Positions 1-64,000 of a stretch of 64,000 nucleotides of DNA are shown in pieces. Origin of the DNA: Candidatus Omnitrophota bacterium (lineage in GTDB: Bacteria; Omnitrophota; Gorgyraeia; Zapsychrales; Zapsychraceae). The stretch covers positions 544,351 through 608,350 of the forward strand of contig JBFWOS010000001.1 of assembly GCA_050250375.1 (NCBI GenBank). The letters are read 5' to 3'. The position numbers were made by a program, and so were the translations under genes. The notes below the pieces were generated by a model. It made no database searches, was not told where the DNA came from, and saw only the letters and a list, made by a program, of their open reading frames with translations. Each line of letters opens with the position of its first letter. The first letter of the stretch is position 1.

Positions 1-1209
1 CATTTTCCGTATCGCCTCATTCCTATCCTTCCCGTATGTAATTAATTTAGCGACCATTGAATCATAATACGGACTGATTTTGTAACCTGGGTATATATGC
101 GTGTCAATTCTGATTCCCGGTCCGCCGGGCAAATTTAACTGTTCAATCGTGCCAGGGGACGGAATAAAATTATTCAGCGGATCTTCGGCGTTGATTCGGC
201 ATTCAATGGCTGCGCCGGTAAAAGTGATATCCTCCTGCTTAAAAGGCAATTTCTTTCCATAAGCAATATTAATTTGTTCCTTCACAATATCTATCCCTGT
301 AATCATCTCAGTGACCGGGTGTTCAACTTGTATACGGGTATTCATTTCCATAAAGAAAAATTCCCCAGAAGCATCGACCAAAAATTCAATCGTTCCGACA
401 CTTTGGTAATCAGCCGCCTTGGCCGCTTTGATCGCGGCTTCGCCCATTTTTTTTCTTAATTTTGGATCTAAGATCGGAGATGGCGCCTCTTCAAGAAGTT
501 TCTGATGTCTTCGCTGGATACTGCAATCACGTTCACCCAAATGAACGATATTCCCATAGTTATCCGCAACAATCTGAAATTCCACGTGCCGGGGATCTTC
601 AATGTATTTCTCGATATAAACGTCCGGATTTCCAAAATTGGCTTCCGCTTCATTCTGGGCAATATTGAATGAACTGGCCAAGGTAATATCATTGTGGCAG
701 ACCCGCATGCCTTTGCCGCCACCACCCGCGGAGGCCTTAACAATAACAGGGTACTTTATCTTTTTAGCAATCTCGATCGCCTCTTCTTTATTCTTAACGA
801 CCCCTTTCCCTCCGGGAGTTAACGGGACGCCTGATTTTCGCATGGTATCTTTTGCGGTGACTTTGTCTCCCATTAACCTTATCGTTTTAGGACTCGGGCC
901 AATAAATTTTATTTTGCAAGACTCACAAATCTCTGCGAAATGGGCGTTCTCAGATAAAAAACCATATCCGGGATGAATTGCTTCCACATCGGTTACTTCG
1001 GCCGCCGATATAATGGCCGGTATATTCAGATAGCTGTCAATGCTGGCAGGCGGACCAATGCAGACGGCCTCATCGGCAAAACGCACATGCAGTGAGTCCC
1101 GATCCGCTTCTGAAAAAACCGCGACCGTCCTTATGTTCATTTCCCGACAGGCCCGAATAATTCTTAAGGCAATTTCTCCACGGTTTGCTATAAGTATTTT
1201 AGAAAACAT
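1..1209 (-). CDS. accC: Biotin carboxylase, acetyl-CoA carboxylase subunit (C-terminal end runs off window start)
   Basis: Manual translation of minus strand from ATG at 1207-1209: [25 protein letters not shown]...; frame still open at nt 1 (...[18 protein letters not shown]). Downstream of accB as in E. coli. Confidence 0.9.
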
Positions 1210-1224
1210 ATATTTTAGTTCTGA

Positions 1225-1677
1225 TTATAGCGGTTCAACAGTAAATAAAACTTGCCCAAACTCAACCGGCTGGGCATTTTCGACCAATACTTCAGCGATC
1301 TTTCCTTTAACTTCAGATTTGATCTCATTCATTAATTTCATGGCTTCGACAATACAGACGACCTGGCCGATTTCGACGACCTGGCCGATTTCGATGAAAG
1401 GCGGTGAGTCTGGAGACGGGGCAAGATAAAATGTGCCCACCATCGGAGATTTGATCTCCAGGTGATTTGAAGGGACTCCTGTTGTTTTAGAATCTGGTTT
1501 TATTGAGGCTGGATGGGCATCAATATGATAACTATGCGGCGAATGGTGAATAAAATCTGAGACTTCAGCGGATGACTTCTTTAATTTTATTTTAACTCCT
1601 TCACGTTCCAATTCAATTTCAGTTAAATCGTTTTCATTCATCAGGTTGATCATTTCACGAATTTCTTTTAAATTCAT
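1225..1677 (-). CDS. accB: Biotin carboxyl carrier protein
   Basis: 150 aa; biotinyl-lysine motif EAMKLMNEI; immediately upstream of accC. Confidence 0.9.
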   Translation of the reverse strand: MNLKEIREMINLMNENDLTEIELEREGVKIKLKKSSAEVSDFIHHSPHSYHIDAHPASIKPDSKTTGVPSNHLEIKSPMVGTFYLAPSPDSPPFIEIGQVVEIGQVVCIVEAMKLMNEIKSEVKGKIAEVLVENAQPVEFGQVLFTVEPL

Positions 1678-2252
1678 GCTTTTACCCTTTCGACATACAG
1701 CCCAGTCCTTGTATCAATCTTGATTTTATCTCCAATGTCGATGAACAAAGGCACAGGTACGGTCGCTCCGCTATCAATTTCAGCCGGTTTATTCCCCGAT
1801 TTAGACGTGTCGCCCTTAAATCCGGGTTCCGTATGAATAACCTCAGCAATAATAAAAATAGGCAACTCGACTTTTAATAATTCATTGTTATAAAACATGC
1901 CCGAGACTTCACAGTTTTCCTGGAGGAATCGAACTGAATCCCCGATCAAACCCTTTGGAACGACAACCTCTTCAAAAGTTGAATTGTCCATAAAATGGTA
2001 ATTGTCGCCACTTTCATATAAATTCTGCAGCTTACGTTCCTCAAGAATAATTTCTTCAACTTTATCTGCTGATTTAATCGTTTTCTCGATGTTTTGCTGA
2101 GTACGGACATTTTTAAGTTTGACTTTAGCAAATGCCCCGCCCTTACCTGGTTTGATATGTTGACTTTCCACGACAATAAAAATATTGCCGTCCATTAGGA
2201 TGCCAATACCGGCCTTGATTTGATTAATGGATATTCCCACTGAGGACCTCAC
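1674..2252 (-). CDS. efp: Elongation factor P
   Basis: 192 aa; KPGKGGAFAKVKLKNVRT motif with conserved modified-lysine loop; 4-nt overlap with accB start. Confidence 0.9.
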   Translation of the reverse strand: MRSSVGISINQIKAGIGILMDGNIFIVVESQHIKPGKGGAFAKVKLKNVRTQQNIEKTIKSADKVEEIILEERKLQNLYESGDNYHFMDNSTFEEVVVPKGLIGDSVRFLQENCEVSGMFYNNELLKVELPIFIIAEVIHTEPGFKGDTSKSGNKPAEIDSGATVPVPLFIDIGDKIKIDTRTGLYVERVKA

Positions 2253-3279
2253 AACCTTTCTTTTTGACCAACACCATCTCTTCTAGCCTTATCCCGAACT
2301 TACCGGATAGATAAACGGCGGGTTCTACCGTGACCACCATCCCGGATTTTAAGGGTTTATTGTTGGTATGATATATTCGGGGACTTTCATGAATTTCCAG
2401 TCCAACACCATGCCCTAGAGAATGGCCAAAATATTTGTCTAACTTTTTACTTTCCAAATATTTACGTGCTTTTAAATCTACTTCTGAAATATCAACACCA
2501 TCCCTGATAACCGCAATGGCTCTTTGCTGCGCTTCGTAGACATGGGCCGATATTTCTTTTACAAGATTTGATATTTTACCTAAAAAGAACATACGTGTCA
2601 AGTCGGTCTTATAGCCATTCAAATCGACCCCCATATCGACTAACACTGGCTCATTATCCCTTATTTTTCTAATAGTTACGTGCGCGTGAGGATAACTGGA
2701 ATTGGGCCCGGAGGCGATGATCGGGCTGAATGAAAAGGTCACATTTTCTGAACGAATAAATGACTCCAATTTGTGCAGCACCTCTTTTTCAGATATATTA
2801 GGTTTAATATATCTTTTAATATATTTTAAGGCACGTTCATGAATACTGAGCCCTTTTCTGATCATCGCAATCTCGCCGGGTTCTTTAATCTCACGAAGAG
2901 ATTCAATTAGCGTATTCGCTTCAATCAAGCGCATGGCTTTGGGGCATTGACTTTGCAATTGTTTAAAGCGATATAGGCTCCAATGATTTTCATTAAATCC
3001 GATTCGCTGGATATTGTCTGCAGCCATGATTTCAAATAAAGATTTATAAATGGATCCATGATAAAGAACGGGCTTGATGGACTTTAAAGATTTTCTGACT
3101 TCATGAAAATAACGAAAATCCGTAAGATAGTATGCCTTTTTAGGCGTAACCAACAGCCAAGATTCGCTGGCCGTGGGATATTGGCTAAGATACCGAACAT
3201 CAATATCATTAACGACAAGCAATGCGTCAATTTTATGTTGATTAAAAAATGATCGGACTTTTGATAAACGGCTGTTCAT
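2224..3279 (-). CDS. M24-family Xaa-Pro aminopeptidase
   Basis: 351 aa; creatinase-N plus M24 metal-binding core (HGVGLEIHESP, EEMVLV). Confidence 0.8.
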   Translation of the reverse strand: MNSRLSKVRSFFNQHKIDALLVVNDIDVRYLSQYPTASESWLLVTPKKAYYLTDFRYFHEVRKSLKSIKPVLYHGSIYKSLFEIMAADNIQRIGFNENHWSLYRFKQLQSQCPKAMRLIEANTLIESLREIKEPGEIAMIRKGLSIHERALKYIKRYIKPNISEKEVLHKLESFIRSENVTFSFSPIIASGPNSSYPHAHVTIRKIRDNEPVLVDMGVDLNGYKTDLTRMFFLGKISNLVKEISAHVYEAQQRAIAVIRDGVDISEVDLKARKYLESKKLDKYFGHSLGHGVGLEIHESPRIYHTNNKPLKSGMVVTVEPAVYLSGKFGIRLEEMVLVKKKGCEVLSGNIH

Positions 3280-3325
3280 TGAATACTAGAGGGGAAAATC
3301 TAAGTCCCGTGACTTGGTAGTTTAT

Positions 3326-3766
3326 TCATTGATTAACAATCTTAATGAGGGCATCCAGGCCTAAAAAATAACTTTCGATACCAAATCCTGTTATTTGACC
3401 AAGACAAACCGGAGCACATAACGAAATATGCCGAAATTCTTCACGGGCATGAATATTAGACAAATGAACCTCAACGGTCGGTATATTGGCAGCCGCAATG
3501 GCGTCACGTATGGCGATACTCGTATGTGTATAGGCTGCCGGGTTGATCAGAATAGCCTTGTATTGTTGAGTCTTTGCCGTTCCGATCACATCCACGATCT
3601 CGCCCTCATGATTGGACTGGAATATGTCCAAAACAATCTTCTTTTCTTTGGCTTTGGAAATAAGCTGTTCATTAATCTGGCTTAACGTGGTATTACCATA
3701 AATGTTGTTTTCACGCTGGCCTAAAAGGTTCAAATTGGGACCGTGTATGACTAATATTTTGTTCAA
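3326..3766 (-). CDS. aroQ: 3-dehydroquinate dehydratase type II
   Basis: 146 aa; [14 protein letters not shown]...YG..TL signature. Confidence 0.9.
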
Positions 3767-3768
3767 AA

Positions 3769-4236
3769 TTACTCCTTTTCCGAATTCTTTCTTGCACGGC
3801 TGATTTCTACATATTTAATCTGAAGTTCATAAATGGATGCATCCAGAAGGTTTTCTTCTTTATCATCCAGGTTTCCTTTGGTTTTTTCACGGATCATCAC
3901 CAACGTATCAATTAAGAACTTAGCCTGGCCAATATTTTCTTCCTTTTGATTAGTCACGGGATGGGGAATTTCACCCAAAAATATCAATGCCTGAAACCCA
4001 AGACTTGTTACATAGTTCAAGAAATTAATTTCAATCGATCCGTAATCCCCATCAGACTGGTCGTTTTTGAATCCCTCCAGATTATCTTCCTCCCGTTCAT
4101 CTTGTAAAGAATTAAGCGGCTCTTTGACATATATCTTGGATTTTTGTTTGCCCGGAATTTCTTTGGGATTCTGTTGTTCTTTGTCCCTGAACGCCGCTTC
4201 TTTCCAGGATTCATCAACAAATTTATCATCTTCCAT
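3769..4236 (-). CDS. DUF1844-like hypothetical protein
   Basis: ORF track gives 3769..4308. Trimmed to internal ATG at 4234-4236 (MEDDKF...), which has AGAAGAGG RBS upstream. FxNYV.SL..QAL..LG motif typical of DUF1844. Confidence 0.5.
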
Positions 4237-4355
4237 AGTAACCTCTTCTTTCAAGCGTGAGATCCATGCTAAACTAAAATGTTTGAATGAGTAGCCATAG
4301 AATATCATTTTGCCCAGCCAATGTCAAACAGATGATCCCCGACGATAAGGAAAAA

Positions 4356-5063
4356 TTACGGGTTAAGCTCTTCACCGTTACCTCTAAAGGTGATAACAAC
4401 ATTAAATGTCAACTGTGGATAAGGCAGATCTTTGGGAAACGGGGGAAACGGGGCAGAATCTTTTATGCTCCGTAACCCGATTGAACGTAAATATTCATTC
4501 GCGGATGTTTTTTCTTCAATAATCTTGATCGCATCAATCTCTCCCTTAGAATTAACAACAAACGTCAAATAAATATAACCCTCCTCAAAATCTTCCAGAT
4601 CAAAATAACTAAACGCCTTACTCCGGATTCTCTGCCAAAGAGTTTGATTGTAACTAATATATTTTGGATTGGTTATTTTTTCTGACCTGATTAAATCAAC
4701 CGACATTTTTCGCTCAGAATCGAATGTTTTGAGATCAGGTGTCATTTTTCGGTCCAGCGAAACCTTTTTAGAAAACTTTGAGATATCCTTAACCTCTTTA
4801 TCAAAGACAGAAAATTTTTCATTGGTTTTCTTGATCAGCTTAACATCCTTCGGCAACGGCCGTTCTTTTATAGCCTTTGATTCTTTCTCAACAATCGGTT
4901 TTTGTTTTTCAACCTTGACAGACGCCACCTTCTGATAAGTCACCTCAATTTGGTTTACCTTTTTGGGAGGGTCTATGATCCGTTTAGAAGCCAACGATTT
5001 TATGACAGAGAAATGAATGAAGCAGGAAATTATAAAACAACAATAAAATAGTTTATTCTGCAT
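4356..5063 (-). CDS. TonB C-terminal-domain protein (energy-transducer-like, N-terminal membrane anchor)
   Basis: 235 aa; N-terminal hydrophobic segment, K/E-rich linker, TonB-C-like C-terminus (YIYLTFVVNSKGEIDAIKIIE...APFPPFP...LTFNVVITF). Confidence 0.6.
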   Translation of the reverse strand: MQNKLFYCCFIISCFIHFSVIKSLASKRIIDPPKKVNQIEVTYQKVASVKVEKQKPIVEKESKAIKERPLPKDVKLIKKTNEKFSVFDKEVKDISKFSKKVSLDRKMTPDLKTFDSERKMSVDLIRSEKITNPKYISYNQTLWQRIRSKAFSYFDLEDFEEGYIYLTFVVNSKGEIDAIKIIEEKTSANEYLRSIGLRSIKDSAPFPPFPKDLPYPQLTFNVVITFRGNGEELNP

Positions 5064-5148
5064 GCTTAGTTCTGGTTCCTAAATTATGTCTCAGCTCAAA
5101 CCGTTTCGGGATCATGCTGCTGACTGTGATAAACAACAATCATAGAAA

Positions 5149-5814
5149 CTATGGGGTAAATATCTCTTTTATCAAGTATTTAAAAAAACGTAAGGTGTCC
5201 CGTACGGGACGTATGTGGCTTGTTTCTCCACGATAAATTGTCTGAACAGGAACAGCATGGATTGAAAAACCCTTCTTAGCGCTCTTGATCAGTATTTCGG
5301 ATTCAATTTCATAACATCCGCTCGTTAATTTAATTGTTTGCAGAACATCTTTGCCGATAAACCTGTAACCGCATTGCGAATCCAAAACTTTTTGCCGGCA
5401 AACAGCCGAAATCAAAAAGGACATAAACCGGTTGGTGCATCGTCTGACAAAAGGCATATCTTTGAAATTAGTCATTCTGTCACCGTTTATGATTGTATCT
5501 TTCTGAAAATGCGGGGACGCAAAGAAATTATCCAGGTCACTGATCGCATGCTGACCGTCCCCATCCATTGTAATAACTCCATCGTACCCCCGGTCCAGGA
5601 CGTATTGAAACCCTTTTTGTAAGCTGAAACCTTTTCCCTGGTTTGTCCCATTGGACAATACGACCGCCCCGTTCTCAGCAGCCAAGGCGCCCGATCCGTC
5701 GGATGATCCGTCATCAATCACCACGACAGACAGTTTTTTATCTTTTAGTTTTCGAACGATGTCGCCGATGGTCTTTCCTTCATTCAAGATAGGGATTAAA
5801 ATGCAGACTTTCAT
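5149..5814 (-). CDS. Family 2 glycosyltransferase (DPM1/GtrB-like, no C-terminal TM)
   Basis: 221 aa; ILIPILNE...VVVIDDGSSDGS...DGDGQH motifs (DxD). Confidence 0.75.
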   Translation of the reverse strand: MKVCILIPILNEGKTIGDIVRKLKDKKLSVVVIDDGSSDGSGALAAENGAVVLSNGTNQGKGFSLQKGFQYVLDRGYDGVITMDGDGQHAISDLDNFFASPHFQKDTIINGDRMTNFKDMPFVRRCTNRFMSFLISAVCRQKVLDSQCGYRFIGKDVLQTIKLTSGCYEIESEILIKSAKKGFSIHAVPVQTIYRGETSHIRPVRDTLRFFKYLIKEIFTP

Positions 5815-6080
5815 TAATGTCCCGGCTCCAGTTTAAATAAGACAGAACCAATAGGGGCTTCGTCTCCCTCCATAAAACATAACTCCTTAATTATTCCGTC
5901 AGAAGTAGCTGGAACATTAAAGGTGGCCTTATCGGTAACCACTTCAACGACGTCGTCATTCTTTTTGATTGTATCTCCAACATTATGATGATAGCAGGCG
6001 ATCGTCGCTTTTTCGACACCTTCACCTAATTCCGGCAACAAAACGTCAACCATATTTATCTCCTGTTTATTTTTCATCAT
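5814..6080 (-). CDS. Standalone lipoyl-domain protein (putative lipoyl/octanoyl carrier)
   Basis: 88 aa; lipoyl-lysine motif VTDKATFNVPA; 4-nt overlaps with lipB upstream and GT2 downstream. Confidence 0.7.
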   Translation of the reverse strand: MMKNKQEINMVDVLLPELGEGVEKATIACYHHNVGDTIKKNDDVVEVVTDKATFNVPATSDGIIKELCFMEGDEAPIGSVLFKLEPGH

Positions 6081-6823
6081 TTCCTTTTAGTGGAAAATGA
6101 AGACGGTTCGCTTTCAGGGTGATCTCGTTGAGGCAAAGCTTTAGAAGACTCACCTGAATCATAGGACTCAGAACGACCTTTGACTAAATTGAAAATATTT
6201 AAAAATTGATCAATTACCTTTTCTTTTATTTCCTGCATACTCAGTTTATGTCCCAATATATTAGACATAGAATTCATCTCAACATTTAATCCGCATGGTT
6301 TTATGCATGAAAACAACGACAGGTCCGTGTTCACATTGATCCCAACCCCGTGAAAAGAGACCCAGCGTTTGACACCAATCCCAATCGAAACAACCTTTTT
6401 GTCATCGACCCATACACCCGTTTGCCCTGATTCTCGCCTGGGGTTAAGTCCATACCGTTTCAAGACCGCCATCGATATGTCTTCCAAGGCCCTTAAGTAT
6501 ATCCTTAAATCCTTTCCATAATCCACCAGGTTAATGATCGGATAAATAACCAGTTGGCCGGGAGCATGCAAAGTCACATCTCCTCCACGGTCAATATCCC
6601 TAACGGCTATTCCCCGGTCATCCAAGAATTGCTGCCCCAATAGAATATTTTCAGTCTTTGTCATCCTTCCTTTTGTTAAGACGGCCGGGTGTTCGCATAA
6701 AAAAAGAAACGGACCAGAACCTTCCAATACTTTATCAACATATTGCTTCTGAAGCGCATAGGCCCGCTCATAACCGATTAAACCCAAATCCATGGTTGTT
6801 AGTTGTTTTTGTCCGAATTTCAT
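6077..6823 (-). CDS. lipB: Octanoyl-[ACP]:protein N-octanoyltransferase
   Basis: 248 aa; RGGDVTLHAPGQLVIYPI catalytic region; GGAG RBS before ATG at 6823; low-complexity C-terminal tail. Confidence 0.85.
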   Translation of the reverse strand: MKFGQKQLTTMDLGLIGYERAYALQKQYVDKVLEGSGPFLFLCEHPAVLTKGRMTKTENILLGQQFLDDRGIAVRDIDRGGDVTLHAPGQLVIYPIINLVDYGKDLRIYLRALEDISMAVLKRYGLNPRRESGQTGVWVDDKKVVSIGIGVKRWVSFHGVGINVNTDLSLFSCIKPCGLNVEMNSMSNILGHKLSMQEIKEKVIDQFLNIFNLVKGRSESYDSGESSKALPQRDHPESEPSSFSTKRK

Positions 6824-6838
6824 CCTTACTCCAAATAA

Positions 6839-6874
6839 TTAACCCCGGCCATCTTTTAAGATGGGCGGGGTTAA
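6839..6874 (-). terminator. GC-rich hairpin downstream of icd (17-bp stem, one mismatch) followed by TTATTT
   Basis: ttaaccccggccatctt-tt-aagatgggcggggttaa read on plus; sits 35 nt after icd stop and about 15 nt before lipB RBS. Confidence 0.5.
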
Positions 6875-6908
6875 TTATACCAAAACTTGTTCTTTGTTTT
6901 ATAGTAAT

Positions 6909-8117
6909 TTATTTTTTAAGTTTCTTAACTTCCGCTTCCCAGCTCGCCTTCAACTTAGAATTGTCGACCCAAGACAATAAATAATCGGTATATTCCGCAC
7001 CGGTTACTCCCGTATCACGTCCGGTTAAAACCTTCTTTTTTTCAAATTGTCCGCACATTTCAAGCGCCATATCAATCTTATCCGCCTTATCGGGACGACC
7101 GATGTGTCTTAAAAGCATGGCTGCCGCCCTGATCATTGAAGACGGATCAGCGAATTTTGCCCGTCCTTCTTTCACCATACGCGGGGCGCTTCCGTGAATC
7201 GCTTCAAACATACTCCAACGTTTACCAATATTCGCACTTCCTGCTGTGCCGACACCGCCCTGTAATTGTGCCGCTTCATCCGTTAGAATATCTCCGTAGA
7301 GATTAGGCATTACCATGACCTGAAATTCATTTCTTCGTGCTGGATCAATCAATTTTGCCGTCATGATGTCAATATACCATTCATCAAGGGTAATCCCCGG
7401 ATATTCGCCCGAAATACGTTTGGCCACCCTGGAAAATCGTCCGTCCGTAGTCTTAACAACATTGGATTTAGTCACTACTGTCACGCGTTTCTTTTTATTC
7501 ACTTTTGCATATTCAAACGCCATACGGATAATACGCTCCGATCCCTGTTCCGTTGTGATTGTAAAGTCAACACTCAAATCTTTCGTAACATCAAATCCCT
7601 TGGATCCGACGATATACGCTCCTTCAGTATTTTCCCTGAAAAAAGTCCAATCCACACCTTCCTGGGGTATCTTGACGGGTCTGACATTCGCAAACAGGTC
7701 AAGACTCCTGCGCATAGCCACATTGGCACTTTCAATATTCGGCCATTCGTCACCAGCCTGCGGTGTGGTTGTGGGTCCCTTTAAAATGACATGACAGGAT
7801 TTAATCTCTTTTAGGACGTCATCCGGGATCGCCTTATTCTGTTTGGCCCGGTTTTCAATGGTTAGTCCTGCGATATCACGGATTTCTACTTTTCCCGCCT
7901 TAACATCCGACTTCAAGACGTGCGTCAAAACTTGCTGCGCGTTCTTGGAGATAACCTCGCCGATTCCATCACCCCAGCAGGATCCAATAATAATCTTATC
8001 CAGAGAAGAAAAATCCATAAAAGCACCGCTTTTATTCATCTCCTTGACCCGCTTTAATTGTTCTTCAATAAGTGCACCGAATTTTTCTTTAGCTGAATCT
8101 ATAAATTTTTGTGACAT
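6909..8117 (-). CDS. icd: NADP-dependent isocitrate dehydrogenase
   Basis: 402 aa; NLYGDILTDEAAQLQGGVGTAGSANIG; SANVAMRR..DLFANVRP aligns with the E. coli Icd S113 region. Confidence 0.75.
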   Translation of the reverse strand: MSQKFIDSAKEKFGALIEEQLKRVKEMNKSGAFMDFSSLDKIIIGSCWGDGIGEVISKNAQQVLTHVLKSDVKAGKVEIRDIAGLTIENRAKQNKAIPDDVLKEIKSCHVILKGPTTTPQAGDEWPNIESANVAMRRSLDLFANVRPVKIPQEGVDWTFFRENTEGAYIVGSKGFDVTKDLSVDFTITTEQGSERIIRMAFEYAKVNKKKRVTVVTKSNVVKTTDGRFSRVAKRISGEYPGITLDEWYIDIMTAKLIDPARRNEFQVMVMPNLYGDILTDEAAQLQGGVGTAGSANIGKRWSMFEAIHGSAPRMVKEGRAKFADPSSMIRAAAMLLRHIGRPDKADKIDMALEMCGQFEKKKVLTGRDTGVTGAEYTDYLLSWVDNSKLKASWEAEVKKLKK

Positions 8118-8170
8118 TTCTTTCCTCTATCTAATCTGGAATTTCTTAAATTAGTAAAATTGGTTGAATA

Positions 8171-9238
8171 TTAATAATCACTCGATCGACGAAGAAGCTG
8201 CTCGAATTCTTCAAGATTCTTGACCTGCATAATAGCATCTTCGTAGGTGATGACACCTTGCTCATACAGTGTCTTCAAGGACATATCCATGGTATGCATT
8301 CCGTATTGAATGCCTGTCTGAATGGATGTGGGGATTTGTTCAACCGCTCTTTCTCGGATCAAATTTCTAATAGCAGGTGTCGCGACCAATACTTCGGACG
8401 CCATAACCCGGCCTTGACCCGATGCCCTGGGTAATAATGTTTGAGAAACAATGCCTTGCAAAGCCGCCGATAGCTGCAACCGAACTTGCTGCTGCTGATG
8501 AGCAGGAAAAACGTCAATAACCCGTTCAATCGTCTGCGCCGTATCAGGTGTGTGCAGGGTAGCCAACACAAGGTGACCTGTTTCCGCGGCCGTAAGTGCC
8601 GTCGAGATCGTCTCAAGATCACGCATTTCACCAACAATAATGACATCCGGGTCCTGACGCAAACATCTCTTTAATGCTTCAGAAAATGAATTTGTGTCAC
8701 TATAAATTTCCCGCTGTTTGATGACAGCTTTGTTGTTTCTGTGGACATACTCTATAGGATCTTCAATACAGATAATCATACAAGAGCGTTCGGAATTGAT
8801 AACATTAACCATTGAAGCTAAGGTGGTTGTTTTACCGGAACCGGTGGGACCCGTAATAAGAACCAGTCCACTCGGTCTACGCGCAAAATCCAGGACCGCC
8901 GGAGGCAAACCCAAGTCTTCAATCGACGGAATATAATGCGGGATGCGTCTTAATGCCGCTTCAACGGAACCCTTCTGGATATGAACATTAACACGAAAAC
9001 GCTCAAGCCCTTCCATAGACAGAGAAAAATCCAATTCACGCTCTTGTTCAAACTTTTCTTTTTGGGTATCCGTCAGAATACCATAAATACATTTCTTTAA
9101 CTCTTCTTTAGATAAGGCGGGCCTGTCGGTTAATGTTAATTTACCGTCCATTCGAAGTACTGGCGGGCTGTTTTCTGTTAAATGGAGATCTGATGCCTTA
9201 CGTTCAATACACAATTTTAGAAGTTCTTTTAGGTCCAA
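8171..9238 (-). CDS. pilT: Type IV pilus retraction ATPase PilT
   Basis: 355 aa; Walker A GPTGSGKTTT; PilT-specific AIRNLIRE motif. Confidence 0.9.
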   Translation of the reverse strand: MDLKELLKLCIERKASDLHLTENSPPVLRMDGKLTLTDRPALSKEELKKCIYGILTDTQKEKFEQERELDFSLSMEGLERFRVNVHIQKGSVEAALRRIPHYIPSIEDLGLPPAVLDFARRPSGLVLITGPTGSGKTTTLASMVNVINSERSCMIICIEDPIEYVHRNNKAVIKQREIYSDTNSFSEALKRCLRQDPDVIIVGEMRDLETISTALTAAETGHLVLATLHTPDTAQTIERVIDVFPAHQQQQVRLQLSAALQGIVSQTLLPRASGQGRVMASEVLVATPAIRNLIRERAVEQIPTSIQTGIQYGMHTMDMSLKTLYEQGVITYEDAIMQVKNLEEFEQLLRRSSDY

Positions 9239-9272
9239 CGAAAACTCCTGTTTTGGGGTAATGATTGGTTGG

Positions 9273-10451
9273 TTAGGAATTATTTTTAATCCATTGAGCT
9301 ATGCGTCTGACACCTTCTTCAATTCGTTCATTTGAAGTTGCATAACTTAACCGGATATAACCGGGAGCGCCAAATCCTTCACCTGGAATAACGGCTACAT
9401 TGACGTCATTGAGAATTCTTTTGGCTAGGTCAAATGATTCACCCAATTTTGAAAAATCACAGAACAGGTAAAATGCTCCTTGAGGTCTAATATAACTAAC
9501 TTCAGGTATGCTGTCAAATAGAGAAGTAATTAAATCTCTGCGCTCTTTGAATATATCCCTCATAGCCATAACCTTATCATTAGGTTCTTTTAACGCCTGC
9601 AAAGCGGCCGCCTGACTGATCGAACACGGATTGGATGTCGTATGGTCTTGGAAATTTTTTATATACCCCATGACTTCTTCGTTGCCCGCGGCATAACCGA
9701 TCCGCCAGCCAGTCATGGAATACGCCTTTGAAACACCGTTGACGGTAAATGTTAGATTGTAAATGTCATCATTTAACGAGGCGATGGAAGTATAACGATC
9801 CGTATCATAGATTAGTTTTTCGTATATTTCGTCGCTGATAACATAGATATTATTCTTTACACAAATATCAGCAATTGGCTTGAGTTCCTCCTTGGAATAG
9901 AGCATTCCGGTAGGATTTGAAGGAGAAGCCAGCACAAATATTCTGGTTCTTTCGGTCAAACACGAAGACAATTGTTTAGCGGTCACTTTAAAATTTGTTG
10001 ACGCAGTTGTCTCAAGGATTTTAGGAGTCGCCCCTGAAATTTTCACCATTTCGGGATAACTGACCCAATACGGCGCGGGGATAATAACCTCATCCCCTTC
10101 CTCGGAAAGCATTTGGATAATATTAAAAATGGAATGTTTGGCCCCGCAAGAAACAACAATCTGGGATGGCTTATAATTAAGTTGATTGTCGATCTTGAAC
10201 TTTTCCGAAATGGCTTCTCTAAGCTGAGGCGTTCCAACACTGGGGGTATATTTAGTCTTTCCGGCCTCAATAGCGGCTATCGCGGCTTTTTTGATGGTAT
10301 CAGGGGTATCAAAATCCGGCTCTCCAGCGGCAAAGTTGACTACGTCTTTACCTTGAGCTTTAAGTTCATTGGCTTTTGCCGTAATCGCTAACGTGGATGA
10401 GCCCAAGACTTCTTGAATTCTTTTATTAATCTTGAAAGACATAGTCTGCAT
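9273..10451 (-). CDS. Class I aminotransferase (aspartate aminotransferase-like)
   Basis: 392 aa; NFAAGEPDFDTP, SPSNPTG, PLP-lysine region GVSKAYSMTGWRIGY. Confidence 0.8.
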   Translation of the reverse strand: MQTMSFKINKRIQEVLGSSTLAITAKANELKAQGKDVVNFAAGEPDFDTPDTIKKAAIAAIEAGKTKYTPSVGTPQLREAISEKFKIDNQLNYKPSQIVVSCGAKHSIFNIIQMLSEEGDEVIIPAPYWVSYPEMVKISGATPKILETTASTNFKVTAKQLSSCLTERTRIFVLASPSNPTGMLYSKEELKPIADICVKNNIYVISDEIYEKLIYDTDRYTSIASLNDDIYNLTFTVNGVSKAYSMTGWRIGYAAGNEEVMGYIKNFQDHTTSNPCSISQAAALQALKEPNDKVMAMRDIFKERRDLITSLFDSIPEVSYIRPQGAFYLFCDFSKLGESFDLAKRILNDVNVAVIPGEGFGAPGYIRLSYATSNERIEEGVRRIAQWIKNNS

Positions 10452-10452
10452 T

Positions 10453-11064
10453 TTATTTCTCTGAAGATTTACGGTTAAACATCTTCCGTATTCCCCCGAC
10501 TATTTTCTTATCCGCTTTCTTTTTGTCTTGAGTTTCCTCTGCTTTGGACTCCTCTGAAGTGGAGTCTTTTTTTATGGTCTTTGATTTCTTTTCAGGTTTT
10601 GGCTTTTGAACTTGCTCCGCAGGTTTAGCCTCAATCTGGGTTACAGCCTTGACTTCCTTAGATTTATCGGCGGCAGACGATGACTTGGCTTTACTAATGA
10701 TAGCACCGCTTTTCTCGGTTAACTCCAAATATGCCAACTGCGCGTTATCTCCTCGTCGGTTATTTGATAAAATAATCCGCGTATACCCTCCAGCCCTTTT
10801 ATCAAAACGTATGGCGATGGTGGTAAATAAATTGCTGACGAGTCGGTGATCACAAAGTATCGCAAAGGCACGCCGTTTATTCGCCAACGTACCGCTTTTC
10901 CCCAGCGTGATCAGTTTATCGACCAATTTACGGGCTTCCTTAGCCTTTGCCTTGGTCGTACAAATCCTCTGCTGAATTAACGTTGCTTTGGCGATATCAC
11001 GCACGGTCGCTTTTCTATGCGATGTTTTTCTATTTAATCTGTTACCTGCAATTTTATGTCTCAT
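10453..11064 (-). CDS. rplQ: 50S ribosomal protein L17 with ~80-aa K/E-rich C-terminal extension
   Basis: 203 aa; L17 core over residues 1-120, then lysine-rich tail. Confidence 0.9.
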   Translation of the reverse strand: MRHKIAGNRLNRKTSHRKATVRDIAKATLIQQRICTTKAKAKEARKLVDKLITLGKSGTLANKRRAFAILCDHRLVSNLFTTIAIRFDKRAGGYTRIILSNNRRGDNAQLAYLELTEKSGAIISKAKSSSAADKSKEVKAVTQIEAKPAEQVQKPKPEKKSKTIKKDSTSEESKAEETQDKKKADKKIVGGIRKMFNRKSSEK

Positions 11065-11076
11065 GACTCACTCTTT

Positions 11077-12078
11077 TTAGATTTCATCCCGTTTAACTTG
11101 ACGTAGTTTCTTTGGATCAATTTTCATCCCCAAACTTAATCCCATGACCTTAAGAAGATCATTAATTTCTGTTAAGGACTTCTTTCCGAAATTTCTAAAG
11201 GTTAGAAGCTCTGATTCGCCTTTCTTAACAAGTTCTGCGATCGTTTTAATATTCGCATCTTTCAAGCAATTGGCGCTTCGCACAGACAACTCAAGCTCAG
11301 AAATTGGCAACCTTAACTTCTCATATAAGGATTGTTCTTCCGCAGAGATTTCTTCTTCTTCCTCTTCTTCTTCCGGCAATTGACCGTAACTGACAAAAAC
11401 ATCCAAATGCCGCTGCAAGATATTCGCTCCGTAGAGTAAACCTTCTTTTGGGTTTATTCCACCGTTTGTCCATATTTCCAAAATCAGCCGATCATAATCT
11501 GTTCGCTGCCCGACCCGTGTATTATCAACATGAAAATTGACCTTGATAATCGGTGTAAAAATGGAGTCAATGGCAATAACTTCCACATCCGTTTCTTTCT
11601 TGTTCATTTCCGCTGGCACATAACCACGGCCCCTGGAAACTTCCATTTCAATGTTTAATTTTGTGTCTCTGGATAGTGTCGCAATATGCAAATCGGGATT
11701 TAGGACCTCAATTGTTTCATCACAAATAATATCAGCGCCTTTTACATCTCCCTTTTTTTCAGCCTTTATATAAATCGGTTTCGGCACTTTTGAATGAGAT
11801 CGTATAACCAATCTTTTAAGATTCAAAATTATTTCCGAGACAGATTCCATGACTCCAGGGATAGCAGAAAATTCATGACGTGCCCCTTCAACCTTTATAG
11901 ACGTAACTGCGCTGCCTTCAATAGATGACAAAAGTATACGGCGTAAAGAATTCCCGAGTGTGACTCCATATCCCTTTTCAAAAGGTTCAGCAATAAACTT
12001 TCCATACGTATCCGTATATTCAGCCTCAACACAGTCTAGCCTTTTTGGCATTTGAAAATCGCGCCATTTAACTCCCAT
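11077..12078 (-). CDS. rpoA: DNA-directed RNA polymerase alpha subunit
   Basis: 333 aa; NTD/CTD; poly-Glu linker EEEEEEEE. Confidence 0.95.
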
Positions 12079-12108
12079 ATTCTCCTCCTTGAAGGGTAGA
12101 TATTTCTC

Positions 12109-12720
12109 TTATTTAGAATAAAGCTCAATAATCAACTGCTCGTTGATTGGAAACTGTAAATCTTCTCGTTGGGGCAGCCTGATGATAGTTGCTTTATAAT
12201 TCTTTTCATCAAGCTTTAACCAACTCTGACGGGTTAAATCTTTATTTTTCTCAAGCGTGGCATCAACAAACGCTTTAGTTTTATCTTTAAATTTTAATTC
12301 AACCTCATCTCCTTCCTTAACCAGAAACGAAGGGATATTGACCCGTCTTCCGTTTACATGCACCAGACCGTGCCCGACTATCTGCCGCGCTTGTGGTCTG
12401 GTCAACGCAAAACCTAATCGAAAAATAACATTATCGAGTCTTCGTTCAAGAAATTGCAACAAAACGCTACCAGTAATTCCTTTTGACTGAGCTGCTTTTA
12501 GATAATAACGTCGGAATTGACGCTCCAATATTCCGTATATACGTTTGACTTTTTGCTTTTCTCTTAACTGCAGTCCATAATCTGAAAGCTTAACTCTTCG
12601 ACCCTGCCCGTGTTGTCCCGGAGCATAAGGTCGGATGTCGAATTCGTATTTCTTGGGTCCAAAGAGATTCACCCCTTCTCTTCTACATAATCTATACTTT
12701 GGTCCTAAATATCTTGCCAT
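12109..12720 (-). CDS. rpsD: 30S ribosomal protein S4
   Basis: MARYLGPKYRLCRREG... Confidence 0.95.
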   Translation of the reverse strand: MARYLGPKYRLCRREGVNLFGPKKYEFDIRPYAPGQHGQGRRVKLSDYGLQLREKQKVKRIYGILERQFRRYYLKAAQSKGITGSVLLQFLERRLDNVIFRLGFALTRPQARQIVGHGLVHVNGRRVNIPSFLVKEGDEVELKFKDKTKAFVDATLEKNKDLTRQSWLKLDEKNYKATIIRLPQREDLQFPINEQLIIELYSK

Positions 12721-12740
12721 GTCATTCTCTCCTTAAAATA

Positions 12741-13160
12741 TTAAACACGCCGTTTTTTACGGGGTCTACACCCGTTATGCGGTAGTGGGGTGATATCTTT
12801 GATTGAAGTAACACTTAAACCTGCGGCCTGAATGGCCCGAATCGCAGATTCACGTCCTGAACCTGGACCTTTAACAAGAACCTCTACTGTTTTAAGCCCT
12901 AAATCTTTGGCTTTTTTGGCCGCGTCTGATGCTGCGACCTGAGCTGCAAAAGGTGTTGATTTTTTTGAACCGCTAAACCCAACCACTCCCGGAGTCGACC
13001 AGACGATCGTATTACCTTCTTTATCGGCGATCGAAATAATTGTATTGTTAAATGTCGCAAAAATATGCGCAACACCCGACGTAACACCTTTCAGCGATTT
13101 CTTTTTTTGTTTTTCTTTCTTCCGAATTTCATTAGTTACTGGTTTTGGTTTTGCCATCAA
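12741..13160 (-). CDS. rpsK: 30S ribosomal protein S11
   Basis: 139 aa; S11 family. Confidence 0.95.
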
Positions 13161-13178
13161 TGATATCCTTAATATTTT

Positions 13179-13553
13179 TTATTTTGTCTTTAATTTCTGT
13201 CCGACAACCGGTTTGCGTCCCTTGCGCGTACGGGAATTTGTTTTTGTCCTTTGTCCACGTACAGGCAACCCTTTTCTATGCCTAACCCCACGGTATACAC
13301 CTATTTCGATCATTCTTTTAATATTCTGATTCACTTCCCGGCGAAGATCGCCCTCCGCAACATAATTCTTCTGAATAATGTTTGTAATGCGGCTTATTTC
13401 TTCATCCGATAATTCTTTAGCTCTTCGGTTAATATCTATATTGGCTTCACGTAAAATATCAATCGCCCGTTTCGGGCCCACGCCGTATACATATTGAAGC
13501 GAAGCTTCAATTCGTTTTTCTTTTGGAATATCTACACCCATTATTCTCGGCAT
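13179..13553 (-). CDS. rpsM: 30S ribosomal protein S13
   Basis: [10 protein letters not shown]... Confidence 0.95.
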
Positions 13554-13558
13554 CGCTT

Positions 13559-13675
13559 TTATCCTTGTCTTTGTTTATGTTTAGGATTGCTGTCACAAAT
13601 AACGCGCACAACTCCCTTACGTCTAATAATCTTACAGTTGCTGCATACTCTTTTTACAGATGATTTAACTTTCAT
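13559..13675 (-). CDS. rpmJ: 50S ribosomal protein L36
   Basis: Not in ORF track (38 aa). Manual translation: [38 protein letters not shown]. Lies between infA and rpsM as in most bacteria. Confidence 0.85.
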
Positions 13676-13676
13676 T

Positions 13677-13895
13677 TTATTTGACCCTATAAGTTATTCT
13701 CCCACGACTTAAATCGTAAGGAGACAGTTCTAATTTTACTTTATCCCCGGGTAATATGCGGATAAAATGCATCCTTATTTTCCCTGATATATGTGCTTCA
13801 ACCATGTGGCCATTCTCAAGTTCGACGCGGAATTTCGCATTTGGCAACGCTTCTTTTATAGTCCCTTCGACTTCTATTAAATCTTCCTTGGCCAT
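13677..13895 (-). CDS. infA: Translation initiation factor IF-1
   Basis: 72 aa; S1-like fold, conserved. Confidence 0.95.
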
Positions 13896-13904
13896 ATAAA
13901 TTAA

Positions 13905-14675
13905 TTATTCAGTTAAAATTTCTGGTCCATTATTCAAAATCGCAACTGTGTGCTCAAAATGAGCGGATGCCTTGCCATCGGCGGTACTTACCGTCCAGCC
14001 ATCATCCAAAATTTTTGTCTGCCAGGTCCCGATATTAACCATCGGTTCAATCGCGAATACCATACCTTCTTTAAGAACCGGCCCCTGATGTGGAGGCCCG
14101 TAATTCGGTATTTCCGGATCTTCATGCAAATTGCGTCCGATTCCATGCCCTACAAAATCTTTGACCACAAAAAACTTATTCGATTCCACATATCTTTGAA
14201 TCGCTGAAGATATGTCGGATAAATGATTATGAACTCGTGCCTGATTTATACCCCGATACAAAGATTCCTTGGTAACATCAAGCAACTTTTGAAGAACCGG
14301 ATCAACAGGCCCGATTGCAACGGTTACGGCCGTGTCTGAATAATATTTATTATGAATGATGCCGACATCCAGACTGACTATATCGCCATCTTTTAAGATC
14401 CGCTCGCTTGGTATCCCATGAACAACTTCATGGTTCACCGAAATGCACACGCATCCCGGAAATCCACGATACCCCTTGAACGCCGGGATTACATTCTGCT
14501 TAGCAATTAAGCGTTCCGCGATACGATCCACTTCTTTTGTCGTAACACCTGATTTTAAAGAACTTTTTACGTCTTGAACAATACCCGCTAATATTTTTCC
14601 TGCTTCACGAAGAACTTTTAACTCTTCCTTCGTTTTGATATTAATTAAGCTTGGTTTGTCCATTAAATAATTCAA
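13905..14675 (-). CDS. map: Methionine aminopeptidase type I
   Basis: 256 aa; true start probably a few codons in (MDKPSL...), overlaps adk end. Confidence 0.9.
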   Translation of the reverse strand: MNYLMDKPSLINIKTKEELKVLREAGKILAGIVQDVKSSLKSGVTTKEVDRIAERLIAKQNVIPAFKGYRGFPGCVCISVNHEVVHGIPSERILKDGDIVSLDVGIIHNKYYSDTAVTVAIGPVDPVLQKLLDVTKESLYRGINQARVHNHLSDISSAIQRYVESNKFFVVKDFVGHGIGRNLHEDPEIPNYGPPHQGPVLKEGMVFAIEPMVNIGTWQTKILDDGWTVSTADGKASAHFEHTVAILNNGPEILTE

Positions 14676-15300
14676 TCAATTCTTTCTGTAATTCCTCGGA
14701 TTGATGGTCACCATTCAGCGTTTTTAGAATCCCACGGGACTTATAATAGTCCACGATGGGCAGTGTATTTTCAAGATAAACAGCCATACGTTTGCGTACC
14801 GTTTCTTCATTATCATCCGGTCTTTGAATCAACTTCTCACCCGACACATCGCAAATACCTTGCTGTTTGGGTGGACGGTTGATAATGTGATAAACCATCC
14901 CGGAATTCGGTGCGACTCGCCGCCCCGTAATTCGTTGAATAATTACATCCAAAGATGCATCCATGTATATGGCCATATCCAAAGGTTTTTTTATTTCCGT
15001 CAAAATCTCATCCAAACTTTTCGCCTGTGCTTTAGTCCTTGGATATCCATCAAGCATATAACCGCATAGTTTCGTTTCGCCTGTGAGTTTATTCGCCAAT
15101 AACTTTGTTACCAAATCATCGGGAACTAACTCGCCTTTTTCAACGTAACTTTTTGCTTCCTGACCGAGTTTTGTGTTATTCTTCATCTCTTCACGCAATA
15201 AATCTCCGGTCGAAATATGTAAAAGATCACGGGTTGTTTTTAATAGTCCCGCCAATGTGCCTTTACCCGCTCCAGGGGGCCCCAACAACACAACGTTCAT
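14641..15300 (-). CDS. adk: Adenylate kinase
   Basis: LGPPGAGKGT P-loop; LID domain. Confidence 0.95.
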   Translation of the reverse strand: MNVVLLGPPGAGKGTLAGLLKTTRDLLHISTGDLLREEMKNNTKLGQEAKSYVEKGELVPDDLVTKLLANKLTGETKLCGYMLDGYPRTKAQAKSLDEILTEIKKPLDMAIYMDASLDVIIQRITGRRVAPNSGMVYHIINRPPKQQGICDVSGEKLIQRPDDNEETVRKRMAVYLENTLPIVDYYKSRGILKTLNGDHQSEELQKELIELFNGQTKLN

Positions 15301-16643
15301 CGGCGCCCTTTTATATGTCCTGAGCGCATAAAACCATCATAATGCCGCATAAGTAAATGTGACTCAATCTGTTTCATCGTGTCAAGCATAACACCAACGA
15401 TGATCAGAACTCCTGTACCCCCAAAAAACGAAGCAACCAAATACGGAACCTTAAAAGATGCCATAATGGCATCCGGCATAATTGCAATTGTACAAATAAA
15501 AATCGCACCCGCAAGAGTAATACGGGTCATAACAAAATCCAGATAATCCGCTGTCTGTGATCCTGGTCTGACTCCGGGAATAAATCCTCCCTGTTTCTTC
15601 ATATTGTCGGCCACATCAATCGGATTAAATACGATCGCTGTATAGAAATAACAAAAGAATACGATCAGAAACGCATAAATTGTATAGTATAACCATCCTC
15701 CGCGAGATAAGTACCCGGCCATATTTTGAAAAGACTGGTTCGGAATAAAGCTGGCCAACGTTGCCGGGAATAAAATAATTGATTGTGCAAAAATAATCGC
15801 AATAACCCCGGAAGTATCTACCTTAAGCGGAATATATGAATTCTGTCCGCCGTACACCTTGCGGCCAACAATTCTTCGGGCATATTGAACCGGAATTTTA
15901 CGTTGAGCTTGTGTAATCAGAGTGATTGCAATGATTACGCCAATTAAAAAGGCAATCATAATTAACAACGTCAATGGCTGTAATTGAGTTGTCCCTCCCG
16001 CCTGAGATGAAAGCATTTTAATCAGCATATTTACGGCAGATGGCGCGGCCGAAATAATCCCGGCTGTGATCACCAAGGAAATACCATTTCCAATGCCTTT
16101 TTCCTGGATCTGCTCTCCCAGCCACATCAATAACATTGTCCCGGAAGTCAGCGTTAATACGGTAACAATCCTGAACGCCCATCCTGGATTGTCAACTAAC
16201 TGGAACCCTTGAAAAGCTTGAGGACTTTCAAGCCATAACGCTATAAAAAATGACTGAACGAGGCCTAATCCTAAAGTTCCATATCTGGTATATTGGTTTA
16301 TCTTACGATAACCGGCCTGGCCTTCTTTGGCCAACTTTTCTAAGGCTGGAATAACAGCTGTCAGTAATTGTAAAATGATTGAACTCGAAATGTAGGGCAT
16401 AATCCCCAAGGAGAAAACCGTCATCTTTTCTAAGGCCCCTCCTGAAAACAGGTTCATTATACCAAATATACTTCCGTCAGAACTTGATGCCATTTTGTCA
16501 AAGAATTGCCCCAAAACAGAGGCATTAACCCCCGGTGTGGGGATATAACAACCAATACGATATACAACAATAATCCCTAAAGTAAATAAAATTTTCTTTT
16601 TTAATTCAGGAATTTTAAAACAATTAGCAAATGTAGCTAACAT
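15297..16643 (-). CDS. secY: Preprotein translocase SecY
   Basis: 448 aa; polytopic membrane protein, SecY family. Confidence 0.95.
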   Translation of the reverse strand: MLATFANCFKIPELKKKILFTLGIIVVYRIGCYIPTPGVNASVLGQFFDKMASSSDGSIFGIMNLFSGGALEKMTVFSLGIMPYISSSIILQLLTAVIPALEKLAKEGQAGYRKINQYTRYGTLGLGLVQSFFIALWLESPQAFQGFQLVDNPGWAFRIVTVLTLTSGTMLLMWLGEQIQEKGIGNGISLVITAGIISAAPSAVNMLIKMLSSQAGGTTQLQPLTLLIMIAFLIGVIIAITLITQAQRKIPVQYARRIVGRKVYGGQNSYIPLKVDTSGVIAIIFAQSIILFPATLASFIPNQSFQNMAGYLSRGGWLYYTIYAFLIVFFCYFYTAIVFNPIDVADNMKKQGGFIPGVRPGSQTADYLDFVMTRITLAGAIFICTIAIMPDAIMASFKVPYLVASFFGGTGVLIIVGVMLDTMKQIESHLLMRHYDGFMRSGHIKGRR

Positions 16644-16655
16644 AAATCTAAATCC

Positions 16656-17135
16656 TTAAGAGGATGATTTTTTAGTTTTCTGCGTCACTTTCTTTGCCGC
16701 AATCTCAACCTTACCGCCGGCTTTTATAATCTTTTCTTTTGCCGACTCAGATACGCTTTCAGCTTGGACGATCAACGCGTTCTTTAATTCGCCATCCCCT
16801 AAAATTTTGAACGGTTTATTTAAACTCTTAATTAATCCTTCAGATTTTAAAAGTTCAGCCGTCACTATAGTGTCTTTTTTAAATCGGTTGAGGCTTTCCA
16901 CCTTAACAATTTGATTCAAGATTGGTCTGTGAGAATTAAATCCCACTTTCGGCAAACGACGAATCAATCGCATCTGCCCGCCCTCATGCGCTTTTGGCGA
17001 CCAATCACCCGATCTTGAAGTCTGACCTTTTTGCCCGCGACCAGATGTTTTTCCAAGACCTGAACCCTTCCCTCGTCCGACAATCTTTCTGCGTTTTCTT
17101 GATCCTTTGGGAGATACTAATTCATGTAACTGCAT
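16656..17135 (-). CDS. rplO: 50S ribosomal protein L15
   Basis: 159 aa; GRGKGSGLGKTSGRG. Confidence 0.95.
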   Translation of the reverse strand: MQLHELVSPKGSRKRRKIVGRGKGSGLGKTSGRGQKGQTSRSGDWSPKAHEGGQMRLIRRLPKVGFNSHRPILNQIVKVESLNRFKKDTIVTAELLKSEGLIKSLNKPFKILGDGELKNALIVQAESVSESAKEKIIKAGGKVEIAAKKVTQKTKKSSS

Positions 17136-17136
17136 A

Positions 17137-17823
17137 TTATTTTCTCGCTACTTTTAAACGTGTTAAACCATCGAATGTCGCTTTAACCACATTTACCGGA
17201 TTATTGGACCGATGACATTTAGTTAAAATATTATGGATTCCCGCACCATCACAAACGGCACGAACTGTTCCTGAGGCGATAACGCCCGTACCTTCAGCAG
17301 CCGGTTTAAGCAATACTTCAGCCCCGCCACATATCCCTATTATTTCATGGGGGATGGTACTTCCTTTCATCGGAATCTTGACCATATTCTTCTTTGCGAC
17401 GATCAAAGCCTTGCGAATCGCGATTGATACCTCACTCGCTTTTTCGTGGCTGTATCCCACTTTTCCCATCGCGTCACCAACAACAACCAGCGCGCTGAAT
17501 GATAGTTTTTTCCCGCCTTTGGTAACCTTTGTGATTCTTTTGATAGAAATAACCTTCTCGATGACTTCGGGAGCGGTTGGGTCTTTTATGATGGAGCCCG
17601 GTTCAACTTTGGGAACTTTTGAATCGAGGGACTTCTCTTTGGTTTCCCCTGTTTCCTCAACCGTTAACAAATTTTCATCCTTTTCTTCCAAAACATCATC
17701 TTTTTTTGGGATTTTTGAAAGGCGGTTTTCTCTGTCACCTGCAGTCAAATCAGTTCTTTTATTATTTTGCTTAGAAAAATTTTTTCTGCTTTCTACTTTA
17801 TCGTCATTTTCTTTATTATTCAT
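17137..17823 (-). CDS. rpsE: 30S ribosomal protein S5 with ~65-aa N-terminal K/E-rich extension
   Basis: ORF track gives 17137..17865. Start moved to ATG at 17821-17823 (MNNKEN...) to avoid 38-nt overlap with rplR. S5 core begins near ...IKRITKVTKGG. Confidence 0.85.
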   Translation of the reverse strand: MNNKENDDKVESRKNFSKQNNKRTDLTAGDRENRLSKIPKKDDVLEEKDENLLTVEETGETKEKSLDSKVPKVEPGSIIKDPTAPEVIEKVISIKRITKVTKGGKKLSFSALVVVGDAMGKVGYSHEKASEVSIAIRKALIVAKKNMVKIPMKGSTIPHEIIGICGGAEVLLKPAAEGTGVIASGTVRAVCDGAGIHNILTKCHRSNNPVNVVKATFDGLTRLKVARK

Positions 17824-17827
17824 AAAT

Positions 17828-18196
17828 TTAGAACTCCAATCCACCTTTTCGTGCAGCATCGGCAAATGCCTTTACACGCCCGTGGTATAAGTATCCGCCT
17901 CGGTCAAAACAAACCTTGGTGATGCCTTTTTCTTTTGCTTTAACAGCAAGTGCCTCTCCTAGAACTGTAGCCGCTTTAATATTCCCGCAATTTTTTTGAT
18001 TGGAACGAATATTTTTGTCTAACGTCGACATGCCAAATAACACTTTGGCGTTTTCATCATCAATCAACTGTGCAGATATATTCTTTAAACTGCGGTGAAC
18101 ACACAAACGTGGGCATTCTTGTGTACCGAAAGATATTTTTCGGATTCTTTGATGACGGTACAATCTTTGCGTTTCTCGTATATTTGTCTTTTTCAT
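17828..18196 (-). CDS. rplR: 50S ribosomal protein L18
   Basis: 122 aa; L18 family. Confidence 0.95.
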   Translation of the reverse strand: MKKTNIRETQRLYRHQRIRKISFGTQECPRLCVHRSLKNISAQLIDDENAKVLFGMSTLDKNIRSNQKNCGNIKAATVLGEALAVKAKEKGITKVCFDRGGYLYHGRVKAFADAARKGGLEF

Positions 18197-18735
18197 TATT
18201 TAGATACCGATTTACCTTGTTTTCTTCTAACATTTTCACCTAAGTAACGTATGCCTTTGCCTTTATACGGCTCTACTTTCTTTAGATCACGAATAGATGC
18301 TGCCACTTGGCCGACTCGTTGGGCACTGATCCCTTCAATAATGATTGAAGTCTGTGTTGGCACTGTCACTTTTACGTCATCCGGGATGTTAAATTCGACC
18401 GGGTGGCTGAATCCAAGGATAAAAACAATCTTCTTTCCCTGCAACTGCGCCCTAAAACCGATCCCTTGAATCTCAAGTTCTTTTTTGTGACCTTGCGTTA
18501 AGCCTGTTAACATGTTTGCCAAATGCGCACGAATTGTACCATGATTGGCCCGATGTTGTTTTGCGTTAGATAACCGGTTCACCGCCAATTTATTTTCTTT
18601 CAGTTCAACGGCAATACCTGAAGGTACCTGCAAATTCATTTTCCCTTTAGGCCCTTCCATTTTTACTTGAGAACCATCAACATTTACTTTTACTTCTTTA
18701 GGCAACTCTATTGGAATTTTTGCTTTTCTAGACAT
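18196..18735 (-). CDS. rplF: 50S ribosomal protein L6
   Basis: 179 aa. Confidence 0.95.
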   Translation of the reverse strand: MSRKAKIPIELPKEVKVNVDGSQVKMEGPKGKMNLQVPSGIAVELKENKLAVNRLSNAKQHRANHGTIRAHLANMLTGLTQGHKKELEIQGIGFRAQLQGKKIVFILGFSHPVEFNIPDDVKVTVPTQTSIIIEGISAQRVGQVAASIRDLKKVEPYKGKGIRYLGENVRRKQGKSVSK

Positions 18736-18741
18736 TTTTCC

Positions 18742-19137
18742 CTACCAGATATAACATAAAATTTCACCACCGACGTTCATTTTTCGGGCTTCCCTGTCAT
18801 CGACAACACCCTTAGATGTCGAGATAACAGCTGTACCCAAACCGTTAAGAACGCGTGGTATTTCGTTATTTTGTTTATATATTCTTAGCCCGGGCTTTGA
18901 AATTCTTTTTAGCCCGGTAATAAGCGGTTTCTTGTTTTCATATTTCATATAGACTTTGAAAGAACCCTGGGCATTTGTCTTCATCAGCTTATAGTCTTCG
19001 ATATACCCGGCATTCTTAAAAATATCGAGAATTCTTTCTGTCATTGTTGATGCAGGGGCATCAACTGTTTCTTTTCCTGCTTGACTACCATTTCGTAATA
19101 TTGTCAGTAAATTACTGATCGGATCATTAAGTGACAT
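18742..19137 (-). CDS. rpsH: 30S ribosomal protein S8
   Basis: 131 aa. Confidence 0.95.
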   Translation of the reverse strand: MSLNDPISNLLTILRNGSQAGKETVDAPASTMTERILDIFKNAGYIEDYKLMKTNAQGSFKVYMKYENKKPLITGLKRISKPGLRIYKQNNEIPRVLNGLGTAVISTSKGVVDDREARKMNVGGEILCYIW

Positions 19138-19150
19138 AATTTTTTCCTAT

Positions 19151-19336
19151 TTACCAGCTGGCTTTTTTTACGCCCGGTATTTCACCTCTCCAGGCAAGTT
19201 CTCTAAAACAAATCCGGCAGACATTAAATCGTCGTAAAAATCCTTTAGGACGGCCGCAAATTTTACAACGGTTATGTTGCCTCACCGGGAACTTAGGTTT
19301 TCGTTCTGATTTTATAACTAATGCTTTTCTTGCCAT
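19151..19336 (-). CDS. rpsZ: 30S ribosomal protein S14 type Z (zinc-binding)
   Basis: 61 aa; CxxC...CxxC. Confidence 0.95.
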
Positions 19337-19345
19337 AGTTTCCTC

Positions 19346-19912
19346 TTATACAACTTGTGTTTCAACTTTTTTGATTTTCGTGAAAGGCATACCGAATAAA
19401 CTTAACAATTCGAGTGTATGTTCTTTGGGCCCTTTATTAAATACAAATGTAATATCCATACCCTGTTGGTATTGCAGCCGTCCGGTATCAATCTCAGGAA
19501 AGATTGATTGGTCAGAAATACCTACCGTATAATTTCCTTGCTTATCAAATGATTTGCGTGATACACCGTTAAAATCACGAATCCTTGGCATACAAAAATT
19601 TATCAATCGATCCATGAACTCATACATCGTATTGCGGCGAAGGGTGACTTTACACCCGATCGGCATATCTTCTCGCAACTTAAAATTTGAAATGGCTTTT
19701 TTTGACCTGGTAATGATCGGTTTTTGTCCGGCAATTTTAGCTAAATCCAACACTGCATTATCAAGAATTTTCATATCACCGATGGCGGCACCGACCCCCA
19801 TGTTGATGACAATTTTCTCTAACTTAGGCACATCCATCGTATTCTTGATGCCGAATTTTTCCTGTAGCGCTTTAATATGCTTTGTTTTATATTGTTCGAA
19901 TAGTCTTGCCAT
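19346..19912 (-). CDS. rplE: 50S ribosomal protein L5
   Basis: 188 aa. Confidence 0.95.
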   Translation of the reverse strand: MARLFEQYKTKHIKALQEKFGIKNTMDVPKLEKIVINMGVGAAIGDMKILDNAVLDLAKIAGQKPIITRSKKAISNFKLREDMPIGCKVTLRRNTMYEFMDRLINFCMPRIRDFNGVSRKSFDKQGNYTVGISDQSIFPEIDTGRLQYQQGMDITFVFNKGPKEHTLELLSLFGMPFTKIKKVETQVV

Positions 19913-19914
19913 TT

Positions 19915-20226
19915 TTAGATTACTTCTCCACTTTTTTTGCTGACTCTCAGTTTTTTTCCGTCTTTAGAAATTTTCGCACCAAATCGGGTCGGCTCATTCG
20001 TTTTCTTATCAATTAACATGATATTCGAAAGATGAATAGGCATCTCAATCTCAATGAATCCGCCCTTTTGGTTTTCATTTGTTCGCCGTTGTGCTTTTTT
20101 CATCAAATTAATATGTTCAACAATGGCCCTGGAATCTTGAGGAAACACTTTTAAAACTTTACCAGTCTTCCCCTTGTCTTTTCCTGCAATTATTTTTACT
20201 TGATCATTTTTCTTAATATGTAACAT
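19915..20226 (-). CDS. rplX: 50S ribosomal protein L24
   Basis: 103 aa; KOW motif. Confidence 0.95.
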   Translation of the reverse strand: MLHIKKNDQVKIIAGKDKGKTGKVLKVFPQDSRAIVEHINLMKKAQRRTNENQKGGFIEIEMPIHLSNIMLIDKKTNEPTRFGAKISKDGKKLRVSKKSGEVI

Positions 20227-20595
20227 TTATACAACCTCTGGGGCTAAAGAAATTATTTTCATATAATCCATATTTCTTAATTCTCGGGCTACCGGACCGA
20301 ATACACGCGTTCCCTTCGGATTTCCCGCATCATCAATGATAACAACCGCGTTCGTATCAAAGCGCACGTAAGTGCCATCATTCCTCTTAATCGGTGATTT
20401 TGTTCTGACAATAATGGCCTTGGCCTTCGTTCCCTTTTTCACTGCAGCTTCCGGAGCAGATTCTTTTATGTTAACACGAATGATATCGCCGATATGGGCG
20501 CACAGCCTGCCCTTCGCATTGAGCACCCCTATCATTGATGCTTTACGCGCTCCTGAATTGTCTGCTACATCTAATACTGTTTTCATGTAAATCAT
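20227..20595 (-). CDS. rplN: 50S ribosomal protein L14
   Basis: ORF track gives 20227..20637. Start moved to ATG at 20593-20595 (MIYMKTVLDVADNSGARK...), which has AGGA RBS and gives 122 aa. Confidence 0.9.
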   Translation of the reverse strand: MIYMKTVLDVADNSGARKASMIGVLNAKGRLCAHIGDIIRVNIKESAPEAAVKKGTKAKAIIVRTKSPIKRNDGTYVRFDTNAVVIIDDAGNPKGTRVFGPVARELRNMDYMKIISLAPEVV

Positions 20596-20603
20596 AATTT
20601 TTC

Positions 20604-20870
20604 CTATGCTGCTTTCACGATTTCTCGAATAATCCAACGTTTATCCTTGGATATCGGGCGAGTTTCCATAATCCAGACAACATCTCCCGCCTTGCTTTCA
20701 TTTTTCTCATCATGCGCTTTAAATTTCTTTGCCACGCGCACAATCTTGTCGTATTTGCTATGCTTAGCAGACGAGCGAATTTGCACAACGCGCGTTTTAT
20801 TCATTTTGTCGCTGACGACAGTACCCTGTAAGAATCGCCGCTTACTTGTTCGCGTTTTTGTTTCGGTCAT
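20604..20870 (-). CDS. rpsQ: 30S ribosomal protein S17
   Basis: 88 aa. Confidence 0.95.
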   Translation of the reverse strand: MTETKTRTSKRRFLQGTVVSDKMNKTRVVQIRSSAKHSKYDKIVRVAKKFKAHDEKNESKAGDVVWIMETRPISKDKRWIIREIVKAA

Positions 20871-21057
20871 TTAACTTTCTCTCTTTTAAAATGGTTAAGC
20901 TTCTGGCAATATCTCTCTTTAACAATCGAAAACTGGACGGTTTTTCTACGGTACCGAGTTTGCGCTGGTAATTAAGATCAAACAATTCTTTCTTAAGACT
21001 TTTTTCCTTAACGATCAGATCTTCAGAACTTAGTTCTCTCAACGCCTTAGCCTTCAT
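20842..21057 (-). CDS. rpmC: 50S ribosomal protein L29
   Basis: 71 aa. Confidence 0.9.
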   Translation of the reverse strand: MKAKALRELSSEDLIVKEKSLKKELFDLNYQRKLGTVEKPSSFRLLKRDIARSLTILKERKLNDRNKNANK

Positions 21058-21473
21058 AGTCTTCCACCCCGTGTAATAAATTTTGTCTTAACTGGAAGTT
21101 TGAACGATACAAGTCTTAGCACAACTTTGGCAAAATCTTCTGGAACACCGCTGATCTCAAATAAAACCTTTCCACGTCTGACGACGGCGACCCAATGGTC
21201 CAACTCCCCTTTGCCTTTTCCCATACGAGTTTCAATAGGTTTCTTAGTAATGGGTTTGCTGGGGAACACATTAATCCAGAGTTTTCCGGCACCCTTCATC
21301 TTACGAGCCACGATAATTCTGCAGGCTTCCATGTGACTGCCTCGAACATATCCGTTTTCCAAAGCCTTTAATCCGTATTCCCCAAAATGAATCTTATCCC
21401 CGACAGTGGCTATGCCACGTCGTTTGCCTTTTTGGGATTTGCGGAATTTTGTTTTTCTTGGCATTAATAACAT
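21054..21473 (-). CDS. rplP: 50S ribosomal protein L16
   Basis: MLLMPRKTKFRKSQKG... Confidence 0.95.
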   Translation of the reverse strand: MLLMPRKTKFRKSQKGKRRGIATVGDKIHFGEYGLKALENGYVRGSHMEACRIIVARKMKGAGKLWINVFPSKPITKKPIETRMGKGKGELDHWVAVVRRGKVLFEISGVPEDFAKVVLRLVSFKLPVKTKFITRGGRL

Positions 21474-21476
21474 CGA

Positions 21477-22172
21477 CTATGCCCCTTTTGTATTTGCTTT
21501 TGCATCAGCTGAATTTTCTTCGCCGATATAATGACGATTAATCCCCTTAATAACTTCACCTTTATTGATCCAAACCTTAACCCCCAAAAGTCCATATGTC
21601 GTCAACGCTTCGGCAAAACCATAGTCAATATTAGCTCTTAATGTGTGCAATGGAAGTTTTCCTTCCAGATACTTTTCTTTACGCGCCATTTCAGCACCAT
21701 TTAAGCGGCCACCGCACTGAATCTTAATACCTTTTGCCCCTGCCGTCATTGACTGATCGATAGCCCGTTTCATTGCACGTCTAAACGCGACGCGTTTGGC
21801 CAATTGGAAAGCAACGTTTTGCGCGACCAATTGGGCATCAATGGAAGGATTTTTAATTTCACGGGTTTCAATCGCAATCTCTTTTGAAGAAATCCCCGCC
21901 AATTCCCCTTTTAAACGATCAATGTCGGCCCCTCGTCTCCCGATGATAACCCCTGGACGAGCCGTATGAATAATAATTTTAGTTTTATCAGCTAACCTTT
22001 CGATAATAACCTTGGACACCGCCGCTTGAATAAATTTTTTCTTAATAAATTGACGAATCTTGTAATCTTCGACCACATTCTTTTGAAACTCCCCCTTGTC
22101 GGCAAACCAAAGGCTTCTCCAGTTTTCAATATAACCAATTCTTAATACTATAGGGTTTACTTTTTGTCCCAC
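21477..22172 (-). CDS. rpsC: 30S ribosomal protein S3
   Basis: 231 aa; KH domain. Confidence 0.95.
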
Positions 22173-22185
22173 TTATCATGACTCC

Positions 22186-22521
22186 TTATTTGGTAACCAG
22201 ATCTAATTCAATCGTTAAATGGCTTGTTCTCTTTAAAATTCCTGTCGCCCGTCCAAAGGCAGCCGCCCTGAATCGTTTCCAGGATGGGCCTTGATCAGCT
22301 ACAATCTTTGATATGAAAAGTTGATCTTCACTCAATCCCTTTTGTTTAGCATTATTAATCGCAGAATTGAGTACTTTGGCAACCATCTTGGTCGAACCTT
22401 TATTGACGTGAGTTAAGATCGCCAATGACGGCAAAACTTGCTTACCTCGAATCAAATTAATGACCAAGCGTAACTTAGTTGGTGAAACTCTAAAATATCT
22501 TCCTTTTGCTTGTGCAATCAT
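22186..22521 (-). CDS. rplV: 50S ribosomal protein L22
   Basis: 111 aa. Confidence 0.95.
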   Translation of the reverse strand: MIAQAKGRYFRVSPTKLRLVINLIRGKQVLPSLAILTHVNKGSTKMVAKVLNSAINNAKQKGLSEDQLFISKIVADQGPSWKRFRAAAFGRATGILKRTSHLTIELDLVTK

Positions 22522-22532
22522 TTTCTATTACC

Positions 22533-22820
22533 CTATGTTTTCTGCGGTGCTTTTTTGGCTTTGACCCCGCCATGTTTCCTAAATGTTCTCGAAGGCGCAA
22601 AATCCCCCAGTTTAAATCCAACCATGTTTTCCGTGATAAAAACAGGAACATGTTTTCGCCCATCATATACAGCTATAGTAAAACCCACAAATTCCGGCGT
22701 TATGGTTGAACGTCTGGACCAAGTTTTTATCTGATCCCTTCTTCCAGAACCAATAACTCTACTCATTTTTTTCTCAAGGGAAGGTTCAACATACGGCCCT
22801 TTTTTAACTGAACGTGTCAT
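22533..22820 (-). CDS. rpsS: 30S ribosomal protein S19
   Basis: ORF track gives 22533..22961. Trimmed to ATG at 22818-22820 ([15 protein letters not shown]...), 1 nt after rplB stop; upstream part of that ORF is out-of-frame rplB. Confidence 0.9.
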
Positions 22821-22821
22821 A

Positions 22822-23661
22822 TTACTTCGCCCCTCTTCTTCTAACGATATATTTATCAGAATATTTTTGCCTGCTTCTTGTTTTATAACCTTTCGTCGGC
22901 TTTCCCCATGGAGTAACAGGATGCGGGTTTCCTTGAGGAGCTTTTCCTTCACCACCACCATGCGGGTGATCGACCGGGTTCATTGCAACCCCTCTTACGC
23001 CGCCTTTACGCCCCATCCATCTCATTCGTCCAGCTTTCCCAATCATTTTCGTTTCATGTTCAACGTTACCAATTTGACCGATAGTCGCCCGACACATAAT
23101 CCGAATTTTTCGGACTTCACTTGAAGGCATTCGTATAAACGCATAATCACCTTCTTTAGCCATAATCTGCGCCGATGTCCCGGCCGAACGGGCTATCTGT
23201 CCGCCTCTTCCAGGAACCAATTCAATGTTATGTACCGCCGTACCTAACGGAATTTCTTTTAAAGGCATACAATTTCCTGCTTTAAAATCCACTGAATTTT
23301 CTTTGGTACTTTCAATCTTGTCTCCAACTTTCAAGTCCAAAGGTGCAAGAATATAAGATTTTACTCCATCACTATACTGAATTAGGGCAATTCTACAAGT
23401 TCGATTCGGATCATATTCAATAGCAAGTACTTCTGCCTGACTATCAATACGATCCCTTTTGAAATCAACCAGCCGATACATCCTCTTATGCCCACCCCCT
23501 CGGTAACGAGAGGTTACCCGTCCATTTGAATTTCTTCCGCCAGATTTCTTTAATGGCCGTAAAAGCGACTTTTCAGGCTTAGATTTGGTTATTTCTTTGA
23601 AATCTGATGATTTTGTATGCCTTAAACTTGGCGTAGTTGGCTTAAATGTTTTAATTCCCAC
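22822..23661 (-). CDS. rplB: 50S ribosomal protein L2
   Basis: 279 aa. Confidence 0.95.
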
Positions 23662-23663
23662 GA

Positions 23664-23942
23664 TTATGTAACCTCAATTTTGCTGCCATCTTTTAGTTTA
23701 ACTATTGCTTTTTTCCAAGGTGTTGTAGAACCCGGTATTTGTCTGACCCTTCTTAATTTTCCTTTTACAAATAAGGTATTAACCGAGTCCACTTTCACTT
23801 TATAAATCTCTTCTACGGCATTCTTGATTTCAATTTTGTTAGCAAAAGGTGCCACTTTAAAAAGATACTGATTTTGTGATTCAAGATCTGTACCTTTTTC
23901 TGTCCTTACTAAAGTCTTGATGATATCAAAACATGTTTTCAT
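23664..23942 (-). CDS. rplW: 50S ribosomal protein L23
   Basis: 92 aa. Confidence 0.95.
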
Positions 23943-23962
23943 TATTTTAACTCTCTTAACGT

Positions 23963-24598
23963 TTATTTATCTTTATCTGAAATTCTGGTGATAATGTCAT
24001 TCAATGCCGTTTTCGATAGTATGACAAACTTATGTTTAAGAATATCTAGCGCATTGATATCTTGTGACCTAACTAAATCAAAATAGGCAATATTCCTTGA
24101 TACCCTGAACACAGCATCGTTACTTCCATCTAATGCAGCTACTACTTTTCCCTCAACACTTAATTTGTTCAAGATAGAAGAAAACTCTTTTGTTTTCTTG
24201 AAGTCGTCTTTTAAATCTTCAATACACAGCAATTTCTTTTCATTCAAGCGCGCCTTTAAACTTTCAATTAAGGCAATTCGACGAATCTTCTTAGGCAATG
24301 AATACCCAAAATCTCTGGGATGCGGTCCGAACACAACCCCCCCTTTTCTCCACAAAGGAGATCGGGAAGACCCGGCCCGCGCACGACCAGTACCCTTTTG
24401 CTTGAAAGGTTTTTTCCCCCCACCACTTATGGATCCACGCTCTTTGGTGGATGCTGTACCCTGGCGAAGTGATGCGTTGTACATCAGTATAGCCTGGTGA
24501 ATGACGTCTTGATTAACCTGATCATCAAATATTTCCTTTGGTAAATCAATGCTTCCGCTTTCTTTTCCTTCTTTATTATAAACAACTAACTTAGACAC
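23963..24598 (-). CDS. rplD: 50S ribosomal protein L4
   Basis: 211 aa. Confidence 0.95.
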   Translation of the reverse strand: MSKLVVYNKEGKESGSIDLPKEIFDDQVNQDVIHQAILMYNASLRQGTASTKERGSISGGGKKPFKQKGTGRARAGSSRSPLWRKGGVVFGPHPRDFGYSLPKKIRRIALIESLKARLNEKKLLCIEDLKDDFKKTKEFSSILNKLSVEGKVVAALDGSNDAVFRVSRNIAYFDLVRSQDINALDILKHKFVILSKTALNDIITRISDKDK

Positions 24599-24600
24599 GA

Positions 24601-25473
24601 TTATTTACCTTTTTTCTTTGTTGCGCCCGCTTTGGCCTTACTTTGCTTCATCGGGTTAACTTTATGTTGAACCGTTGCTTTCACTTCATTCAATTCCCGC
24701 CAAACTTTCTTACGTGAAAGAAATATCGAAATGATACCATTTTTGTGACCCGGGACAGCACCTTTCAAAAGAAGCAGATTATTTTTCTTATCTACATCCA
24801 TGACGCGAAGCCCCTGGGTCGTCACTCGCACGTCGCCCATATGACCGGGCATCGTTCGTCCTCTTAATGTCCTTGAGGGTTCCGCACTCATACTAATCGA
24901 ACCGACCCGTCTATGGTGCATGGATCCGTGGCCTGCCGGTCCTCCACCCCATCCATGGCGTTTCATCCCCCCCTGAAAACCTTTTCCAATTGAAGTCCCG
25001 ACAACATCGACATAATCCCCTGCCTTAAAAACATCTACGTTTATTTTCTGTCCAATCTTGTAAGGAGCGGCTTTCTTTGATTTAAATTCGCGAATAACCT
25101 TAACCGGGGCTGTTCCAATCTTCTTAAAAAACCCTAAATTGGCCTTGTTGCTTCTCTTTTCTTTAATTGACCCGAAGCCAATTTTGACCCTTGTCGCGTC
25201 TTCCTTTAATTCTAGGACAGTACAGGGACCACTCTCAATTACGGTTACAGGTATCACGTTTCCATCCGGATCAAAGATTTGAGTCATTCCGATTTTACGT
25301 CCGATTAGACCGCTTATCGTATGTTCAATAGACTCTTCTGTAACCACCGGTTCTTGTTCTGCAGCCGTGTTTTCATGGACATCATTGCTTGAAACTGCTT
25401 TTTCCACAGCTTCCTGAATGACGCTAGTATTCTCAGACTTTGATTCTTCTTGTTTATCTTTTTCTTCAGACAT
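24601..25473 (-). CDS. rplC: 50S ribosomal protein L3 with acidic N-terminal (~50 aa) and basic C-terminal (~35 aa) extensions
   Basis: 290 aa; canonical L3 start GLIGRKIGMTQIF sits at residue ~55. Confidence 0.9.
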   Translation of the reverse strand: MSEEKDKQEESKSENTSVIQEAVEKAVSSNDVHENTAAEQEPVVTEESIEHTISGLIGRKIGMTQIFDPDGNVIPVTVIESGPCTVLELKEDATRVKIGFGSIKEKRSNKANLGFFKKIGTAPVKVIREFKSKKAAPYKIGQKINVDVFKAGDYVDVVGTSIGKGFQGGMKRHGWGGGPAGHGSMHHRRVGSISMSAEPSRTLRGRTMPGHMGDVRVTTQGLRVMDVDKKNNLLLLKGAVPGHKNGIISIFLSRKKVWRELNEVKATVQHKVNPMKQSKAKAGATKKKGK

Positions 25474-25515
25474 TTTTTGGAATTACCATTTTTTTTAATG
25501 TGACTAAATCCGGGA

Positions 25516-25818
25516 TTATTGTTTTATTTCAACGTCCACACCTGCAGGCAGATTCAACTTTCTTAAAGCTTCGACTGTTTTTGCCGTCGGCTCAAGTAAG
25601 TCAATCAATCTTTTATGTGTGGCTAATCCGAATTGTTCACGAGACTTTTTATCAATAACCGGCGAACGTAGGACCGTGTACAACTCTTTTTTTGTCGGCA
25701 ACGGTACGGGGCCTGAAATCTTCGCGCCTGTACGTATGGCTGTGTCAACAATTTCCTGAGCGGACTGATCAATTAACCGGTGATCAAAAGCCTTTAATTT
25801 TATTCGTATTTTTTGCAT
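25516..25818 (-). CDS. rpsJ: 30S ribosomal protein S10
   Basis: 100 aa. Confidence 0.95.
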
Positions 25819-25839
25819 GCTAATTTAATTTTCCCTTAA

Positions 25840-27033
25840 TTAAGCGATTACTTCGTGAATAACCCCTGCGCCAACTGTTCGACCACCTTCACGGATAGCG
25901 AAACGCAATTCTTTTTCCATCGCGATAGGCACAATCAATTCAACTTCCATTTCAACGTTATCCCCGGGCATAACCATTTCAGTTCCGTCAGGAAGTTTTG
26001 CTGAACCGGTTACGTCTGTAGTTCTAAAATAGAATTGAGGTCTATATCCATTAAAGAATGGAGTGTGTCGCCCACCTTCTTCTTTAGTTAAGATATATGC
26101 TTTAGCCTTAAACTTTGTATGCGGGGTAATTGTACCTTTAGCCGACAAAACTTGCCCACGTTCAATTGTTGTTTTATCAACACCTCTCAAAAGCAATCCA
26201 ACGTTATCTCCGGCCTGGCCTTGATCCAATTCCTTACGAAACATTTCAACACCAGTTACAACAGTATTTAGAACTTCTTTTTTCATACCGACGATATCAA
26301 TTTCCTCGCCGACTTTAACCTTACCTCTTTCAATACGGCCAGTAGCTACCGTGCCCCGTCCAGAAATTGAAAAGACGTCTTCGACAGCCATCAAAAACGG
26401 CTTATCAAGTTCGCGCACAGGTTCTGGAATAAATTTGTCAACGGCATCCATCAAATCCATGATCGGCTTTATTTTTGCCGGATCTTCAGGATTTTCTAAG
26501 GCATGAAGCGCACTTCCTCTAATAATAGGAGTATTGTCGCCATCATAATCATATTTGGATAAAAGTTCACGAAGCTCTAATTCAACCAAGTCTAACAATT
26601 CAGCGTCTTCAACTTGATCACATTTATTCATAAAAACCACAATCTTAGGAACATTTACCTGTCGGGCCAAAAGAATATGTTCTTTTGTCTGAGGCATTGC
26701 ACCATCCGCGGCGGAAACACACAAAATGGCACCGTCCATCTGAGCTGCTCCAGTAATCATGTTTTTAATATAGTCAGCGTGACCTGGACAATCAATGTGC
26801 GCATAATGACGGATATCCGTTTGATACTCAAGGTGTGAAATATTTATCGTAACACCCCGTTCTTTTTCTTCCGGAGCGTTATCAATTTGATCATAGGCCT
26901 TAGCTTCAGCCTTACCTTGTTTAGAAAGTATCGTACAAATCGCAGCACTCAACGTTGTTTTACCATGATCAACGTGACCAATGGTTCCGATATTCAAGTG
27001 CGGTTTATTTCTTACGAATTTTTCTTTTGCCAT
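25840..27033 (-). CDS. tuf: Elongation factor Tu
   Basis: 397 aa; [10 protein letters not shown]. Confidence 0.97.
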
Positions 27034-27087
27034 TTTTTTGGTTCCTCCTTTAAAATATTTAGGAATAACGCATTATTCTATTTATAA

Positions 27088-29172
27088 TTAGTCTTTCTTG
27101 CGGCCCTCAACAACTTTATCGGCAACATGCTGTGGAACCACATCATAAAATGCCGGTTCCATCGAAAAAGAAGCCCGCCCTTGAGAAAGAGATCGAATTG
27201 CATTTACATAATTAAACATTTCCGATAACGGAACGTGACATCGCGTCGTTTTTAAATTTGCTCTCATGCCAGTTTCCAATATAATGGCTCGTCGTGTATT
27301 TATATCACCCATTACAGCGCTATAAAATTGATCCGGTGATTCTAACTCTACGATCATAATCGGTTCGAGCAGAACTGGGGATGCCGCCTTTAAACCTTTT
27401 TTTAGCGCTTCTTTGGCAGCTAATTGGAACGCCAATTCACTTGAATCGACATCATGATACGAACCATCAAATAATACGACTCTAAAATCAGTTACCGGAT
27501 ATCCCGCGATGACGCCGGAATTCGCACCTTCCCGTATACCTTTTTCAATAGGCTTGATAAATTCACGAGGAATTGTTCCACCTTTTATTTCATTTATAAA
27601 AACTATTCCATCGCCCTTTTTCTCAGTGGGTTCAATATTAACAACAACGTGTCCATATTGACCGCGCCCACCGCTTTGGGAAATGAATTTTCCTTCAATA
27701 TTTTTTGCCGGCTTGGTGATGGTCTCTTTATAGGCTACCTCTGGACGGCCCGTATCAGCCTCCATATTAAATTCTCTTTTCATACGGTCAACAATGATTT
27801 CCAAATGCAACTCACCCATACCAGAGATAATGGTCTGTGCTGTTTCCTGGTCATACGTTACCCGAAGGGACGGGTCTTCGTCCAAAAATTTCTTTAAAGT
27901 TAATCCCATTTTATCAGAGTCGGCTTTGGTCCTTGGCTCAATCGACATAGAGACAACCGGTTCAGGGATACGCATATTTTCCAATAGAACCTTATTGTCC
28001 GGATCACAGACTGTATTTCCGGTCTTTGTGTCCTTTAGACCGACAAGACAAACAATGTCGCCTGCCTCAGCCCGTTGAACAATTTCTTGTTTATTGGCAT
28101 GCATGACGACAATTTTAGAAACCCTTTCCTTCTTCTGTTCCGACGAGTTATAAATCTGGGAACCTGACTCTAAAGTTCCAGAATATATTCTTGTATAAAA
28201 GAGTTTTCCAACATACGGATCAGTAGCCACTTTAAAAACCAAAGCACTTAACGGCTCCTTAGGATCCGGGTTACGGAGAACTTCTTCATTGGTTACAGGG
28301 ACAATACCCTTTACCGGCGGAACATCCAATGGAGAAGGCAGGTAATCGGCAACCGCATCTAACACTCGCTGAACGCCTTTGTTTCTAAGCGCAGTCCCTG
28401 TTAGAACAGGCAAAAATTTGTTAGCAATTACAGCTCTTCTTATTCCCGCTTTAATTTCTGGAACACTTATTTCTTTATCATCCAAGAATTTCTCAGCTAT
28501 TTCATCATCGGCATCCGCCAGTCGTTCAATCAACTCATGACGGGCTTTTTCCACACGCTCTTTCCACTCTTCGGGAACATCTCTCTCTTCTATATCAGTA
28601 CCGTCATCATTTGTATAAACATAATATTTTCTTTGAATAAGGTCAAATAAACCCGAGAATTGATCTTCTGTACCATTCGGCAATTGCAGAGGCGTTGCAT
28701 TAACACCCAAACGCTCTCTCATTTGCTCCAAAACTCTTTCAAAACTAGCCCCCAAACGATCAAGTTTATTAATAAAGGCAATCCGAGGCACACCGTAACG
28801 GTCGGCCTGACGCCAAACAGTTTCAGTTTGAGATTGAACCCCACTCGTCGCACACAATACCACCACAGCCCCATCCAAAACTTTTAAGGATCGTTCAACT
28901 TCGATCGTAAAGTCAACGTGCCCAGGAGTATCAATGATATTTAACTTTTTTCCCTTCCATTGGGCTGTTGTATTGGCCGCTGTTATCGTAATACCCCGCT
29001 CTTGCTCTTGTTCCATCCAATCCATGGTAGCATTACCTTCATCAACGGTACCCATTTTATGGATAACGCCGGTATAATACAAAATCCGCTCAGTCGTCGT
29101 CGTCTTACCTGCGTCAATATGCGCAATAATACCGAAATTTCTGTAATCTTTTAGTGGTGTCTTTTCTGACAT
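27088..29172 (-). CDS. fusA: Elongation factor G
   Basis: 694 aa; [12 protein letters not shown]. Confidence 0.97.
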
Positions 29173-29213
29173 TGTTTCCTTTATATATATAAATAACTAT
29201 TAATTCGACTTAA

Positions 29214-29684
29214 TTACCAGCGTAAGTGCGCAAAAGCTTTATTCGCATCGGCCATTTTATGAGTGTCATCTCGCTTTTTAACCGCCGCGCCTTCACCTTT
29301 ATATGCCGCCAATAACTCATCAGCCAATTTAACATCCATGGCCCGGCCTTTTTTCTTTTTTGCAAAATCACGAATCCATCTAAACGCCAAAGCATTGGCA
29401 CGGTTATTCGGAACTTCAACCGGAACTTGATATGTCGCACCACCGACCCGTCTGGATTTAACTTCGACTTTTGGGCGAACATTCTCAATGGCCTTATTAA
29501 ATACCTTCAATGGATCATTTTCCTGAGTTTTCTGATTCAAGATTTCAAAGGCACCGTAAACAATATTCTCAGCCACCGTCTTTTTCCCGCCCAACATTAT
29601 GGTATTAATAAATTTTGCAACTAATCGGCTGCTGTATTTTGGATCTGCTAATATTTCTTTTTTTTCTGCGCTGCGTCTTCTCAT
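29214..29684 (-). CDS. rpsG: 30S ribosomal protein S7
   Basis: 156 aa. Confidence 0.95.
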
Positions 29685-30002
29685 TATCCGTTTTGTTCCT
29701 TCTTTGCTCCGTATTTTGAACGTGATTTTTTTCTTTTGGCCACACCGGATGTGTCTAGCGTTCCTCTTACAATGTGATACCGCACTCCGGGTAAATCTTT
29801 GACCCTACCTCCACGAACAAGTACGATAGAGTGTTCCTGCAGATTATGTCCTTCTCCAGGAATGTAAGATGTGACTTCAAACTTATTCGATAAACGAACC
29901 CTGGCAACTTTCCGTAACGCAGAGTTTGGTTTCTTAGGCGTCATCGTTTTTACTTGCAGACAAACACCGCGACGAAATGGACAATTCGTCAACGCAGGAG
30001 AT

Positions 30003-34130
<4,128 letters not shown>

Positions 34131-34131
34131 A

Positions 34132-37100
34132 TTAATTTTTCTTCTCTTTGTCTTTTAATTTTTCTAAGATTTTTGCGGAACCGTTATCCTGCGCCCCGGC
34201 CCTGACCATCTTGATATCCAAACATAACCCCTGAAGTTCTTTAACCAATACGTTAAACGATTCAGGCGTTCCTGGTATTAATTTTTGCTGTCCTTTGACG
34301 ATCGCTTCATACATCCGGCTACGGCCAGTGACGTCGTCACTTTTAACCGTTAACATTTCCTGAAGGGTGTATGCTGCCCCATAAGCTTCTAAGGCCCAGA
34401 CTTCCATTTCCCCAAATCTCTGCCCCCCAAAGTGAGCTTTACCACCCAAGGGTTGTTGGGTAACAAGCGAATACGGCCCAATGGAACGGGCATGTATTTT
34501 TTCGTCGACAAGATGGTTTAACTTGAGCATATAAATAATCCCGACCGTAACTTTCTGGTCAAAGGGTTCTCCCGTATAACCATCATAGACGGTTGTTTTA
34601 CCATCCTCTGGTAAACCGGCTTCTTTTAATGTCGCCCGTATTTGTTCTTCACTGGCGCCATTAAAAACAGGCGTTTCCGCATGAAAACCTAAGACTCTGG
34701 CAGCCCAACCCAAATGAGTTTCAAGCAATTGTCCTACGTTCATACGAGAAGGCACGCCTAGAGGATTCAAGACTATGTCGACAGATGAACCGTCTGCCAA
34801 AAAAGGCATATCCTGCTCCGGTAAAATCCTGGAAACAATACCCTTATTCCCATGCCGCCCTGCCATCTTATCCCCCTCGGCAAGTTTACGTTTCGTCGCG
34901 ACATAAACAACCACCCTCTTTAACACGCCTGCCGGCAATTCATCGCCGCGCTTAACCCGCTCAACTTCATTAATCTCTTCCTCTTCTAACTCAGCCAATT
35001 TATCCCTGTAGAACCTTAAAACTTCATGCTCGTCGGAATCTTCATCAAAATCACCTAATTTAGCTTTAGATGCTTTCGACTTCGCGACCCCAAGGGCAGC
35101 CAATTTCTTATCTTTTTCTTCTTCAACAAAATCCTTTTCCTGAACGTAATACGCCTTTATCTTTGTAATAACCTCGTTCTCTTTAGTTTTGTCGGCTTTA
35201 CTCTTTCTTCCGCGTTCATTTCTTTGAAATACTTCTGTATTAACGATCACGCCTTCAATCCCTGGAGACAAGGTCAACGATGTATCCCGGATATCCGCTG
35301 CTTTTTCTCCAAATATTGCCCTCAACAACCGTTCTTCAGGTGACAATTCCTTCTCGCTCTTTGGAGTAACTTTTCCAACAAGGATATCGCCGGACTTTAC
35401 CTCAGCTCCGACACGAATAATCCCATCTTCATTAAGATTATTTAGAGCATCTTCGCTGACGTTCGGTATGTCCCGGGTGATTTCTTCATTCCCTAAACGG
35501 GTCTCCCGGCACTCGACTTCAAACTTTTCAATATGGATTGATGTGAACACATCGTTCCGGACGATTCTTTCATTAATCAGGATCGCGTCTTCGAAGTTAT
35601 ATCCGCGCCATGGCATAAAAGCAACAAGCACATTTCGTCCCAGGGCCAGACGTCCATGCTGGGTTGCAATCCCGTCGGCAATAGTTTGCCCGGCTTTTAC
35701 TTTTTCGCCGATATTAACCAGCGGTCTTTGATGGATACAAGTGTTTGCGTTTGTTCTTTGATAGTTTTTGAGAGGATAAACCGTTTTATCAACTACGATT
35801 TCTGAGGCATCAACCTTCGTTACAGTTCCGCTTTCTTTGGAGATGACAACAACCCCGGAATCCCGGGCTACCTTGGCCTCCATACCCGTTCCGACATTCG
35901 GAACTTCCGGGCACATAAGTGGAACAGCCTGCCGTTGCATGTTTGATCCCATCAAAGCCCGGTTGGCGTCATCATGCTCCAGAAACGGAATCAATGATGC
36001 GGCCACCGATACAATCTGCAACGGGGATACATCCATAAAATCAATATCTTTTGGCTTTACCCTTGGGAAATCGGTTTTATAACGGCAAAGGATGTCTGGT
36101 GTTAAAAAGTTTCCATCGGGATCAACCGGGGCATTAGCCTGGGCAATGTATTCAGATTGATCTTTATCAGCCGTTAAAAACACAATCTTCTTAGAAACCT
36201 TTCCATCGGTAACGATACGATAAGGGGTTTCAATAAAACCTAAATCATTGACACGGGCACAATTTGTTAACGATGCAATCAACCCGATATTTGGACCTTC
36301 AGGTGTTTCAATAGGACAGACACGGCCATAATGGGTTGGATGCACGTCGCGAACCTCAAACCCAGCGCGTTCTCTTGATAACCCCCCAGGCCCCAAAGCG
36401 GATAAGCGGCGCTTATGTGTCATCTCTGACAAGGGGTTAACCTGATCCATAAATTGGGATAATTGACTGCGAGCGAAGAAATCTTGGATTTGATTTGAGA
36501 ATAATCTAGAATTAATTAAATGGTGCGCAGTCAGATTTTCAAAATTTGTCATAACAACCAGGCGTTCCTTGATCGAACGTTCTAACCTGGCCAAACCGAT
36601 TCTCACTTGGTTCTGCACTAATTCACCAACGGTTTTAATACGTCGGTTACCAAGGTGATCTATATCATCCGTTTCCCCCGTTCCTTCCCTCAAGCCAACT
36701 AAATAACGAATGACTTCAGCCACCGTGGCAATATCCAGAACCCGGTTCTCCAAGGGAACTTCCATATTGAGCTTACGATTGATAATGTGTCGCCCAACTT
36801 TACTCAAATCATAACGTTTTGGCTCAAAGAACAATCGGAAAAACAAATTATCAGCAACCTCGACTGTCGCAGGTTCGGTCGGTCGCATTTTTCTGTAAAA
36901 ATCAAGCAGCGCTTCTTCTTTGTTTTCGGTGTGATCTTTTTCTAATGTGGCCTCAAGATACTTAAAATCTTCACCTAACATTTGTTTCATCTCATCGGTC
37001 GTAGATAGACCCATGATTCGAAGAATTTGCGAAGCCGGAAAGTTCCTTCGGCGGTCGATGTACGCCAAAAGAACATTATTTAAATCATATTTTATTTCAA

Positions 37101-37608
37101 ACCAAGCACCGCGAGAAGGAATAATTCTTCCATGGTAAATGGCCTTTCCGGTTGGATGCATTTCAACTTCGAAAGAAACACCCGGAGGACGCTGAATTTG
37201 CGAAACAACGACACGCTCATCACCATTAATGATGAATGTACCCGTTTCCGTCATTAAAGGAAAATCTCCGAAATATACTTCCTGCTCTTTAATATCTACC
37301 GGAGTAATCAAACGAAGTTTTACTTTTAAAGGAGCGGCATACGTCATTCCTCTTCGTTTACATTCAATCGAAGAATATTTTTCTTTACCTAGCGTATAAT
37401 TTAAGTATTCAAGCTTTATCTGCCCGTCATAACTTTCTAATGGAAAAACTTCAGCAAATACTTCCTGCAAGCCCAAATCGAGCCTTTTATCGGGAGCCAC
37501 ATCACGCTGCAGAAAGCTTTCGTAAGCGACTAACTGAATATCTAACAACTGTGGAAGTTCAAAATTATCTTTAAACTTACTAAAGTTCTTTATTGTTATG
37601 TTTTCCAT
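34132..37608 (-). CDS. rpoB: DNA-directed RNA polymerase beta subunit
   Basis: 1158 aa. Confidence 0.97.
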
Positions 37609-37656
37609 AAATGAAATACGCTTTTGGTTAAAGGTTTTAGGTATGTTAAAGACGAA

Positions 37657-38103
37657 TTACTTTACTTCAACTTTTGCGCCAGCGGCTTCAAGTTTCTTCT
37701 TAAGCTCTTCGGCTTCCTCTTTTGTAACACCTTGCTTGACTGGTTTTGGCGCAGCCTCAACCAAATCTTTCGCTTCTTTCAAACCAAGGCTAGTCGCAGC
37801 ACGGACTTCTTTAATAACAGCAATTTTTTGAGCCCCGGCGTCTGCCAGAATTACATCAAAAGCTGTTTTTTCTTCAGCCGGTGCAGCTGCTCCTGCGGCG
37901 CCGCCGCCCATAGGCATCATCATACCAGCCGCCATTGGTGCAGCTGCCTGAATACCAAGCCTGTCTTCAAGACCTTTAACTAATTCAGAAAGTTCCAGTG
38001 CAGTCAATCCTTCAATTGTCTTAGCCACTTCTGCCAATTTCGGAGAAAGCGTAACACTATCTTTCTTTTCTACTGTTTGTTCTGTCGCTGTATTCTCAGC
38101 CAT
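37657..38103 (-). CDS. rplL: 50S ribosomal protein L7/L12
   Basis: 148 aa; Ala/Gly/Met-rich hinge. Confidence 0.95.
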
Positions 38104-38104
38104 T

Positions 38105-38635
38105 TTAATTTCCTCCCTTTTTCTCGCTATATTGTTTCAATATCGATAACAACTCGCGTGATTTTGCATTTAAAGCTCCGATTAATTGACTGACCGGCGC
38201 CTGTATTGTACCTAACAACATGGCAAGCAAGACTTCTCTCGGCGGTAATTCTGATAAACGTTTGACATCAGTGTCTATCAAAACTCGGCCATCAAGCAAG
38301 CCACCTTTTACATCCACATGATCTAAATCTTTTGAAAAATCGATAAGAATTTTTGACACGGCCGCCGAATCGGAGTTGCTCCAAACAAATGCCGTTTGTT
38401 TCGCAACACGATTAACCAGACCGTCAAACTTTAATTCTTTCAAGGCATTTTGCGCGATTGAATTTTTTGAAACAAACATGGAAGCGCCGGATTTTTGTAA
38501 ATTTTTCCGAAGATTGCTTAAAGTTATGCTGGAAAGATTTGAAAAGCTCAAAATAAAGATACTTTGGTTATCTTCAATCCCTTTTCTAATCCGATTGTTA
38601 AACTCTGCTCGATAAATTTGTCCAACACGTTTCAT
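38105..38635 (-). CDS. rplJ: 50S ribosomal protein L10
   Basis: 176 aa. Confidence 0.9.
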
Positions 38636-39312
38636 AAGGCCACCTTTAAACCAGGCCCCATAGTCGTTGAAAGAGAAACAGATTTAATCAGATTTCCCTT
38701 TAATGATGCCGGTTTCGCCTGGTTAATTGCGTCAATTAATTGATTAATATTTTCTTTGATTTTTTCCTTAGAAAAAGACCTTTTGCCGACACCAACATGG
38801 ATTCCTGACTGCTTGTCGGATTTAAATTCAATTTTACCCGCCTTTACATCCCGGATGGCTTTTTCTATATCTGTCGTAACCGTTCCGGCTTTTGGAGTAG
38901 GCATGAGACCGCGAGGCCCAAGAACTTTTCCTAACTTACTAAGATCTCTCATCATGTCAGGTGAGGCGATAACGACATCAAAATCCAAAAAGCCTTTGGA
39001 CACTTTGTCAATTAAATCCTCAGCGCCAATAAAATCAGCACCAGCATTCTTCGCCTTTGATTCAAGCTCACCTTTACAAAAAACGGCTATACGGATAACT
39101 TTACCGGATCCGTGCGGAAGAACTACCGTCCCCCGAACAATTTGATCGGAAGCCTTTGAGTTAATTGTCAACGCGAAATGCAACTCGACCGTTTCATCAA
39201 ATTTGATTTTAGGAAAATTTTCTAAATGTGAAATCGCTTCTTCCAGCGAATAAACCCTTTCGCGATTAATGGCGGTGTAGGCTTGTTTCATTCTTTTGCT
39301 TATGTGTCCCAT
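38632..39312 (-). CDS. rplA: 50S ribosomal protein L1
   Basis: 226 aa. Confidence 0.95.
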   Translation of the reverse strand: MGHISKRMKQAYTAINRERVYSLEEAISHLENFPKIKFDETVELHFALTINSKASDQIVRGTVVLPHGSGKVIRIAVFCKGELESKAKNAGADFIGAEDLIDKVSKGFLDFDVVIASPDMMRDLSKLGKVLGPRGLMPTPKAGTVTTDIEKAIRDVKAGKIEFKSDKQSGIHVGVGKRSFSKEKIKENINQLIDAINQAKPASLKGNLIKSVSLSTTMGPGLKVAL

Positions 39313-39737
39313 TATTCGGTCACCTCAATTCCCATACTCCGGGCAGTTCCTTTGATCGTATTGATTGCTTGCTCAAGATTCTCGGTGTTCAAATCTTCCA
39401 TTTTTGTTTTGGCAATTTCTCTAACCTGCTGCATTGTGATTTTACCGATAAATTCTTTTCCTGCCGTTCCCGACGCTTTGGCTATATTGGCCGCTTTTTT
39501 AATTAATACAGAACTAGGCGGCGACTTGATAATAAAATCAAACGATTTGTCTTTGTAAACAGATATAATCGCAGGGAGTATATATCCTTCCCGGCCTTTT
39601 GTCCTTTCATTGAACAATTTACAAAAACCCATAATATTAATACCATGCTGTCCTAAAGCAGGCCCGACTGGTGGCGCAGGATTTGCCTGTCCAGCTGGTA
39701 CATATAATTTGATTTGAGCAACAACTTCTTTAGCCAT
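39312..39737 (-). CDS. rplK: 50S ribosomal protein L11
   Basis: 141 aa. Confidence 0.95.
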
Positions 39738-39748
39738 TTTAATTATCC

Positions 39749-40282
39749 TTATAGTTTCTCAACTTGCCAATATTCAAGCTCAACCAATGTTGATCTTCCA
39801 AAAATTGAAACACTCACTTTTAACTTTCCCCGATCCGGATAAACATCTGTAACCGAACCGTTAAAATTCGCAAACGGTCCTTGTGAAATACGGATTGATT
39901 CACCGATCTCAAAAGTAGTTTTTGGCATCGGCTTAACTTCGGTATCTTCAGTCCGTTGAAGGATTCTCTTAACTTCTTCTTCGGTGATTGGCGTTGGTTT
40001 TCTGCCCGGCCCGATAAAACCCGTAATTCCAGGGATTGTCTTGACCAGATACCAACTCTCTTTACTCATATTCATTTTAATGAGGATATATCCTGGAAAA
40101 AATTTTCGTGAAGTGATCCGTTTTTTTCCGGAACGGACTTCTGATACCTGCTCGGTCGGGACTACAATCTCACCAACATAATCTTTTAAGCTAGTTGAAG
40201 CCATCTTACTTTCAAGGCCTGCCCGGGCTTTTTCTTCTGATCCTGTTTGTGTGTGAACTACATACCACTTCATTTCACTCAT
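39749..40282 (-). CDS. nusG: Transcription termination/antitermination factor NusG
   Basis: 177 aa; NGN plus KOW. Confidence 0.95.
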
Positions 40283-40289
40283 AATAAAA

Positions 40290-40475
40290 TTACCTAATAA
40301 GAATTCCTAATAATTTTGAAAGAACAAAATCACAAATGGCTATAAAGCAGCCAAGAAAAAAAGTACTAACAACAACCACCCAGGTGGAATCCACTAAATC
40401 CTTTTTTGCTGTCCAGGAAACCTTCTTTAGTTCGGTGATCACTTCGTTTATAAATTTTTTGATTTTTCCAAACAT
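40290..40475 (-). CDS. secE: Preprotein translocase SecE
   Basis: 61 aa, single TM; canonical position before nusG. Confidence 0.85.
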   Translation of the reverse strand: MFGKIKKFINEVITELKKVSWTAKKDLVDSTWVVVVSTFFLGCFIAICDFVLSKLLGILIR

Positions 40476-40491
40476 ATTATACTTTCACAAA

Positions 40492-40565
<74 letters not shown>

Positions 40566-40585
40566 AGAGAATTTTGTCTCCAAAA

Positions 40586-40756
40586 CTATTTCTTAACTTC
40601 ACGATGTATTGTATGTTTACGTAGCTGCGGACAATATTTCTTGAGCTCTATCCGTTCCGGATGCTTTTTTTTATCTTTTTTGGTCGTATAATTAATGTGT
40701 CCCGATTCTACACACTTTAAAAGGATTGTTTCACGATTGTTCTTTTTTTTCGCCAT
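40586..40756 (-). CDS. rpmG: 50S ribosomal protein L33
   Basis: Not in ORF track (56 aa). Manual translation [56 protein letters not shown], aligns with E. coli L33. Confidence 0.85.
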
Positions 40757-40804
40757 GATGGTAACCTATACCTAAAATTTTTTTATAAATTTACCCGTTA
40801 AAAA

Positions 40805-40877
<73 letters not shown>

Positions 40878-40953
40878 AGCTTAAAACGTCAAGATCATGT
40901 TAATATGAATTGGTATTACGCGTGGTCCGACAACTATTCATAATAATTAATCA

Positions 40954-40981
40954 AGTATATATATAATAAAAATTTTGTCAA
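40954..40981 (-). promoter_or_regulatory. Sigma70-type promoter TTGACA-16-TATACT upstream of tRNA-Thr-rpmG-tRNA-Trp-secE-nusG
   Basis: Read on minus strand in the AT-rich 174-nt gap after tyrS. Confidence 0.5.
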
Positions 40982-41051
40982 GTTTTTTTATAAAATTAAT
41001 TCTTATTCCTAACTTATAATAAATTACTATAGTTAGGACTCATTTCGAACC

Positions 41052-42224
41052 TCACCGCAGCTTAAGAAACCTTCTTTTTCCAATCTTAAGCACACCCGGG
41101 ATCATTTTCCACTCTTCACTATCTATCTTATTGCCATTAAATGAGATAGCACTTTGATCCAGCAACCGACGGAATTCTTTCTTTGAAGGCACAATTTTAA
41201 GATCAATCAGAACATCTACAATCCGATCAAATTTACCTTCCCCGATAATGTACTCCTGCATTTCTTCCGGGACCTGCCGGCGGCTAAAAACCTTCTCAAA
41301 TTCTTCCTGAGCCTTTTGCGCAATATTTCCATCGTAGAATTGAGTGACTATCTCTCGAGCCAATTTCAACTTTGCTTCCTTCGGGTGCATGCCAGAAATC
41401 TCGGCTAAATCAATATTTGTCAGACATTCAAAATATTTATTCATAAGACCGTCGCCTATCGACATGATCTTTCCAAATATGTCGTCGGGAGATTCATTTA
41501 TACCAATATAATTATTTAACGACTTACTCATTTTCTTAACCCCATCTAGTCCTTCCAACAACGGAGTCATCATAATAACCTGAGGATCCTGACCAACAGC
41601 CGCCTGCATTTGTCGCCCCATCAGAAGATTAAATTTCTGATCGTTTCCACCCAACTCCACATCAGCTTTCAAATGAATCGAATCGTACCCTTGCAATAGC
41701 GGATACAGAAACTCAAGCAAACTTATCTCTTTCCCATCTTCATAGCGCTTCTTGAAGTCTGACCGGGCAAGCATTTGTGCGACCGTGGCGTGAACAGTTA
41801 GCTCAACGACCGCTTGCGAAGTTAATTGATCAAGCCATTCACTGTTAAAAACGATTTTAGTCTTATGTTCGTCCAAAATCTTATAAACCTGTTTTTCATA
41901 AGATTTGGCGTTATCATCTATCTCTTTACGAGTCAATTGTTTACGAAGATTGTCACGCCCGGTTGGGTCTCCCACTTGGGCCGTAAAGTCACCGATTAAA
42001 AAATAGACATCATGGCCTAAATCTTGAAATTGTTTTAACTTTCGCAATAAAACAACATGCCCCAAATGGATATCAGGCGCGGTAGGATCAAAACCAGCTT
42101 TTATGACTAGCTTTTTTTTCTTCTTTTCGCTATCAACCAGTTTCTTTTCCAGACTTTTCAGGTCGATAATTTCTGTAGTTCCTCTGGATAGAATTCGAAG
42201 GGTATCTTTTACTGACATGATCAC
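41052..42224 (-). CDS. tyrS: Tyrosyl-tRNA synthetase
   Basis: 390 aa; HLGH-like (HLGHVV) and KMSKS motifs; C-terminal S4 domain. Confidence 0.95.
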   Translation of the reverse strand: MIMSVKDTLRILSRGTTEIIDLKSLEKKLVDSEKKKKKLVIKAGFDPTAPDIHLGHVVLLRKLKQFQDLGHDVYFLIGDFTAQVGDPTGRDNLRKQLTRKEIDDNAKSYEKQVYKILDEHKTKIVFNSEWLDQLTSQAVVELTVHATVAQMLARSDFKKRYEDGKEISLLEFLYPLLQGYDSIHLKADVELGGNDQKFNLLMGRQMQAAVGQDPQVIMMTPLLEGLDGVKKMSKSLNNYIGINESPDDIFGKIMSIGDGLMNKYFECLTNIDLAEISGMHPKEAKLKLAREIVTQFYDGNIAQKAQEEFEKVFSRRQVPEEMQEYIIGEGKFDRIVDVLIDLKIVPSKKEFRRLLDQSAISFNGNKIDSEEWKMIPGVLKIGKRRFLKLR

Positions 42225-42245
42225 GAATGATAGGGGTTTATTCGT

Positions 42246-42286
42246 TTAAGAAAAGGGCACCTTTCCATATATAAAGGAAAGGTGCC
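42246..42286 (-). terminator. Intrinsic terminator after rpsA (11-bp stem GGCACCTTTCC, then CTTTTCTT)
   Basis: Hairpin 42256..42286 with T-rich tract on the minus strand. Confidence 0.6.
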
Positions 42287-42315
42287 GTATTTATTTGATA
42301 CACTCTATGATGAAA

Positions 42316-43878
42316 CTAAACCTTGGCACTAACGCCGATTTTCATTTGCTCTACATCGACTTTAATAATTTTAATTCGCAAAGCATCGCCGGGTTTTAAT
42401 GCGTCCGCTTTATCTTTTTCGATCTCCGAAGAATAGACCAAAGCTTCAACATCATCATCAAGCCGAACAAATACTCCAAAGTTTGAATTTAAGACAACAA
42501 CAGCATCCATCTCAGTATCAACTGTATATTTCTCTGCAATACTAGGCCATGGATTGTCAGTTAATTGTTTTAACCCGAGATTGATCTTACGGCTGTCCGG
42601 ATCAACAGCCAAAACGATCACTTCAACGGCCTGCCCCTTACTCAATACATCTTGCGGATGATTGATTTTTCGTGTCCAGGACATATCAGAAATATGAATC
42701 ATCCCTTCTAACCCTGATTCGAGCTCGACAAATGCGCCGTAATCGGTAAACCCGCGAACATTACCTTTAACTTTCGAGCCAACCGAATACTGCTCTACTG
42801 CATCCTCCCAAGGATTATCTTCGAGTTGCTTCATACTTAAAGATATACGCTTTGAATCTTTATCAACATTAATGATTTGCACTTCAATAACATCATTAAC
42901 TTTAAACATGTCTTGAGGATTAACCAACTTTTTCTGCCATGTAATTTCTGAAGAGTGCAACAATCCTTCAATGCCCTTTTCGATTTCAACGAAAACACCA
43001 TACGGCATTACATTAACTACTTTCCCTTTTGCTTTCGTACCCGTCGGATATTTCTCATAAATATCATCCCAAGGATTCGAAATGATTTGTTTCAAACCAA
43101 GTGAAACTTTTGATCCGCCCTGGTCGTAATCTAAAATCAAAACTTCGATTTTGTCTCCGATATTAACGATTTCAGAAGGGTGATTGATCCGAGTCCAGCT
43201 CATATCCGTAATATGAAGCAACCCATCAACACCTCCCAAATCTATAAAGGCCCCGAAGTCCGTAATCCCTTTAACGGTTCCTGGACGTTTCTGCCCTTTT
43301 TTCAATTCATTCCACAATTTGTCCCGGACTTGATCACGTTCTTTCTGAACCACTTCTCTACGAGACAAAATCAGATTACGTCTGGCCTTGTTTAGCTTGG
43401 CAACATTGAATAAATATTTATTCGACATAATCTCATCGGAGGGAACCCCTTTTAAAGCGGACAATGACATTGGCAAAAACGCTTCTACCCCCTGAATATC
43501 AACAATAAAGCCACCTTTAACCTGCTTAACAATCCGTCCCTCAATTTGATCACCCTCATTAATGGTATCCCCAATCTTCATCCATCCATGCAATTTCTCG
43601 GCTTTCAAACGGGAAAGAATAAGTCGCCCATCTTCATCTTCAATTGATTCGATTAAAACCTCAATTTCGGTATCAATTTCCAATTTATCAATATTTCGGA
43701 ACTCTTCGACGGAAACAAAACCTTCGGATTTAAACCCGATATCGACAACCGCTTCCTTTTCGTTAAAGGCGACGATCTTCCCTCTAACAATTTCTCCTTC
43801 TTTAACGTCACGAAATGTATTTTCATACATCTGTTCCATTAATGATTGTTTATCTTGACTCATTAAATTTTTCCTCAC
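42316..43878 (-). CDS. rpsA: 30S ribosomal protein S1 (multiple S1 domains)
   Basis: 520 aa of repeated S1 folds. Confidence 0.9.
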   Translation of the reverse strand: MRKNLMSQDKQSLMEQMYENTFRDVKEGEIVRGKIVAFNEKEAVVDIGFKSEGFVSVEEFRNIDKLEIDTEIEVLIESIEDEDGRLILSRLKAEKLHGWMKIGDTINEGDQIEGRIVKQVKGGFIVDIQGVEAFLPMSLSALKGVPSDEIMSNKYLFNVAKLNKARRNLILSRREVVQKERDQVRDKLWNELKKGQKRPGTVKGITDFGAFIDLGGVDGLLHITDMSWTRINHPSEIVNIGDKIEVLILDYDQGGSKVSLGLKQIISNPWDDIYEKYPTGTKAKGKVVNVMPYGVFVEIEKGIEGLLHSSEITWQKKLVNPQDMFKVNDVIEVQIINVDKDSKRISLSMKQLEDNPWEDAVEQYSVGSKVKGNVRGFTDYGAFVELESGLEGMIHISDMSWTRKINHPQDVLSKGQAVEVIVLAVDPDSRKINLGLKQLTDNPWPSIAEKYTVDTEMDAVVVLNSNFGVFVRLDDDVEALVYSSEIEKDKADALKPGDALRIKIIKVDVEQMKIGVSAKV

Positions 43879-43993
43879 TTTATTTTATTTTTTTCAGCTG
43901 AGCGGACGGAAACACACTAATATCCACTGATCTGAAGTAAAACATTATCGCAAAATACAATCATTTGTCAAACAAAATATTTTCCGAAAGCCT

Positions 43994-44575
43994 TTACGGA
44001 TTACTATAAATGGCTTGTAATATTGAATCAGATATTTGGTTATATTTCTGATCTTGAGTAAATACGAGCGGCCGGCCAAATATAATCCTAATTGGATGGA
44101 ATTTAAACCATTTAGAGCCCTGTGGCAGGGCTTTATCTGACCCCTGTATAAAAACAGGTATGACAGGAACACCACTTTTTTGTGCTAAAAAACCTACTCC
44201 CGGCTGAGATTCTTTTTTGCGATCCCCCACCCCTCGAGTTCCTTCTGGAAAAAGTATCAACGGGCACCCCCGCTTTAAACGCCTTAATGCCTCTCTCAGG
44301 GCCCTGAAATCCGATGTATCACGTTTAATAGGAAACGCCCCCATTCCGGCGAATAAGAAACTGGAGATCTTAGACCGAAACAACTCCTCCTTTGCCAAAA
44401 AACTGAAGCGTTGCCACCGGCAAATTCCAACGACAAATGGATCTAAATTACTATTATGATTACAGGCCAGAATGAACGGTTTTCCGGAAGGTATATGTTC
44501 AAGCCCCTGAAACTTGGTCCGAAAGTAGATCAGATTGATCAATTTCATAATCAAAAATGCTGGCCAATAGATCAT
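43994..44575 (-). CDS. plsC: 1-acyl-sn-glycerol-3-phosphate acyltransferase
   Basis: 193 aa; NHNSNLDP (HX4D) and FPEGTR motifs. Confidence 0.85.
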   Translation of the reverse strand: MIYWPAFLIMKLINLIYFRTKFQGLEHIPSGKPFILACNHNSNLDPFVVGICRWQRFSFLAKEELFRSKISSFLFAGMGAFPIKRDTSDFRALREALRRLKRGCPLILFPEGTRGVGDRKKESQPGVGFLAQKSGVPVIPVFIQGSDKALPQGSKWFKFHPIRIIFGRPLVFTQDQKYNQISDSILQAIYSNP

Positions 44576-44578
44576 GTA

Positions 44579-46003
44579 TTATTTACCGCTTAATAACTCC
44601 TCACCGATTTTAATTAAATCCTTCGCTTGTTTCAGAGATTTGGCTTCAGAATAAGCCCGGACCAACGGCTCTGTCCCGGATGGTCTGAGCATCAGCCAAC
44701 TTTCATCCTCACAGGTCAATTTAACTCCGTCATAATCTTTAAGGTCAACGACTTTCTTCCCTAATAAAATTTTCTGGGATTTAAAACTTTTCTCATTAAA
44801 TTTACGGCCCTTCAATTCGAGATCTGACCGCTCATAGTAATAACGGCCAAATTCTTTTTCCATTTCAGCCAACAATTGCCTGATATTTTTTTGTTCATAT
44901 ACCATCATTTCTAACAGCAATAATCCCGCCAGGGTACCGTCCCTTTCAGGAATAAAATCCTGGACCCCGATACCGCCGGCTTCTTCGCCGCCAGCCACGA
45001 TCCGTTCCTTGACCATCAGATCAGATATGTATTTAAACCCAACCGGAGTTTCATAAAGCTTTAAATTTAATTTTCGGGCGATATGGTCAATCATGGTTGT
45101 ACCACAGGTTGTTTTTATCACCCCACCTTCTCGGCCACGGTTCCTGACTAAATGCAACGTGATTAAACCTAAAATTTTCTGGGGACTTATATATTCGCCG
45201 CCCGGGGCTGCTGCAGCGATCCTATCTGCATCGCCGTCAAGAACCAAACCGAGGTCATACTCCTCTTTTTTCATTTTCGACAACAGTTCCGGTAAATATT
45301 CCGCGATGGGTTCAGGTTTTACCCCGCCAAAGGATGGATTGATTTCATTATGAAGGTAATCAAGCTTTATCTTACTGCCGGCAAGCACTTCTTGTAAAAT
45401 ATCTTTGCCTGACCCGTACATGACATCCTGAATAATTTTGAATTCCGATTGACGAATCCGATCCAGATTAATATATTTCTTCATGAAATCAAGATAAGCC
45501 TTATTGAAATTATGCGAAATGATTAGTTTCTTGGAAACAGCCTTATCGAAATCCATGGTTTTGACAGGCGTCGATCCCAAATATGCCTCAACTTTATTTG
45601 TAATATCCTTGGAGGCCCCTCCCCCCTGGTTGGTTTTGATCTTAATCCCGTTAAAAGGAGCAGGATTGTGACTGGCTGTGATCATTACCCCGCACACCCC
45701 CTTGATATCAACCACACCATAACTTAATGACGGTGTTGGCAAAATCCGGTCAGAAAGATATACAATAATATTATTCTTCGCAAGAACACAACCGACCGTA
45801 CGGGCAAACTCTTTCGATAAAAAACGGGCATCATAACCTAAGGCCACCTTCTTCATTCCATTAACTTTCTTAACATCATTTTTAATCCAATCGCTAATGG
45901 CTTGTGCGACTAGGGCGACATTTTCGAACGTAAAATTATCGGCGATAACCCCACGCCATCCGTCTGTGCCGAATTTAATTTGACTTTTGATCAGTTTTTT
46001 CAT
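44579..46003 (-). CDS. Phosphomannomutase/phosphoglucomutase family protein
   Basis: 474 aa; active-site TASHNP; four-domain PGM/PMM architecture. Confidence 0.85.
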   Translation of the reverse strand: MKKLIKSQIKFGTDGWRGVIADNFTFENVALVAQAISDWIKNDVKKVNGMKKVALGYDARFLSKEFARTVGCVLAKNNIIVYLSDRILPTPSLSYGVVDIKGVCGVMITASHNPAPFNGIKIKTNQGGGASKDITNKVEAYLGSTPVKTMDFDKAVSKKLIISHNFNKAYLDFMKKYINLDRIRQSEFKIIQDVMYGSGKDILQEVLAGSKIKLDYLHNEINPSFGGVKPEPIAEYLPELLSKMKKEEYDLGLVLDGDADRIAAAAPGGEYISPQKILGLITLHLVRNRGREGGVIKTTCGTTMIDHIARKLNLKLYETPVGFKYISDLMVKERIVAGGEEAGGIGVQDFIPERDGTLAGLLLLEMMVYEQKNIRQLLAEMEKEFGRYYYERSDLELKGRKFNEKSFKSQKILLGKKVVDLKDYDGVKLTCEDESWLMLRPSGTEPLVRAYSEAKSLKQAKDLIKIGEELLSGK

Positions 46004-46024
46004 TAAAACCTTCTTTATTACGAT

Positions 46025-46594
46025 TTAACTGTAAATTTTCTTTCTCTTAATATATAAGTCTACATCTTTGGGCAACATGTACCCGACCGGAAGTTTTCTG
46101 GATACCCTTTTTCTAATATAAGACGATGAAATATTCAATTCAGGCATTTCCAGATAACGGCAATTCTTTTCTTTATTCCTGGGATTAATTCCCGGCCGGT
46201 TAATACAGACAAAAGATGTCAGTCTGACTAATTCATCAATTTTCTTCCAGGTATGCAGTCGGGCATAGGTGTCGCTTCCAATTATAAAGAATAATTTATC
46301 TTTCGTGAAAATTTTCTTGAAATGTTTGACCGTATCAATACTGTATGATTTTCCTTCGCGTTTAATCTCAACATCACTAATATCAAAATGGTGATATCCT
46401 TTTATCGCCAATTCAACCATTGCAAATCGTTCAAAAGCAGAGATTAAAACTCCCGGCTCTTTATGCACAGGAAGTTTGGCCGGAATAAAAATAACTTTGT
46501 CTAACTTAAGCCCTTCCAAAGCCGTCTGAGCCAGAGCCAGGTGTCCATTATGAATTGGATTAAATGTTCCGCCTAACAACCCGATCTTCTTCAC
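46025..46594 (-). CDS. nadD: Nicotinate-nucleotide adenylyltransferase
   Basis: GGTFNPIHNGH. Confidence 0.9.
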   Translation of the reverse strand: MKKIGLLGGTFNPIHNGHLALAQTALEGLKLDKVIFIPAKLPVHKEPGVLISAFERFAMVELAIKGYHHFDISDVEIKREGKSYSIDTVKHFKKIFTKDKLFFIIGSDTYARLHTWKKIDELVRLTSFVCINRPGINPRNKEKNCRYLEMPELNISSSYIRKRVSRKLPVGYMLPKDVDLYIKRKKIYS

Positions 46595-47853
46595 GTTCTA
46601 ACCTGACCATTTCCATAAATTTCGTATTTATAGGTTGTCAACTCCTCCAGTGCCATAGGCCCGCGAGCGTGAAGCTTGTCTGTACTAATACCTATTTCCG
46701 CTCCAAACCCAAATTCATAACCGTCTGTAAACCGTGTTGAGGCGTTAACATATACGGTGGCTGAATCGACAGATTTCAAAAAACCTTCGGCTTCTTTCCT
46801 GTCTTTTGTCACAATTGTGTCTGAATGGCTGGACCCATATGTATTGATATGCTCGATCGCTTCTTTTGTATCCTTGACAACTTTGATCGCCAGTATCAAA
46901 TCAAGATACTCTTCATACCAGTCTTTCTCGGTCGCTTTTTTAGTGCCATGTTTTAAAATAGACACGGCTTTGGTATCACCTCTCAATTCAACCCCGGCCG
47001 TAATAAAATCTTTAGCCATTCCCGGCAAAAACTGATCAGCGATTTTCTCATGAACCAACATGGTCTCCATTGCGTTGCATAGGCCGGGGCGTTGAACTTT
47101 GGCATTAAAACAAATATCTCGAGCCATTTTAAGGTCAGCCTTGTCGCTGACGTACGTGTGACAGACCCCTTTATAATGTTTCACGACAGGAATAGAAGAA
47201 TTTTCTGCAACAAATCGGATCAATCCTTCCCCGCCTCTGGGGACAATCAAATCAACGTAATTATTTTGTTTAAGAAGAATATTCACGGCTTTACGATCAG
47301 ACGAATCAACCTGCTGTATCGCTTCCTTAGGGACAGCGGTTGATTCCAGGGCCTTTTTTAAAACTTTATAAATAGCCCGGTTTGAATAATAAGCTTCCTT
47401 CCCCCCTTTGAGAATTAAAGCATTTCCCGACTTAAGGCACAAACCAACACAATCGCTGGTCACATTCGGCCGAGATTCATAAATAATCCCGATAACGCCG
47501 ATCGGTGTACGGACCTTTTTGATCAAAAGACCGTTCGGCCGCTTAAATGATTTAATGACTTCGCCAACCGGATCCACCAACTTGATCGTATCTGACAGGC
47601 ATTGAATCATACCATTTATCCGTTTTTCACTGAGAAGCAGCCTATCGATGAGAGCCTTTGAATAATTCTGCGTTTGAGCGGTGGCGATATCTTTCTTATT
47701 TTCCTTGATCAAATATTTCACATGGCTCTTCAGCGCCCTAGACATTTCCCGTAAGGCGGAATTCTTGGCGGATGTTGTCAGCAAGGCCAACTCTCGCGAG
47801 GCTTTTTTGGCCTTCTTCACCATTGAGATTATTTTATCTTCAGAGTTCATCAT
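46591..47853 (-). CDS. proA: Gamma-glutamyl phosphate reductase
   Basis: 420 aa; aldehyde dehydrogenase-like. Confidence 0.9.
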   Translation of the reverse strand: MMNSEDKIISMVKKAKKASRELALLTTSAKNSALREMSRALKSHVKYLIKENKKDIATAQTQNYSKALIDRLLLSEKRINGMIQCLSDTIKLVDPVGEVIKSFKRPNGLLIKKVRTPIGVIGIIYESRPNVTSDCVGLCLKSGNALILKGGKEAYYSNRAIYKVLKKALESTAVPKEAIQQVDSSDRKAVNILLKQNNYVDLIVPRGGEGLIRFVAENSSIPVVKHYKGVCHTYVSDKADLKMARDICFNAKVQRPGLCNAMETMLVHEKIADQFLPGMAKDFITAGVELRGDTKAVSILKHGTKKATEKDWYEEYLDLILAIKVVKDTKEAIEHINTYGSSHSDTIVTKDRKEAEGFLKSVDSATVYVNASTRFTDGYEFGFGAEIGISTDKLHARGPMALEELTTYKYEIYGNGQVRT

Positions 47854-47877
47854 TAGCTTATTTTGATTGGATTAAAC

Positions 47878-48966
47878 TTAGCGTTCACTCAAAACCAAAT
47901 CGTCCACATGGATAACTTCATATTGACCCTTTTTTTCCTGGGCCTTGTTTAAATCAGTAATCGAATAATTGATGATTCCCCTGGCGATTTCGTGATTGTC
48001 CTTGTCTTTGACAACAACGACATCTTCTTTCTTAAAGTGCCCGGCCCAACTCAACACGCCTACTAACAATAAGCTTTTTCCTCCTTGAAGAATGGCCTTT
48101 TTGGCACCGTCGTCTATAATCAGTTCGCCTTTAGGTTTAGCACCGAAGGAAATCCAATGTTTACGGTCCAGCAACTTTTCTTCCTTCTCAATAAAAAAAG
48201 TGCCGATCCGTTCCCCATTTAGGATACGGGACAACACATCTTCCGTTTCACCACTTGCGATAATACAAGGTATTTTTGCGTGTGAGGCGATCTTAACCGC
48301 ATCCAGTTTGGCTGTCATTCCCCCCTTGGACATTTGTTTCTTCATCGTTCCACCGGCAATCCCTTCAATCTCACTAGTAATCTCTTTAATTTCGTCAAAC
48401 ACCTTTTTGTCTTCCCTATTTAAATCATAAAGCCCTTCTACGTCCGATAAAATCAACAACAAATCCGCCTGAACCAGACTCGCGACCAACGCTGAAAGTT
48501 TATCATTATCACCAAATTTAATTTCATCGGTAGAAATTGTATCGTTTTCATTAACGATCGGAACAATATTCCAATCCAACATAGCGCGAAATGTCGCCCG
48601 GGCATTTGTGTATCGCTCCCGGTTGTCAAAATCATCCCACGTTAATAGAACCTGCCCGCAGGTACCTTTATTTCTTTTGAAAATTTCTTTATATTTGTTC
48701 ATCAGGACAGTCTGCCCAACCGCCGAAATTGCCTGCAGGGACGCTAGATCGCTGGGTCGCATTTTCTTGCTTAACTCTCCCATTCCCAGCACTATTGCCC
48801 CCGAACTGACTAATACGACATCAACTCCATTCTTCTGGGCAAGACAGATCTGTTCGACAAGTGAACTTAATCGTGCCACCCGCGGTTTCATCTTGTACGT
48901 GGCAATCACACTTGAACCGACTTTAATGACGATTCGTTTTACTGGTCTTGGGAATTTTCGCAGCAT
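47878..48966 (-). CDS. proB: Glutamate 5-kinase with C-terminal PUA domain
   Basis: 362 aa; IVIKVGSSV. Confidence 0.9.
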   Translation of the reverse strand: MLRKFPRPVKRIVIKVGSSVIATYKMKPRVARLSSLVEQICLAQKNGVDVVLVSSGAIVLGMGELSKKMRPSDLASLQAISAVGQTVLMNKYKEIFKRNKGTCGQVLLTWDDFDNRERYTNARATFRAMLDWNIVPIVNENDTISTDEIKFGDNDKLSALVASLVQADLLLILSDVEGLYDLNREDKKVFDEIKEITSEIEGIAGGTMKKQMSKGGMTAKLDAVKIASHAKIPCIIASGETEDVLSRILNGERIGTFFIEKEEKLLDRKHWISFGAKPKGELIIDDGAKKAILQGGKSLLLVGVLSWAGHFKKEDVVVVKDKDNHEIARGIINYSITDLNKAQEKKGQYEVIHVDDLVLSER

Positions 48967-49919
48967 AAAATATTCAGGATTTGATCAATTAGTCTTTTTA
49001 AACCTTTATTCTCAAGGGCTGAAACAGACAAAATTTCACAGGAATACTTTTTCTTAAATCGCTTAAGATTCTGCTCCGCTTCGGGAAGATCCATTTTATT
49101 GGCGACGATCAATTTTGTTTTAAAAGGCAAACGGCCGCCATATTCTCTGAGTTCATGTTCGATCTTCTCATAATCATCAAGCGGATCTCGCTGGTCTATT
49201 CCCGCCATATCAATCAAATGAATCAGGATCTTTGTCCGTTCAGCATGCCGTAAAAACCGGTCGCCTAAACCTTTTCCTTTGTGCGCGCCTTCAATGATGC
49301 CCGGCAGATCTGCGACAACAAAATCGAGCGTATCTGTCTGAACAATCCCTAATATAGGTTTTTTGGTGGTAAAAGGATAATTGGCTATTTTAGACTTAAC
49401 TTTGGATATATTAGAAATAAGAGTGGATTTGCCGGCATTGGGAAAACCGACGATACCGACATCGGCAATCAGCTTAAGTTCAAAACCAATGGTGCGTTCT
49501 TCCCCTAATTTTGGAGGAGTAGGAATCTTTTTCTTCGCGTTTCCGATCCCACCCATGCCGCCACGGGCAACAATGACAGACTGTTGGTCCTCTGTTAAAT
49601 CTTTTATTAATAGATCATTGTCTAAATCACGGACAATAGTCCCTATCGGCACTCTAAGGATGCTGTCCGCACCGGTCTTCCCGGTTTTACCTTTACTGCT
49701 GGCATTTCCGCCTTTCGCAGCCTGATAATGCTGTTTGTACTTAAAGTCGAGAAGGGTCTGAATGCTTTTATCCGCACGCAAAACGATATCGCCCCCTTTA
49801 CCGCCGTCACCTCCATCGGGCCGCGGATGCCGCATGTGTTTGTCTCGATAAAAGCTTTCACACCCGTTTCCGCCGTCCCCCCCTTTAACAAATATTCTTG
49901 CCTCATCAACAAATATCAT
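48939..49919 (-). CDS. obg: GTPase Obg
   Basis: 326 aa; Gly-rich Obg fold then G domain GFPNAGKST. Confidence 0.95.
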   Translation of the reverse strand: MIFVDEARIFVKGGDGGNGCESFYRDKHMRHPRPDGGDGGKGGDIVLRADKSIQTLLDFKYKQHYQAAKGGNASSKGKTGKTGADSILRVPIGTIVRDLDNDLLIKDLTEDQQSVIVARGGMGGIGNAKKKIPTPPKLGEERTIGFELKLIADVGIVGFPNAGKSTLISNISKVKSKIANYPFTTKKPILGIVQTDTLDFVVADLPGIIEGAHKGKGLGDRFLRHAERTKILIHLIDMAGIDQRDPLDDYEKIEHELREYGGRLPFKTKLIVANKMDLPEAEQNLKRFKKKYSCEILSVSALENKGLKRLIDQILNILCCENSQDQ

Positions 49920-49930
49920 GAATGCCCGAC

Positions 49931-50242
49931 TTAAGCCGAAATCTGGGTAATACTTAGAGAGGTCAGTTTCTGCCGATGACCAATCTTAGACGCTGAATTT
50001 TTTCGAATTCGATATTTAAACGCAACGACTTTGTCATCTGATAAATGCCTTAGAATTTTGGCTTTGACTTTTACGTCTTTCAAAAACGGTTGCCCGATTC
50101 TGACGTCGGAATCTTTTGCAAAAACCAACACCTTATCAAGAATCACTTCCTTGCCTTCACTCTCAGAAAATTTATCTGCGCTGATAACATCCCCTTCAGA
50201 AACTTTAAATTGTGCCGACCCTATTTGTACGACCGCAAACAT
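49931..50242 (-). CDS. rplU: 50S ribosomal protein L21
   Basis: 103 aa; MFAVVQIGSAQFKV. Confidence 0.95.
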   Translation of the reverse strand: MFAVVQIGSAQFKVSEGDVISADKFSESEGKEVILDKVLVFAKDSDVRIGQPFLKDVKVKAKILRHLSDDKVVAFKYRIRKNSASKIGHRQKLTSLSITQISA

Positions 50243-50269
50243 CTCTACCTCCTGTCAAATATAGTTAGT

Positions 50270-50312
50270 GCTAATAAAGTAAAATACTCCCCAGTTTATC
50301 GTTACTGAGGAG
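50270..50312 (-). terminator. Probable intrinsic terminator after rng
   Basis: 9-bp stem ACTCCCCAGT/ACTGAGGAG followed by interrupted U-run on minus strand. Confidence 0.45.
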
Positions 50313-50363
50313 CATATAATTTAATTCAATTTGCAAATTATTGCAACAATAATCTTTAGACAC

Positions 50364-51734
50364 CTAAGACGCAAATTTTACACGGCCGCGGCCATCGCAA
50401 TATGGACACTTCTTAAATGAAATGGACTCTATTGTCTTCCCTGTCCTGGCCCTGGTCATTTCGACTAACCCTAACGGGGATATCTTATAAACCTCCGTTT
50501 TTGCGTGGTCATGCGCCAAGGCTTTCTGCAAGGCATCAATAAGCTTTCGCTTATGATCTTCCTTGACCATGTCTATAAAATCGATAACAATAATCCCTCC
50601 CAAATCCCTCAGGCGTAACTGCCTGGCGATTTCCGGGATTACTTCCATGTTGACCATAAATGCGGCTTCTCCTGGTGAGGCTTTAGTCTTAAACTTACCG
50701 CTGTTTACATCAACAACAATTAACCCTTCGGTCGGTTCAATAACAATATATGCTCCGGATTTGACATAGACATTCGTATCATATATTTTATTGAGTTCTT
50801 TTGATACATTCTTAGCGTCAAATAGAGGAACCGTTCCTTTATAGCATTGAATTTTATCGACCATTTCGCGTCCGATTAAGGTCTGGACGAACTTTCTTAT
50901 CCGTTGATAATGATCCTCATCATCAATAATCAGCTTATCCACATTTTCCGTTAGATAATCCCGCACAATCTTCCAGGTAAGCTCCCCTTCCTCATAAATG
51001 AGTGCGGGCGCTTTCCCCTCTTCAGATTTCTTGAAAATCTTCTGCCAAATACTATATAAAAACTTGGCATCACGAATGAGTTCACGTTTCCCCTGCTTTT
51101 TCGAAGCGGTCCGAATAATAAAACCACCTGATTTGGCAAAACCAAACCCCTTGATTACTTCACGTAGGCGTTGGCGTTCTTCACTTTCATCAATCTTCTT
51201 GGAGACACCGGTTTGATAATCAAATGGCATGTAGACCACAAAACGGCCGGGTAAGGTTATGTGGGTTGTTAGCCGGGCGCCCTTTTCACCAAAGGGTTCT
51301 TTGACAACCTGGACCAGGATCTCCTGACCAACCTTCAAGGGGAGTTCCTTTGATTTTTGATGAAATCTAGCCGCAGGCTTGATTGTTTTTACCGTCTGAA
51401 TGGACTTTTTCGGACGACGGAGGATTTTTTCAATCAAATTACGTGGTTCTAATTCTTGACCTTCATCAATACGCGGGCTGACAACATCCGTCAGATACAA
51501 AAAGCCGTTCCGCTCCTGACCAATGTTAACAAATGCTGCGTTTATCGATGGAAGTATTGACTCTACTTTACCTTTATAAATATTACCCAGGAGTGATTGA
51601 TACCGGTCGACTTCAATATGAAAGTCGTCGACATGGCCGTTCTCTATAATTGCAACTAGTCGCTCGCCCCTTTGTGTCTGAATAAGTATTTCTCGCGACA
51701 ACGTTTGACCTGAAACCCTTTCTTCATGAAACAC
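50364..51734 (-). CDS. rng: Ribonuclease G (RNase E/G family)
   Basis: 456 aa; S1 domain, DNase-I-like core, Zn-link CPYCDGRG. Confidence 0.9.
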   Translation of the reverse strand: MFHEERVSGQTLSREILIQTQRGERLVAIIENGHVDDFHIEVDRYQSLLGNIYKGKVESILPSINAAFVNIGQERNGFLYLTDVVSPRIDEGQELEPRNLIEKILRRPKKSIQTVKTIKPAARFHQKSKELPLKVGQEILVQVVKEPFGEKGARLTTHITLPGRFVVYMPFDYQTGVSKKIDESEERQRLREVIKGFGFAKSGGFIIRTASKKQGKRELIRDAKFLYSIWQKIFKKSEEGKAPALIYEEGELTWKIVRDYLTENVDKLIIDDEDHYQRIRKFVQTLIGREMVDKIQCYKGTVPLFDAKNVSKELNKIYDTNVYVKSGAYIVIEPTEGLIVVDVNSGKFKTKASPGEAAFMVNMEVIPEIARQLRLRDLGGIIVIDFIDMVKEDHKRKLIDALQKALAHDHAKTEVYKISPLGLVEMTRARTGKTIESISFKKCPYCDGRGRVKFAS

Positions 51735-51812
51735 ACTTTCAATCGTTCCAAATGTGACTGAATGCAGTTCTTCCTCATGATATAAAATTGGTTGACCTCA
51801 CCCACCTGAAAA

Positions 51813-53171
51813 TTATTTTGAAGCTATATCAGGAGTAATAATATGAGGTGTAATAAATATGACTAAATCTGTTTTTGTGACACTGGACTCAGTTTTTGTA
51901 AATACCAACCCTAAAATTGGGACATCCCCTAGAATAGGCGTCTTTTTCTTTGTTTCAGTCGTCTGATCTGTAATAAGACCGGCGATGACCAACGTATCCC
52001 CGTCCTTGACCATTACCCGTGTTTTCGTTGATTCATTACTCAACCGCGGCAAGGTCGTGTTCTCAACGGTAACAAAATCAAGAATCGCCGTAATCTTTGG
52101 CAAGACATCCAATGTTATATATCCTGCATTATTCACATGCGGGGTAACATCAAATATGATACCAATATCTTTGTATTCCCAACCGGATACCTGAAGTCTA
52201 GCCTGCTCTTCATTATAAGTGTACGTAGGAATTGGATATTGGCTTCCCACCACAATTTGAGCGGCTTGATTGTCCAAGGTCACAATTCTCGGATTCTGTA
52301 ATATATCAGTATCGCTGCGAGATTTCAAGAGTTCAAATACAGCTTGAACTTGGCTGAAATTTAACGTCCCATATGTGAATTCTGTGTTAGCATTACCTTC
52401 CGTTGTGTCTGGGCCAGGATATGGATCGGTGGCAAATCGGCTTGCTGATCCATTGCTGTCAAACGGCCAGGTAATCGGTCTTTGTGAACCCGATGCCGTG
52501 GCTTGTGTTAACCAATCAACACCCAAATTCTCCGTATCTGTGAAGTTTGTCTCCACAATTTTCGCCTCTATCAACACCTGTGGTGTTGTCCGATCAAGCT
52601 CTTTAATGACTCCAGACATTAATTCAATCTGTTGCGGGGTATCTGTAATAATAATAGTATTAGTCCGTTCATCAAAATTGATACTTCCGCGGTCAGATTT
52701 CATTTTTTCAATGGATTCAATAATTTCAGAAGCTCTACCGAAGTTTAATATATGGGTTTTTGTTTCCAAAGGAATCTGCTCAGACAGGACCATCTGATCT
52801 TCCCTTCGCTGTTTTAGATTTTCGACAGTCGTAACAACAACAATATTCCCTTTTTGTTCGTATGCATACCCATACGTTTGAACAATTACATCCAACGCCT
52901 GTTTCCAGGGCACTTCGTTCAATTGGATCGTTACCACCCCCTGAACTTCCGGGCTGGCTACGATGTTGACCCCGCTTTTGAATGACAGGATCTTAAAAAC
53001 ATTGCGGATATCAGCATCACGAAAATCGAAGCTCACATTTCCGCTTTCTGACATGGAAACAGAATCTGCTGCAATATTCTGCGTCTTACCATCCACACTC
53101 TTGGTTTGTGCGTACCCAATAGTGGTCAGAAACAGGACGGCCGCCACGGTTAATGTTAATTTTCTGAACAT
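51813..53171 (-). CDS. pilQ: Type IV pilus secretin PilQ
   Basis: 452 aa; signal peptide; N-terminal secretin_N-like domains; C-terminal secretin motif LVIAGLI...TPILGDVPILGLVF. Confidence 0.9.
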   Translation of the reverse strand: MFRKLTLTVAAVLFLTTIGYAQTKSVDGKTQNIAADSVSMSESGNVSFDFRDADIRNVFKILSFKSGVNIVASPEVQGVVTIQLNEVPWKQALDVIVQTYGYAYEQKGNIVVVTTVENLKQRREDQMVLSEQIPLETKTHILNFGRASEIIESIEKMKSDRGSINFDERTNTIIITDTPQQIELMSGVIKELDRTTPQVLIEAKIVETNFTDTENLGVDWLTQATASGSQRPITWPFDSNGSASRFATDPYPGPDTTEGNANTEFTYGTLNFSQVQAVFELLKSRSDTDILQNPRIVTLDNQAAQIVVGSQYPIPTYTYNEEQARLQVSGWEYKDIGIIFDVTPHVNNAGYITLDVLPKITAILDFVTVENTTLPRLSNESTKTRVMVKDGDTLVIAGLITDQTTETKKKTPILGDVPILGLVFTKTESSVTKTDLVIFITPHIITPDIASK

Positions 53172-53172
53172 T

Positions 53173-53577
53173 TTATTCCTCCTTTTTAAGCTTTAGCTTG
53201 AATACCTGCTGGTCTTTTTGTAATAATACCCAATCATCCGTAATTTCCGTTATGATAAATTGGCCTATTTTGTCATCTACTTTGACGATCTTTCCGTTTA
53301 TCATCGCAATATTCCCGGCCGCTCCGGACATAATTCCCTGCAATGACAAATCTGAAACCATTAAATCTGCTTCATAATTATTGATGGTTCCGCTTGAACT
53401 GATGAGTTTCCAGAATGGATCCCTCCGTCCGTTATCGTTATATTTATACTCTGCGGACTCTTCAGCCGCATCAGAGATAACACACGCGCCCAATATGCTT
53501 ACGATTAATACAGCCGCCAATTTGTGTTGAATCTTGATTCGATGCATATTAATTCGCCTTTTCATAAACAATGGCAC
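53173..53577 (-). CDS. pilP: Pilus assembly lipoprotein PilP
   Basis: Lipobox LGAC; conserved RDPF motif; start may be a later ATG. Confidence 0.7.
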   Translation of the reverse strand: MPLFMKRRINMHRIKIQHKLAAVLIVSILGACVISDAAEESAEYKYNDNGRRDPFWKLISSSGTINNYEADLMVSDLSLQGIMSGAAGNIAMINGKIVKVDDKIGQFIITEITDDWVLLQKDQQVFKLKLKKEE

Positions 53578-54148
53578 CCAATGTTAATTTAATCGAATGT
53601 TCTTTCGTATTAGTGGATGATGCAATTGTCAACTTCGTCACTTTCAAAAAGATCTCTCCACGTTCAATAACGTCGATGAACCGTCCCAGATTGTGGTAAC
53701 CTGCCCTGGCCTCAATCTCAATCGGAAGCGCGTAATAAACCCTGTCATTATTCTCGAGTACGATTTCCGAATCAATAACGTTTGGCATAATTTGATTTAT
53801 CTTCACTCCATTGTCGTTTGCCAACCTGGATACATGCTCAAGAATTAATGGCACTTCTTCTCTAGGCTCAACCTTTTCGTTTTCCTTTTTAATAACGCCT
53901 TCAAGACGAGCAACCTCCTTCTGATATTGATCCAATTTCATTATTTCTCCCTTAGCTTTATCAATATCAACGGCTAATATCTTTAATTCAGGATTAATTT
54001 TCGTTAACGTGGCCAATTGCGGACGCATGAGAACAAAATAATCCAGAAGAAACACCAGCAACAACACTCCACCGAAAATATAATACAGCGTCTTGTCATC
54101 CAGTTTCTCAAATTTTTCGTTAAACTTTTCTTTTAAATCATTTTTCAT
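53549..54148 (-). CDS. pilO: Pilus assembly protein PilO
   Basis: Start trimmed to MKNDLKEK...; single TM then coiled-coil and PilO fold. Confidence 0.75.
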   Translation of the reverse strand: MKNDLKEKFNEKFEKLDDKTLYYIFGGVLLLVFLLDYFVLMRPQLATLTKINPELKILAVDIDKAKGEIMKLDQYQKEVARLEGVIKKENEKVEPREEVPLILEHVSRLANDNGVKINQIMPNVIDSEIVLENNDRVYYALPIEIEARAGYHNLGRFIDVIERGEIFLKVTKLTIASSTNTKEHSIKLTLGAIVYEKAN

Positions 54149-54743
54149 TTTTAATCTTACCCTTGATCTTTGTCGTAATAAGAAAATCCGCCACATCCAT
54201 TTTATTCTCTGTCCGACGCTGGATAGAACCCAACTCCAATTCCGTCAGGTGCTCAAGAAATTGGGGTTGTTTCTTTAAATTAGATGTAAGTTTATGAACA
54301 TTGATCAGTTCGTCTTGATGATTGGAAATGGCGCTGCCTTCGATAAACAACATTTCTTCTGTCAAAGCAATTTTAGTCAACCACACCCCTCTAGGCAAAT
54401 CATCACTAATAATATTAAGCTTCGGGGCCCAGAGAATGACTTTTCCGCCTGTAACTTCGGTGAGGGCTTTGCTTTTACTATTTATTGCACGCATATCGTT
54501 AACGATTTTATCCACTTGTTGTTTCTTGGGTAAAATTAACGCCCATTCCTGTTTCAATTCTTTATGTTTATTTAATTTCGAAATATTTGTCACCAGTAAT
54601 ACAATATGAACAATAATCAACAACGCAAACAACCCTCCGCACGAACCGATTACGACTTCAATGGGCATATCTATTCCACCGGGAAGAAATTTCTTCTTCT
54701 TTCTTCTCCTCAATTCAGGTGAGATTAAGTTAATTTCGATCAT
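54138..54743 (-). CDS. pilN: Pilus assembly protein PilN
   Basis: Begins MIEINLISPELRR, a PilN INLLP-type motif; single TM. Confidence 0.8.
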   Translation of the reverse strand: MIEINLISPELRRRKKKKFLPGGIDMPIEVVIGSCGGLFALLIIVHIVLLVTNISKLNKHKELKQEWALILPKKQQVDKIVNDMRAINSKSKALTEVTGGKVILWAPKLNIISDDLPRGVWLTKIALTEEMLFIEGSAISNHQDELINVHKLTSNLKKQPQFLEHLTELELGSIQRRTENKMDVADFLITTKIKGKIKNEK

Positions 54744-55782
54744 ATTGATAAAGTGCCAAACCTAAGGCGACACCAAGCCTGTTGGATTTCTTATTCAGCT
54801 CTTCTTTTGAAACTTTTTCCGAAACTACCACCATTTCAAACGGATTCCAGCGTTTGATTTCTATGTCCAGCTGTTTGGCAATGCTGTCTTCCAAACCGAT
54901 CATCATGGCTGCCCCGCCGGTCAAAATCAATTCGGATATTTCGTTACTATTCTCTGTCGAGAAATAATCCAACGACAACCTCAGCTCTTGAATCAAATTT
55001 GAAATAGCCGATTCGCACGCGTTCTGAATTTCCTTGAGGCGTTCCCCCGGATTACATTTAAGTTGTTCGGCTTCCTCATAGTCAACCGCCAATGCGTTGG
55101 CTATCCTTTTAGTCAAATCACGTCCTCCGACATAAATGTCTCGATTAAATTGTGGAGTTTGCCCGACCATCACTGTAAGGTTGCTGACAGAGTCTCCCAT
55201 ATCCAATATGGCAACAACTTTACCGTCCGACGATGAATCCAAGACGCTCCTGGCATTGGCTATAGCGATCGGATTTATTCCAATAAAATCCGTTTCAAAA
55301 CCCAGTCCGGTGATCATTTTCAAACGCATCTCAACCAATTCTTTTTTTGCGGCCGCTGCCATAACTTTCATCTGCTTTGACTTGCCCAGGGGATCCAAGA
55401 TATAACAATCCGTATAAATCTGATCTTGTGTAAAAGGAAAATATTTGTCCGCTTCAATCGAGAATGAATTTCTTAAATCATCAAGAGACATGCGCGGCAT
55501 ATCTATAAAACGGATCAAGGTTCCCTTACCGTACACGGAGGTATAAATATTCTCAACCGGCATGCTCACCTGATTTAAAATTGTCTTCACAGTGGTTGTG
55601 TAATCCCCACCAACAATGGGTTGAACCGCCCAATTAAGGATTTTATAAGAATCCCCTTCTCGGTAAACTTCAACCATTTTGCAGGAATTAATTCCTATAT
55701 CTAATCCGACTGAGGAACCCTCTTTTTTCTTAGGAATAAAACGTTTGATAAATTTGAAATAATTTTGTAATAATTTGTTCAT
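54730..55782 (-). CDS. pilM: Pilus assembly protein PilM (actin-like ATPase fold)
   Basis: 350 aa; GLDIGINSCKMVEV start typical of PilM/FtsA-like. Confidence 0.85.
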   Translation of the reverse strand: MNKLLQNYFKFIKRFIPKKKEGSSVGLDIGINSCKMVEVYREGDSYKILNWAVQPIVGGDYTTTVKTILNQVSMPVENIYTSVYGKGTLIRFIDMPRMSLDDLRNSFSIEADKYFPFTQDQIYTDCYILDPLGKSKQMKVMAAAAKKELVEMRLKMITGLGFETDFIGINPIAIANARSVLDSSSDGKVVAILDMGDSVSNLTVMVGQTPQFNRDIYVGGRDLTKRIANALAVDYEEAEQLKCNPGERLKEIQNACESAISNLIQELRLSLDYFSTENSNEISELILTGGAAMMIGLEDSIAKQLDIEIKRWNPFEMVVVSEKVSKEELNKKSNRLGVALGLALYQYDRN

Positions 55783-55919
55783 AGGTATAGCCAGCTTTAT
55801 CGGATTTTTTCACAAACTCATTCAGCCGTAGATGCGAAAATCAAATAGGTGAAATACAGAGGAGTTTAAGTAAGTCTAAGCATTGCAATAAATTATAATT
55901 ATTCAACTTAACATATATA

Positions 55920-56243
55920 CTATTGTACTAAATTAACATCATCAAGAGGAATTTCATAAATTATTTTTTGCCGTTTTTTCTTGGGCGTTGCGCTCAATTC
56001 ATTATCCGGTTCGGACATCAATTCGCTGGTATCCAAGAAAGTTGACTGGTCATTGGTTTGGGAACTGGTACGTAGCGCGTTATTCAAACGCATTTTCTGG
56101 GTTGTAGGATTGGCTGGCGTAGTGATCTTCTTTGTCTCTTCAATCTCGTATGATACCCAACTATTGGCCATGAATATTGCACATAATATGACGACTACAA
56201 CGATCAAAAGAGTATTTGACATATTGTTAGTTCTTGCGGCCAT
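55920..56243 (-). CDS. Small single-TM hypothetical protein, translationally coupled (TAATG) to the PilX-N protein
   Basis: 107 aa; N-terminal TM LLIVVVVILCAIFMA, then polar unstructured region. Confidence 0.45.
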   Translation of the reverse strand: MAARTNNMSNTLLIVVVVILCAIFMANSWVSYEIEETKKITTPANPTTQKMRLNNALRTSSQTNDQSTFLDTSELMSEPDNELSATPKKKRQKIIYEIPLDDVNLVQ

Positions 56244-57946
56244 TATGAATCTCCTTCTTGCCAGATCATTTTGTCGGTGATGTCATTGGTGAAGGCAATA
56301 AAAGTATTTAACGATGGAAAATATGGCGGGGCATTTCCCACAGCCATTCGTTCATCATACACAAAATTACGTCCGTATCCTGCTGTTTGTGTGCCCGTTG
56401 CACCATTAAACTGGCCGAAAGCCCCATAAAAGTCAGAAATGACACCTCCCAGCAATGTTGCTACTCCGCGCCCGCCCACTCCCGAGTCATTATAATTATC
56501 GACCTGGAATATACCGGCCTTAGCAAGAATCGTTCCGTGAACATTTACATCATTCGGCGCCGAAGTGCCGATACGCACGTTTCCGTTCCAGGAAACCAAC
56601 CCTAACAGGTTCCCCGCGTTCGAAGGAACACTGGGAGCAACATAACCGGCTTGTCCCGGCGTACCTACGGCAGAATTATAATTTTGATACTGAAGATGAT
56701 TGCTGATAACAATATCGTTGTTACTGGATATCGTTACAGCGGTATCACCATGAACTGTACCGCTCAAATTATTGATATCCCCGTTTACATAAATAACGGT
56801 CCCAACCCCATCCACTCCGTCCGGAACCCCGCCATATACAGTCGTTCCGACACTGACATGTTCGACCGTTGTCTGATTGGTTGACCTGTTGACTGTAATT
56901 ATTTTCTGGGAACCTCCCTGAACAATATTGTATACGGCATTATTGCTCCCGTCGACGGATAAGGTGACATTGCTGTTTCCTTCAACGTAGATGCCTCCGG
57001 TTAGACTCGTCCCATTATTGGAAATATAAATTCCGTTCCCCGAGATACTGGCACTTCCCAGCGCCTGGTCAACAAGATCCTGTTGTTGACTGGCTGATGA
57101 TAAAGAAATCGCACTTGCGCTTCGGTTAAATCCCGAATTAAACGTCGGGACATCTATACTTCCGTTGGATGCGGCATCCAGAAGAATCGGGGAACCACCG
57201 TTATAAAAACGAGCCAGTTGCTCCACCTGATCAACTCTTCCGTCAAAAATACCGCTGGGATTTAACGCGATATTGTACCTTCCGTTGGTATGCAGCGGCC
57301 CGGCAAAATTCGTCTTATCGGTAAACCAGACGTTGGTTCCGTTAGGCAAAGTTTGTTGATTGGTAAAAAGGGCATATTTGGCAAAATTATCCCGTTGGAC
57401 TCGCACAGTAAAGTCTCCCGACAAAACAACATCTTTATTTGTACCTTGGGATGTTCCGGTCGAAACAATCCGATAGTTATAAGGGAAATCCCAGGAATCT
57501 GCCGTGACTATTATCGGATTCGTTTTTTCGGAAATTGAAACATCATATTGATAAGTCCCGTTGCCTAAAGCTGAGGATTGTATGTATCTGGCATTTATCC
57601 CATTTAATGTTAAGGCCGGCACCCCTCCGTTCTTGACATAATTGATCAAGAAACCGATTCCATCGTTATTGGCGACATAGGTTGTCGTCTGAGCAACCAG
57701 GGTTGATGGATTCGTTGCGTTAACTGTATTAAGCATATAACTATTGATTAATGTATCCAACCCGTCTAAAGCGGCCTTCGATCCACCTTCAGCGATATAA
57801 AATGACTTAGCCAAATCCAATTCTCTTTGAGCAACCCTGCTTTCATAAATTGTCCGAAGAATAAAGACACTACTCAATCCCAACAGAACGACAACAACAA
57901 ACAACGCAATGATAAGTGCCACCCCTCTTTCATTATTTATTTTCAT
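56243..57946 (-). CDS. PilX N-terminal domain protein with long N/G/S/T-rich beta-helix-like region (putative pilus tip/adhesin)
   Basis: 567 aa; N-terminus MKINNERGVALIIALFVVVVLLGL resembles PilX_N; repetitive xGxNxVxS segments. Confidence 0.6.
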   Translation of the reverse strand: MKINNERGVALIIALFVVVVLLGLSSVFILRTIYESRVAQRELDLAKSFYIAEGGSKAALDGLDTLINSYMLNTVNATNPSTLVAQTTTYVANNDGIGFLINYVKNGGVPALTLNGINARYIQSSALGNGTYQYDVSISEKTNPIIVTADSWDFPYNYRIVSTGTSQGTNKDVVLSGDFTVRVQRDNFAKYALFTNQQTLPNGTNVWFTDKTNFAGPLHTNGRYNIALNPSGIFDGRVDQVEQLARFYNGGSPILLDAASNGSIDVPTFNSGFNRSASAISLSSASQQQDLVDQALGSASISGNGIYISNNGTSLTGGIYVEGNSNVTLSVDGSNNAVYNIVQGGSQKIITVNRSTNQTTVEHVSVGTTVYGGVPDGVDGVGTVIYVNGDINNLSGTVHGDTAVTISSNNDIVISNHLQYQNYNSAVGTPGQAGYVAPSVPSNAGNLLGLVSWNGNVRIGTSAPNDVNVHGTILAKAGIFQVDNYNDSGVGGRGVATLLGGVISDFYGAFGQFNGATGTQTAGYGRNFVYDERMAVGNAPPYFPSLNTFIAFTNDITDKMIWQEGDS

Positions 57947-57951
57947 CGGAT

Positions 57952-58632
57952 TTACCCCCTATTCCTTAGATACACAACCATACTATTCGTCATTGTCATA
58001 GTTCTATTCTTCATCGAAGTTCCCAACGCGGTTACTGTGATTGTCACCTCATTCTGGTCCACACTCATAGCCGCCTGAAAATCGGAAATCTTTTGAGCGA
58101 ATATATCCGTCCGCACCAGGGCATTCGCCGCGTTGCGGACCCGCCGCTCGAGTTGATTATTATTATTTATGGCATATTCAAGGTAACTGTATTCCACTGT
58201 CGAGCAATCATCATCGGCATCCATACAGGTTGAATCCGTGCACCCCCAAGTCAATGGAGCTCCCCAATTCGCCACATCCCCATTGTTATCAATAATTGTT
58301 TGTCCTGCTTCACAAATAACCGGCATAAAAAATTGAATTACATCCGAACTATTAACCCCGGCATTATCATTAATTGTCACCTGCATCACTCCTGCGCCGT
58401 TAGACCCCGACTCTCTCAACTCTTTAGAAATTTTTTCCAGCGTTAACCTTAAATTTTCCTGCAACTCAATCTGTAAGGCGGTGTTGGCCCAGCTGTTTTG
58501 ACCTGCTGCCATAGACATATACACTCCACCCATCATGGCTGTAAGGATCGCAACCGCAACCATAAGCTCCACAAGGCTGAATCCCCTGTTGACTTTAATC
58601 TTCAAATTTATTAATTTTTTATTATTGGTCAT
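57952..58632 (-). CDS. Type IV minor pilin (prepilin-type N-terminal cleavage/methylation domain)
   Basis: 226 aa; NRG|FSLVELMVAVAIL class III signal, E at +5. Confidence 0.8.
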   Translation of the reverse strand: MTNNKKLINLKIKVNRGFSLVELMVAVAILTAMMGGVYMSMAAGQNSWANTALQIELQENLRLTLEKISKELRESGSNGAGVMQVTINDNAGVNSSDVIQFFMPVICEAGQTIIDNNGDVANWGAPLTWGCTDSTCMDADDDCSTVEYSYLEYAINNNNQLERRVRNAANALVRTDIFAQKISDFQAAMSVDQNEVTITVTALGTSMKNRTMTMTNSMVVYLRNRG

Positions 58633-59074
58633 ATCTATAAGTCACCAACTGAACAGTTGAGTCGATTATGCCGTTGCCATTTGTATCCTCGCCGGCATCA
58701 AGACTGCCATCCAAATCGGTGTCTTCTCCAATAAGCAATCCATTTTTCTGTCTCCAACAAAACGAAACAGTTATCTGGACAAGATCAGGGTTTGTATTAT
58801 TAACATAAGAAACACCGGCACCGTTAATAGCCGGTTCAAAAAAGGAAACATTGTTGAAATTCGCCATCAATTGAGTAAAATCTGAATTACTGATTTGTTC
58901 CATACGGGTTTTCGCGGCTCTAGTAGCCATTGATTTGTTCCGGGACATTTCATTCAACTCCAGACATTTTGTGTAGGTTACCAATATACCAACGAAGGCG
59001 AGTATCATGACAACGGCCGCTACCATTACTTCTGCCAAAGCAAATCCCTCATTTCCTTTAAGTTTCAATTTCAT
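58622..59074 (-). CDS. Type IV minor pilin with EF-hand-like Ca-binding loops
   Basis: 150 aa; NEG|FALAEVMVAAVV; DTDLDGSLDAGE and DTNGNGIIDS loops. Confidence 0.8.
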   Translation of the reverse strand: MKLKLKGNEGFALAEVMVAAVVMILAFVGILVTYTKCLELNEMSRNKSMATRAAKTRMEQISNSDFTQLMANFNNVSFFEPAINGAGVSYVNNTNPDLVQITVSFCWRQKNGLLIGEDTDLDGSLDAGEDTNGNGIIDSTVQLVTYRYDQ

Positions 59075-59096
59075 GGTTTTGAATTTCCCATACCGG

Positions 59097-59139
59097 CAAA
59101 GAAAAGGGGGACTTAATATGCATATCTGAAGCCCCCCCC
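59097..59139 (-). terminator. Intrinsic terminator after pilA
   Basis: Minus strand reads GGGGGGGCUU-(loop with AUAUGCAUAU)-AAGUCCCCC then UUUUCUUU. Confidence 0.65.
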
Positions 59140-59167
59140 TTCCTTACTGGTAATTGAATAACGAAAA

Positions 59168-59566
59168 CTATGGTGTTAAAATACCGCCTGTTGTGACAGT
59201 AAAAACAGTCGTACCTGAAGTACCTAGTGATACAGGCGTAGCTGTAAAGGAATATGACCCAGCTCCCCATGCGCAACCGAAGGTAAATCCGCTACGAGCA
59301 ACACCATCACAATAATCTTCCTGTAAATACGCCGGGACGGCTCCAGTTAAAGAAGACATGTCCAATGGATAATTTCCATTGTTGGCAGTCGCGAATGTTT
59401 CTGATGACGTTGACATTGTACGTAATGTACTTTGTGCCAAGGCATCGTTAGCTGAGATTTTGGCTCTCAGCAAATTCGGAATCGCGATAGCGGCCAGCAG
59501 AGCGATGATCGCGACAACGATCATAATTTCTACCAGCGTAAAACCTTTATTGTTTATCCTTTTCAT
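59168..59566 (-). CDS. pilA: Type IVa major pilin
   Basis: 132 aa; MKRINNKG|FTLVEIMIVVAIIALLAAIAIPNLLRAKISAN; AAGGAGG RBS. Confidence 0.9.
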   Translation of the reverse strand: MKRINNKGFTLVEIMIVVAIIALLAAIAIPNLLRAKISANDALAQSTLRTMSTSSETFATANNGNYPLDMSSLTGAVPAYLQEDYCDGVARSGFTFGCAWGAGSYSFTATPVSLGTSGTTVFTVTTGGILTP

Positions 59567-59704
59567 TTTCCTTCCTCCTTTGGATTTAGAGCCAATAGCT
59601 ACTTATTCAACCAGCGGAGAAAAAAGGAATAATGACTTTTGTTCATTTTGCCAGTTAAGTTTTCGCAACTTATTGACTCAGTTTAAATTAAGTATTTTTA
59701 TTAA

Positions 59705-59733
59705 ATTCTACATACCCTTTTAAAAGGCGTCAA
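59705..59733 (-). promoter_or_regulatory. Sigma70-type promoter TTGACG-17-TAGAAT upstream of pilA
   Basis: Read on minus strand; lies between the upstream terminator and pilA, leader ~130 nt. Confidence 0.45.
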
Positions 59734-59762
59734 TCAAATATCTACTTATTTTCTCAGAAAGA

Positions 59763-59798
59763 ACAAAAAAAACCTATTTTCCATCCGGAAAATAGGTT
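59763..59798 (-). terminator. Perfect 12-bp hairpin (AACCUAUUUUCC/GGAAAAUAGGUU) plus U-run; likely expression platform of the upstream riboswitch-like element
   Basis: Plus strand reads aaaaaaaacctattttccatccggaaaataggtt; U-tract is on the minus strand. Confidence 0.75.
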
Positions 59799-59799
59799 A

Positions 59800-59923
59800 T
59801 TGACATCTTTAAAGATGCCTGGGTCGTGGTAACTGGCTACCCTTGCTTACGCGGAGGGCCCTATAGCTTTGTGCCCCAACCTTACGGATGGTTTACCTTT
59901 GTCACATCAACAAACTGTACTAC
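59800..59923 (-). promoter_or_regulatory. Candidate c-di-GMP-I (GEMM) riboswitch aptamer in pilA leader
   Basis: Minus-strand RNA ...AAAGGUAAACCAUCCGUAAGGUUGGGGCACAAAGCUAUAGGGCCCUCCGCGUAAGCAAGGGUAGCCAGUUACCACGACCC... Shares GGYAAACCAUyCG-GNRA-...GGGrCrCAAAGC...GGUAGC...GUUACC blocks with V. cholerae Vc2 aptamer as recalled from memory. Confidence 0.5.
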
Positions 59924-59929
59924 AATCGA

Positions 59930-59958
59930 AGTATAACATCTGACTATCAACCTGTCAA
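59930..59958 (-). promoter_or_regulatory. Sigma70 promoter TTGACA-17-TATACT driving the riboswitch-like RNA
   Basis: Consensus -35 and near-consensus -10 with 17-nt spacer, 11 nt after stop of the coiled-coil gene. Confidence 0.6.
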
Positions 59959-59968
59959 ATAAGCAAGA

Positions 59969-60919
59969 CTACTGCCCCTGAGCCGATTGATCCAGCTTCT
60001 TAATATCTTCTTGGGTCCTATTAAACTTTTCTTTAAGAATACGGTTTTCTTTTTCAATAAAATATAAGTTTTCCATCAATCGTTCTATTTCCTCTTCACT
60101 GATGTCGAAGGCGGCATTTTTTTCTTTAATTTTATGATCGGCCTGGCGTAACACTTTTTCTAATGTATTTCCTTCTGTTCGCAACTCCGAGATCTCCGCA
60201 TGAATCTCATCTAATAATTTGGAATTTCGGCTCTCAAAGCTGTCTAAGTCGCCCAATACTTCTTTTTCGCCAGCTTCAGCCTTCTTATAATGATCATCCA
60301 GCAAGGCCAATTTCTGTTTCAACAAATTATTCTTTTCTTTTAGACTCTCATATCTTTCAAAAGACTTAGCATGATCTTTCTCAAAACCCTGGCTCCTGCG
60401 CTCCAACTCCTTAACGTTCGTCTGAAGAAGGTCTAATTTTCTTTCTAACGATTCATTCTCCGTTGCATGAAAAATGCTCCTCGATTCCTGATCAATTAAT
60501 TGATTCATATGCTGAATTTCATCGGTAACTATGGCTATTTCCTTTAATAACTTTTCCTCATGTTGCGATTTTGCGGGGGTCCTGCTTTTTAAGCTAAGTC
60601 CACCAGCACCCTCAACCCTTAACGGGGCTTCTTCTTTCGCCCGCAATGATGTTTGACCTTCAACCGATTTTGTTCCACGCCCATGTCCGTCTATTTGTTT
60701 TTGCAGTGAATCAATTTTCATCTCCAGAATCTTTATTTCCGAAAGGAGCCATCGATTTCTTTCGGTCATTTCTTTTGAACTCTGCTTTAGCCCGTTCAGA
60801 CTAATGGATACGGATTCCTGTGAAGATACATGCCAGTCCGTTTGGCCCAAAACTGTTTTAGGGACAATGCTGACACCTGCCAGAAAAAAAACAACCACTT
60901 TTGGTTTAATTCTCAACAT
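59969..60919 (-). CDS. Secreted coiled-coil protein of unknown function within the pilus locus
   Basis: 316 aa; signal peptide; long heptad-rich E/K/L/Q region; start 2 nt after pilC stop. Confidence 0.6.
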   Translation of the reverse strand: MLRIKPKVVVFFLAGVSIVPKTVLGQTDWHVSSQESVSISLNGLKQSSKEMTERNRWLLSEIKILEMKIDSLQKQIDGHGRGTKSVEGQTSLRAKEEAPLRVEGAGGLSLKSRTPAKSQHEEKLLKEIAIVTDEIQHMNQLIDQESRSIFHATENESLERKLDLLQTNVKELERRSQGFEKDHAKSFERYESLKEKNNLLKQKLALLDDHYKKAEAGEKEVLGDLDSFESRNSKLLDEIHAEISELRTEGNTLEKVLRQADHKIKEKNAAFDISEEEIERLMENLYFIEKENRILKEKFNRTQEDIKKLDQSAQGQ

Positions 60920-60923
60920 GCGA

Positions 60924-62132
60924 TTAAATAATCTGCGTTATGTTCATGATTGGCATGAAAAGGGCAATGACGATAAAACCAATAACAATACCCAGAACAC
61001 CTATAATAAGCGGCTCGATTATGCTGGTCAACCCTTCCACAGCCGCATCTACCTGGTCATCATAGAACTCGGATATTTTAAGTAACATTTTCTCCAACTG
61101 ACCGGATTTTTCACCGATCGCGATCATCCGCGTAACCATCGGCGGAAAGACTTTACTCTTGCTTAATGGCGGGGCAATACTTTCCCCTCCGCGCACATTA
61201 TTCTTGACCTCATCAACGACGAGTTCAAGCACCCTGTTCCCAATCGTCTTACCGACAATATCCAAAGATTCAAGGATCGGAACACCGCTTTGAATTAATG
61301 TCGCCAAAGTGCGGCTAAACCGGCTGATCGCAACCTTACGCAGCAAGTCTCCAAATATCGGCAGCTTTAACACAGCACCATCAATGACCACCGCGCCTTT
61401 GTTTGTTTTATGCCATTGCTGCAACGTGACAACCAATATAAAGAGTGCCCCCACAATCCATAATAAATATTTCTGCAAACCTTCACTGATCGCCATTAAA
61501 AGCTGGGTCATGGGAGGAAGTTCAGAATTCAGAGATGCATAAATTCCGGCAAAGGTTGGAACTACCTTAACAAGCAACAAAATGGTTATAAGGACAGCCA
61601 TGGTTACAACGACCGCCGGATAAATCAAAGCAGCCTTAACCTTGCGCCTTAATTTAAGTGTCTTTTCCATGTAGAACGAGACACGGTCAAGCACCTGCGC
61701 CAAAACACCACCGGTTTCCCCGACTCTGACCATATTAACGAATAACGTATCAAAAACCTGCGGATGCTTCGAGAACGATACAGACAAGCTGCTTCCATGC
61801 GAGATATCTTCAGCAATATTACCCAATACTTTTTTAAACATTGGATGAGTCACTTGTTCTTGTAATGCATCCAGCCCCTGAACGATTGGGATGCCGGCAT
61901 CAACCATAGTTGCTAACTGGCGGGAAAATATTACGATTTCATCAGGCTTAACCTTCTTACTCGTAAAAGAACTTTTTTTCTTACTAACCGTATCTTTGAT
62001 TTCATTAATAGATATAATGACAAGTTTTCGTTTGCGCAACTCCTCAATCACGGCAACTTTATTATCCGCTGCAATCTTGCCGGTTACGCTTTTTGATTCC
62101 TGATTTTTTGCTACATATTTGAAGGTGGCCAT
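60924..62132 (-). CDS. pilC: Type IV pilus platform protein PilC (GspF family)
   Basis: 402 aa; two T2SSF repeats, three TMs. Confidence 0.9.
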   Translation of the reverse strand: MATFKYVAKNQESKSVTGKIAADNKVAVIEELRKRKLVIISINEIKDTVSKKKSSFTSKKVKPDEIVIFSRQLATMVDAGIPIVQGLDALQEQVTHPMFKKVLGNIAEDISHGSSLSVSFSKHPQVFDTLFVNMVRVGETGGVLAQVLDRVSFYMEKTLKLRRKVKAALIYPAVVVTMAVLITILLLVKVVPTFAGIYASLNSELPPMTQLLMAISEGLQKYLLWIVGALFILVVTLQQWHKTNKGAVVIDGAVLKLPIFGDLLRKVAISRFSRTLATLIQSGVPILESLDIVGKTIGNRVLELVVDEVKNNVRGGESIAPPLSKSKVFPPMVTRMIAIGEKSGQLEKMLLKISEFYDDQVDAAVEGLTSIIEPLIIGVLGIVIGFIVIALFMPIMNITQII

Positions 62133-62194
62133 ATCACTTACCTTAATCTTGAGGAATTACTTTGTGGCATGCAGGTTGGCAAACAACTAGTTAA

Positions 62195-62222
62195 AGTATA
62201 ATTCCTGAAATCTTTTTAGCAA
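62195..62222 (-). promoter_or_regulatory. Sigma70-type promoter TTGCTA-16-TATACT upstream of pilC
   Basis: In the 240-nt AT-rich pilB-pilC spacer, minus strand. Confidence 0.45.
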
Positions 62223-62371
62223 CATCTAATCTGATAACTTTGACGAAATTATATTTATATTCAAAATATATTATCAATATAAATACATATTAATGCCTAT
62301 TTGCGTTGAACCAAACCACTTTTCTTATGTATTTTAACATTAAATCTTACCTTTAAAAGAATGAAAGTGAA

Positions 62372-64000
62372 TTAATCACTCGCCGTTATACGCAGGACTT
62401 CGTCAAGCGTCGTTTGTCCGTTTAAACACTTATCCATGGCATCCTCAAACAAGGTGCGCATTTCCTTGTTCTTTCTTGCGAATTCCTTGATAACATCGGA
62501 AGATTCGCCCTTAAGAAGAAGATTGCGGACATCATCATCAACTTCCAACAGCTCTGTGATTCCCATTCTTCCCTGATAGCCCAGGCGGCGGCATTTGTCA
62601 CACCCCTTACCACTATAAAATTTTGTATCGGCCTTAACCGGGTATTTCAGGTCATCCAACAAAGCCTTTGGAAGAGCGATTTCCTCGCGGCAAGATTGGC
62701 AAATTCTTCGGCACAGTCTTTGGGCGCTGATTAAGAAAATACTAGAGGCCACCAGAAAAGGCTCAACATCCATGTCAATCAGACGGGTCAAAGCACTTGC
62801 GGAATCATTCGTGTGTAAAGTAGAAAAAACCAACTGTCCGGTTAAAGAGGCTTTTATGGCGATATCCGCCGTTTCTCCATCACGAATTTCCCCCACCATG
62901 ACAACGTCGGGACTTTGACGTAAAATCGATCTCAATCCTTCGGCAAAAGTCAGCCCGATCTCAGGCCTCGCCTGAATTTGAGTTAACCCCTCGACTAAAT
63001 ACTCCACTGGATCCTCAACCGTAATGACATTTTTTTCCACCGTGTTTAATTTGCTGACCAATGAATACAACGTGGTTGATTTTCCGCTACCGGTCGGTCC
63101 TGTCACAAGCATCATCCCAAAGGGTTTTACGGTCGCCTCTTCCAATATTGTGAGCGCCTTATCATTAAATCCCAAGCCCGCCAACCCAACCGAAAGGCTT
63201 CCCTTATCCAGTATCCGCATAACAATCTTTTCCCCGAACGTTGTCGGAAGCATGGAGACCCGGAAATCGACTTCTTTGTTGGCAATCTTCAACTTAAAAC
63301 GTCCGTCTTGGGGCACATGACTTAATGTAATATCAAGACGCGCCATAATTTTGATTCTCACGATAACCGCATTTTGATTTTCTTTGGGGATTTCCAAAAT
63401 GTTGGTGAGAATCCCGTCTATCCGGTATCGAACCTTCATGCCGTTTGTCTTAGGCTCGATATGAATATCCGAGGCTCTTTGTTTGATGGCTTCTTTCACA
63501 ATCAGATTGACCATACGGATGATGGGGGCCTTCTCACTTTCATCCACGGAACTATCCAGGTCTTCCTCCCCATCACTTTCGGAAACAATCTCAAAATCTT
63601 CAACATCAATATCTTTACTAATCTCCGTGACACTATTTTCCGCTTTCAAACCATAGAAGCTATCAATGACTTTCAGTATTTCGTCATTTGTACTCATGAC
63701 GATCTCAATTTCTTTACCGGTTATATTTTTAAGGTCATCAATAATAAAAACATTTAGCGGGTCAGAAACCGCTATCGTCAATGTTTCATCCAGTAATGAC
63801 AACGGGATAATCTGGTACTGCCGTGCAATGCGTTCGGGAATGGTTTCCTGCAAAGCAGGATCAAACTTATATTTGGATAAATTAATAAACGGGATGTTCA
63901 ATTCGCGGACTAACAAGACCAGCAAATCTTTTTCCTTAATGAGCCCTTTCTCAACAATTGCTTTCTCTAAAGTAATGCCTTTACGTTTCTGAAAGACCAT
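62372..64000 (-). CDS. pilB: Type IV pilus assembly ATPase PilB (GspE family); N-terminus at or beyond window edge
   Basis: GSPII_E N-domain; Walker A GPTGSGKSTT; tetracysteine Zn motif; ATG occupies the last 3 nt of the window. Confidence 0.9.
   Translation of the reverse strand: MVFQKRKGITLEKAIVEKGLIKEKDLLVLLVRELNIPFINLSKYKFDPALQETIPERIARQYQIIPLSLLDETLTIAVSDPLNVFIIDDLKNITGKEIEIVMSTNDEILKVIDSFYGLKAENSVTEISKDIDVEDFEIVSESDGEEDLDSSVDESEKAPIIRMVNLIVKEAIKQRASDIHIEPKTNGMKVRYRIDGILTNILEIPKENQNAVIVRIKIMARLDITLSHVPQDGRFKLKIANKEVDFRVSMLPTTFGEKIVMRILDKGSLSVGLAGLGFNDKALTILEEATVKPFGMMLVTGPTGSGKSTTLYSLVSKLNTVEKNVITVEDPVEYLVEGLTQIQARPEIGLTFAEGLRSILRQSPDVVMVGEIRDGETADIAIKASLTGQLVFSTLHTNDSASALTRLIDMDVEPFLVASSIFLISAQRLCRRICQSCREEIALPKALLDDLKYPVKADTKFYSGKGCDKCRRLGYQGRMGITELLEVDDDVRNLLLKGESSDVIKEFARKNKEMRTLFEDAMDKCLNGQTTLDEVLRITASD

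Follow-up and report, generated by a model that had tools for sequence, protein, structure and literature searches.

The gene cluster analyzed here, which lies at one end of a 64,000-nucleotide stretch of DNA (the window) from an uncultured Omnitrophota bacterium, raises the question of what primes and caps a pilus when its locus does not code for PilY1. No ORF of the locus matches the PilY1 C-terminal beta-propeller (Pfam Neisseria_PilC family), and the PilY1 family was not found among the window ORFs tested. The locus is a type IVa pilus gene cluster; Omnitrophota commonly have such pili, and V. archaeovorus expresses them (PMC10066038). All its genes are on the minus strand, in the order pilB, pilC, a coiled-coil ORF, a c-di-GMP-I riboswitch, pilA, two minor pilins with Glu5, a 567-aa ORF, a 107-aa ORF, pilMNO, a PilP-like lipoprotein and pilQ. 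The best explanation of the whole, to which we assign a probability of about 0.7, is a type IVa pilus whose tip is made by a cassette of three pilin-like proteins, with a ComZ-like solenoid pilin as cap and a c-di-GMP riboswitch in control.

The minor-pilin cassette and its solenoid pilin

The first two cassette genes code for minor pilins of 150 aa (58622..59074) and 226 aa (57952..58632), in whose families the G/F...E5 motif is invariant (27/27 and 35/35, respectively), in agreement with an earlier note on this DNA that had counted two. The 150-aa pilin, which we infer to be of the GspI/PilV class, has a D/N-rich C-terminus that looks calcium-binding, and the 226-aa pilin is of the GspJ/PilW class and matches GspJ-class pilins at the fold level. 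The third gene (56243..57946) encodes the 567-aa protein, a member of the DUF4900 family (Pfam, 3.3e-15), and the fourth (55920..56243) the small transmembrane protein also seen earlier, a 107-aa bitopic membrane protein whose helix ends in N-x-W and whose C-terminal tail (IYExPLxDVxLVQ) is conserved. A GspH/FimU-like adaptor pilin was not seen in the cassette, and the minor-pilin set is, as had been claimed, a reduced one of three pilin-like proteins.

The 567-aa protein had been called a PilX-N protein, a label that does not hold: it scores 12.5 bits with Pfam PilX_N (PF14341), below the cut-off of 25.5 (E 0.15), and this domain is carried by only 5 of its 120 best database matches. That it is a pilus component is, on the other hand, supported. 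Its AlphaFold model (pLDDT 82.6) consists of a pilin domain and a triangular, ice-binding-like beta-solenoid, rather than a propeller, followed by two strands (549-553 and 561-564) in a region of low confidence (pLDDT 46-68). The only significant Foldseek matches in the PDB are three chains of ComZ (E 1e-8 to 2.5e-7), the next being ice-binding solenoids and GspK; structure comparison shows that the pilin domain resembles GspK/XcpX and the whole fold ComZ. The global TM-score to ComZ is about 0.3, identity in the structural alignments is 11-14%, and profile searches linked the sequence neither to ComZ nor to any other solved structure; the relation therefore rests on domain-level fold similarity. 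In the family, the cleavage glycine is invariant and glutamate was found at position +5 in none of 40 sequences (I, L, F, V, M, A, Y, T or G being found instead), so that sequence and model together indicate a predicted tip-class pilin of the GspK/PilX class, never with Glu5. Family identity is 55-95% among the best 120 database matches and 38-80% across 80 loci, a conservation unusually high for an adhesin. Invariant polar residues are many (for example H219, D178, R275, R526 and D531), and conservation is strongest in residues 181-240 and 481-567, at either end of the solenoid, and lower in the middle.

With a GspJ-class 226-aa pilin and a ComZ/GspK-like 567-aa protein, the set resembles a GspI/J/K-type core to which a ComZ-like solenoid cap has been added. 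It shares with GspI-GspJ-GspK (PDB 3CI0) and with Pseudomonas PilV-PilW-PilX the gene order small, medium and large pilin, with Glu5 in the first two and missing from the third; its 226-aa member has the GspJ-class fold and the pilin domain of its largest member matches GspK and XcpX, although the insert of GspK is alpha-helical and that of the Omnitrophota protein a solenoid, and although Pseudomonas also needs FimU, PilE and PilY1. The likeness extends to pilA2-pilA3-comZ of Thermus: ComZ has the same combination of a GspK-like pilin domain and a triangular solenoid like that of ice-binding proteins, the Thermus comZ locus also lacks a PilY1 gene, and in both systems standard pilin detection misses the large pilin (PilFind for ComZ, the Pfam PilX_N cut-off here). 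The 567-aa gene directly follows that of a GspJ-class pilin, as comZ presumably does in Thermus HB8, where by locus-tag order we take TTHA1219 to be the gene directly upstream of comZ. To call the set non-canonical, as the earlier note did, is thus an overstatement. Differences from Thermus are the fourth small membrane gene, a sequence similarity too low to be detected, and the riboswitch that many Omnitrophota genomes place before their own cassettes.

The structure of ComZ from Thermus thermophilus (PDB 6QVI; Salleh et al. 2019) was itself reported to have GspK and an ice-binding protein as structural partners (PMC6561018), the same pair as that of the 567-aa model, which supports its identification as a ComZ-like tip pilin. 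ComZ binds DNA, through two lysines (PMC6561018), suggesting that the solenoid pilin could be a DNA receptor on the tip of a competence pilus, the function proposed for ComZ, and neither plug nor adhesin. ComZ is its closest fold and the sole significant match, and a ligand that does not vary, as DNA would be, could account for how well the family is conserved throughout the phylum. This function is nevertheless unlikely, as the Omnitrophota family is acidic (median pI 4.4, which argues weakly against DNA binding) and lysine-poor (1.9%), the two lysines of ComZ are unmappable at such identity, competence genes are absent from the window and the locus, and Omnitrophota pili have been discussed as organelles for epibiont attachment (PMC10066038).

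The cassette was compared in 80 Omnitrophota loci obtained by a pattern scan, each from a different assembly, as judged by accession prefixes. The order 150-aa pilin, 226-aa pilin, DUF4900 protein is kept in all 80 wherever it is not cut off, and the small membrane gene comes next in nearly all of them; a synteny comparison of this kind had been suggested in the earlier note. About half of these cassettes are inside pil clusters, between pilA and pilM, while the others stand alone, and some genomes have two or three. This distribution suggests that alternative tip sets are used in the phylum, and it would also fit an accessory cassette, with a canonical PilY1 and FimU-PilVWXE set priming the main pilus from elsewhere in the genome. 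We consider this quite improbable, because in the pil-embedded loci it is the cassette that holds the pilA-pilM interval, the 80 loci all come from different assemblies, and no mention of PilY1 in Omnitrophota was found in the published accounts consulted. Moreover, in the pil-embedded loci with a listed gene order, the cassette is followed directly by the small membrane gene and pilM, leaving no room there for a PilY1-sized gene.

The machine around the cassette

The assembly ATPase is of the PilB type (pilB, 62372..64000; T2SSE 2.3e-129 and MshEN 5.5e-21) and is accompanied by the platform protein PilC (60924..62132; two T2SSF domains, 1e-66). The window ends inside pilB, leaving its first 27 codons outside; the full-length protein has 569 aa on contig JBFXCX010000003.1 (GCA_050181705.1), where a PilB-like ATPase paralogue (588 aa) and an MshEN-only protein (149 aa) are encoded upstream of it. 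The locus therefore extends beyond the window and cannot be called complete, as it had been. After pilC comes a 316-aa coiled-coil protein (59969..60919) with a signal-peptide-like N-terminus, consistent with the secreted protein described before; its position is conserved, and the counterparts at this position in 18 related loci all have, by eye, a hydrophobic N-terminus of this kind.

On the other side of the cassette, pilM (54730..55782; PilM_2 2.6e-45), pilN (54138..54743) and pilO (53549..54196) exceed their own Pfam cut-offs. The next gene (53173..53577) codes for a lipoprotein (lipobox LGAC) named PilP-like from its position, as profile searches gave no PilP family match, only weak ones to CdsD_C/T2SSB. 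The secretin gene pilQ (51813..53171) encodes N0/STN, one N1 and the secretin domain, without an AMIN domain. The pilMNOPQ assignment stands, with PilP placed by position, and the gene inventory from pilB-pilC to pilQ that had been drawn up earlier is largely right, the points to correct being the PilX-N label and the missing PilP family match. The retraction ATPase gene pilT (8171..9238, minus strand; TIGR01420 470.5 vs a cut-off of 319.1) adjoins icd (6909-8117), 42.6 kb from the pilus locus, where it had been placed at about 43 kb. No Peptidase_A24 match (PilD) and no PilR/S family was found among the window ORFs tested, in agreement with the absence of PilY1, pilD and pilRS noted previously; other parts of the genome may contain genes for PilD, PilY1 and additional minor pilins. 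The profile checks proposed in the earlier note gave N_methyl on pilA (7.7e-9) but neither PilX_N above threshold nor PilY1.

The I/J/K-type appearance of the minor pilins, a sub-threshold GspG match of the pilin and a short secretin could suggest a type II secretion-like pseudopilus system instead of a retractile pilus, and the truncated PilB does score slightly higher on the GspE model (596.6) than on the PilB model TIGR02538 (588.8; cut-off 675.65), although it is below the cut-off in both. Such a system is, however, very improbable, given that PilM_2, PilN and PilO are found in place of GspL, GspM and GspC, that the secretin passes the cut-off of the PilQ model (TIGR02515; 294.3 vs 284.35) and fails that of GspD (258.9 vs 351.35), that the window encodes a PilT/PilU-family ATPase, and that a cultured relative expresses type IVa pili (PMC10066038). 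The machine is of the PilMNOPQ type with PilT, and in this the type IVa locus differs from type II secretion.

Expression of pilA and c-di-GMP

The major pilin gene, pilA (59168..59566), encodes 132 aa with a short leader of 8 residues (MKRINNKG) followed by FTLVE, which gives the G/F...E5 motif. It is preceded by a regulatory RNA, as the earlier reading had it: a c-di-GMP-I aptamer (59824..59907, minus strand) that scores 58 bits with RF01051 against a gathering score of 35 (58.9 vs 59 with the related GGC-variant Rfam model). In 45 related loci, 48 matches were found, always on the gene strand and directly upstream of a pilus gene, which is pilA in 35 cases and the first gene of the cassette in 13, with none elsewhere in 1.4 Mb. 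Covariation supports the structure: at eight base pairs both sides vary, and 95% of the cells are paired. The aptamer is thus a predicted c-di-GMP-I riboswitch with a conserved structure. An intrinsic terminator (59763..59798; 12-bp stem at 59798-59771 and a T-run) is its expression platform, and a terminator is found 3' of the aptamer in 41/41 instances examined.

Two promoter-like sites flank these elements on the same strand. P1 (TTGACA-N17-TATACT, 59930..59958; 11/12 matches) is ahead of the riboswitch, and a TATACT-like -10 element is present upstream of the aptamer in 25/30 related pilA leaders. P2 (TTGACG-N17-TAGAAT, 59705..59733) lies between the terminator and pilA; TTGAC followed by A or G is found past the terminator in 22/30 leaders, compared with a background of 6%. 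After pilA there is a strong U-tailed hairpin (59092..59154, minus strand; -36.3 kcal/mol, z -5.2), likely a leaky terminator ahead of the minor pilin genes, and pilA, enclosed between it and the riboswitch terminator, fits the monocistronic gene that had been described.

In Clostridioides difficile, a class II c-di-GMP riboswitch controls the pilin gene pilA1. Both systems have, before a type IV pilin gene, a leader with a terminator that senses c-di-GMP (in Omnitrophota by prediction), although the Omnitrophota aptamer is of class I, its leader has two promoter-like sites, and throughout the phylum the riboswitch is also found ahead of minor-pilin cassettes that stand alone.

A model for the pilus tip

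PilB, PilC, PilMNO, the PilP-like lipoprotein and PilQ would assemble PilA fibres, which PilT, encoded elsewhere in the window, would retract. Expression of pilA would be tied to c-di-GMP through the aptamer, with its own promoter and terminator, P2 being an additional, riboswitch-independent promoter-like site; in stand-alone cassettes the same riboswitch would act ahead of the first gene. The hairpin after pilA would probably pass few transcripts into the minor pilin genes. The MshEN domains of PilB, of its paralogue (PilB2) and of the free-standing protein may, judging from the domain family, provide a second, post-translational c-di-GMP input.

Assembly would be primed by the conserved cassette, the solenoid pilin entering first and capping the fibre, where it would plug the tip and probably also mediate adhesion, as PilY1 does in proteobacteria; the 107-aa protein may help in assembly or docking. 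That the solenoid is instead a tip-mounted enzyme, such as a polysaccharide or cell-wall lyase for host or prey envelopes, is hardly credible in spite of the beta-solenoids typical of tailspikes and lyases (PMC6561018), the many invariant polar residues and the predatory lifestyles proposed for the phylum (PMC10066038), since the solenoids nearest to it, of the ice-binding or adhesin type, are not enzymes, profile searches found no catalytic family, and conservation peaks away from the middle of the solenoid.

For the solenoid pilin as cap there is a precedent. The substitution for PilY1 that the earlier note put forward for the 567-aa protein has already been proposed for cyanobacteria, whose PilX carries a bulky ice-binding-like beta-solenoid proposed to replace the PilY1 plug where PilY1 is absent (bioRxiv 10.64898/2026.02.12.705559). 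By its description, that system has a similar PilV/PilW/PilX-type core priming set, although it belongs to another phylum, and functional assays on minor-pilin deletion mutants are reported for it (bioRxiv 10.64898/2026.02.12.705559). It is plausible that the 567-aa solenoid pilin replaces PilY1 in Omnitrophota, and the locus is an informative new example built of known kinds of parts rather than a new kind of machine.

Gene content and type of the pilus system

The pilus locus is encoded on the minus strand throughout and is described along transcription, from 64000 downwards. It starts with pilB (62372-64000; T2SSE 2.3e-129, MshEN 5.5e-21) and pilC (60924-62132; T2SSF 1e-66), followed by a 316-aa coiled-coil ORF with a hydrophobic, signal-peptide-like N-terminus (59969-60919), an intergenic region of about 400 nt that holds the riboswitch leader (59567-59968) and pilA (59168-59566), an N_methyl protein with the leader MKRINNKG|FTLVE. 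A strong hairpin with a U-tail (59092-59154; -36.3 kcal/mol, z -5.2) separates pilA from two pilin-like ORFs of Glu5 families, of 150 aa (58622-59074) and 226 aa (57952-58632; N_methyl), a 567-aa DUF4900 ORF (56243-57946) and a 107-aa membrane ORF (55920-56243). These are followed by pilM, pilN and pilO (53549-55782), a 134-aa lipoprotein at the PilP position that has only weak CdsD_C/T2SSB matches (53173-53577), the secretin (51813-53171) and RNase G (50364-51734). Matches to miRNA families at 59089-59154 correspond to the hairpin after pilA, not to an RNA gene.

The secretin scores above the NCBIfam PilQ cut-off (294.3 vs 284.35) and below the GspD cut-off, and an ORF at 8171-9238, adjoining the isocitrate dehydrogenase gene, matches the PilT/PilU model (470.5 vs a cut-off of 319.1). 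Together with the gene inventory, this identifies the locus as a type IVa pilus system. Type IVa pili have been reported as near-universal in Omnitrophota (PMC10066038). The gene inventory of the earlier note was essentially right according to Pfam and NCBIfam assignments, including a pilT beside icd, away from the locus, and the lack of pilD, pilRS and PilY1, since no match to a prepilin peptidase, PilR/S or PilY1 was found in the remaining scanned ORFs of the window, which are housekeeping genes. Its description of the locus as complete does not hold, because the end of the window cuts it. Genes identical to those of this locus are found on contig JBFXCX010000003.1 (GCA_050181705.1), where the full PilB has 569 aa and follows (locus L082, 5833-9761) a 588-aa PilB-like ATPase, PilB2, and a 149-aa MshEN-only protein, both downstream of mreBCD-mrdA-rodA, an arrangement that is shared by close relatives.

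A coiled-coil protein with a signal-peptide-like N-terminus, 300-575 aa long and without a known family, is always encoded after pilC (59969-60919 in the window; for example, 6129-7856 in locus L007 and 6119-7807 in L062); a TolC/OEP-like identity was rejected, as the only matches were generic coiled-coil ones below threshold. A 235-aa ORF (4356-5063), which is not a prepilin peptidase, has no Pfam match at E <= 1e-5; its C-terminus looks TonB-like by eye. The region 10453-40282 encodes ribosomal proteins L17, L3 and L4, RNA polymerase alpha and methionine aminopeptidase, and the sizes and order of the flanking ORFs point to rpoB-rpoC and ribosomal-protein operons. tRNA-Trp and tRNA-Thr are located at 40491-40877, and nothing in this ordinary chromosomal setting indicates a mobile element.

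The DUF4900 protein and its conserved cassette

The 567-aa protein had been described in the earlier note as a PilX-N protein, with the suggestion that it substitutes for PilY1. The family name is not borne out, as the Pfam PilX_N match is not significant (E 0.15, 12.5 bits vs a cut-off of 25.5) and the protein belongs instead to DUF4900 (3.3e-15), although it was a reasonable lead, because 5 of its best 120 database matches carry PF14341. These 120 matches share 55-95% identity, nearly all over >=96% of the length, and the homologues are annotated as Candidatus Omnitrophota/Omnitrophica; an exhaustive HMMER search recovered 823 cluster representatives at E <= 0.001. The AlphaFold model (pLDDT 82.6, pTM 0.71) comprises a long helix at the N-terminus, a sheet of six strands and a beta-solenoid of about 340 residues. 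Against the PDB, Foldseek returned three chains of ComZ, the solenoid pilin of Thermus, as the only significant matches (E 1e-8 to 2.5e-7). Salleh et al. gave GspK and an ice-binding protein as structural relatives of ComZ itself (PMC6561018), and the 567-aa protein shares both. A search of the DUF4900 family profile against all PDB sequences gave no meaningful match, so the relation to ComZ is at the fold level only. The cleavage Gly is invariant in the family and Glu at +5 is found in none of 40 sequences, the signature of capping pilins of the GspK/PilX class. DUF4900 can be assigned in structure and, by proposal, in function as a ComZ-like tip pilin of this class. The family is acidic and poor in lysine, a mild argument against a DNA-receptor role like that of ComZ, and its conservation peaks at the C-terminal strand and at either end of the solenoid.

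Both partner pilins have an invariant Glu5, counted from the cleavage Gly (27/27 in the 150-aa family and 35/35 in the 226-aa family), and profile and Pfam searches with both families gave matches limited to the N-terminal pilin helix. Weak NCBIfam matches to 'Verru_Chthon cassette' and GspH/ComGE models span the N-terminal helix only and were discounted. Because of its size, Glu5 and gene order, the 150-aa pilin may be placed in the GspI/PilV class. Considering the Glu5 pattern, the fold matches of the 567-aa protein and the gene order, the minor pilins look like the core priming trimer of the I/J/K (V/W/X) type, capped by a ComZ-like protein. The C-terminal third of the 150-aa pilin contains a conserved D/N/G-rich repeat, GEDxNLNGxLDAGEDxNGNGxLDS, reminiscent of loops that bind calcium, an ion for which GspK, GspG and PilY1 have known sites.

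Scanning a single genome for each species yielded 80 loci, almost all from Omnitrophota, and the synteny check on related genomes that had been proposed showed that the order of the 150-aa, 226-aa and DUF4900 genes is kept in all of them as far as the contig extends. A gene of roughly 80-130 aa nearly always follows the DUF4900 gene, and the 107-aa protein has positional counterparts in most loci. This small bitopic protein matches no Pfam or NCBIfam family; 34 aligned examples show a single membrane helix with N-x-W at its end, then a variable linker and, at the C-terminus, the conserved tail K..IYExPLxDVILVQ. In the 80 loci, conservation of the solenoid protein is roughly on a par with that of the core machine proteins and exceeds that of the two pilins encoded with it. 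The four-gene cassette lies between pilA and pilM in about half of the loci, including the window, stands alone in the others and is in tandem copies in a few genomes. Tandem or partial duplications are present in L012 (5058-11683, where each copy has its own riboswitch), L034 and L073 (12171-14534). The taxonomic labels of many contigs with this Omnitrophota-type cassette (L006, L008, L011 and others) are probably loose or mis-binned: many read 'uncultured Planctomycetales', and that of L006 reads Lysobacterales.

Probable c-di-GMP control of pilA and the cassette

The regulatory RNA mentioned in the earlier note proved to be a c-di-GMP-I aptamer at 59825-59907 (RF01051, 58 bits vs 35; 58.9 vs 59 with the GGC-variant model). 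In the pilA leader it is preceded by a near-consensus promoter-like site, P1 (TTGACA-N17-TATACT, 59930-59958), and followed by a terminator (12-bp with a T-run, 59771-59798) and a second promoter-like site, P2 (TTGACG-N17-TAGAAT, 59705-59733), about 140 nt 5' of pilA; the P2 spacer in related pilA leaders is often GGAAAGGAGG. A covariance model derived from five instances was run over the 80 loci (1.4 Mb) and found 48 further matches in 45 loci, all on the gene strand: 35 lie immediately 5' of pilA and 13 immediately 5' of the first cassette gene, with none elsewhere. At eight base pairs both partners vary, and an intrinsic terminator follows the aptamer in all 41 instances examined. TTGAC[AG] is present after the terminator in 22/30 pilA leaders vs 0/11 cassette leaders (background 6%), so pilA can be read as having one riboswitch-gated promoter and one independent promoter, while stand-alone cassettes would depend on riboswitch read-through alone.

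Aptamer positions 27-37 are often the best pairing partner of the terminator 5' arm, and an anti-terminator was considered. This idea was dropped because the aptamer, a linker hairpin and the terminator are independent elements in the minimum-free-energy fold, and cognate terminators pair with the aptamer no better than unrelated ones taken from these loci (Mann-Whitney p 0.33). Pyrimidines make up 81% of the CCUAUUCUUC-like 5' arms of riboswitch terminators (window 59771-59798; L001-L077), vs 46% in other terminators of the loci.

MshEN is a known c-di-GMP receptor family. Its domains are found on PilB, PilB2 and the free-standing 149-aa protein, which suggests a possible second level of c-di-GMP control; the tandem LGxxL..G motif is intact in the 149-aa protein alone.

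Proposed mechanism and significance

Most likely, the three pilins would assemble into a priming complex whose apex is the solenoid pilin, acting as a plug and probably as an adhesin. The separate pilA transcription unit would provide bulk PilA, and limited read-through past the hairpin after pilA would yield the scarce tip proteins. That the 567-aa protein takes the place of PilY1 is plausible and not new in kind, since a solenoid PilX instead of PilY1, with ComZ as precedent, was already proposed for cyanobacteria (bioRxiv 10.64898/2026.02.12.705559). A full-text literature search brought up no paper that addresses what DUF4900 does or reports a c-di-GMP riboswitch in Omnitrophota. Useful additions are the link between DUF4900 and ComZ, the conserved cassette of four genes and its association, or that of pilA, with the riboswitch in 45/80 loci.

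A more far-reaching but unlikely reading is a phylum-wide, c-di-GMP-gated tip module of four genes, for GspI-like and GspJ-like pilins, the DUF4900 solenoid pilin and the small membrane protein, whose C-terminus would carry a docking motif. Here the unusually conserved solenoid would be the organelle that lets ultra-small, probably host-dependent cells recognise some conserved trait of host envelopes or attack it, the small protein would be a new assembly factor and the riboswitch would couple tip production to the decision on attachment or attack.

With this locus, the proposal that a solenoid PilX stands in for PilY1 reaches a third, uncultured phylum after Thermus and cyanobacteria, and one c-di-GMP riboswitch is associated with pilA or the tip cassette in over half of the sampled Omnitrophota loci. 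In a lineage considered to live on hosts, the solenoid pilin, the small membrane protein and the riboswitch are concrete candidates for host attachment and its regulation.

Follow-up and report, generated by a model that had tools for sequence, protein, structure and literature searches.

Every type IV filament has its assembly primed by minor pilins of the I, J and K classes, which remain at the loaded tip. The window (the whole 64,000-nt stretch of Omnitrophota DNA analyzed here) encodes a type IV pilus cluster in which a 150-aa minor pilin, PilI, carries two adjacent 12-residue acidic loops shortly before its C-terminus. The question is whether these loops bind calcium and, if they do, what bound ions would be for. 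The first-pass annotation had described a canonical EF-hand loop followed by a degenerate copy, an arrangement considered unusual in so small a pilin, and had suggested that it could serve as the calcium sensor of a system without PilY1.

The pilin and its gene cluster

Features of the locus are listed in Table 1. In the translated PilI reading frame, DTDLDGSLDAGE spans residues 118-129 and DTNGNGIIDSTV residues 130-141, in agreement with the earlier positions. The assignment as a minor pilin also holds, being supported by the prepilin residues G10, F11 and E15 and by a weak N_methyl match. The N-terminus, MKLKLKGNEG/FALAEVMVAAVV, has Gly-1, Glu+5 and a hydrophobic alpha1-N segment; G10 is kept in at least 90% of 42 homologues (alignment A1) and E15 is invariant among them. 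N-terminal matches to N_methyl, ComGE and gspI are all weak. TIGR01707 (gspI) gives 19.2 bits against a cut-off of 44.35 and TIGR02523 (PilV) 12.2 bits against 52.2, both below threshold and both confined to the N-terminal helix region. The GspI fold, alpha1 with a small three-stranded antiparallel sheet, is present, and genes of the J and K classes lie alongside. The 150-aa pilin is a distant structural member of the GspI/PilV class and not an equivalog.

Assignment of the 226-aa prepilin to the PilJ/GspJ class is presumed from its position and its weak matches. Secretin, Secretin_N and STN domains were found in 51813..53171, the names PilM, PilN and PilO were taken from syntenic homologues in related loci together with reading of the sequences, and PilC and PilB have syntenic homologues in loci L001, L003 and L032. 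The I-J-K gene order is kept in most related loci. In the cluster proteins and large window ORFs that were scanned, nothing like PilY1 was detected. Systems with a ComZ/GspK-like tip pilin manage without PilY1 by other means (PMC13533445), and as such a pilin is encoded here, the absence of PilY1 has another explanation than a substitute calcium sensor.

Table 1. Features of the pilus locus, in window coordinates. Residue numbers are those of PilI.
Feature	Coordinates	Strand	Basis
PilM, PilN, PilO, small protein in PilP position, secretin PilQ	51813..55782	-	ORF list; synteny
567-aa ComZ/GspK-like tip pilin: N-terminal pilin-like domain and beta-solenoid (DUF4900)	56243..57946	-	
226-aa prepilin, presumed PilJ/GspJ-class partner, 11-nt overlap with PilI gene	57952..58632	-	N_methyl E 1e-7; weak GspH/GspJ N-terminal matches
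PilI gene, GspI/PilV-class minor pilin bearing the loops, 150 aa	58622..59074	-	
Beta-strand 3, residues 141-148, C-terminal, leaving the module	58631..58654	-	DSSP on model
Loop 2, DTNGNGIIDSTV, residues 130-141, Dx[DN]x[DN]G-type, ending in conserved D-S-[PT]-[VA] into strand 3	58652..58687	-	Sequence, conservation
Loop 1, DTDLDGSLDAGE, residues 118-129, Dx[DN]x[DN]G-type, with Asp-9 and Glu-12	58688..58723	-	Sequence, conservation, model
G116-E117, invariant Gly-Glu just ahead of loop 1	58724..58729	-	A1 alignment
Beta-strand 2, residues 98-108, including C106-W107, entering the module	58751..58783	-	DSSP on model
Class III prepilin leader and cleavage motif MKLKLKGNEG/FALAE (Gly-1, Phe+1, Glu+5)	59030..59074	-	Sequence
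132-aa candidate major pilin, directly upstream of PilI	59168..59566	-	N_methyl E 8e-9; PilA, GspG, ComGC N-terminal matches
PilC platform protein	60924..62132	-	Sequence reading (GspF-like repeats), synteny
PilB-type assembly ATPase, reaching window end	62372..64000	-	Sequence reading (Walker motifs), synteny

Sequence of the two loops

When all ORFs of 60 aa or more in the six frames of the window are considered, the expression Dx[DN]x[DN]G matches only at these two adjacent sites. From composition, ∼2e-8 such tandems would be expected per window proteome, and chance origin is excluded. At EF-type ligand positions 1, 3, 5, 9 and 12, the sequence of loop 1 reads D, D, D, D and E, with Gly-6 and Leu-8, and it does fit the simplified string D-x-D-x-D-G-x-L-D-x-x-E to which it had first been compared; at the same positions loop 2 reads D, N, N, D and V. 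DTDLDG of loop 1 is a strict Dx[DN]xDG motif followed by D126 and E129, and DTNGNG of loop 2 is a relaxed form with Asn at position 5, followed by D138. The linear motif with a further acid downstream, which characterizes the class, is thus in place; according to its authors, the strict expression misses some proven sites (PMC3123361).

The 24-residue module contains eight acidic and no basic residues. Its loop-coding halves are 48% identical in DNA and 6/14 in protein, values that give no hint of a recent internal duplication, and that origin was rejected. An N-glycosylation sequon was likewise rejected, no N-x-S/T being present in the module.

Conservation across the family

In addition to the 42 homologues of A1, a wider survey covered 207 small family members, 151 of which have a canonical module with the exact 24-residue spacing. 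The module is the most conserved stretch of the PilI family. In A1, G116, E117, G123, D130 and S139 are invariant, ligand positions are near-invariant, and at least 90% of sequences have C106 and W107. Note that the pattern used to select the 151 modules fixed the equivalent of Gly116 as well as D1 and G6 of loop 1, and allowed E or D at 117 and at position 12. At positions of loop 1 not constrained in this way, D/N3 occurs in 100%, L4 in 86%, D/N5 in 100%, L8 in 88%, D9 in 81% and G11 in 92% of the 151 modules. Although the pattern permitted Asp at both sites, position 12 is Glu in all 151 and the residue before loop 1 is Glu in 99%; the preceding Gly (100%) was fixed by the pattern. Loop 2 has N3 in 92%, N5 in 95%, G6 in 85%, I/L8 in 93%, D9 in 95% and S10 in 97%.

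The second loop therefore does not deserve to be called degenerate, its conservation being at least equal to that of loop 1. Its lack of Glu-12 is the usual end of the two-loop unit, both in 151 of the 207 members and in the giant repeat proteins considered below. Tandem loops are also the rule rather than an oddity within the PilI family, which comprises 176 cluster representatives at E≤1e-30. Judged from these alignments, both loops are under strong purifying selection. Positions 3 and 5 are Asn, not Asp, in most family members, which lowers the charge and may weaken the putative sites.

Departures from the canonical module occur in 56 of the 207 members, and a few (P0197, P0208) have no module. 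It is therefore dispensable for the fold, and the members without it mark it as an addition to the pilin fold. Where loop 1 has decayed, as in P0054, P0075, P0112, P0157 and P0189, the G-E pair is retained and Glu-12 is mostly lost.

EF-hand membership and predicted structure

Both loops were compared by regular expression with PROSITE PS00018, a 13-residue pattern whose text was taken from PMC5775757. Neither matches, an outcome that the first-pass annotation had itself named as grounds for giving up its assignment. Loop 1 fails because the pattern bars Leu at position 4 and calls for a hydrophobic residue at position 13, where loop 1 has Asp; loop 2 fails through Val at position 12. EF-hand families are absent at E≤1 from a Pfam scan of the full 150-aa protein, and the isolated module scores 7.4-10 bits against EF-hand_1, EF-hand_5 and EF-hand_6, whose cut-offs are 25-25.9. 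DUF7151 matches the isolated module weakly (E 0.0044-0.13, 12.7-17.4 bits versus a cut-off of 27.2). Thrombospondin type 3 and bacterial TSP3 repeats, which follow DxDxDGxxDxxD and have binuclear sites, are not a match either, since neither TSP_3 nor TSP3_bac was found in the full protein (E≤1), in the fragment (E≤10) or in the repeat-rich giant proteins.

The AlphaFold2 model (pLDDT 90.5) has a helix at residues 12-62 and none beyond residue 73, so a helix-loop-helix is not formed. By DSSP, residues 109-140 are coil (pLDDT ∼93) between strands at 98-108 and 141-148; confidence in the loops may partly mirror their conservation in the alignment. Taken together, the PS00018 mismatch, the sub-threshold Pfam scores and the absence of flanking helices in the model mean that the term “canonical EF-hand” has to be dropped. 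Because the conserved Leu-4 is excluded by PS00018, the conformation of loop 1 may differ from that of EF-hand-type loops.

The same loops in giant repeat proteins

In three giant proteins (P0076, P0095 and P0180), loops of the same kind occur mainly in pairs spaced by 12 residues, with Glu before almost every loop. The pair is therefore the unit. Pfam and NCBIfam models give only Beta_helix and a very weak CglD match in these proteins, neither of which covers the loops.

A proposed two-ion structural clasp

Given the Asp/Asn/Gly spacing and the strong purifying selection, the loops most likely function in binding Ca2+ or some other divalent cation. Our favored explanation, which we regard as somewhat better than an even bet, is that residues 116-141 form a two-Ca2+ structural clasp of the DxDxDG class that closes the beta2-beta3 hairpin on the side toward the tip, where it would stabilize PilI and the tip interface. 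It would be comparable to the calcium sites of PulG/GspG, GspK, the SdrG/SdrD B domains and BamM. The proposed module is self-contained and inserted in the hairpin, with the consensus G-E-[D-x-D/N-L-D/N-G-x-L-D-x-G-E]-[D-x-N-G-N-G-x-I/L-D-S-P/T-V]. Each loop would be shaped locally like that of an EF-hand, but outside a helix-loop-helix frame, and two Ca2+ would offset the eight acidic side chains within 24 residues, turning a floppy connection into a small rigid subdomain. Coordination in loop 1 would be completed by its own position-12 residue, E129. Loop 2, which has no acid at position 12, would be completed in trans by the invariant E117 on the strand leading in; the two ions would then pin that strand to the one leading out. 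The idea that E117 is a ligand of loop 2 is supported by the members with a decayed loop 1, because they keep G-E and mostly lose Glu-12. Within the priming (tip) complex, both PilI and the surface it shares with the ComZ-like tip pilin would thereby be mechanically stabilized, and folding would depend on calcium.

The sequence and its conservation, the class of fold, the coil conformation of the loops and the gene context are shown by the analysis; we infer metal binding, ion stoichiometry, the ligand role of E117 and the interface position, the last by analogy with other I-K pairs. In the GspI homologue XcpV, V122 and F124, near the C-terminus, touch alpha1 of XcpX (PMC6211770); we infer that these residues lie in the last strand and that the contact can be transferred to strand 3 of PilI. 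As the module runs into the C-terminal strand, which is the GspK-contact region in GspI homologues, its job is likely to be stabilization of folding or of the interface. A regulatory role is less likely than a structural one.

Alternative explanations

In a broader version of the clasp idea, (G/S/T)-E-D-x-N-x-N-G-x-L-D-x-G-E-D-x-N-G-N-G-x-L-D may be an uncurated, autonomous two-calcium unit that has been inserted repeatedly and that, at the pilus tip, would form a mechanical lock, dependent on calcium, between PilI and the ComZ-like adhesin. Either loop would be completed by the Glu preceding the other loop, and the two ions would cross-link strands. Independent insertions into hairpins would have occurred in a GspI-like pilin (Omnitrophota), a GspH-like pilin (a Hahellaceae genome) and a third pilin (Hydrogenedentota), and the unit would have been amplified to arrays of up to ∼40 loops in giant surface proteins. 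We put this forward tentatively, at about one chance in four, and if it is true, then tip-complex assembly, and with it piliation and host attachment of these ultra-small bacteria, would hinge on environmental calcium.

Adhesion is a different use of the same ions: a partly exposed Ca2+ at the pilus tip could engage a ligand carried by prey cells, host cells or minerals (acidic polysaccharide, sugar hydroxyls or phosphate), as in C-type lectins and some calcium-dependent bacterial adhesins. The tip complex includes GspI-class subunits (PMC13533445), attachment to host cells has been proposed for Omnitrophota type IVa pili (PMC10066038), and calcium is essential to the adhesion strength between SdrD and its ligand (PMC12407086). 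Giant, adhesin-like beta-helix surface proteins also contain the module in abundance. Selection for host range should, however, vary a receptor site, whereas even the non-ligand loop positions are conserved in very distant members, and the neighboring ComZ-like solenoid protein is the likelier adhesin. We therefore consider an adhesive site unlikely.

Slightly less probable again is that no metal is bound and that the loops are a rigid Gly-rich spacer of Asx turns, or a protein-protein interface, with Asp and Asn kept for hydrogen-bonded turns. Such a role would suit the prevalence of Asn over Asp at positions 3 and 5, the conserved Leu-4 that is atypical of EF-hand loops, and the confident AlphaFold2 fold of the region without an ion. 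AlphaFold2, though, often yields holo-like conformations, and eight acids with no bases in 24 positions would repel one another without counter-ions. The spacing of D1, [DN]3, [DN]5, G6, hydrophobic 8, D9 and E12 is that of proven calcium loops (PMC3123361), and a near-identical DTNGNGYLD is found in the engineered calcium-dependent antibody binder Z-Ca.

The reading proposed at the outset, an EF-hand calcium sensor that governs pilus extension and retraction in place of the PilY1 calcium site, has in its favor the EF-hand register of D1, D3, D5, G6, L8, D9 and E12 in loop 1, the DxDxDG-type PilY1 site that regulates Pseudomonas pilus dynamics (PMC3123361; bioRxiv 2026.02.23.707608) and the failure to detect a PilY1-like protein among the proteins scanned. 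We consider it very improbable, given the PROSITE and Pfam results, the helix-free strand-coil-strand model, the ComZ/GspK-like pilin that otherwise accounts for the absence of PilY1, and the dozens of copies of the same loop pair in giant surface proteins, for which a sensing role is implausible. Globular domains of pilins also face the periplasm or the exterior, where we take calcium to be an environmental quantity and not a controlled signal. Nothing points to sensing in preference to structural stabilization.

Implications

The loop pair is real and has not previously been described in GspI/PilV-class pilins in the literature searched; the metal-binding chemistry itself is already familiar. 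We regard the loops as probably a rigid staple of a pilus-tip protein. Calcium sites known so far are in the major pseudopilin, GspK and PilY1, and a conserved two-ion clasp in the GspI/PilV class, if confirmed, would add another point of calcium control over filament stability. EGTA and loop mutants would then provide a simple handle on the pili of Omnitrophota, a phylum still without isolates. The pair is a compact candidate for protein engineering and for a new HMM, the latter because no Pfam family covers the loops of the repeat-rich proteins.

Comparison with known systems

Canonical EF-hands (PS00018; PF00036, PF13202, PF13405) share with loop 1 the 12-residue register of positions 1, 3, 5, 9 and 12 together with Gly-6 and Leu-8. 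They differ in being helix-loop-helix structures whose loops stand two helices apart, whereas the PilI loops are contiguous and, in the model, strand-coil-strand.

The PilI loops also resemble the Dx[DN]xDG loops of Rigden and Galperin (PMC3123361), which bind Ca2+ in a near-identical manner in at least 12 non-EF-hand contexts, strand-loop-strand included; a DxDxDG-type loop grafted between two beta-strands of CD2 created a calcium site (PMC3123361). Shared features are Asp-1, Asp/Asn-3, Asp/Asn-5, Gly-6, a hydrophobic residue at 8, a further acid 2-6 residues downstream, the strand-loop-strand setting and an extracellular or periplasmic location. PilI differs in having two head-to-tail loops with 12-residue periodicity and a shared Glu, and in Asn-5 of loop 2 and Leu-4 of loop 1. 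That paper does not list a pilin beta2-beta3 hairpin among its contexts; the word “pilin” occurs 0 times in its text.

Sequence and profile searches of PDB chains with the module gave short matches (E 0.086-6.6) that are statistically insignificant and serve as illustration, not as evidence of homology. The nearest solved sequences are BamM DHDLDGVFDFEEDINGDG, the SdrD B domain EDTNKNGVQDLGE, Z-Ca GGDTNGNGYLD and calmodulin loops. The BamM and SdrD strings are near-identical to the module but short, set in unrelated folds and insignificant (E 0.09-1.5). In both cases calcium gives structure or mechanostability to regions of little secondary structure or to closing strands: the C-terminal domain of Flavobacterium BamM has no regular secondary structure and is partly structured by seven modeled Ca2+ (PMC12611786), and the B domains of SdrG and SdrD hold three Ca2+ each, with a mechanostability above 2 nN (PMC6232131).

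Among filament proteins, calcium stabilizes the subunit or the tip complex in PulG/GspG, GspK/XcpX and PilY1, which are of different subunit classes from PilI. PulG, which is disordered and degraded without calcium (PMC13081927), has a single site built from D117, D125 and backbone atoms, in contrast to two tandem loops. XcpX/GspK has two to three calcium sites (Kd ∼26 µM) formed by acidic clusters unlike the PilI loops. The DxDxDG-type loop of PilY1 sits in a beta-propeller blade, that of PilI in a pilin hairpin. In the literature searched, which included few subscription-journal papers, no calcium site was found for a GspI/PilV-class pilin.

The PilA2-ComZ pair of Thermus thermophilus (PDB 6qvf, 6qvi) likewise combines a small GspI-like pilin bearing an extra subdomain with an adjoining GspK-like solenoid pilin. 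That subdomain was modeled between the pilin and solenoid domains of ComZ (PMC6561018), in a paper whose text contains the word “calcium” 0 times. The ComZ solenoid is large and resembles the beta-solenoids of ice-binding proteins, and DNA binding is a feature shown for Thermus ComZ. With GspI, XcpV, EpsI and PilV as a group, the 150-aa pilin shares the Glu+5 leader and the J and K genes downstream, and to this common plan the PilI family adds, between strands 2 and 3, an acidic loop module of 24 residues.

Results

PilI is encoded in a type IVa-like cluster together with a PilB-type ATPase, PilC, a coiled-coil protein, a 132-aa pilin, PilM/N/O, a small protein at the PilP position and a secretin. 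The remaining window is housekeeping (RNA polymerase β and β′, EF-G, SecY and ribosomal protein S1), and none of the proteins scanned was recognizably PilY1-like. The gene order PilI-PilJ-PilK is kept in most of 36 full-length related loci, which derive from Omnitrophota MAGs, some labeled “uncultured Planctomycetales”. This conserved order makes PilI the “I” member of a priming/tip complex of the I-J-K type, as understood in PMC13533445.

Several other features of the cluster were recorded (see table). The PilJ-position prepilin carries a four-Cys cluster (CEAGQ...WGC..STC....DDDC), and an 11-nt overlap of its gene start with the PilI stop suggests translational coupling. The predicted coiled-coil protein, encoded between the genes for PilC and the major pilin, has an N-terminal hydrophobic segment, gives weak Pfam coiled-coil matches only, and is 34% identical in the closest related locus (L001). 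Some Omnitrophota genomes have two loop-bearing PilI copies (locus pairs L013/L021 and L028/L031), and each copy is followed by J/K-like genes of its own, which suggests multiple tip-complex sets per genome.

Positions of PilI, its loops and other features discussed in the text (window positions, except for the last row, which refers to related locus L043)
Feature	Position	Strand	Remarks
PilI ORF	58622..59074	-	150 residues
Loop 1, DTDLDGSLDAGE	58688-58723	-	residues 118-129
Loop 2, DTNGNGIIDSTV	58652-58687	-	residues 130-141
PilI C37	58964..58966	-	in α1
PilI C106	58757..58759	-	in strand 2
PilJ-position prepilin	57952..58632	-	226 residues
Predicted coiled-coil protein	59969..60919	-	316 residues
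Hahellaceae GspH-family minor pilin	3980..4690	+	MAG JACKOD010000002.1

The N-terminus of PilI (MKLKLKGNEG followed by FALAEVMVAAVV) is a class III (prepilin) leader with Gly-1, Phe+1 and Glu+5; in an alignment of 42 homologues, G10 is kept in at least 90% and E15 is invariant. This part alone is matched by Pfam N_methyl and by the NCBIfam models gspI, ComGE and PilV, always below their cut-offs. The AlphaFold2 model, built with the 42 homologues, has a mean pLDDT of 90.5 (92-93 across residues 111-140) and contains helices at 12-62 and 66-73 and strands at 76-78, 85-95, 98-108 and 141-148. Residues 109-140 are coil save for a two-residue bridge (114-115), and lead into the last strand. Two cysteines are conserved in the family, C37 (consensus YxxCxxL) and C106 (CWRQ, at least 90%), which suggests a helix-to-sheet disulfide, unlike the usual C-terminal pilin disulfide.

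Translation of the ORF and the conservation described below bear out the tandem loops reported in the first-pass annotation, with coordinates and residue numbers exact for both. Among six-frame ORFs of at least 60 aa, the window has exactly two matches to Dx[DN]x[DN]G; these are adjacent and are the PilI loops. Since the amino-acid composition of long ORFs predicts only ~2e-8 such tandems per window, chance is not the explanation.

The same annotation had described loop 1 as a canonical EF-hand, which the following comparisons do not support. PROSITE PS00018 (pattern text verified in PMC5775757), the scan by which the annotation would have this claim judged, is unmatched: in loop 1, position 4 is Leu although the pattern bars {ILVFYW} there, and position 13 is Asp instead of a hydrophobic residue; in loop 2, position 12 is Val instead of D or E. 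No EF-hand family was found in Pfam at E≤1 using the whole protein; using an isolated 34-residue segment, EF-hand_1, EF-hand_5 and EF-hand_6 scored 7.4-10 bits against cut-offs of 25-26. The AlphaFold2 model has no helix-loop-helix. Neither are the loops locked into β-strands, the arrangement named earlier as incompatible with calcium: they are modeled as coil, compatible with ion binding.

In 62 close homologues the C-terminal consensus is IGE-Dx[DN][LI][DN]GxL[DN]AGE-DxNGNGx[IL]DS[PT]V. Averaged along the full protein, column identity in the 42-sequence alignment is only 33%; G116, E117, G123, D130 and S139 are invariant in it, and conservation reaches at least 90% at D118, L125, G128, E129, N132, G133, N134, G135 and D138. 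A PilI profile search of 1.84 billion cluster representatives recovered 176 at E≤1e-30 and 1122 at E≤1e-10. The exact 24-residue spacing occurs in 151 of 207 small family members examined. The pattern selecting these 151 fixed the Gly before the loops and Asp-1 and Gly-6 of loop 1, with an acidic class at three more positions. Positions that it left free are also highly conserved: in loop 1, Leu at 4 (86%) and 8 (88%), Asp at 9 (81%) and Gly at 11 (92%); in loop 2, Asn at 3 (92%) and 5 (95%), Gly at 6 (85%), Ile/Leu at 8 (93%), Asp at 9 (95%) and Ser at 10 (97%). Where the pattern allowed E or D, Glu is found before loop 1 in 99% and at loop 1 position 12 in 100%. Loop 2, formerly called degenerate, is at least as constrained as loop 1, and its lack of an acid at position 12 is the normal end of a two-loop unit. 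The other 56 members depart from this spacing through indels or the decay of one loop, and a few (P0197, P0208) lack the module altogether, which indicates that the module is an addition to the GspI fold, not part of its core.

Positions 3 and 5 of loop 1 (D120 and D122) co-vary strongly in the 151 members, with N-N, D-D, N-D and D-N in 91, 47, 11 and 2, where independence, with kinship ignored, would give ~63, 19, 39 and 30. The window PilI is of the D-D type.

The PilI profile also recovered, outside the window, three giant surface proteins (P0076, P0095 and P0180; 1599-2565 aa, with right-handed β-helix regions), each having 34-42 such loops. Their loops (E-D-x-N-G-N-G-x-L-D) are mostly 12-spaced pairs with Glu before nearly every loop. 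No family in Pfam or NCBIfam covers these repeats; the proteins give hits to Beta_helix and, very weakly, CglD only. In a genome scan the module turned up in proteins from many phyla. The Hahellaceae GspH-family minor pilin (Pfam GspH, E 2e-16) has five consecutive tandem loops within its globular domain, in what looks like independent acquisition by another pilin class, and a Hydrogenedentota prepilin (L055) also has a loop pair. Together with the giant proteins, these pilins mark the loop pair, as judged from sequence, as a building block that is used repeatedly and was taken up by pilin folds on more than one occasion.

Discussion

Calcium binding by the PilI module is likely. Its spacing (Asp-1, Asp/Asn-3, Asp/Asn-5, Gly-6, hydrophobic 8, Asp-9, Glu-12) is that of the Dx[DN]xDG loop, which binds Ca2+ near-identically in at least 12 structural contexts besides EF-hands, strand-loop-strand included, and which sufficed for a calcium site when grafted between two CD2 β-strands (PMC3123361). 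G116-S139 contains eight acidic and zero basic residues; that so acidic a segment is confidently ordered in the model would be hard to reconcile with an absence of bound cations. Given spacing, charge density, calcium-binding lookalikes and the calcium known in type IV filaments, we propose that the module is a two-ion structural clasp on the β2-β3 hairpin. E129 would complete loop 1 as position 12, and we propose from the conservation pattern that E117, on the incoming strand, would complete loop 2, which has no acid at that position. Consistent with this, the Glu before loop 1 is ~99% conserved though no loop precedes it; where loop 1 is decayed and loop 2 intact (P0054, P0075, P0157, P0189), this Glu is kept and Glu-12 mostly lost; and in the giant proteins loops are paired, with Glu before each.

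A calcium-dependent adhesive site is plausible, given the position of PilI at the tip and a proposal that Omnitrophota attach to hosts by their type IVa pili (PMC10066038); against it stand the strong conservation of loop positions other than the ligands and the solenoid protein, which is the more obvious adhesin. The module could possibly be a metal-free Asx-turn spacer, a poor fit to both the charge density and the exact ligand register. A regulatory EF-hand sensor replacing PilY1, as first suggested, is disfavored and, like the canonical EF-hand, not supported: besides the failed EF-hand tests, the module is periplasmic or extracellular and recurs in giant repeat proteins, and the ComZ/GspK-like tip pilin also accounts for the missing PilY1, since in systems lacking PilC/PilY1 the K-class subunits supply the final strand themselves (PMC13533445).

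Neither the stabilization of pilins by calcium nor the DxDxDG loop is new in itself. A tandem two-loop module in the β2-β3 hairpin of a GspI/PilV-class pilin was not found in the literature searched, most subscription journals lying outside it, and the loop pair has no curated family.

In solved structures, the nearest strings (weak database matches, E 0.09-6.6) all come from calcium-binding regions. These include DHDLDGVFDFEEDINGDG of BamM, whose C-terminal domain lacks regular secondary structure and owes its order in part to seven ions assigned as calcium (PMC12611786); EDTNKNGVQDLGE of an SdrD B domain; GGDTNGNGYLD of Z-Ca, an engineered protein A domain whose binding to antibody depends on calcium; and calmodulin loops. 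SdrG/SdrD B domains hold three Ca2+ each, which raise the unfolding force to >2 nN, and EDTA lowers this force four-fold or unfolds the domain (PMC6232131). In type IV filaments calcium is already a known structural cofactor: without it PulG is disordered and degraded and the pilus dissociates (PMC13081927), and XcpX/GspK has two to three calcium sites with a Kd of about 26 µM (PMC6211770).

The module runs straight into the modeled C-terminal strand of PilI and, by analogy with two known systems, may lie in or close to the interface between PilI and PilK within the tip complex, which must resist tensile loads (PMC13533445). XcpV V122 and F124, near the C-terminus, contact XcpX α1 (PMC6211770). 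In Thermus, ComZ, a GspK-like pilin domain with an inserted β-solenoid, is argued to cap the competence pilus, and its partner PilA2, structurally a close GspI homologue, has a small additional subdomain that was modeled between the ComZ pilin and solenoid domains (PMC6561018).

Follow-up and report, generated by a model that had tools for sequence, protein, structure and literature searches.

A separately promoted and terminated class I c-di-GMP riboswitch, predicted to act as an OFF switch, upstream of a type IVa pilin gene in Candidatus Omnitrophota

Introduction

Is the type IVa pilin gene of a Candidatus Omnitrophota bacterium controlled by c-di-GMP through a riboswitch, and if so, in which direction and for which of its transcripts? 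As the Omnitrophota are uncultured, their regulation can be read only from sequence. The window analyzed here (the whole stretch of 64,000 nucleotides) belongs to a Candidatus Omnitrophota genome and includes a type IVa pilus cluster, and a first-pass annotation had proposed that a unit on its minus strand, residing between a coiled-coil gene and pilA, is a candidate c-di-GMP riboswitch whose terminator platform would control the major pilin gene. The GEMM motif has been tied to pilM, pilO and pilQ since its discovery (PMC1950547), and no earlier description of the present arrangement in Omnitrophota or Omnitrophica was found in the literature searched on riboswitches or pili.

Results

Genomic context of the pilin gene

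The genes on either side of the riboswitch unit, and the leader of the downstream one, are as follows.

59969..60919, minus strand: upstream coiled-coil gene, 316 aa
59567..59698, minus strand: pilin leader, ~130 nt, with moderately conserved blocks GAGUCAAUAAGUUG and GUCAUUAUUCC and the Shine-Dalgarno sequence AAGGAGGAAGG
59168..59566, minus strand: type IVa major-pilin homologue, 132 aa, N-terminus MKRINNKGFTLVEIMIVVAIIALLAAIAIPNLLRAK, reached by read-through

The downstream gene is a pilin gene, as the first-pass annotation had called it. Its product matches Pfam N_methyl (7.7e-9) and has a class III signal peptide, an N-methylation motif and a hydrophobic alpha1-N helix, and its closest solved structures are Geobacter PilA-N (2e-11) and PilA of entry 6xxd, along with other major PilA/PilE pilins. 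The gene resides in a complete pilB-pilC-...-pilMNOPQ cluster encoding PilB (T2SSE with MshEN), PilC, PilM, PilN, PilO and a secretin, and we infer that it encodes the major subunit. Among the 26 window ORFs scanned, no GGDEF, EAL, HD-GYP or PilZ proteins and no diguanylate cyclase or phosphodiesterase genes were found, a result that bears on these ORFs and not on the genome at large. The coiled-coil gene keeps its synteny in related loci while its sequence evolves fast; its stop codon lies 10 nt upstream of the riboswitch -35 element, and no terminator was detected between the two.

The pilin Shine-Dalgarno sequence is not sequestered, with a paired fraction of 0.39 in real leaders versus 0.57 in shuffles. 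A conserved leader helix that would sequester it, possibly opened on read-through transcripts by an SD-like GGAGG in the spacer of a second promoter described below, was therefore dropped, and RNAalifold on the leaders likewise gave no structure.

Identity of the aptamer and its ligand

In the window, the structured RNA matches the c-di-GMP-I family RF01051 over model positions 1-87 of 87. The score is 58 bits where the gathering threshold is 35 (E 9.5e-9, both strands of the 64-kb window searched) and the folding z-score is -3.0, so that a chance match is far from likely.

59825..59907, minus strand: c-di-GMP-I (GEMM-I) aptamer, RF01051 match
59904-59903 with 59828-59827, minus strand: outer P1
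59896-59895 with 59872-59871, minus strand: inner P1
59891-59886 / 59885-59882 / 59881-59876, minus strand: P2, with the GUAA loop in the middle segment
59868-59831, minus strand: P3, with an A-U-A bulge at 59864-59862 on the 5' strand

The aptamer carries the RNA blocks quoted in the first-pass annotation (GGUAAACCAUCC-GUAA-GGUUGG, GGGGCACAAAGC, GCUAUAGGGCCCUCCGCGUAAGCAAGGGUAGCC and AGUUACC, all within 59907..59825), except that in the block written CCAUCCG[GUAA], which is present as sequence, one G had been counted twice. The P2 loop GUAA is a GNRA tetraloop, and P3 has bulged residues near its base; GYRA loops generally accompany the receptor-less, bulged type of GEMM (PMC1950547).

PilC-anchored loci from related genomes were compared (80 related loci), from which 54 aptamer copies were gathered with a purpose-built covariance model. 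Across these copies, 97.5% of cells are paired and both sides change in 15 of 21 pairs, versus 28-46% paired in slid controls, and an independent de novo alignment with MAFFT and RNAalifold recovered P2 and P3. At inner P1 the copies have either U-A or C-G, both partners changing in step. RNAalifold also offered an alternative long-range helix of GGUA with U(R)CC, which was rejected as it has C-A mismatches in two of three GGC-type sequences while the Rfam P1 pair co-varies perfectly. The first-pass annotation had named the lack of a covariance-model match, or of covariation in homologous loci, as the outcome that would count against a c-di-GMP-I riboswitch; a clear match and covariation were both found. 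The class II family RF01786, which it had suggested searching alongside, gave no match in covariance-model searches of the window.

The nucleotides that contact the ligand in Vc2 can be placed on this aptamer through the Rfam consensus alignment, with an inferred Vc2-to-model numbering.

59897, minus strand: G, equivalent of Vc2 G20
59870, minus strand: A, equivalent of Vc2 A47, the ligand-contacting adenine
59829, minus strand: C, equivalent of Vc2 C92, the first C past P3 in AGUU-ACC

G20 of Vc2 contacts one ligand guanine (PMC5888326, PMC4744006), and an A at this position would mark the cGAMP type; C92 forms a Watson-Crick pair with the second ligand guanine and has its counterpart in C87 of Cd1 (PMC5888326, PMC9262584). 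The universally conserved interhelical C-G pair (Vc2 C44-G83) has its putative equivalents in C 59873 and G 59837, the latter in the conserved AG bulge of P3, both matching conserved consensus letters. The C precedes the A47 equivalent by 3 nt, a spacing like that of C36 and A39 in Vc1 (PMC4744006). Nearly all pilin-linked copies carry the same nucleotides at the G20 and A47 positions.

These positions bear on whether the aptamer might bind another ligand, such as 3',3'-cGAMP (GEMM-Ib) or whatever the "GGC" variant class recognizes. GEMM-I-like aptamers upstream of Geobacter pilus genes do respond to cGAMP (PMC9262584), and an A stands at the G20 position in two related loci (L036 and L070), but the window has G where cGAMP types have A. 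The variant model RF03167 (c-di-GMP-I-GGC) comes out ahead in the clan competition of a permissive search at 58.9 bits, slightly short of the 59 of its gathering threshold; this high score comes from a short P3 apex and an extended P1 and not from the diagnostic base. The window reads ACAAAG around A47, the RF01051 consensus GCAAAG and the RF03167 consensus GCGAAG, whose diagnostic G is replaced in the window by the A that is near-universal among pilin-linked copies. To our knowledge, no ligand has been assigned to the RF03167 class. With canonical G, A and C at the contact positions, the aptamer is neither of the cGAMP type nor a "GGC" variant, and another ligand is highly improbable. On these grounds the element is a genuine class I c-di-GMP riboswitch, with binding of c-di-GMP predicted.

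The association with pilin genes is consistent across relatives. An aptamer lies at most 800 nt upstream in 47 of 60 homologous pilin genes (those with the same N-terminus), always on the same strand, and in distant lineages with aptamer-less pilins no replacement riboswitch was found at Rfam gathering thresholds.

Promoter and terminator of the riboswitch unit

The aptamer is enclosed between a promoter and an intrinsic terminator, and a small hairpin occupies the linker.

59930..59958, minus strand: sigma-70-type promoter of the riboswitch unit, 11 of 12 consensus matches
59802..59819, minus strand: linker hairpin GGCAUCU-UUAA-AGAUGUC, 7-bp stem in every fold
59763..59798, minus strand: intrinsic terminator, perfect 12-bp stem (59798-59787 with 59782-59771), GGAU loop, U6-G-UU

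The promoter has the -35 element TTGACA at 59958-59953 and the -10 element TATACT at 59935-59930, separated by a 17-nt spacer ending in TG, an extension that adds to the TTGACA-17-TATACT promoter already annotated. Promoter-scan matches in the sequence number 4 against 2.1 +/- 1.6 expected, which alone is not significant; the promoter calls draw their support from conservation across loci, with an own promoter upstream of 47 of the 54 aptamer copies and TATACT as the -10 element in 36. The predicted transcription start lies near 59923, so that the RNA up to the U-run would measure ~160 nt rather than the ~130 nt first given.

The terminator, annotated as a perfect 12-bp hairpin plus U-run, is present as AACCUAUUUUCC-GGAU-GGAAAAUAGGUU at 59798..59771 with the U-run reaching 59763, and contributes ~-15 kcal/mol to the fold. 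It starts ~25-26 nt past the 3' end of the aptamer and shares no nucleotides with it, a layout that is the same in homologues, where nearly all aptamer copies are followed by a hairpin and U-run. The perfect 14-nt palindrome noted just 5' of the terminator also exists (CATCTTTAAAGATG at 59817..59804), within the linker hairpin. Locus L001 preserves the linker stem via compensatory changes; elsewhere the linker holds a small hairpin of unrelated sequence or no hairpin at all. A role for the palindrome as a protein-binding DNA site was rejected, as its sequence is not conserved and the closest relative retains the RNA stem only; it is a non-conserved linker hairpin.

Antiterminator pairing and direction of the switch

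The terminator 5' arm and loop are complementary to P2 and co-vary with it, which predicts an OFF switch; the first-pass annotation had named no direction.

59781..59787, minus strand: predicted antiterminator segment CGGAUGG, complementary to the P2 5' strand CCAUCCG at 59891-59885

This segment runs from the final nucleotide of the terminator 5' arm through the loop to the second nucleotide of the 3' arm. Homologues show matched variants, such as CCAUUCG with CGAAUG and CCACUCG with CGAGUG. Across homologues, the duplex of terminator 5' arm and loop with P2 averages -14.7 kcal/mol, versus -7.7 +/- 3.0 in shuffles; non-cognate combinations average -13.3 kcal/mol, and 0 of 10,000 permutations reach the cognate mean, a significance that is overstated because related sequences were treated as independent. 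At the decision point, at least 6 nt of the terminator segment enter the aptamer in 31 of 35 homologues, and the mean number of nucleotides paired with P2 is 8.7 for real segments against 0.76 for shuffled ones.

Folding of the window's own RNA gives a full-length minimum free energy structure of -49.3 kcal/mol in which aptamer and terminator are both present, while for a transcript ending at the terminator loop a P2-invading fold with a 7-bp helix (-41.5 kcal/mol) is favored over an aptamer-like one (-34.1 kcal/mol); the scope of such nearest-neighbor folding is secondary structure, outside the tertiary fold of the aptamer and co-transcriptional kinetics. The first-pass annotation had suggested folding as a test for mutually exclusive terminator and antiterminator structures. 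By these computations the antiterminator would exclude both aptamer and terminator, and these two can form together. Of the window's 12-bp terminator stem, the antiterminator helix covers no more than the apical 3 bp, besides the loop. The GNRA-capped 6-bp hairpin would already have formed, and its invasion may be slow.

Other pairings were considered as antiterminators and rejected. A classical antiterminator via the P1 3' strand or the linker is contradicted by linkers that are short, A-rich and unconserved, and the terminator 5' arm pairs with the P1 3' strand in only a few homologues. Pairing of terminator CCUAU with AUAGG in aptamer P3 sets a variable aptamer position (U/A/G/C) against a constant terminator, with no co-variation.

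The same evidence addresses an ON switch, in which c-di-GMP binding would favor read-through into the pilin gene, in parallel with the type IV pili of C. difficile, where c-di-GMP induces pilA1 and the riboswitch is of class II (PMC6366702). ON control was predicted for many GEMM-I representatives whose terminator overlaps the second aptamer hairpin (PMC1950547), and ON switches of class I exist, such as Bc2 of B. thuringiensis (PMC6366702). Here, however, the terminator begins 26 nt beyond the aptamer and both form together in the full-length structure, so a ligand-stabilized aptamer would be unable to prevent termination. In addition, the conserved alternative pairing breaks aptamer and terminator simultaneously, which is OFF logic as in Cd1, a characterized class I OFF switch in which an antiterminator competes with an aptamer and a terminator that can form side by side (PMC9262584). 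In C. difficile, each of the seven functional class I switches is of the OFF type and works by termination (PMC6366702). An ON switch is thus quite improbable, and high c-di-GMP probably stops read-through into the pilin gene, as judged from these pairings.

A predicted second promoter downstream of the terminator

The annotation had placed the unit directly upstream of pilA, but 198 nt separate the terminator from the pilin ATG (59566), and a second promoter-like site of the sigma-70 type lies within this interval.

59705..59733, minus strand: second promoter-like site TTGACG-17-TAGAAT, 10 of 12 matches, predicted to serve the pilin gene itself

A site of the form TTGACA-16/18-(TG)nTAGAAT occurs 150-250 nt (mostly 160-210) 5' of the pilin ATG in ~36 of 44 related loci. 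With a second promoter downstream of the terminator, the riboswitch would gate upstream-initiated transcripts only, and the predicted effect size on pilin expression is that of partial control. As this promoter is conserved, much pilin mRNA may bypass the riboswitch, as in V. cholerae tfoY (bioRxiv 10.1101/617340).

Taken further, this arrangement raises the alternative that the unit chiefly makes a short, ORF-less RNA and that the pilin is transcribed essentially from the downstream promoter without being meaningfully gated. c-di-GMP would then set the abundance or stability of a small aptamer RNA. Such an RNA might have targets in trans or serve as a c-di-GMP buffer, or the unit might shield the pilin promoter against transcription arriving from upstream. 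The self-contained nature of the unit, with a near-consensus promoter and a strong terminator, fits this alternative, as does the frequent second promoter between terminator and pilin; in V. cholerae, promoters upstream of Vc2 give mostly short Vc2-containing sRNAs, and tfoY mRNA is mostly initiated downstream of the riboswitch (bioRxiv 10.1101/617340). Three observations weigh against it. A trans-acting RNA would not need the strict position and orientation just upstream of the pilin gene that the 47 copies keep, a constitutive terminator would need no antiterminator and yet this one is conserved and co-varying, and in several loci (e.g. L003/L004, L026, L044 and L011) the consensus scan found no second promoter, so that the pilin there would depend on read-through. 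We consider this alternative unlikely, and read the element as a riboswitch that gates part of the pilin transcripts.

Discussion

Proposed mechanism and significance

The model that brings these results together is a class I OFF riboswitch residing in its own transcription unit and limiting upstream-initiated pilin transcripts, to which we assign a probability of about 0.65. The strong sigma-70 promoter at 59958-59930 would start an RNA whose first ~100 nt form the canonical GEMM-I aptamer. Without ligand, the emerging terminator 5' arm and loop would invade P2 (CGGAUGG with CCAUCCG), the freed P2 3' strand would pair with the 3' tail of the aptamer, and, with the terminator blocked, transcription would run on over the second promoter and the leader and reach the pilin gene. 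Once c-di-GMP binds, P2 would be locked in the folded aptamer, the terminator would form and an RNA of ~160 nt would be released. In this way c-di-GMP would turn OFF the share of pilin expression contributed by upstream-initiated transcripts, which would come from the riboswitch promoter and, probably, the pilB-pilC-coiled-coil operon as well, for which no terminator of its own was detected, while the second promoter 3' of the terminator would yield riboswitch-independent pilin mRNA.

A more specific composite, which we regard as rather doubtful, holds that one large Omnitrophota clade has stacked a separately promoted and terminated unit on the pilin promoter, and that the antiterminator invades P2, possibly nucleating on the GNRA loop that is hidden in the docked, ligand-bound aptamer, instead of competing for the P1/3' pocket strand. 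If this composite were true, c-di-GMP would decide whether a long pilin mRNA is made or, instead, an abundant short RNA with the ligand bound, perhaps with a function of its own. In sister loci the aptamer is structurally expanded by two additional hairpins, and this form may be an undescribed GEMM-I subclass.

The element adds one more case to a well-known kind of switch and leaves existing concepts unchallenged. A conserved riboswitch before the major pilin gene provides a concrete, testable tie between second-messenger signaling and the Omnitrophota type IV pilus. It would place a major type IVa pilin under the direct control of a class I c-di-GMP riboswitch and so widen the reach of this class; in the published cases found, pilin control runs via a class II switch and GEMM-I is tied to pilus assembly genes. 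The element would also serve as a natural example of a P2-attacking expression platform and of the stacking of a riboswitch unit above another promoter, and as the RNA is small and self-contained (~160 nt), in vitro study is feasible without culturing the organism.

Comparison with known systems

A close characterized relative in mechanism is Cd1 (Cdi-1-3, located 5' of the flgB flagellar operon in C. difficile), which has the same aptamer class and acts by termination (PMC9262584, PMC6366702). In both, ligand binding leads to termination (OFF), aptamer and terminator coexist against an antiterminator, and an operon for motility or a surface appendage is controlled, a direction that is experimental for Cd1 and predicted for the Omnitrophota element. 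Unlike in Cd1, the conserved complementarity in Omnitrophota aims at the 5' hairpin P2, and whereas no promoter is reported between Cd1, a 5' UTR element, and its operon, a second promoter follows the Omnitrophota terminator.

The two precedents cited in the first-pass annotation are both pilus-linked but differ in kind. Cdi-2-4 of C. difficile pilA1 is likewise a c-di-GMP switch with a terminator platform immediately 5' of a major pilin gene (PMC6366702, PMC4744006), but it has the class II fold (RF01786) and is an ON switch, with pili induced by c-di-GMP. The Geobacter pilM riboswitch (GEMM-Ib) shares the GEMM-I-type fold and likewise acts on type IV pilus genes at the level of transcription (PMC9262584), but it responds to cGAMP, carries A at the selectivity position, is an ON switch with mutually exclusive aptamer and terminator, and controls assembly genes instead of the major pilin.

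In promoter arrangement, a parallel is Vc2/tfoY of V. cholerae, where a class I aptamer has promoters on both sides, the riboswitch is present only on upstream-initiated transcripts and c-di-GMP is an OFF signal for these; its upstream promoters are strong, giving little full-length mRNA and short aptamer-containing RNAs (bioRxiv 10.1101/617340). The short Vc2 RNAs reflect ligand-dependent protection from degradation, in contrast to the canonical terminator and U-run of the Omnitrophota element, and the target is the regulator TfoY rather than a pilin. Finally, Bc1 of the Bacillus cereus group also joins a class I aptamer to a long expression platform with intrinsic terminators (PMC11218506); it has two of these and is in practice unresponsive to c-di-GMP, whereas the Omnitrophota element has a single terminator and a conserved antiterminator.

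A c-di-GMP-I aptamer within a type IVa pilus cluster

The type IVa pilus genes of the window form a complete cluster on a single strand, in the order PilB (T2SSE and MshEN domains), PilC (T2SSF), a coiled-coil protein, the riboswitch, the pilin, three pilin-like or DUF4900 proteins, PilM, PilN, PilO, a small protein and a secretin. Among solved structures, the pilin is most closely related to Geobacter PilA-N and further major pilins. The riboswitch unit lies on the minus strand, between the coiled-coil gene stop codon and the pilin start.

Features of the unit and its flanking genes, all on the minus strand
59969, stop of the coiled-coil gene (316 aa)
59958-59930, upstream promoter TTGACA-17-TATACT with a TG extension (consensus match)
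59825-59907, c-di-GMP-I aptamer (RF01051), full-length model match, 58 bits against a gathering score of 35, E 9.5e-9
59897 (G), equivalent of Vc2 G20, read off the Rfam consensus
59870 (A), equivalent of Vc2 A47, read off the Rfam consensus
59829 (C), equivalent of Vc2 C92, read off the Rfam consensus
59873 (C) and 59837 (G), equivalent of the conserved interhelical pair, read off the Rfam consensus
59817-59804, palindrome CATCTTTAAAGATG
59798-59771, terminator AACCUAUUUUCC-GGAU-GGAAAAUAGGUU, a perfectly paired 12-bp hairpin, with a U-run
59733-59705, second promoter, TTGACG-17-TAGAAT (predicted, consensus match)
59566, start of the pilin gene (132 aa)

The promoter, palindrome, terminator hairpin and aptamer sequence blocks reported in the first-pass annotation are all present; its quotation of the blocks was cosmetically wrong in entering one G twice, and the RNA, put there at 130 nt, has a length of about 160 nt. 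The proposed RF01051 match was likewise borne out: searching the whole window with Rfam 15 gave three matches above gathering score, namely this aptamer and two tRNAs. The annotation had also placed the unit directly upstream of the pilin, which does not hold, as the terminator and the pilin ATG are 198 nt apart, with a second promoter-like site between them.

In the Vibrio cholerae class I aptamer Vc2, G20, A47 and C92 touch c-di-GMP (PMC4744006, PMC5888326); the transfer of Vc2 numbering to model columns was inferred from the Rfam consensus and the Vc1 spacing in PMC4744006. The G at the position-20 equivalent argues against a cGAMP-type aptamer. With a GUAA loop on P2, the first hairpin, and a bulge close to the base of P3, the second, the aptamer is by sequence of the GEMM type without receptor (PMC1950547). 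The variant class RF03167 ('c-di-GMP-I-GGC') was rejected as its identity, since the permissive-search score of 58.9 bits is marginally below the gathering score of 59 and the diagnostic G is replaced by the canonical adenine (consensus core GCAAAG in RF01051, GCGAAG in RF03167, ACAAAG in the window); the high RF03167 score reflects a short P3 apex and an extended outer P1. On every sequence-level criterion applied, the RNA belongs to the c-di-GMP-I family, and ligand binding is predicted.

Rfam clan competition nevertheless places canonical-site aptamers, with A at the variant position, in RF03167, as for window 59824-59906 and for a copy in a related locus (L009:10657-10736), which at 61.2 bits exceeds the RF03167 gathering score. 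Automated annotation may thus mislabel canonical aptamers of this Omnitrophota clade as the variant class.

Elsewhere in the window, the MshEN domain of PilB (62372-64000, minus strand) is N-terminal and scores 74.8 bits. MshEN is a domain family with known c-di-GMP binding, and c-di-GMP may also act on the same pilus machine at the protein level. A 355-aa T2SSE-family ATPase (8171-9238, minus strand), 50 kb from the cluster, has the typical size of a PilT-like retraction ATPase. The two tRNA genes (40492-40565 and 40805-40877, minus strand) scored 62.9 and 67.5 bits, and the remainder is housekeeping on the same strand (rpoB/rpoC-sized ORFs, ribosomal protein S1, TyrRS, EF-P, Obg and RNase E/G).

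Conservation and covariation across related loci

Related loci were anchored on the adjacent PilC protein, giving 80 loci with 45-89% PilC identity; almost all of them carry the label Candidatus Omnitrophota or come from Planctomycetales MAGs that are misassigned. Copies were collected by sequence search and then with a covariance model whose seed was the window together with its closest relative, which yielded 54 aptamers, all downstream of pilC and on its strand. The covariation anticipated for homologous loci was found: in the model-fitted alignment the paired fraction of cells is 97.5% and both sides vary in 15 of the 21 aptamer pairs, and sliding the 3' partners by 1-3 columns reduces pairing to 28-46%. 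As this alignment was fitted to the covariance model, the analysis was repeated with plain MAFFT and a de novo consensus fold, which again produced P2 and P3, supported by compensatory changes. Sequences of the form GGU...ACAAAG have U-A as their inner P1 pair, and those of the form GGC...GCAAAG have C-G.

The N-terminus GFTLVEIMIVVAI is common to 60 pilin genes of these loci, of which 47 have an aptamer within 800 nt upstream; the other 13 are extra paralogues or members of more distant lineages, in which an Rfam search detected no riboswitches. From this distribution, the association with the pilin is a trait of one large clade rather than of the whole phylum.

The layout of the unit is uniform throughout the clade. 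A near-consensus promoter (TTGACA-17-TGnTATACT) precedes 47 of the 54 copies and ends about 19 nt ahead of the modelled aptamer region. The aptamer is followed by an unconserved, often A-rich linker of 10-40 nt, with a small hairpin in some loci, and then by a strong hairpin and U-run. About 36 of 44 loci have a further near-consensus promoter (TTGACA-16/18-TGnTAGAAT) at 150-250 nt, mostly 160-210 nt, ahead of the pilin ATG. The pilin leader, of about 130-190 nt, comes last. These promoter calls are consensus matches, no commoner in the window than in shuffles, and draw their support from conservation across loci. The palindrome is the linker hairpin; its stem is kept through compensatory changes (GGUAUCU...AGAUACC) in the closest relative, L001, and linker hairpins elsewhere are unrelated or absent.

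The pilin leader (59567-59698, minus strand) and its equivalents in about 35 loci contain conserved blocks (GAGYCAAUAGGUUA, CGUNAUUAUYCUU and GGCUC) and have no Rfam match. A leader hairpin adjoins the Shine-Dalgarno sequence and leaves it uncovered, and the leader block AAUAGGUU is identical to the terminator 3' arm. A Shine-Dalgarno-like AAAGGAGGUG occurs within the 16-18 nt pilin-promoter spacer far above chance frequency in many loci, including L019, L038, L014, L056 and L006; the window counterpart (59727-59711) has AAAAGGG only. A role for it as a decoy on read-through transcripts was discarded, as Shine-Dalgarno sequestration is unsupported and its basis is gone.

A predicted OFF switch

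From folding models, we infer that the riboswitch is a transcriptional OFF switch. In the absence of ligand, the nascent terminator arm would invade P2 and allow read-through; with c-di-GMP bound, the aptamer would be locked and the terminator would form. An ON switch is argued against by the coexistence of both structures: the terminator starts 26 nt past the aptamer with zero nucleotides in common, and the full-length minimum-energy fold (-49.3 kcal/mol) holds the two together, so a ligand-stabilised aptamer should be unable to block the terminator.

Sequence conservation of the terminator stems is unusually high (CCUAUUC...GAAUAGG), and the 5' arm and loop resemble the reverse complement of P2. 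When the window transcript ends just past the terminator loop, the preferred fold (-41.5 kcal/mol, where the aptamer-like fold has -34.1) pairs CGGAUGG (59787-59781, minus strand) with CCAUCCG of the P2 5' strand (59891-59885), and the released P2 3' strand pairs with the aptamer 3' tail. In the window this antiterminator helix spans only the loop and apical 3 bp of the terminator. Homologues show matching changes (P2 CCAUUCG with CGAAUG, P2 CCACUCG with CGAGUG), and in several the GNRA loop is complemented too, for example by CCUUACGG in L016.

Duplexes of P2 with the terminator 5' arm and loop average -14.7 kcal/mol, compared with -7.7 +/- 3.0 for shuffled arms and -13.3 for non-cognate partners, and the cognate mean was reached in 0 of 10,000 permutations, in tests that treat homologues without correction for shared ancestry. 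At the decision point, at least 6 nt of the arm and loop segment are paired into the aptamer in 31 of 35 homologues, with an average of 8.7 nt paired with P2 versus 0.76 in shuffled segments, under nearest-neighbour folding that leaves out tertiary structure and kinetics.

Expanded and divergent copies

Some related loci carry a pilin-linked GEMM-I aptamer with two additional hairpins.

Expanded aptamers
L016:8013-8158, L052:4086-4232, L054:9019-9179
L018:~8303-8470, L024:8288-8450, L036:5450-5586
L072:4250-4380, L013:7734-7865, L064:8967-9129

In one group the hairpins lie within the P3 5'-strand bulge (GCUAU[CCCGAC..GUCGGG]A[CCCGA..UCGGGG]GAGGG), and in another they separate P2 from the P1 3' strand (GGGGC[hp][hp]ACAAAG). 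Their Rfam scores drop to 37-41 bits or below threshold, and they may represent an undescribed GEMM-I subclass. The G20 equivalent is A in L036:5450-5470 (AAAAGUAAACC) and L070:12087-12157 (AAUAGCAAAC), a mark of cGAMP-sensing GEMM-Ib aptamers; the L070 copy also deviates at the A47 position and has no pilin downstream. A second, divergent GEMM-I copy (GGCAAACCUGCCGUGAGGCAGGG; L009:7926-8019, L014:7928-8040, L013:5234-5306), scoring 73 bits on RF03167 in L009, precedes ORFs with a Flp/Tad-pilin-like N-terminus (..GQNM[IT]EY..), and riboswitch control may therefore extend to a second type of pilus in these genomes.

Regulatory output and comparison with known systems

Read-through transcripts would cross the second promoter and the leader before entering the pilin gene. 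As the pilin has its own conserved predicted promoter, the riboswitch would gate only part of its transcription. No terminator was detected in the 10 nt between the coiled-coil gene stop codon and the riboswitch promoter, and the pilB-pilC-coiled-coil transcript, too, probably stops or is conditionally extended at the riboswitch terminator.

V. cholerae tfoY is a close precedent, with promoters on both sides of the aptamer: two lie upstream of Vc2 and yield mostly short Vc2-containing RNAs, and two lie within or downstream of it and supply most of the tfoY mRNA (bioRxiv 10.1101/617340). This precedent, together with the pilin's own promoter, makes a short aptamer RNA a serious rival as the main product of the unit. 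We rate it below control of read-through into the pilin, because the unit keeps a strictly conserved position and orientation with respect to the pilin, a co-varying antiterminator would be superfluous for a constitutive terminator, and the second promoter is not detectable in several loci.

GEMM has been tied to pilus genes (pilM, pilO, pilQ, pulF) since its discovery (PMC1950547), and a class II riboswitch is already known to control a major pilin in Clostridioides difficile (PMC6366702). Our search of the Omnitrophota/Omnitrophica riboswitch and pilus literature found no description of the present arrangement. The host lineage is new, as are the direct link between a class I switch and a type IVa major pilin throughout a large uncultured clade, the stacked-promoter layout, and the predicted OFF direction with its P2-directed antiterminator. 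The unit is a useful starting point for studying c-di-GMP signalling and the regulation of pili in Omnitrophota, and its RNA is compact and amenable to in vitro testing. The seven functional class I switches of C. difficile all work as OFF switches by termination (PMC6366702). In the characterised class I switch Cd1, the aptamer and the terminator can both be present and are in competition with an antiterminator, as proposed here, but the Cd1 antiterminator targets the 3' pocket strand (PMC9262584), whereas that of Omnitrophota would target P2.
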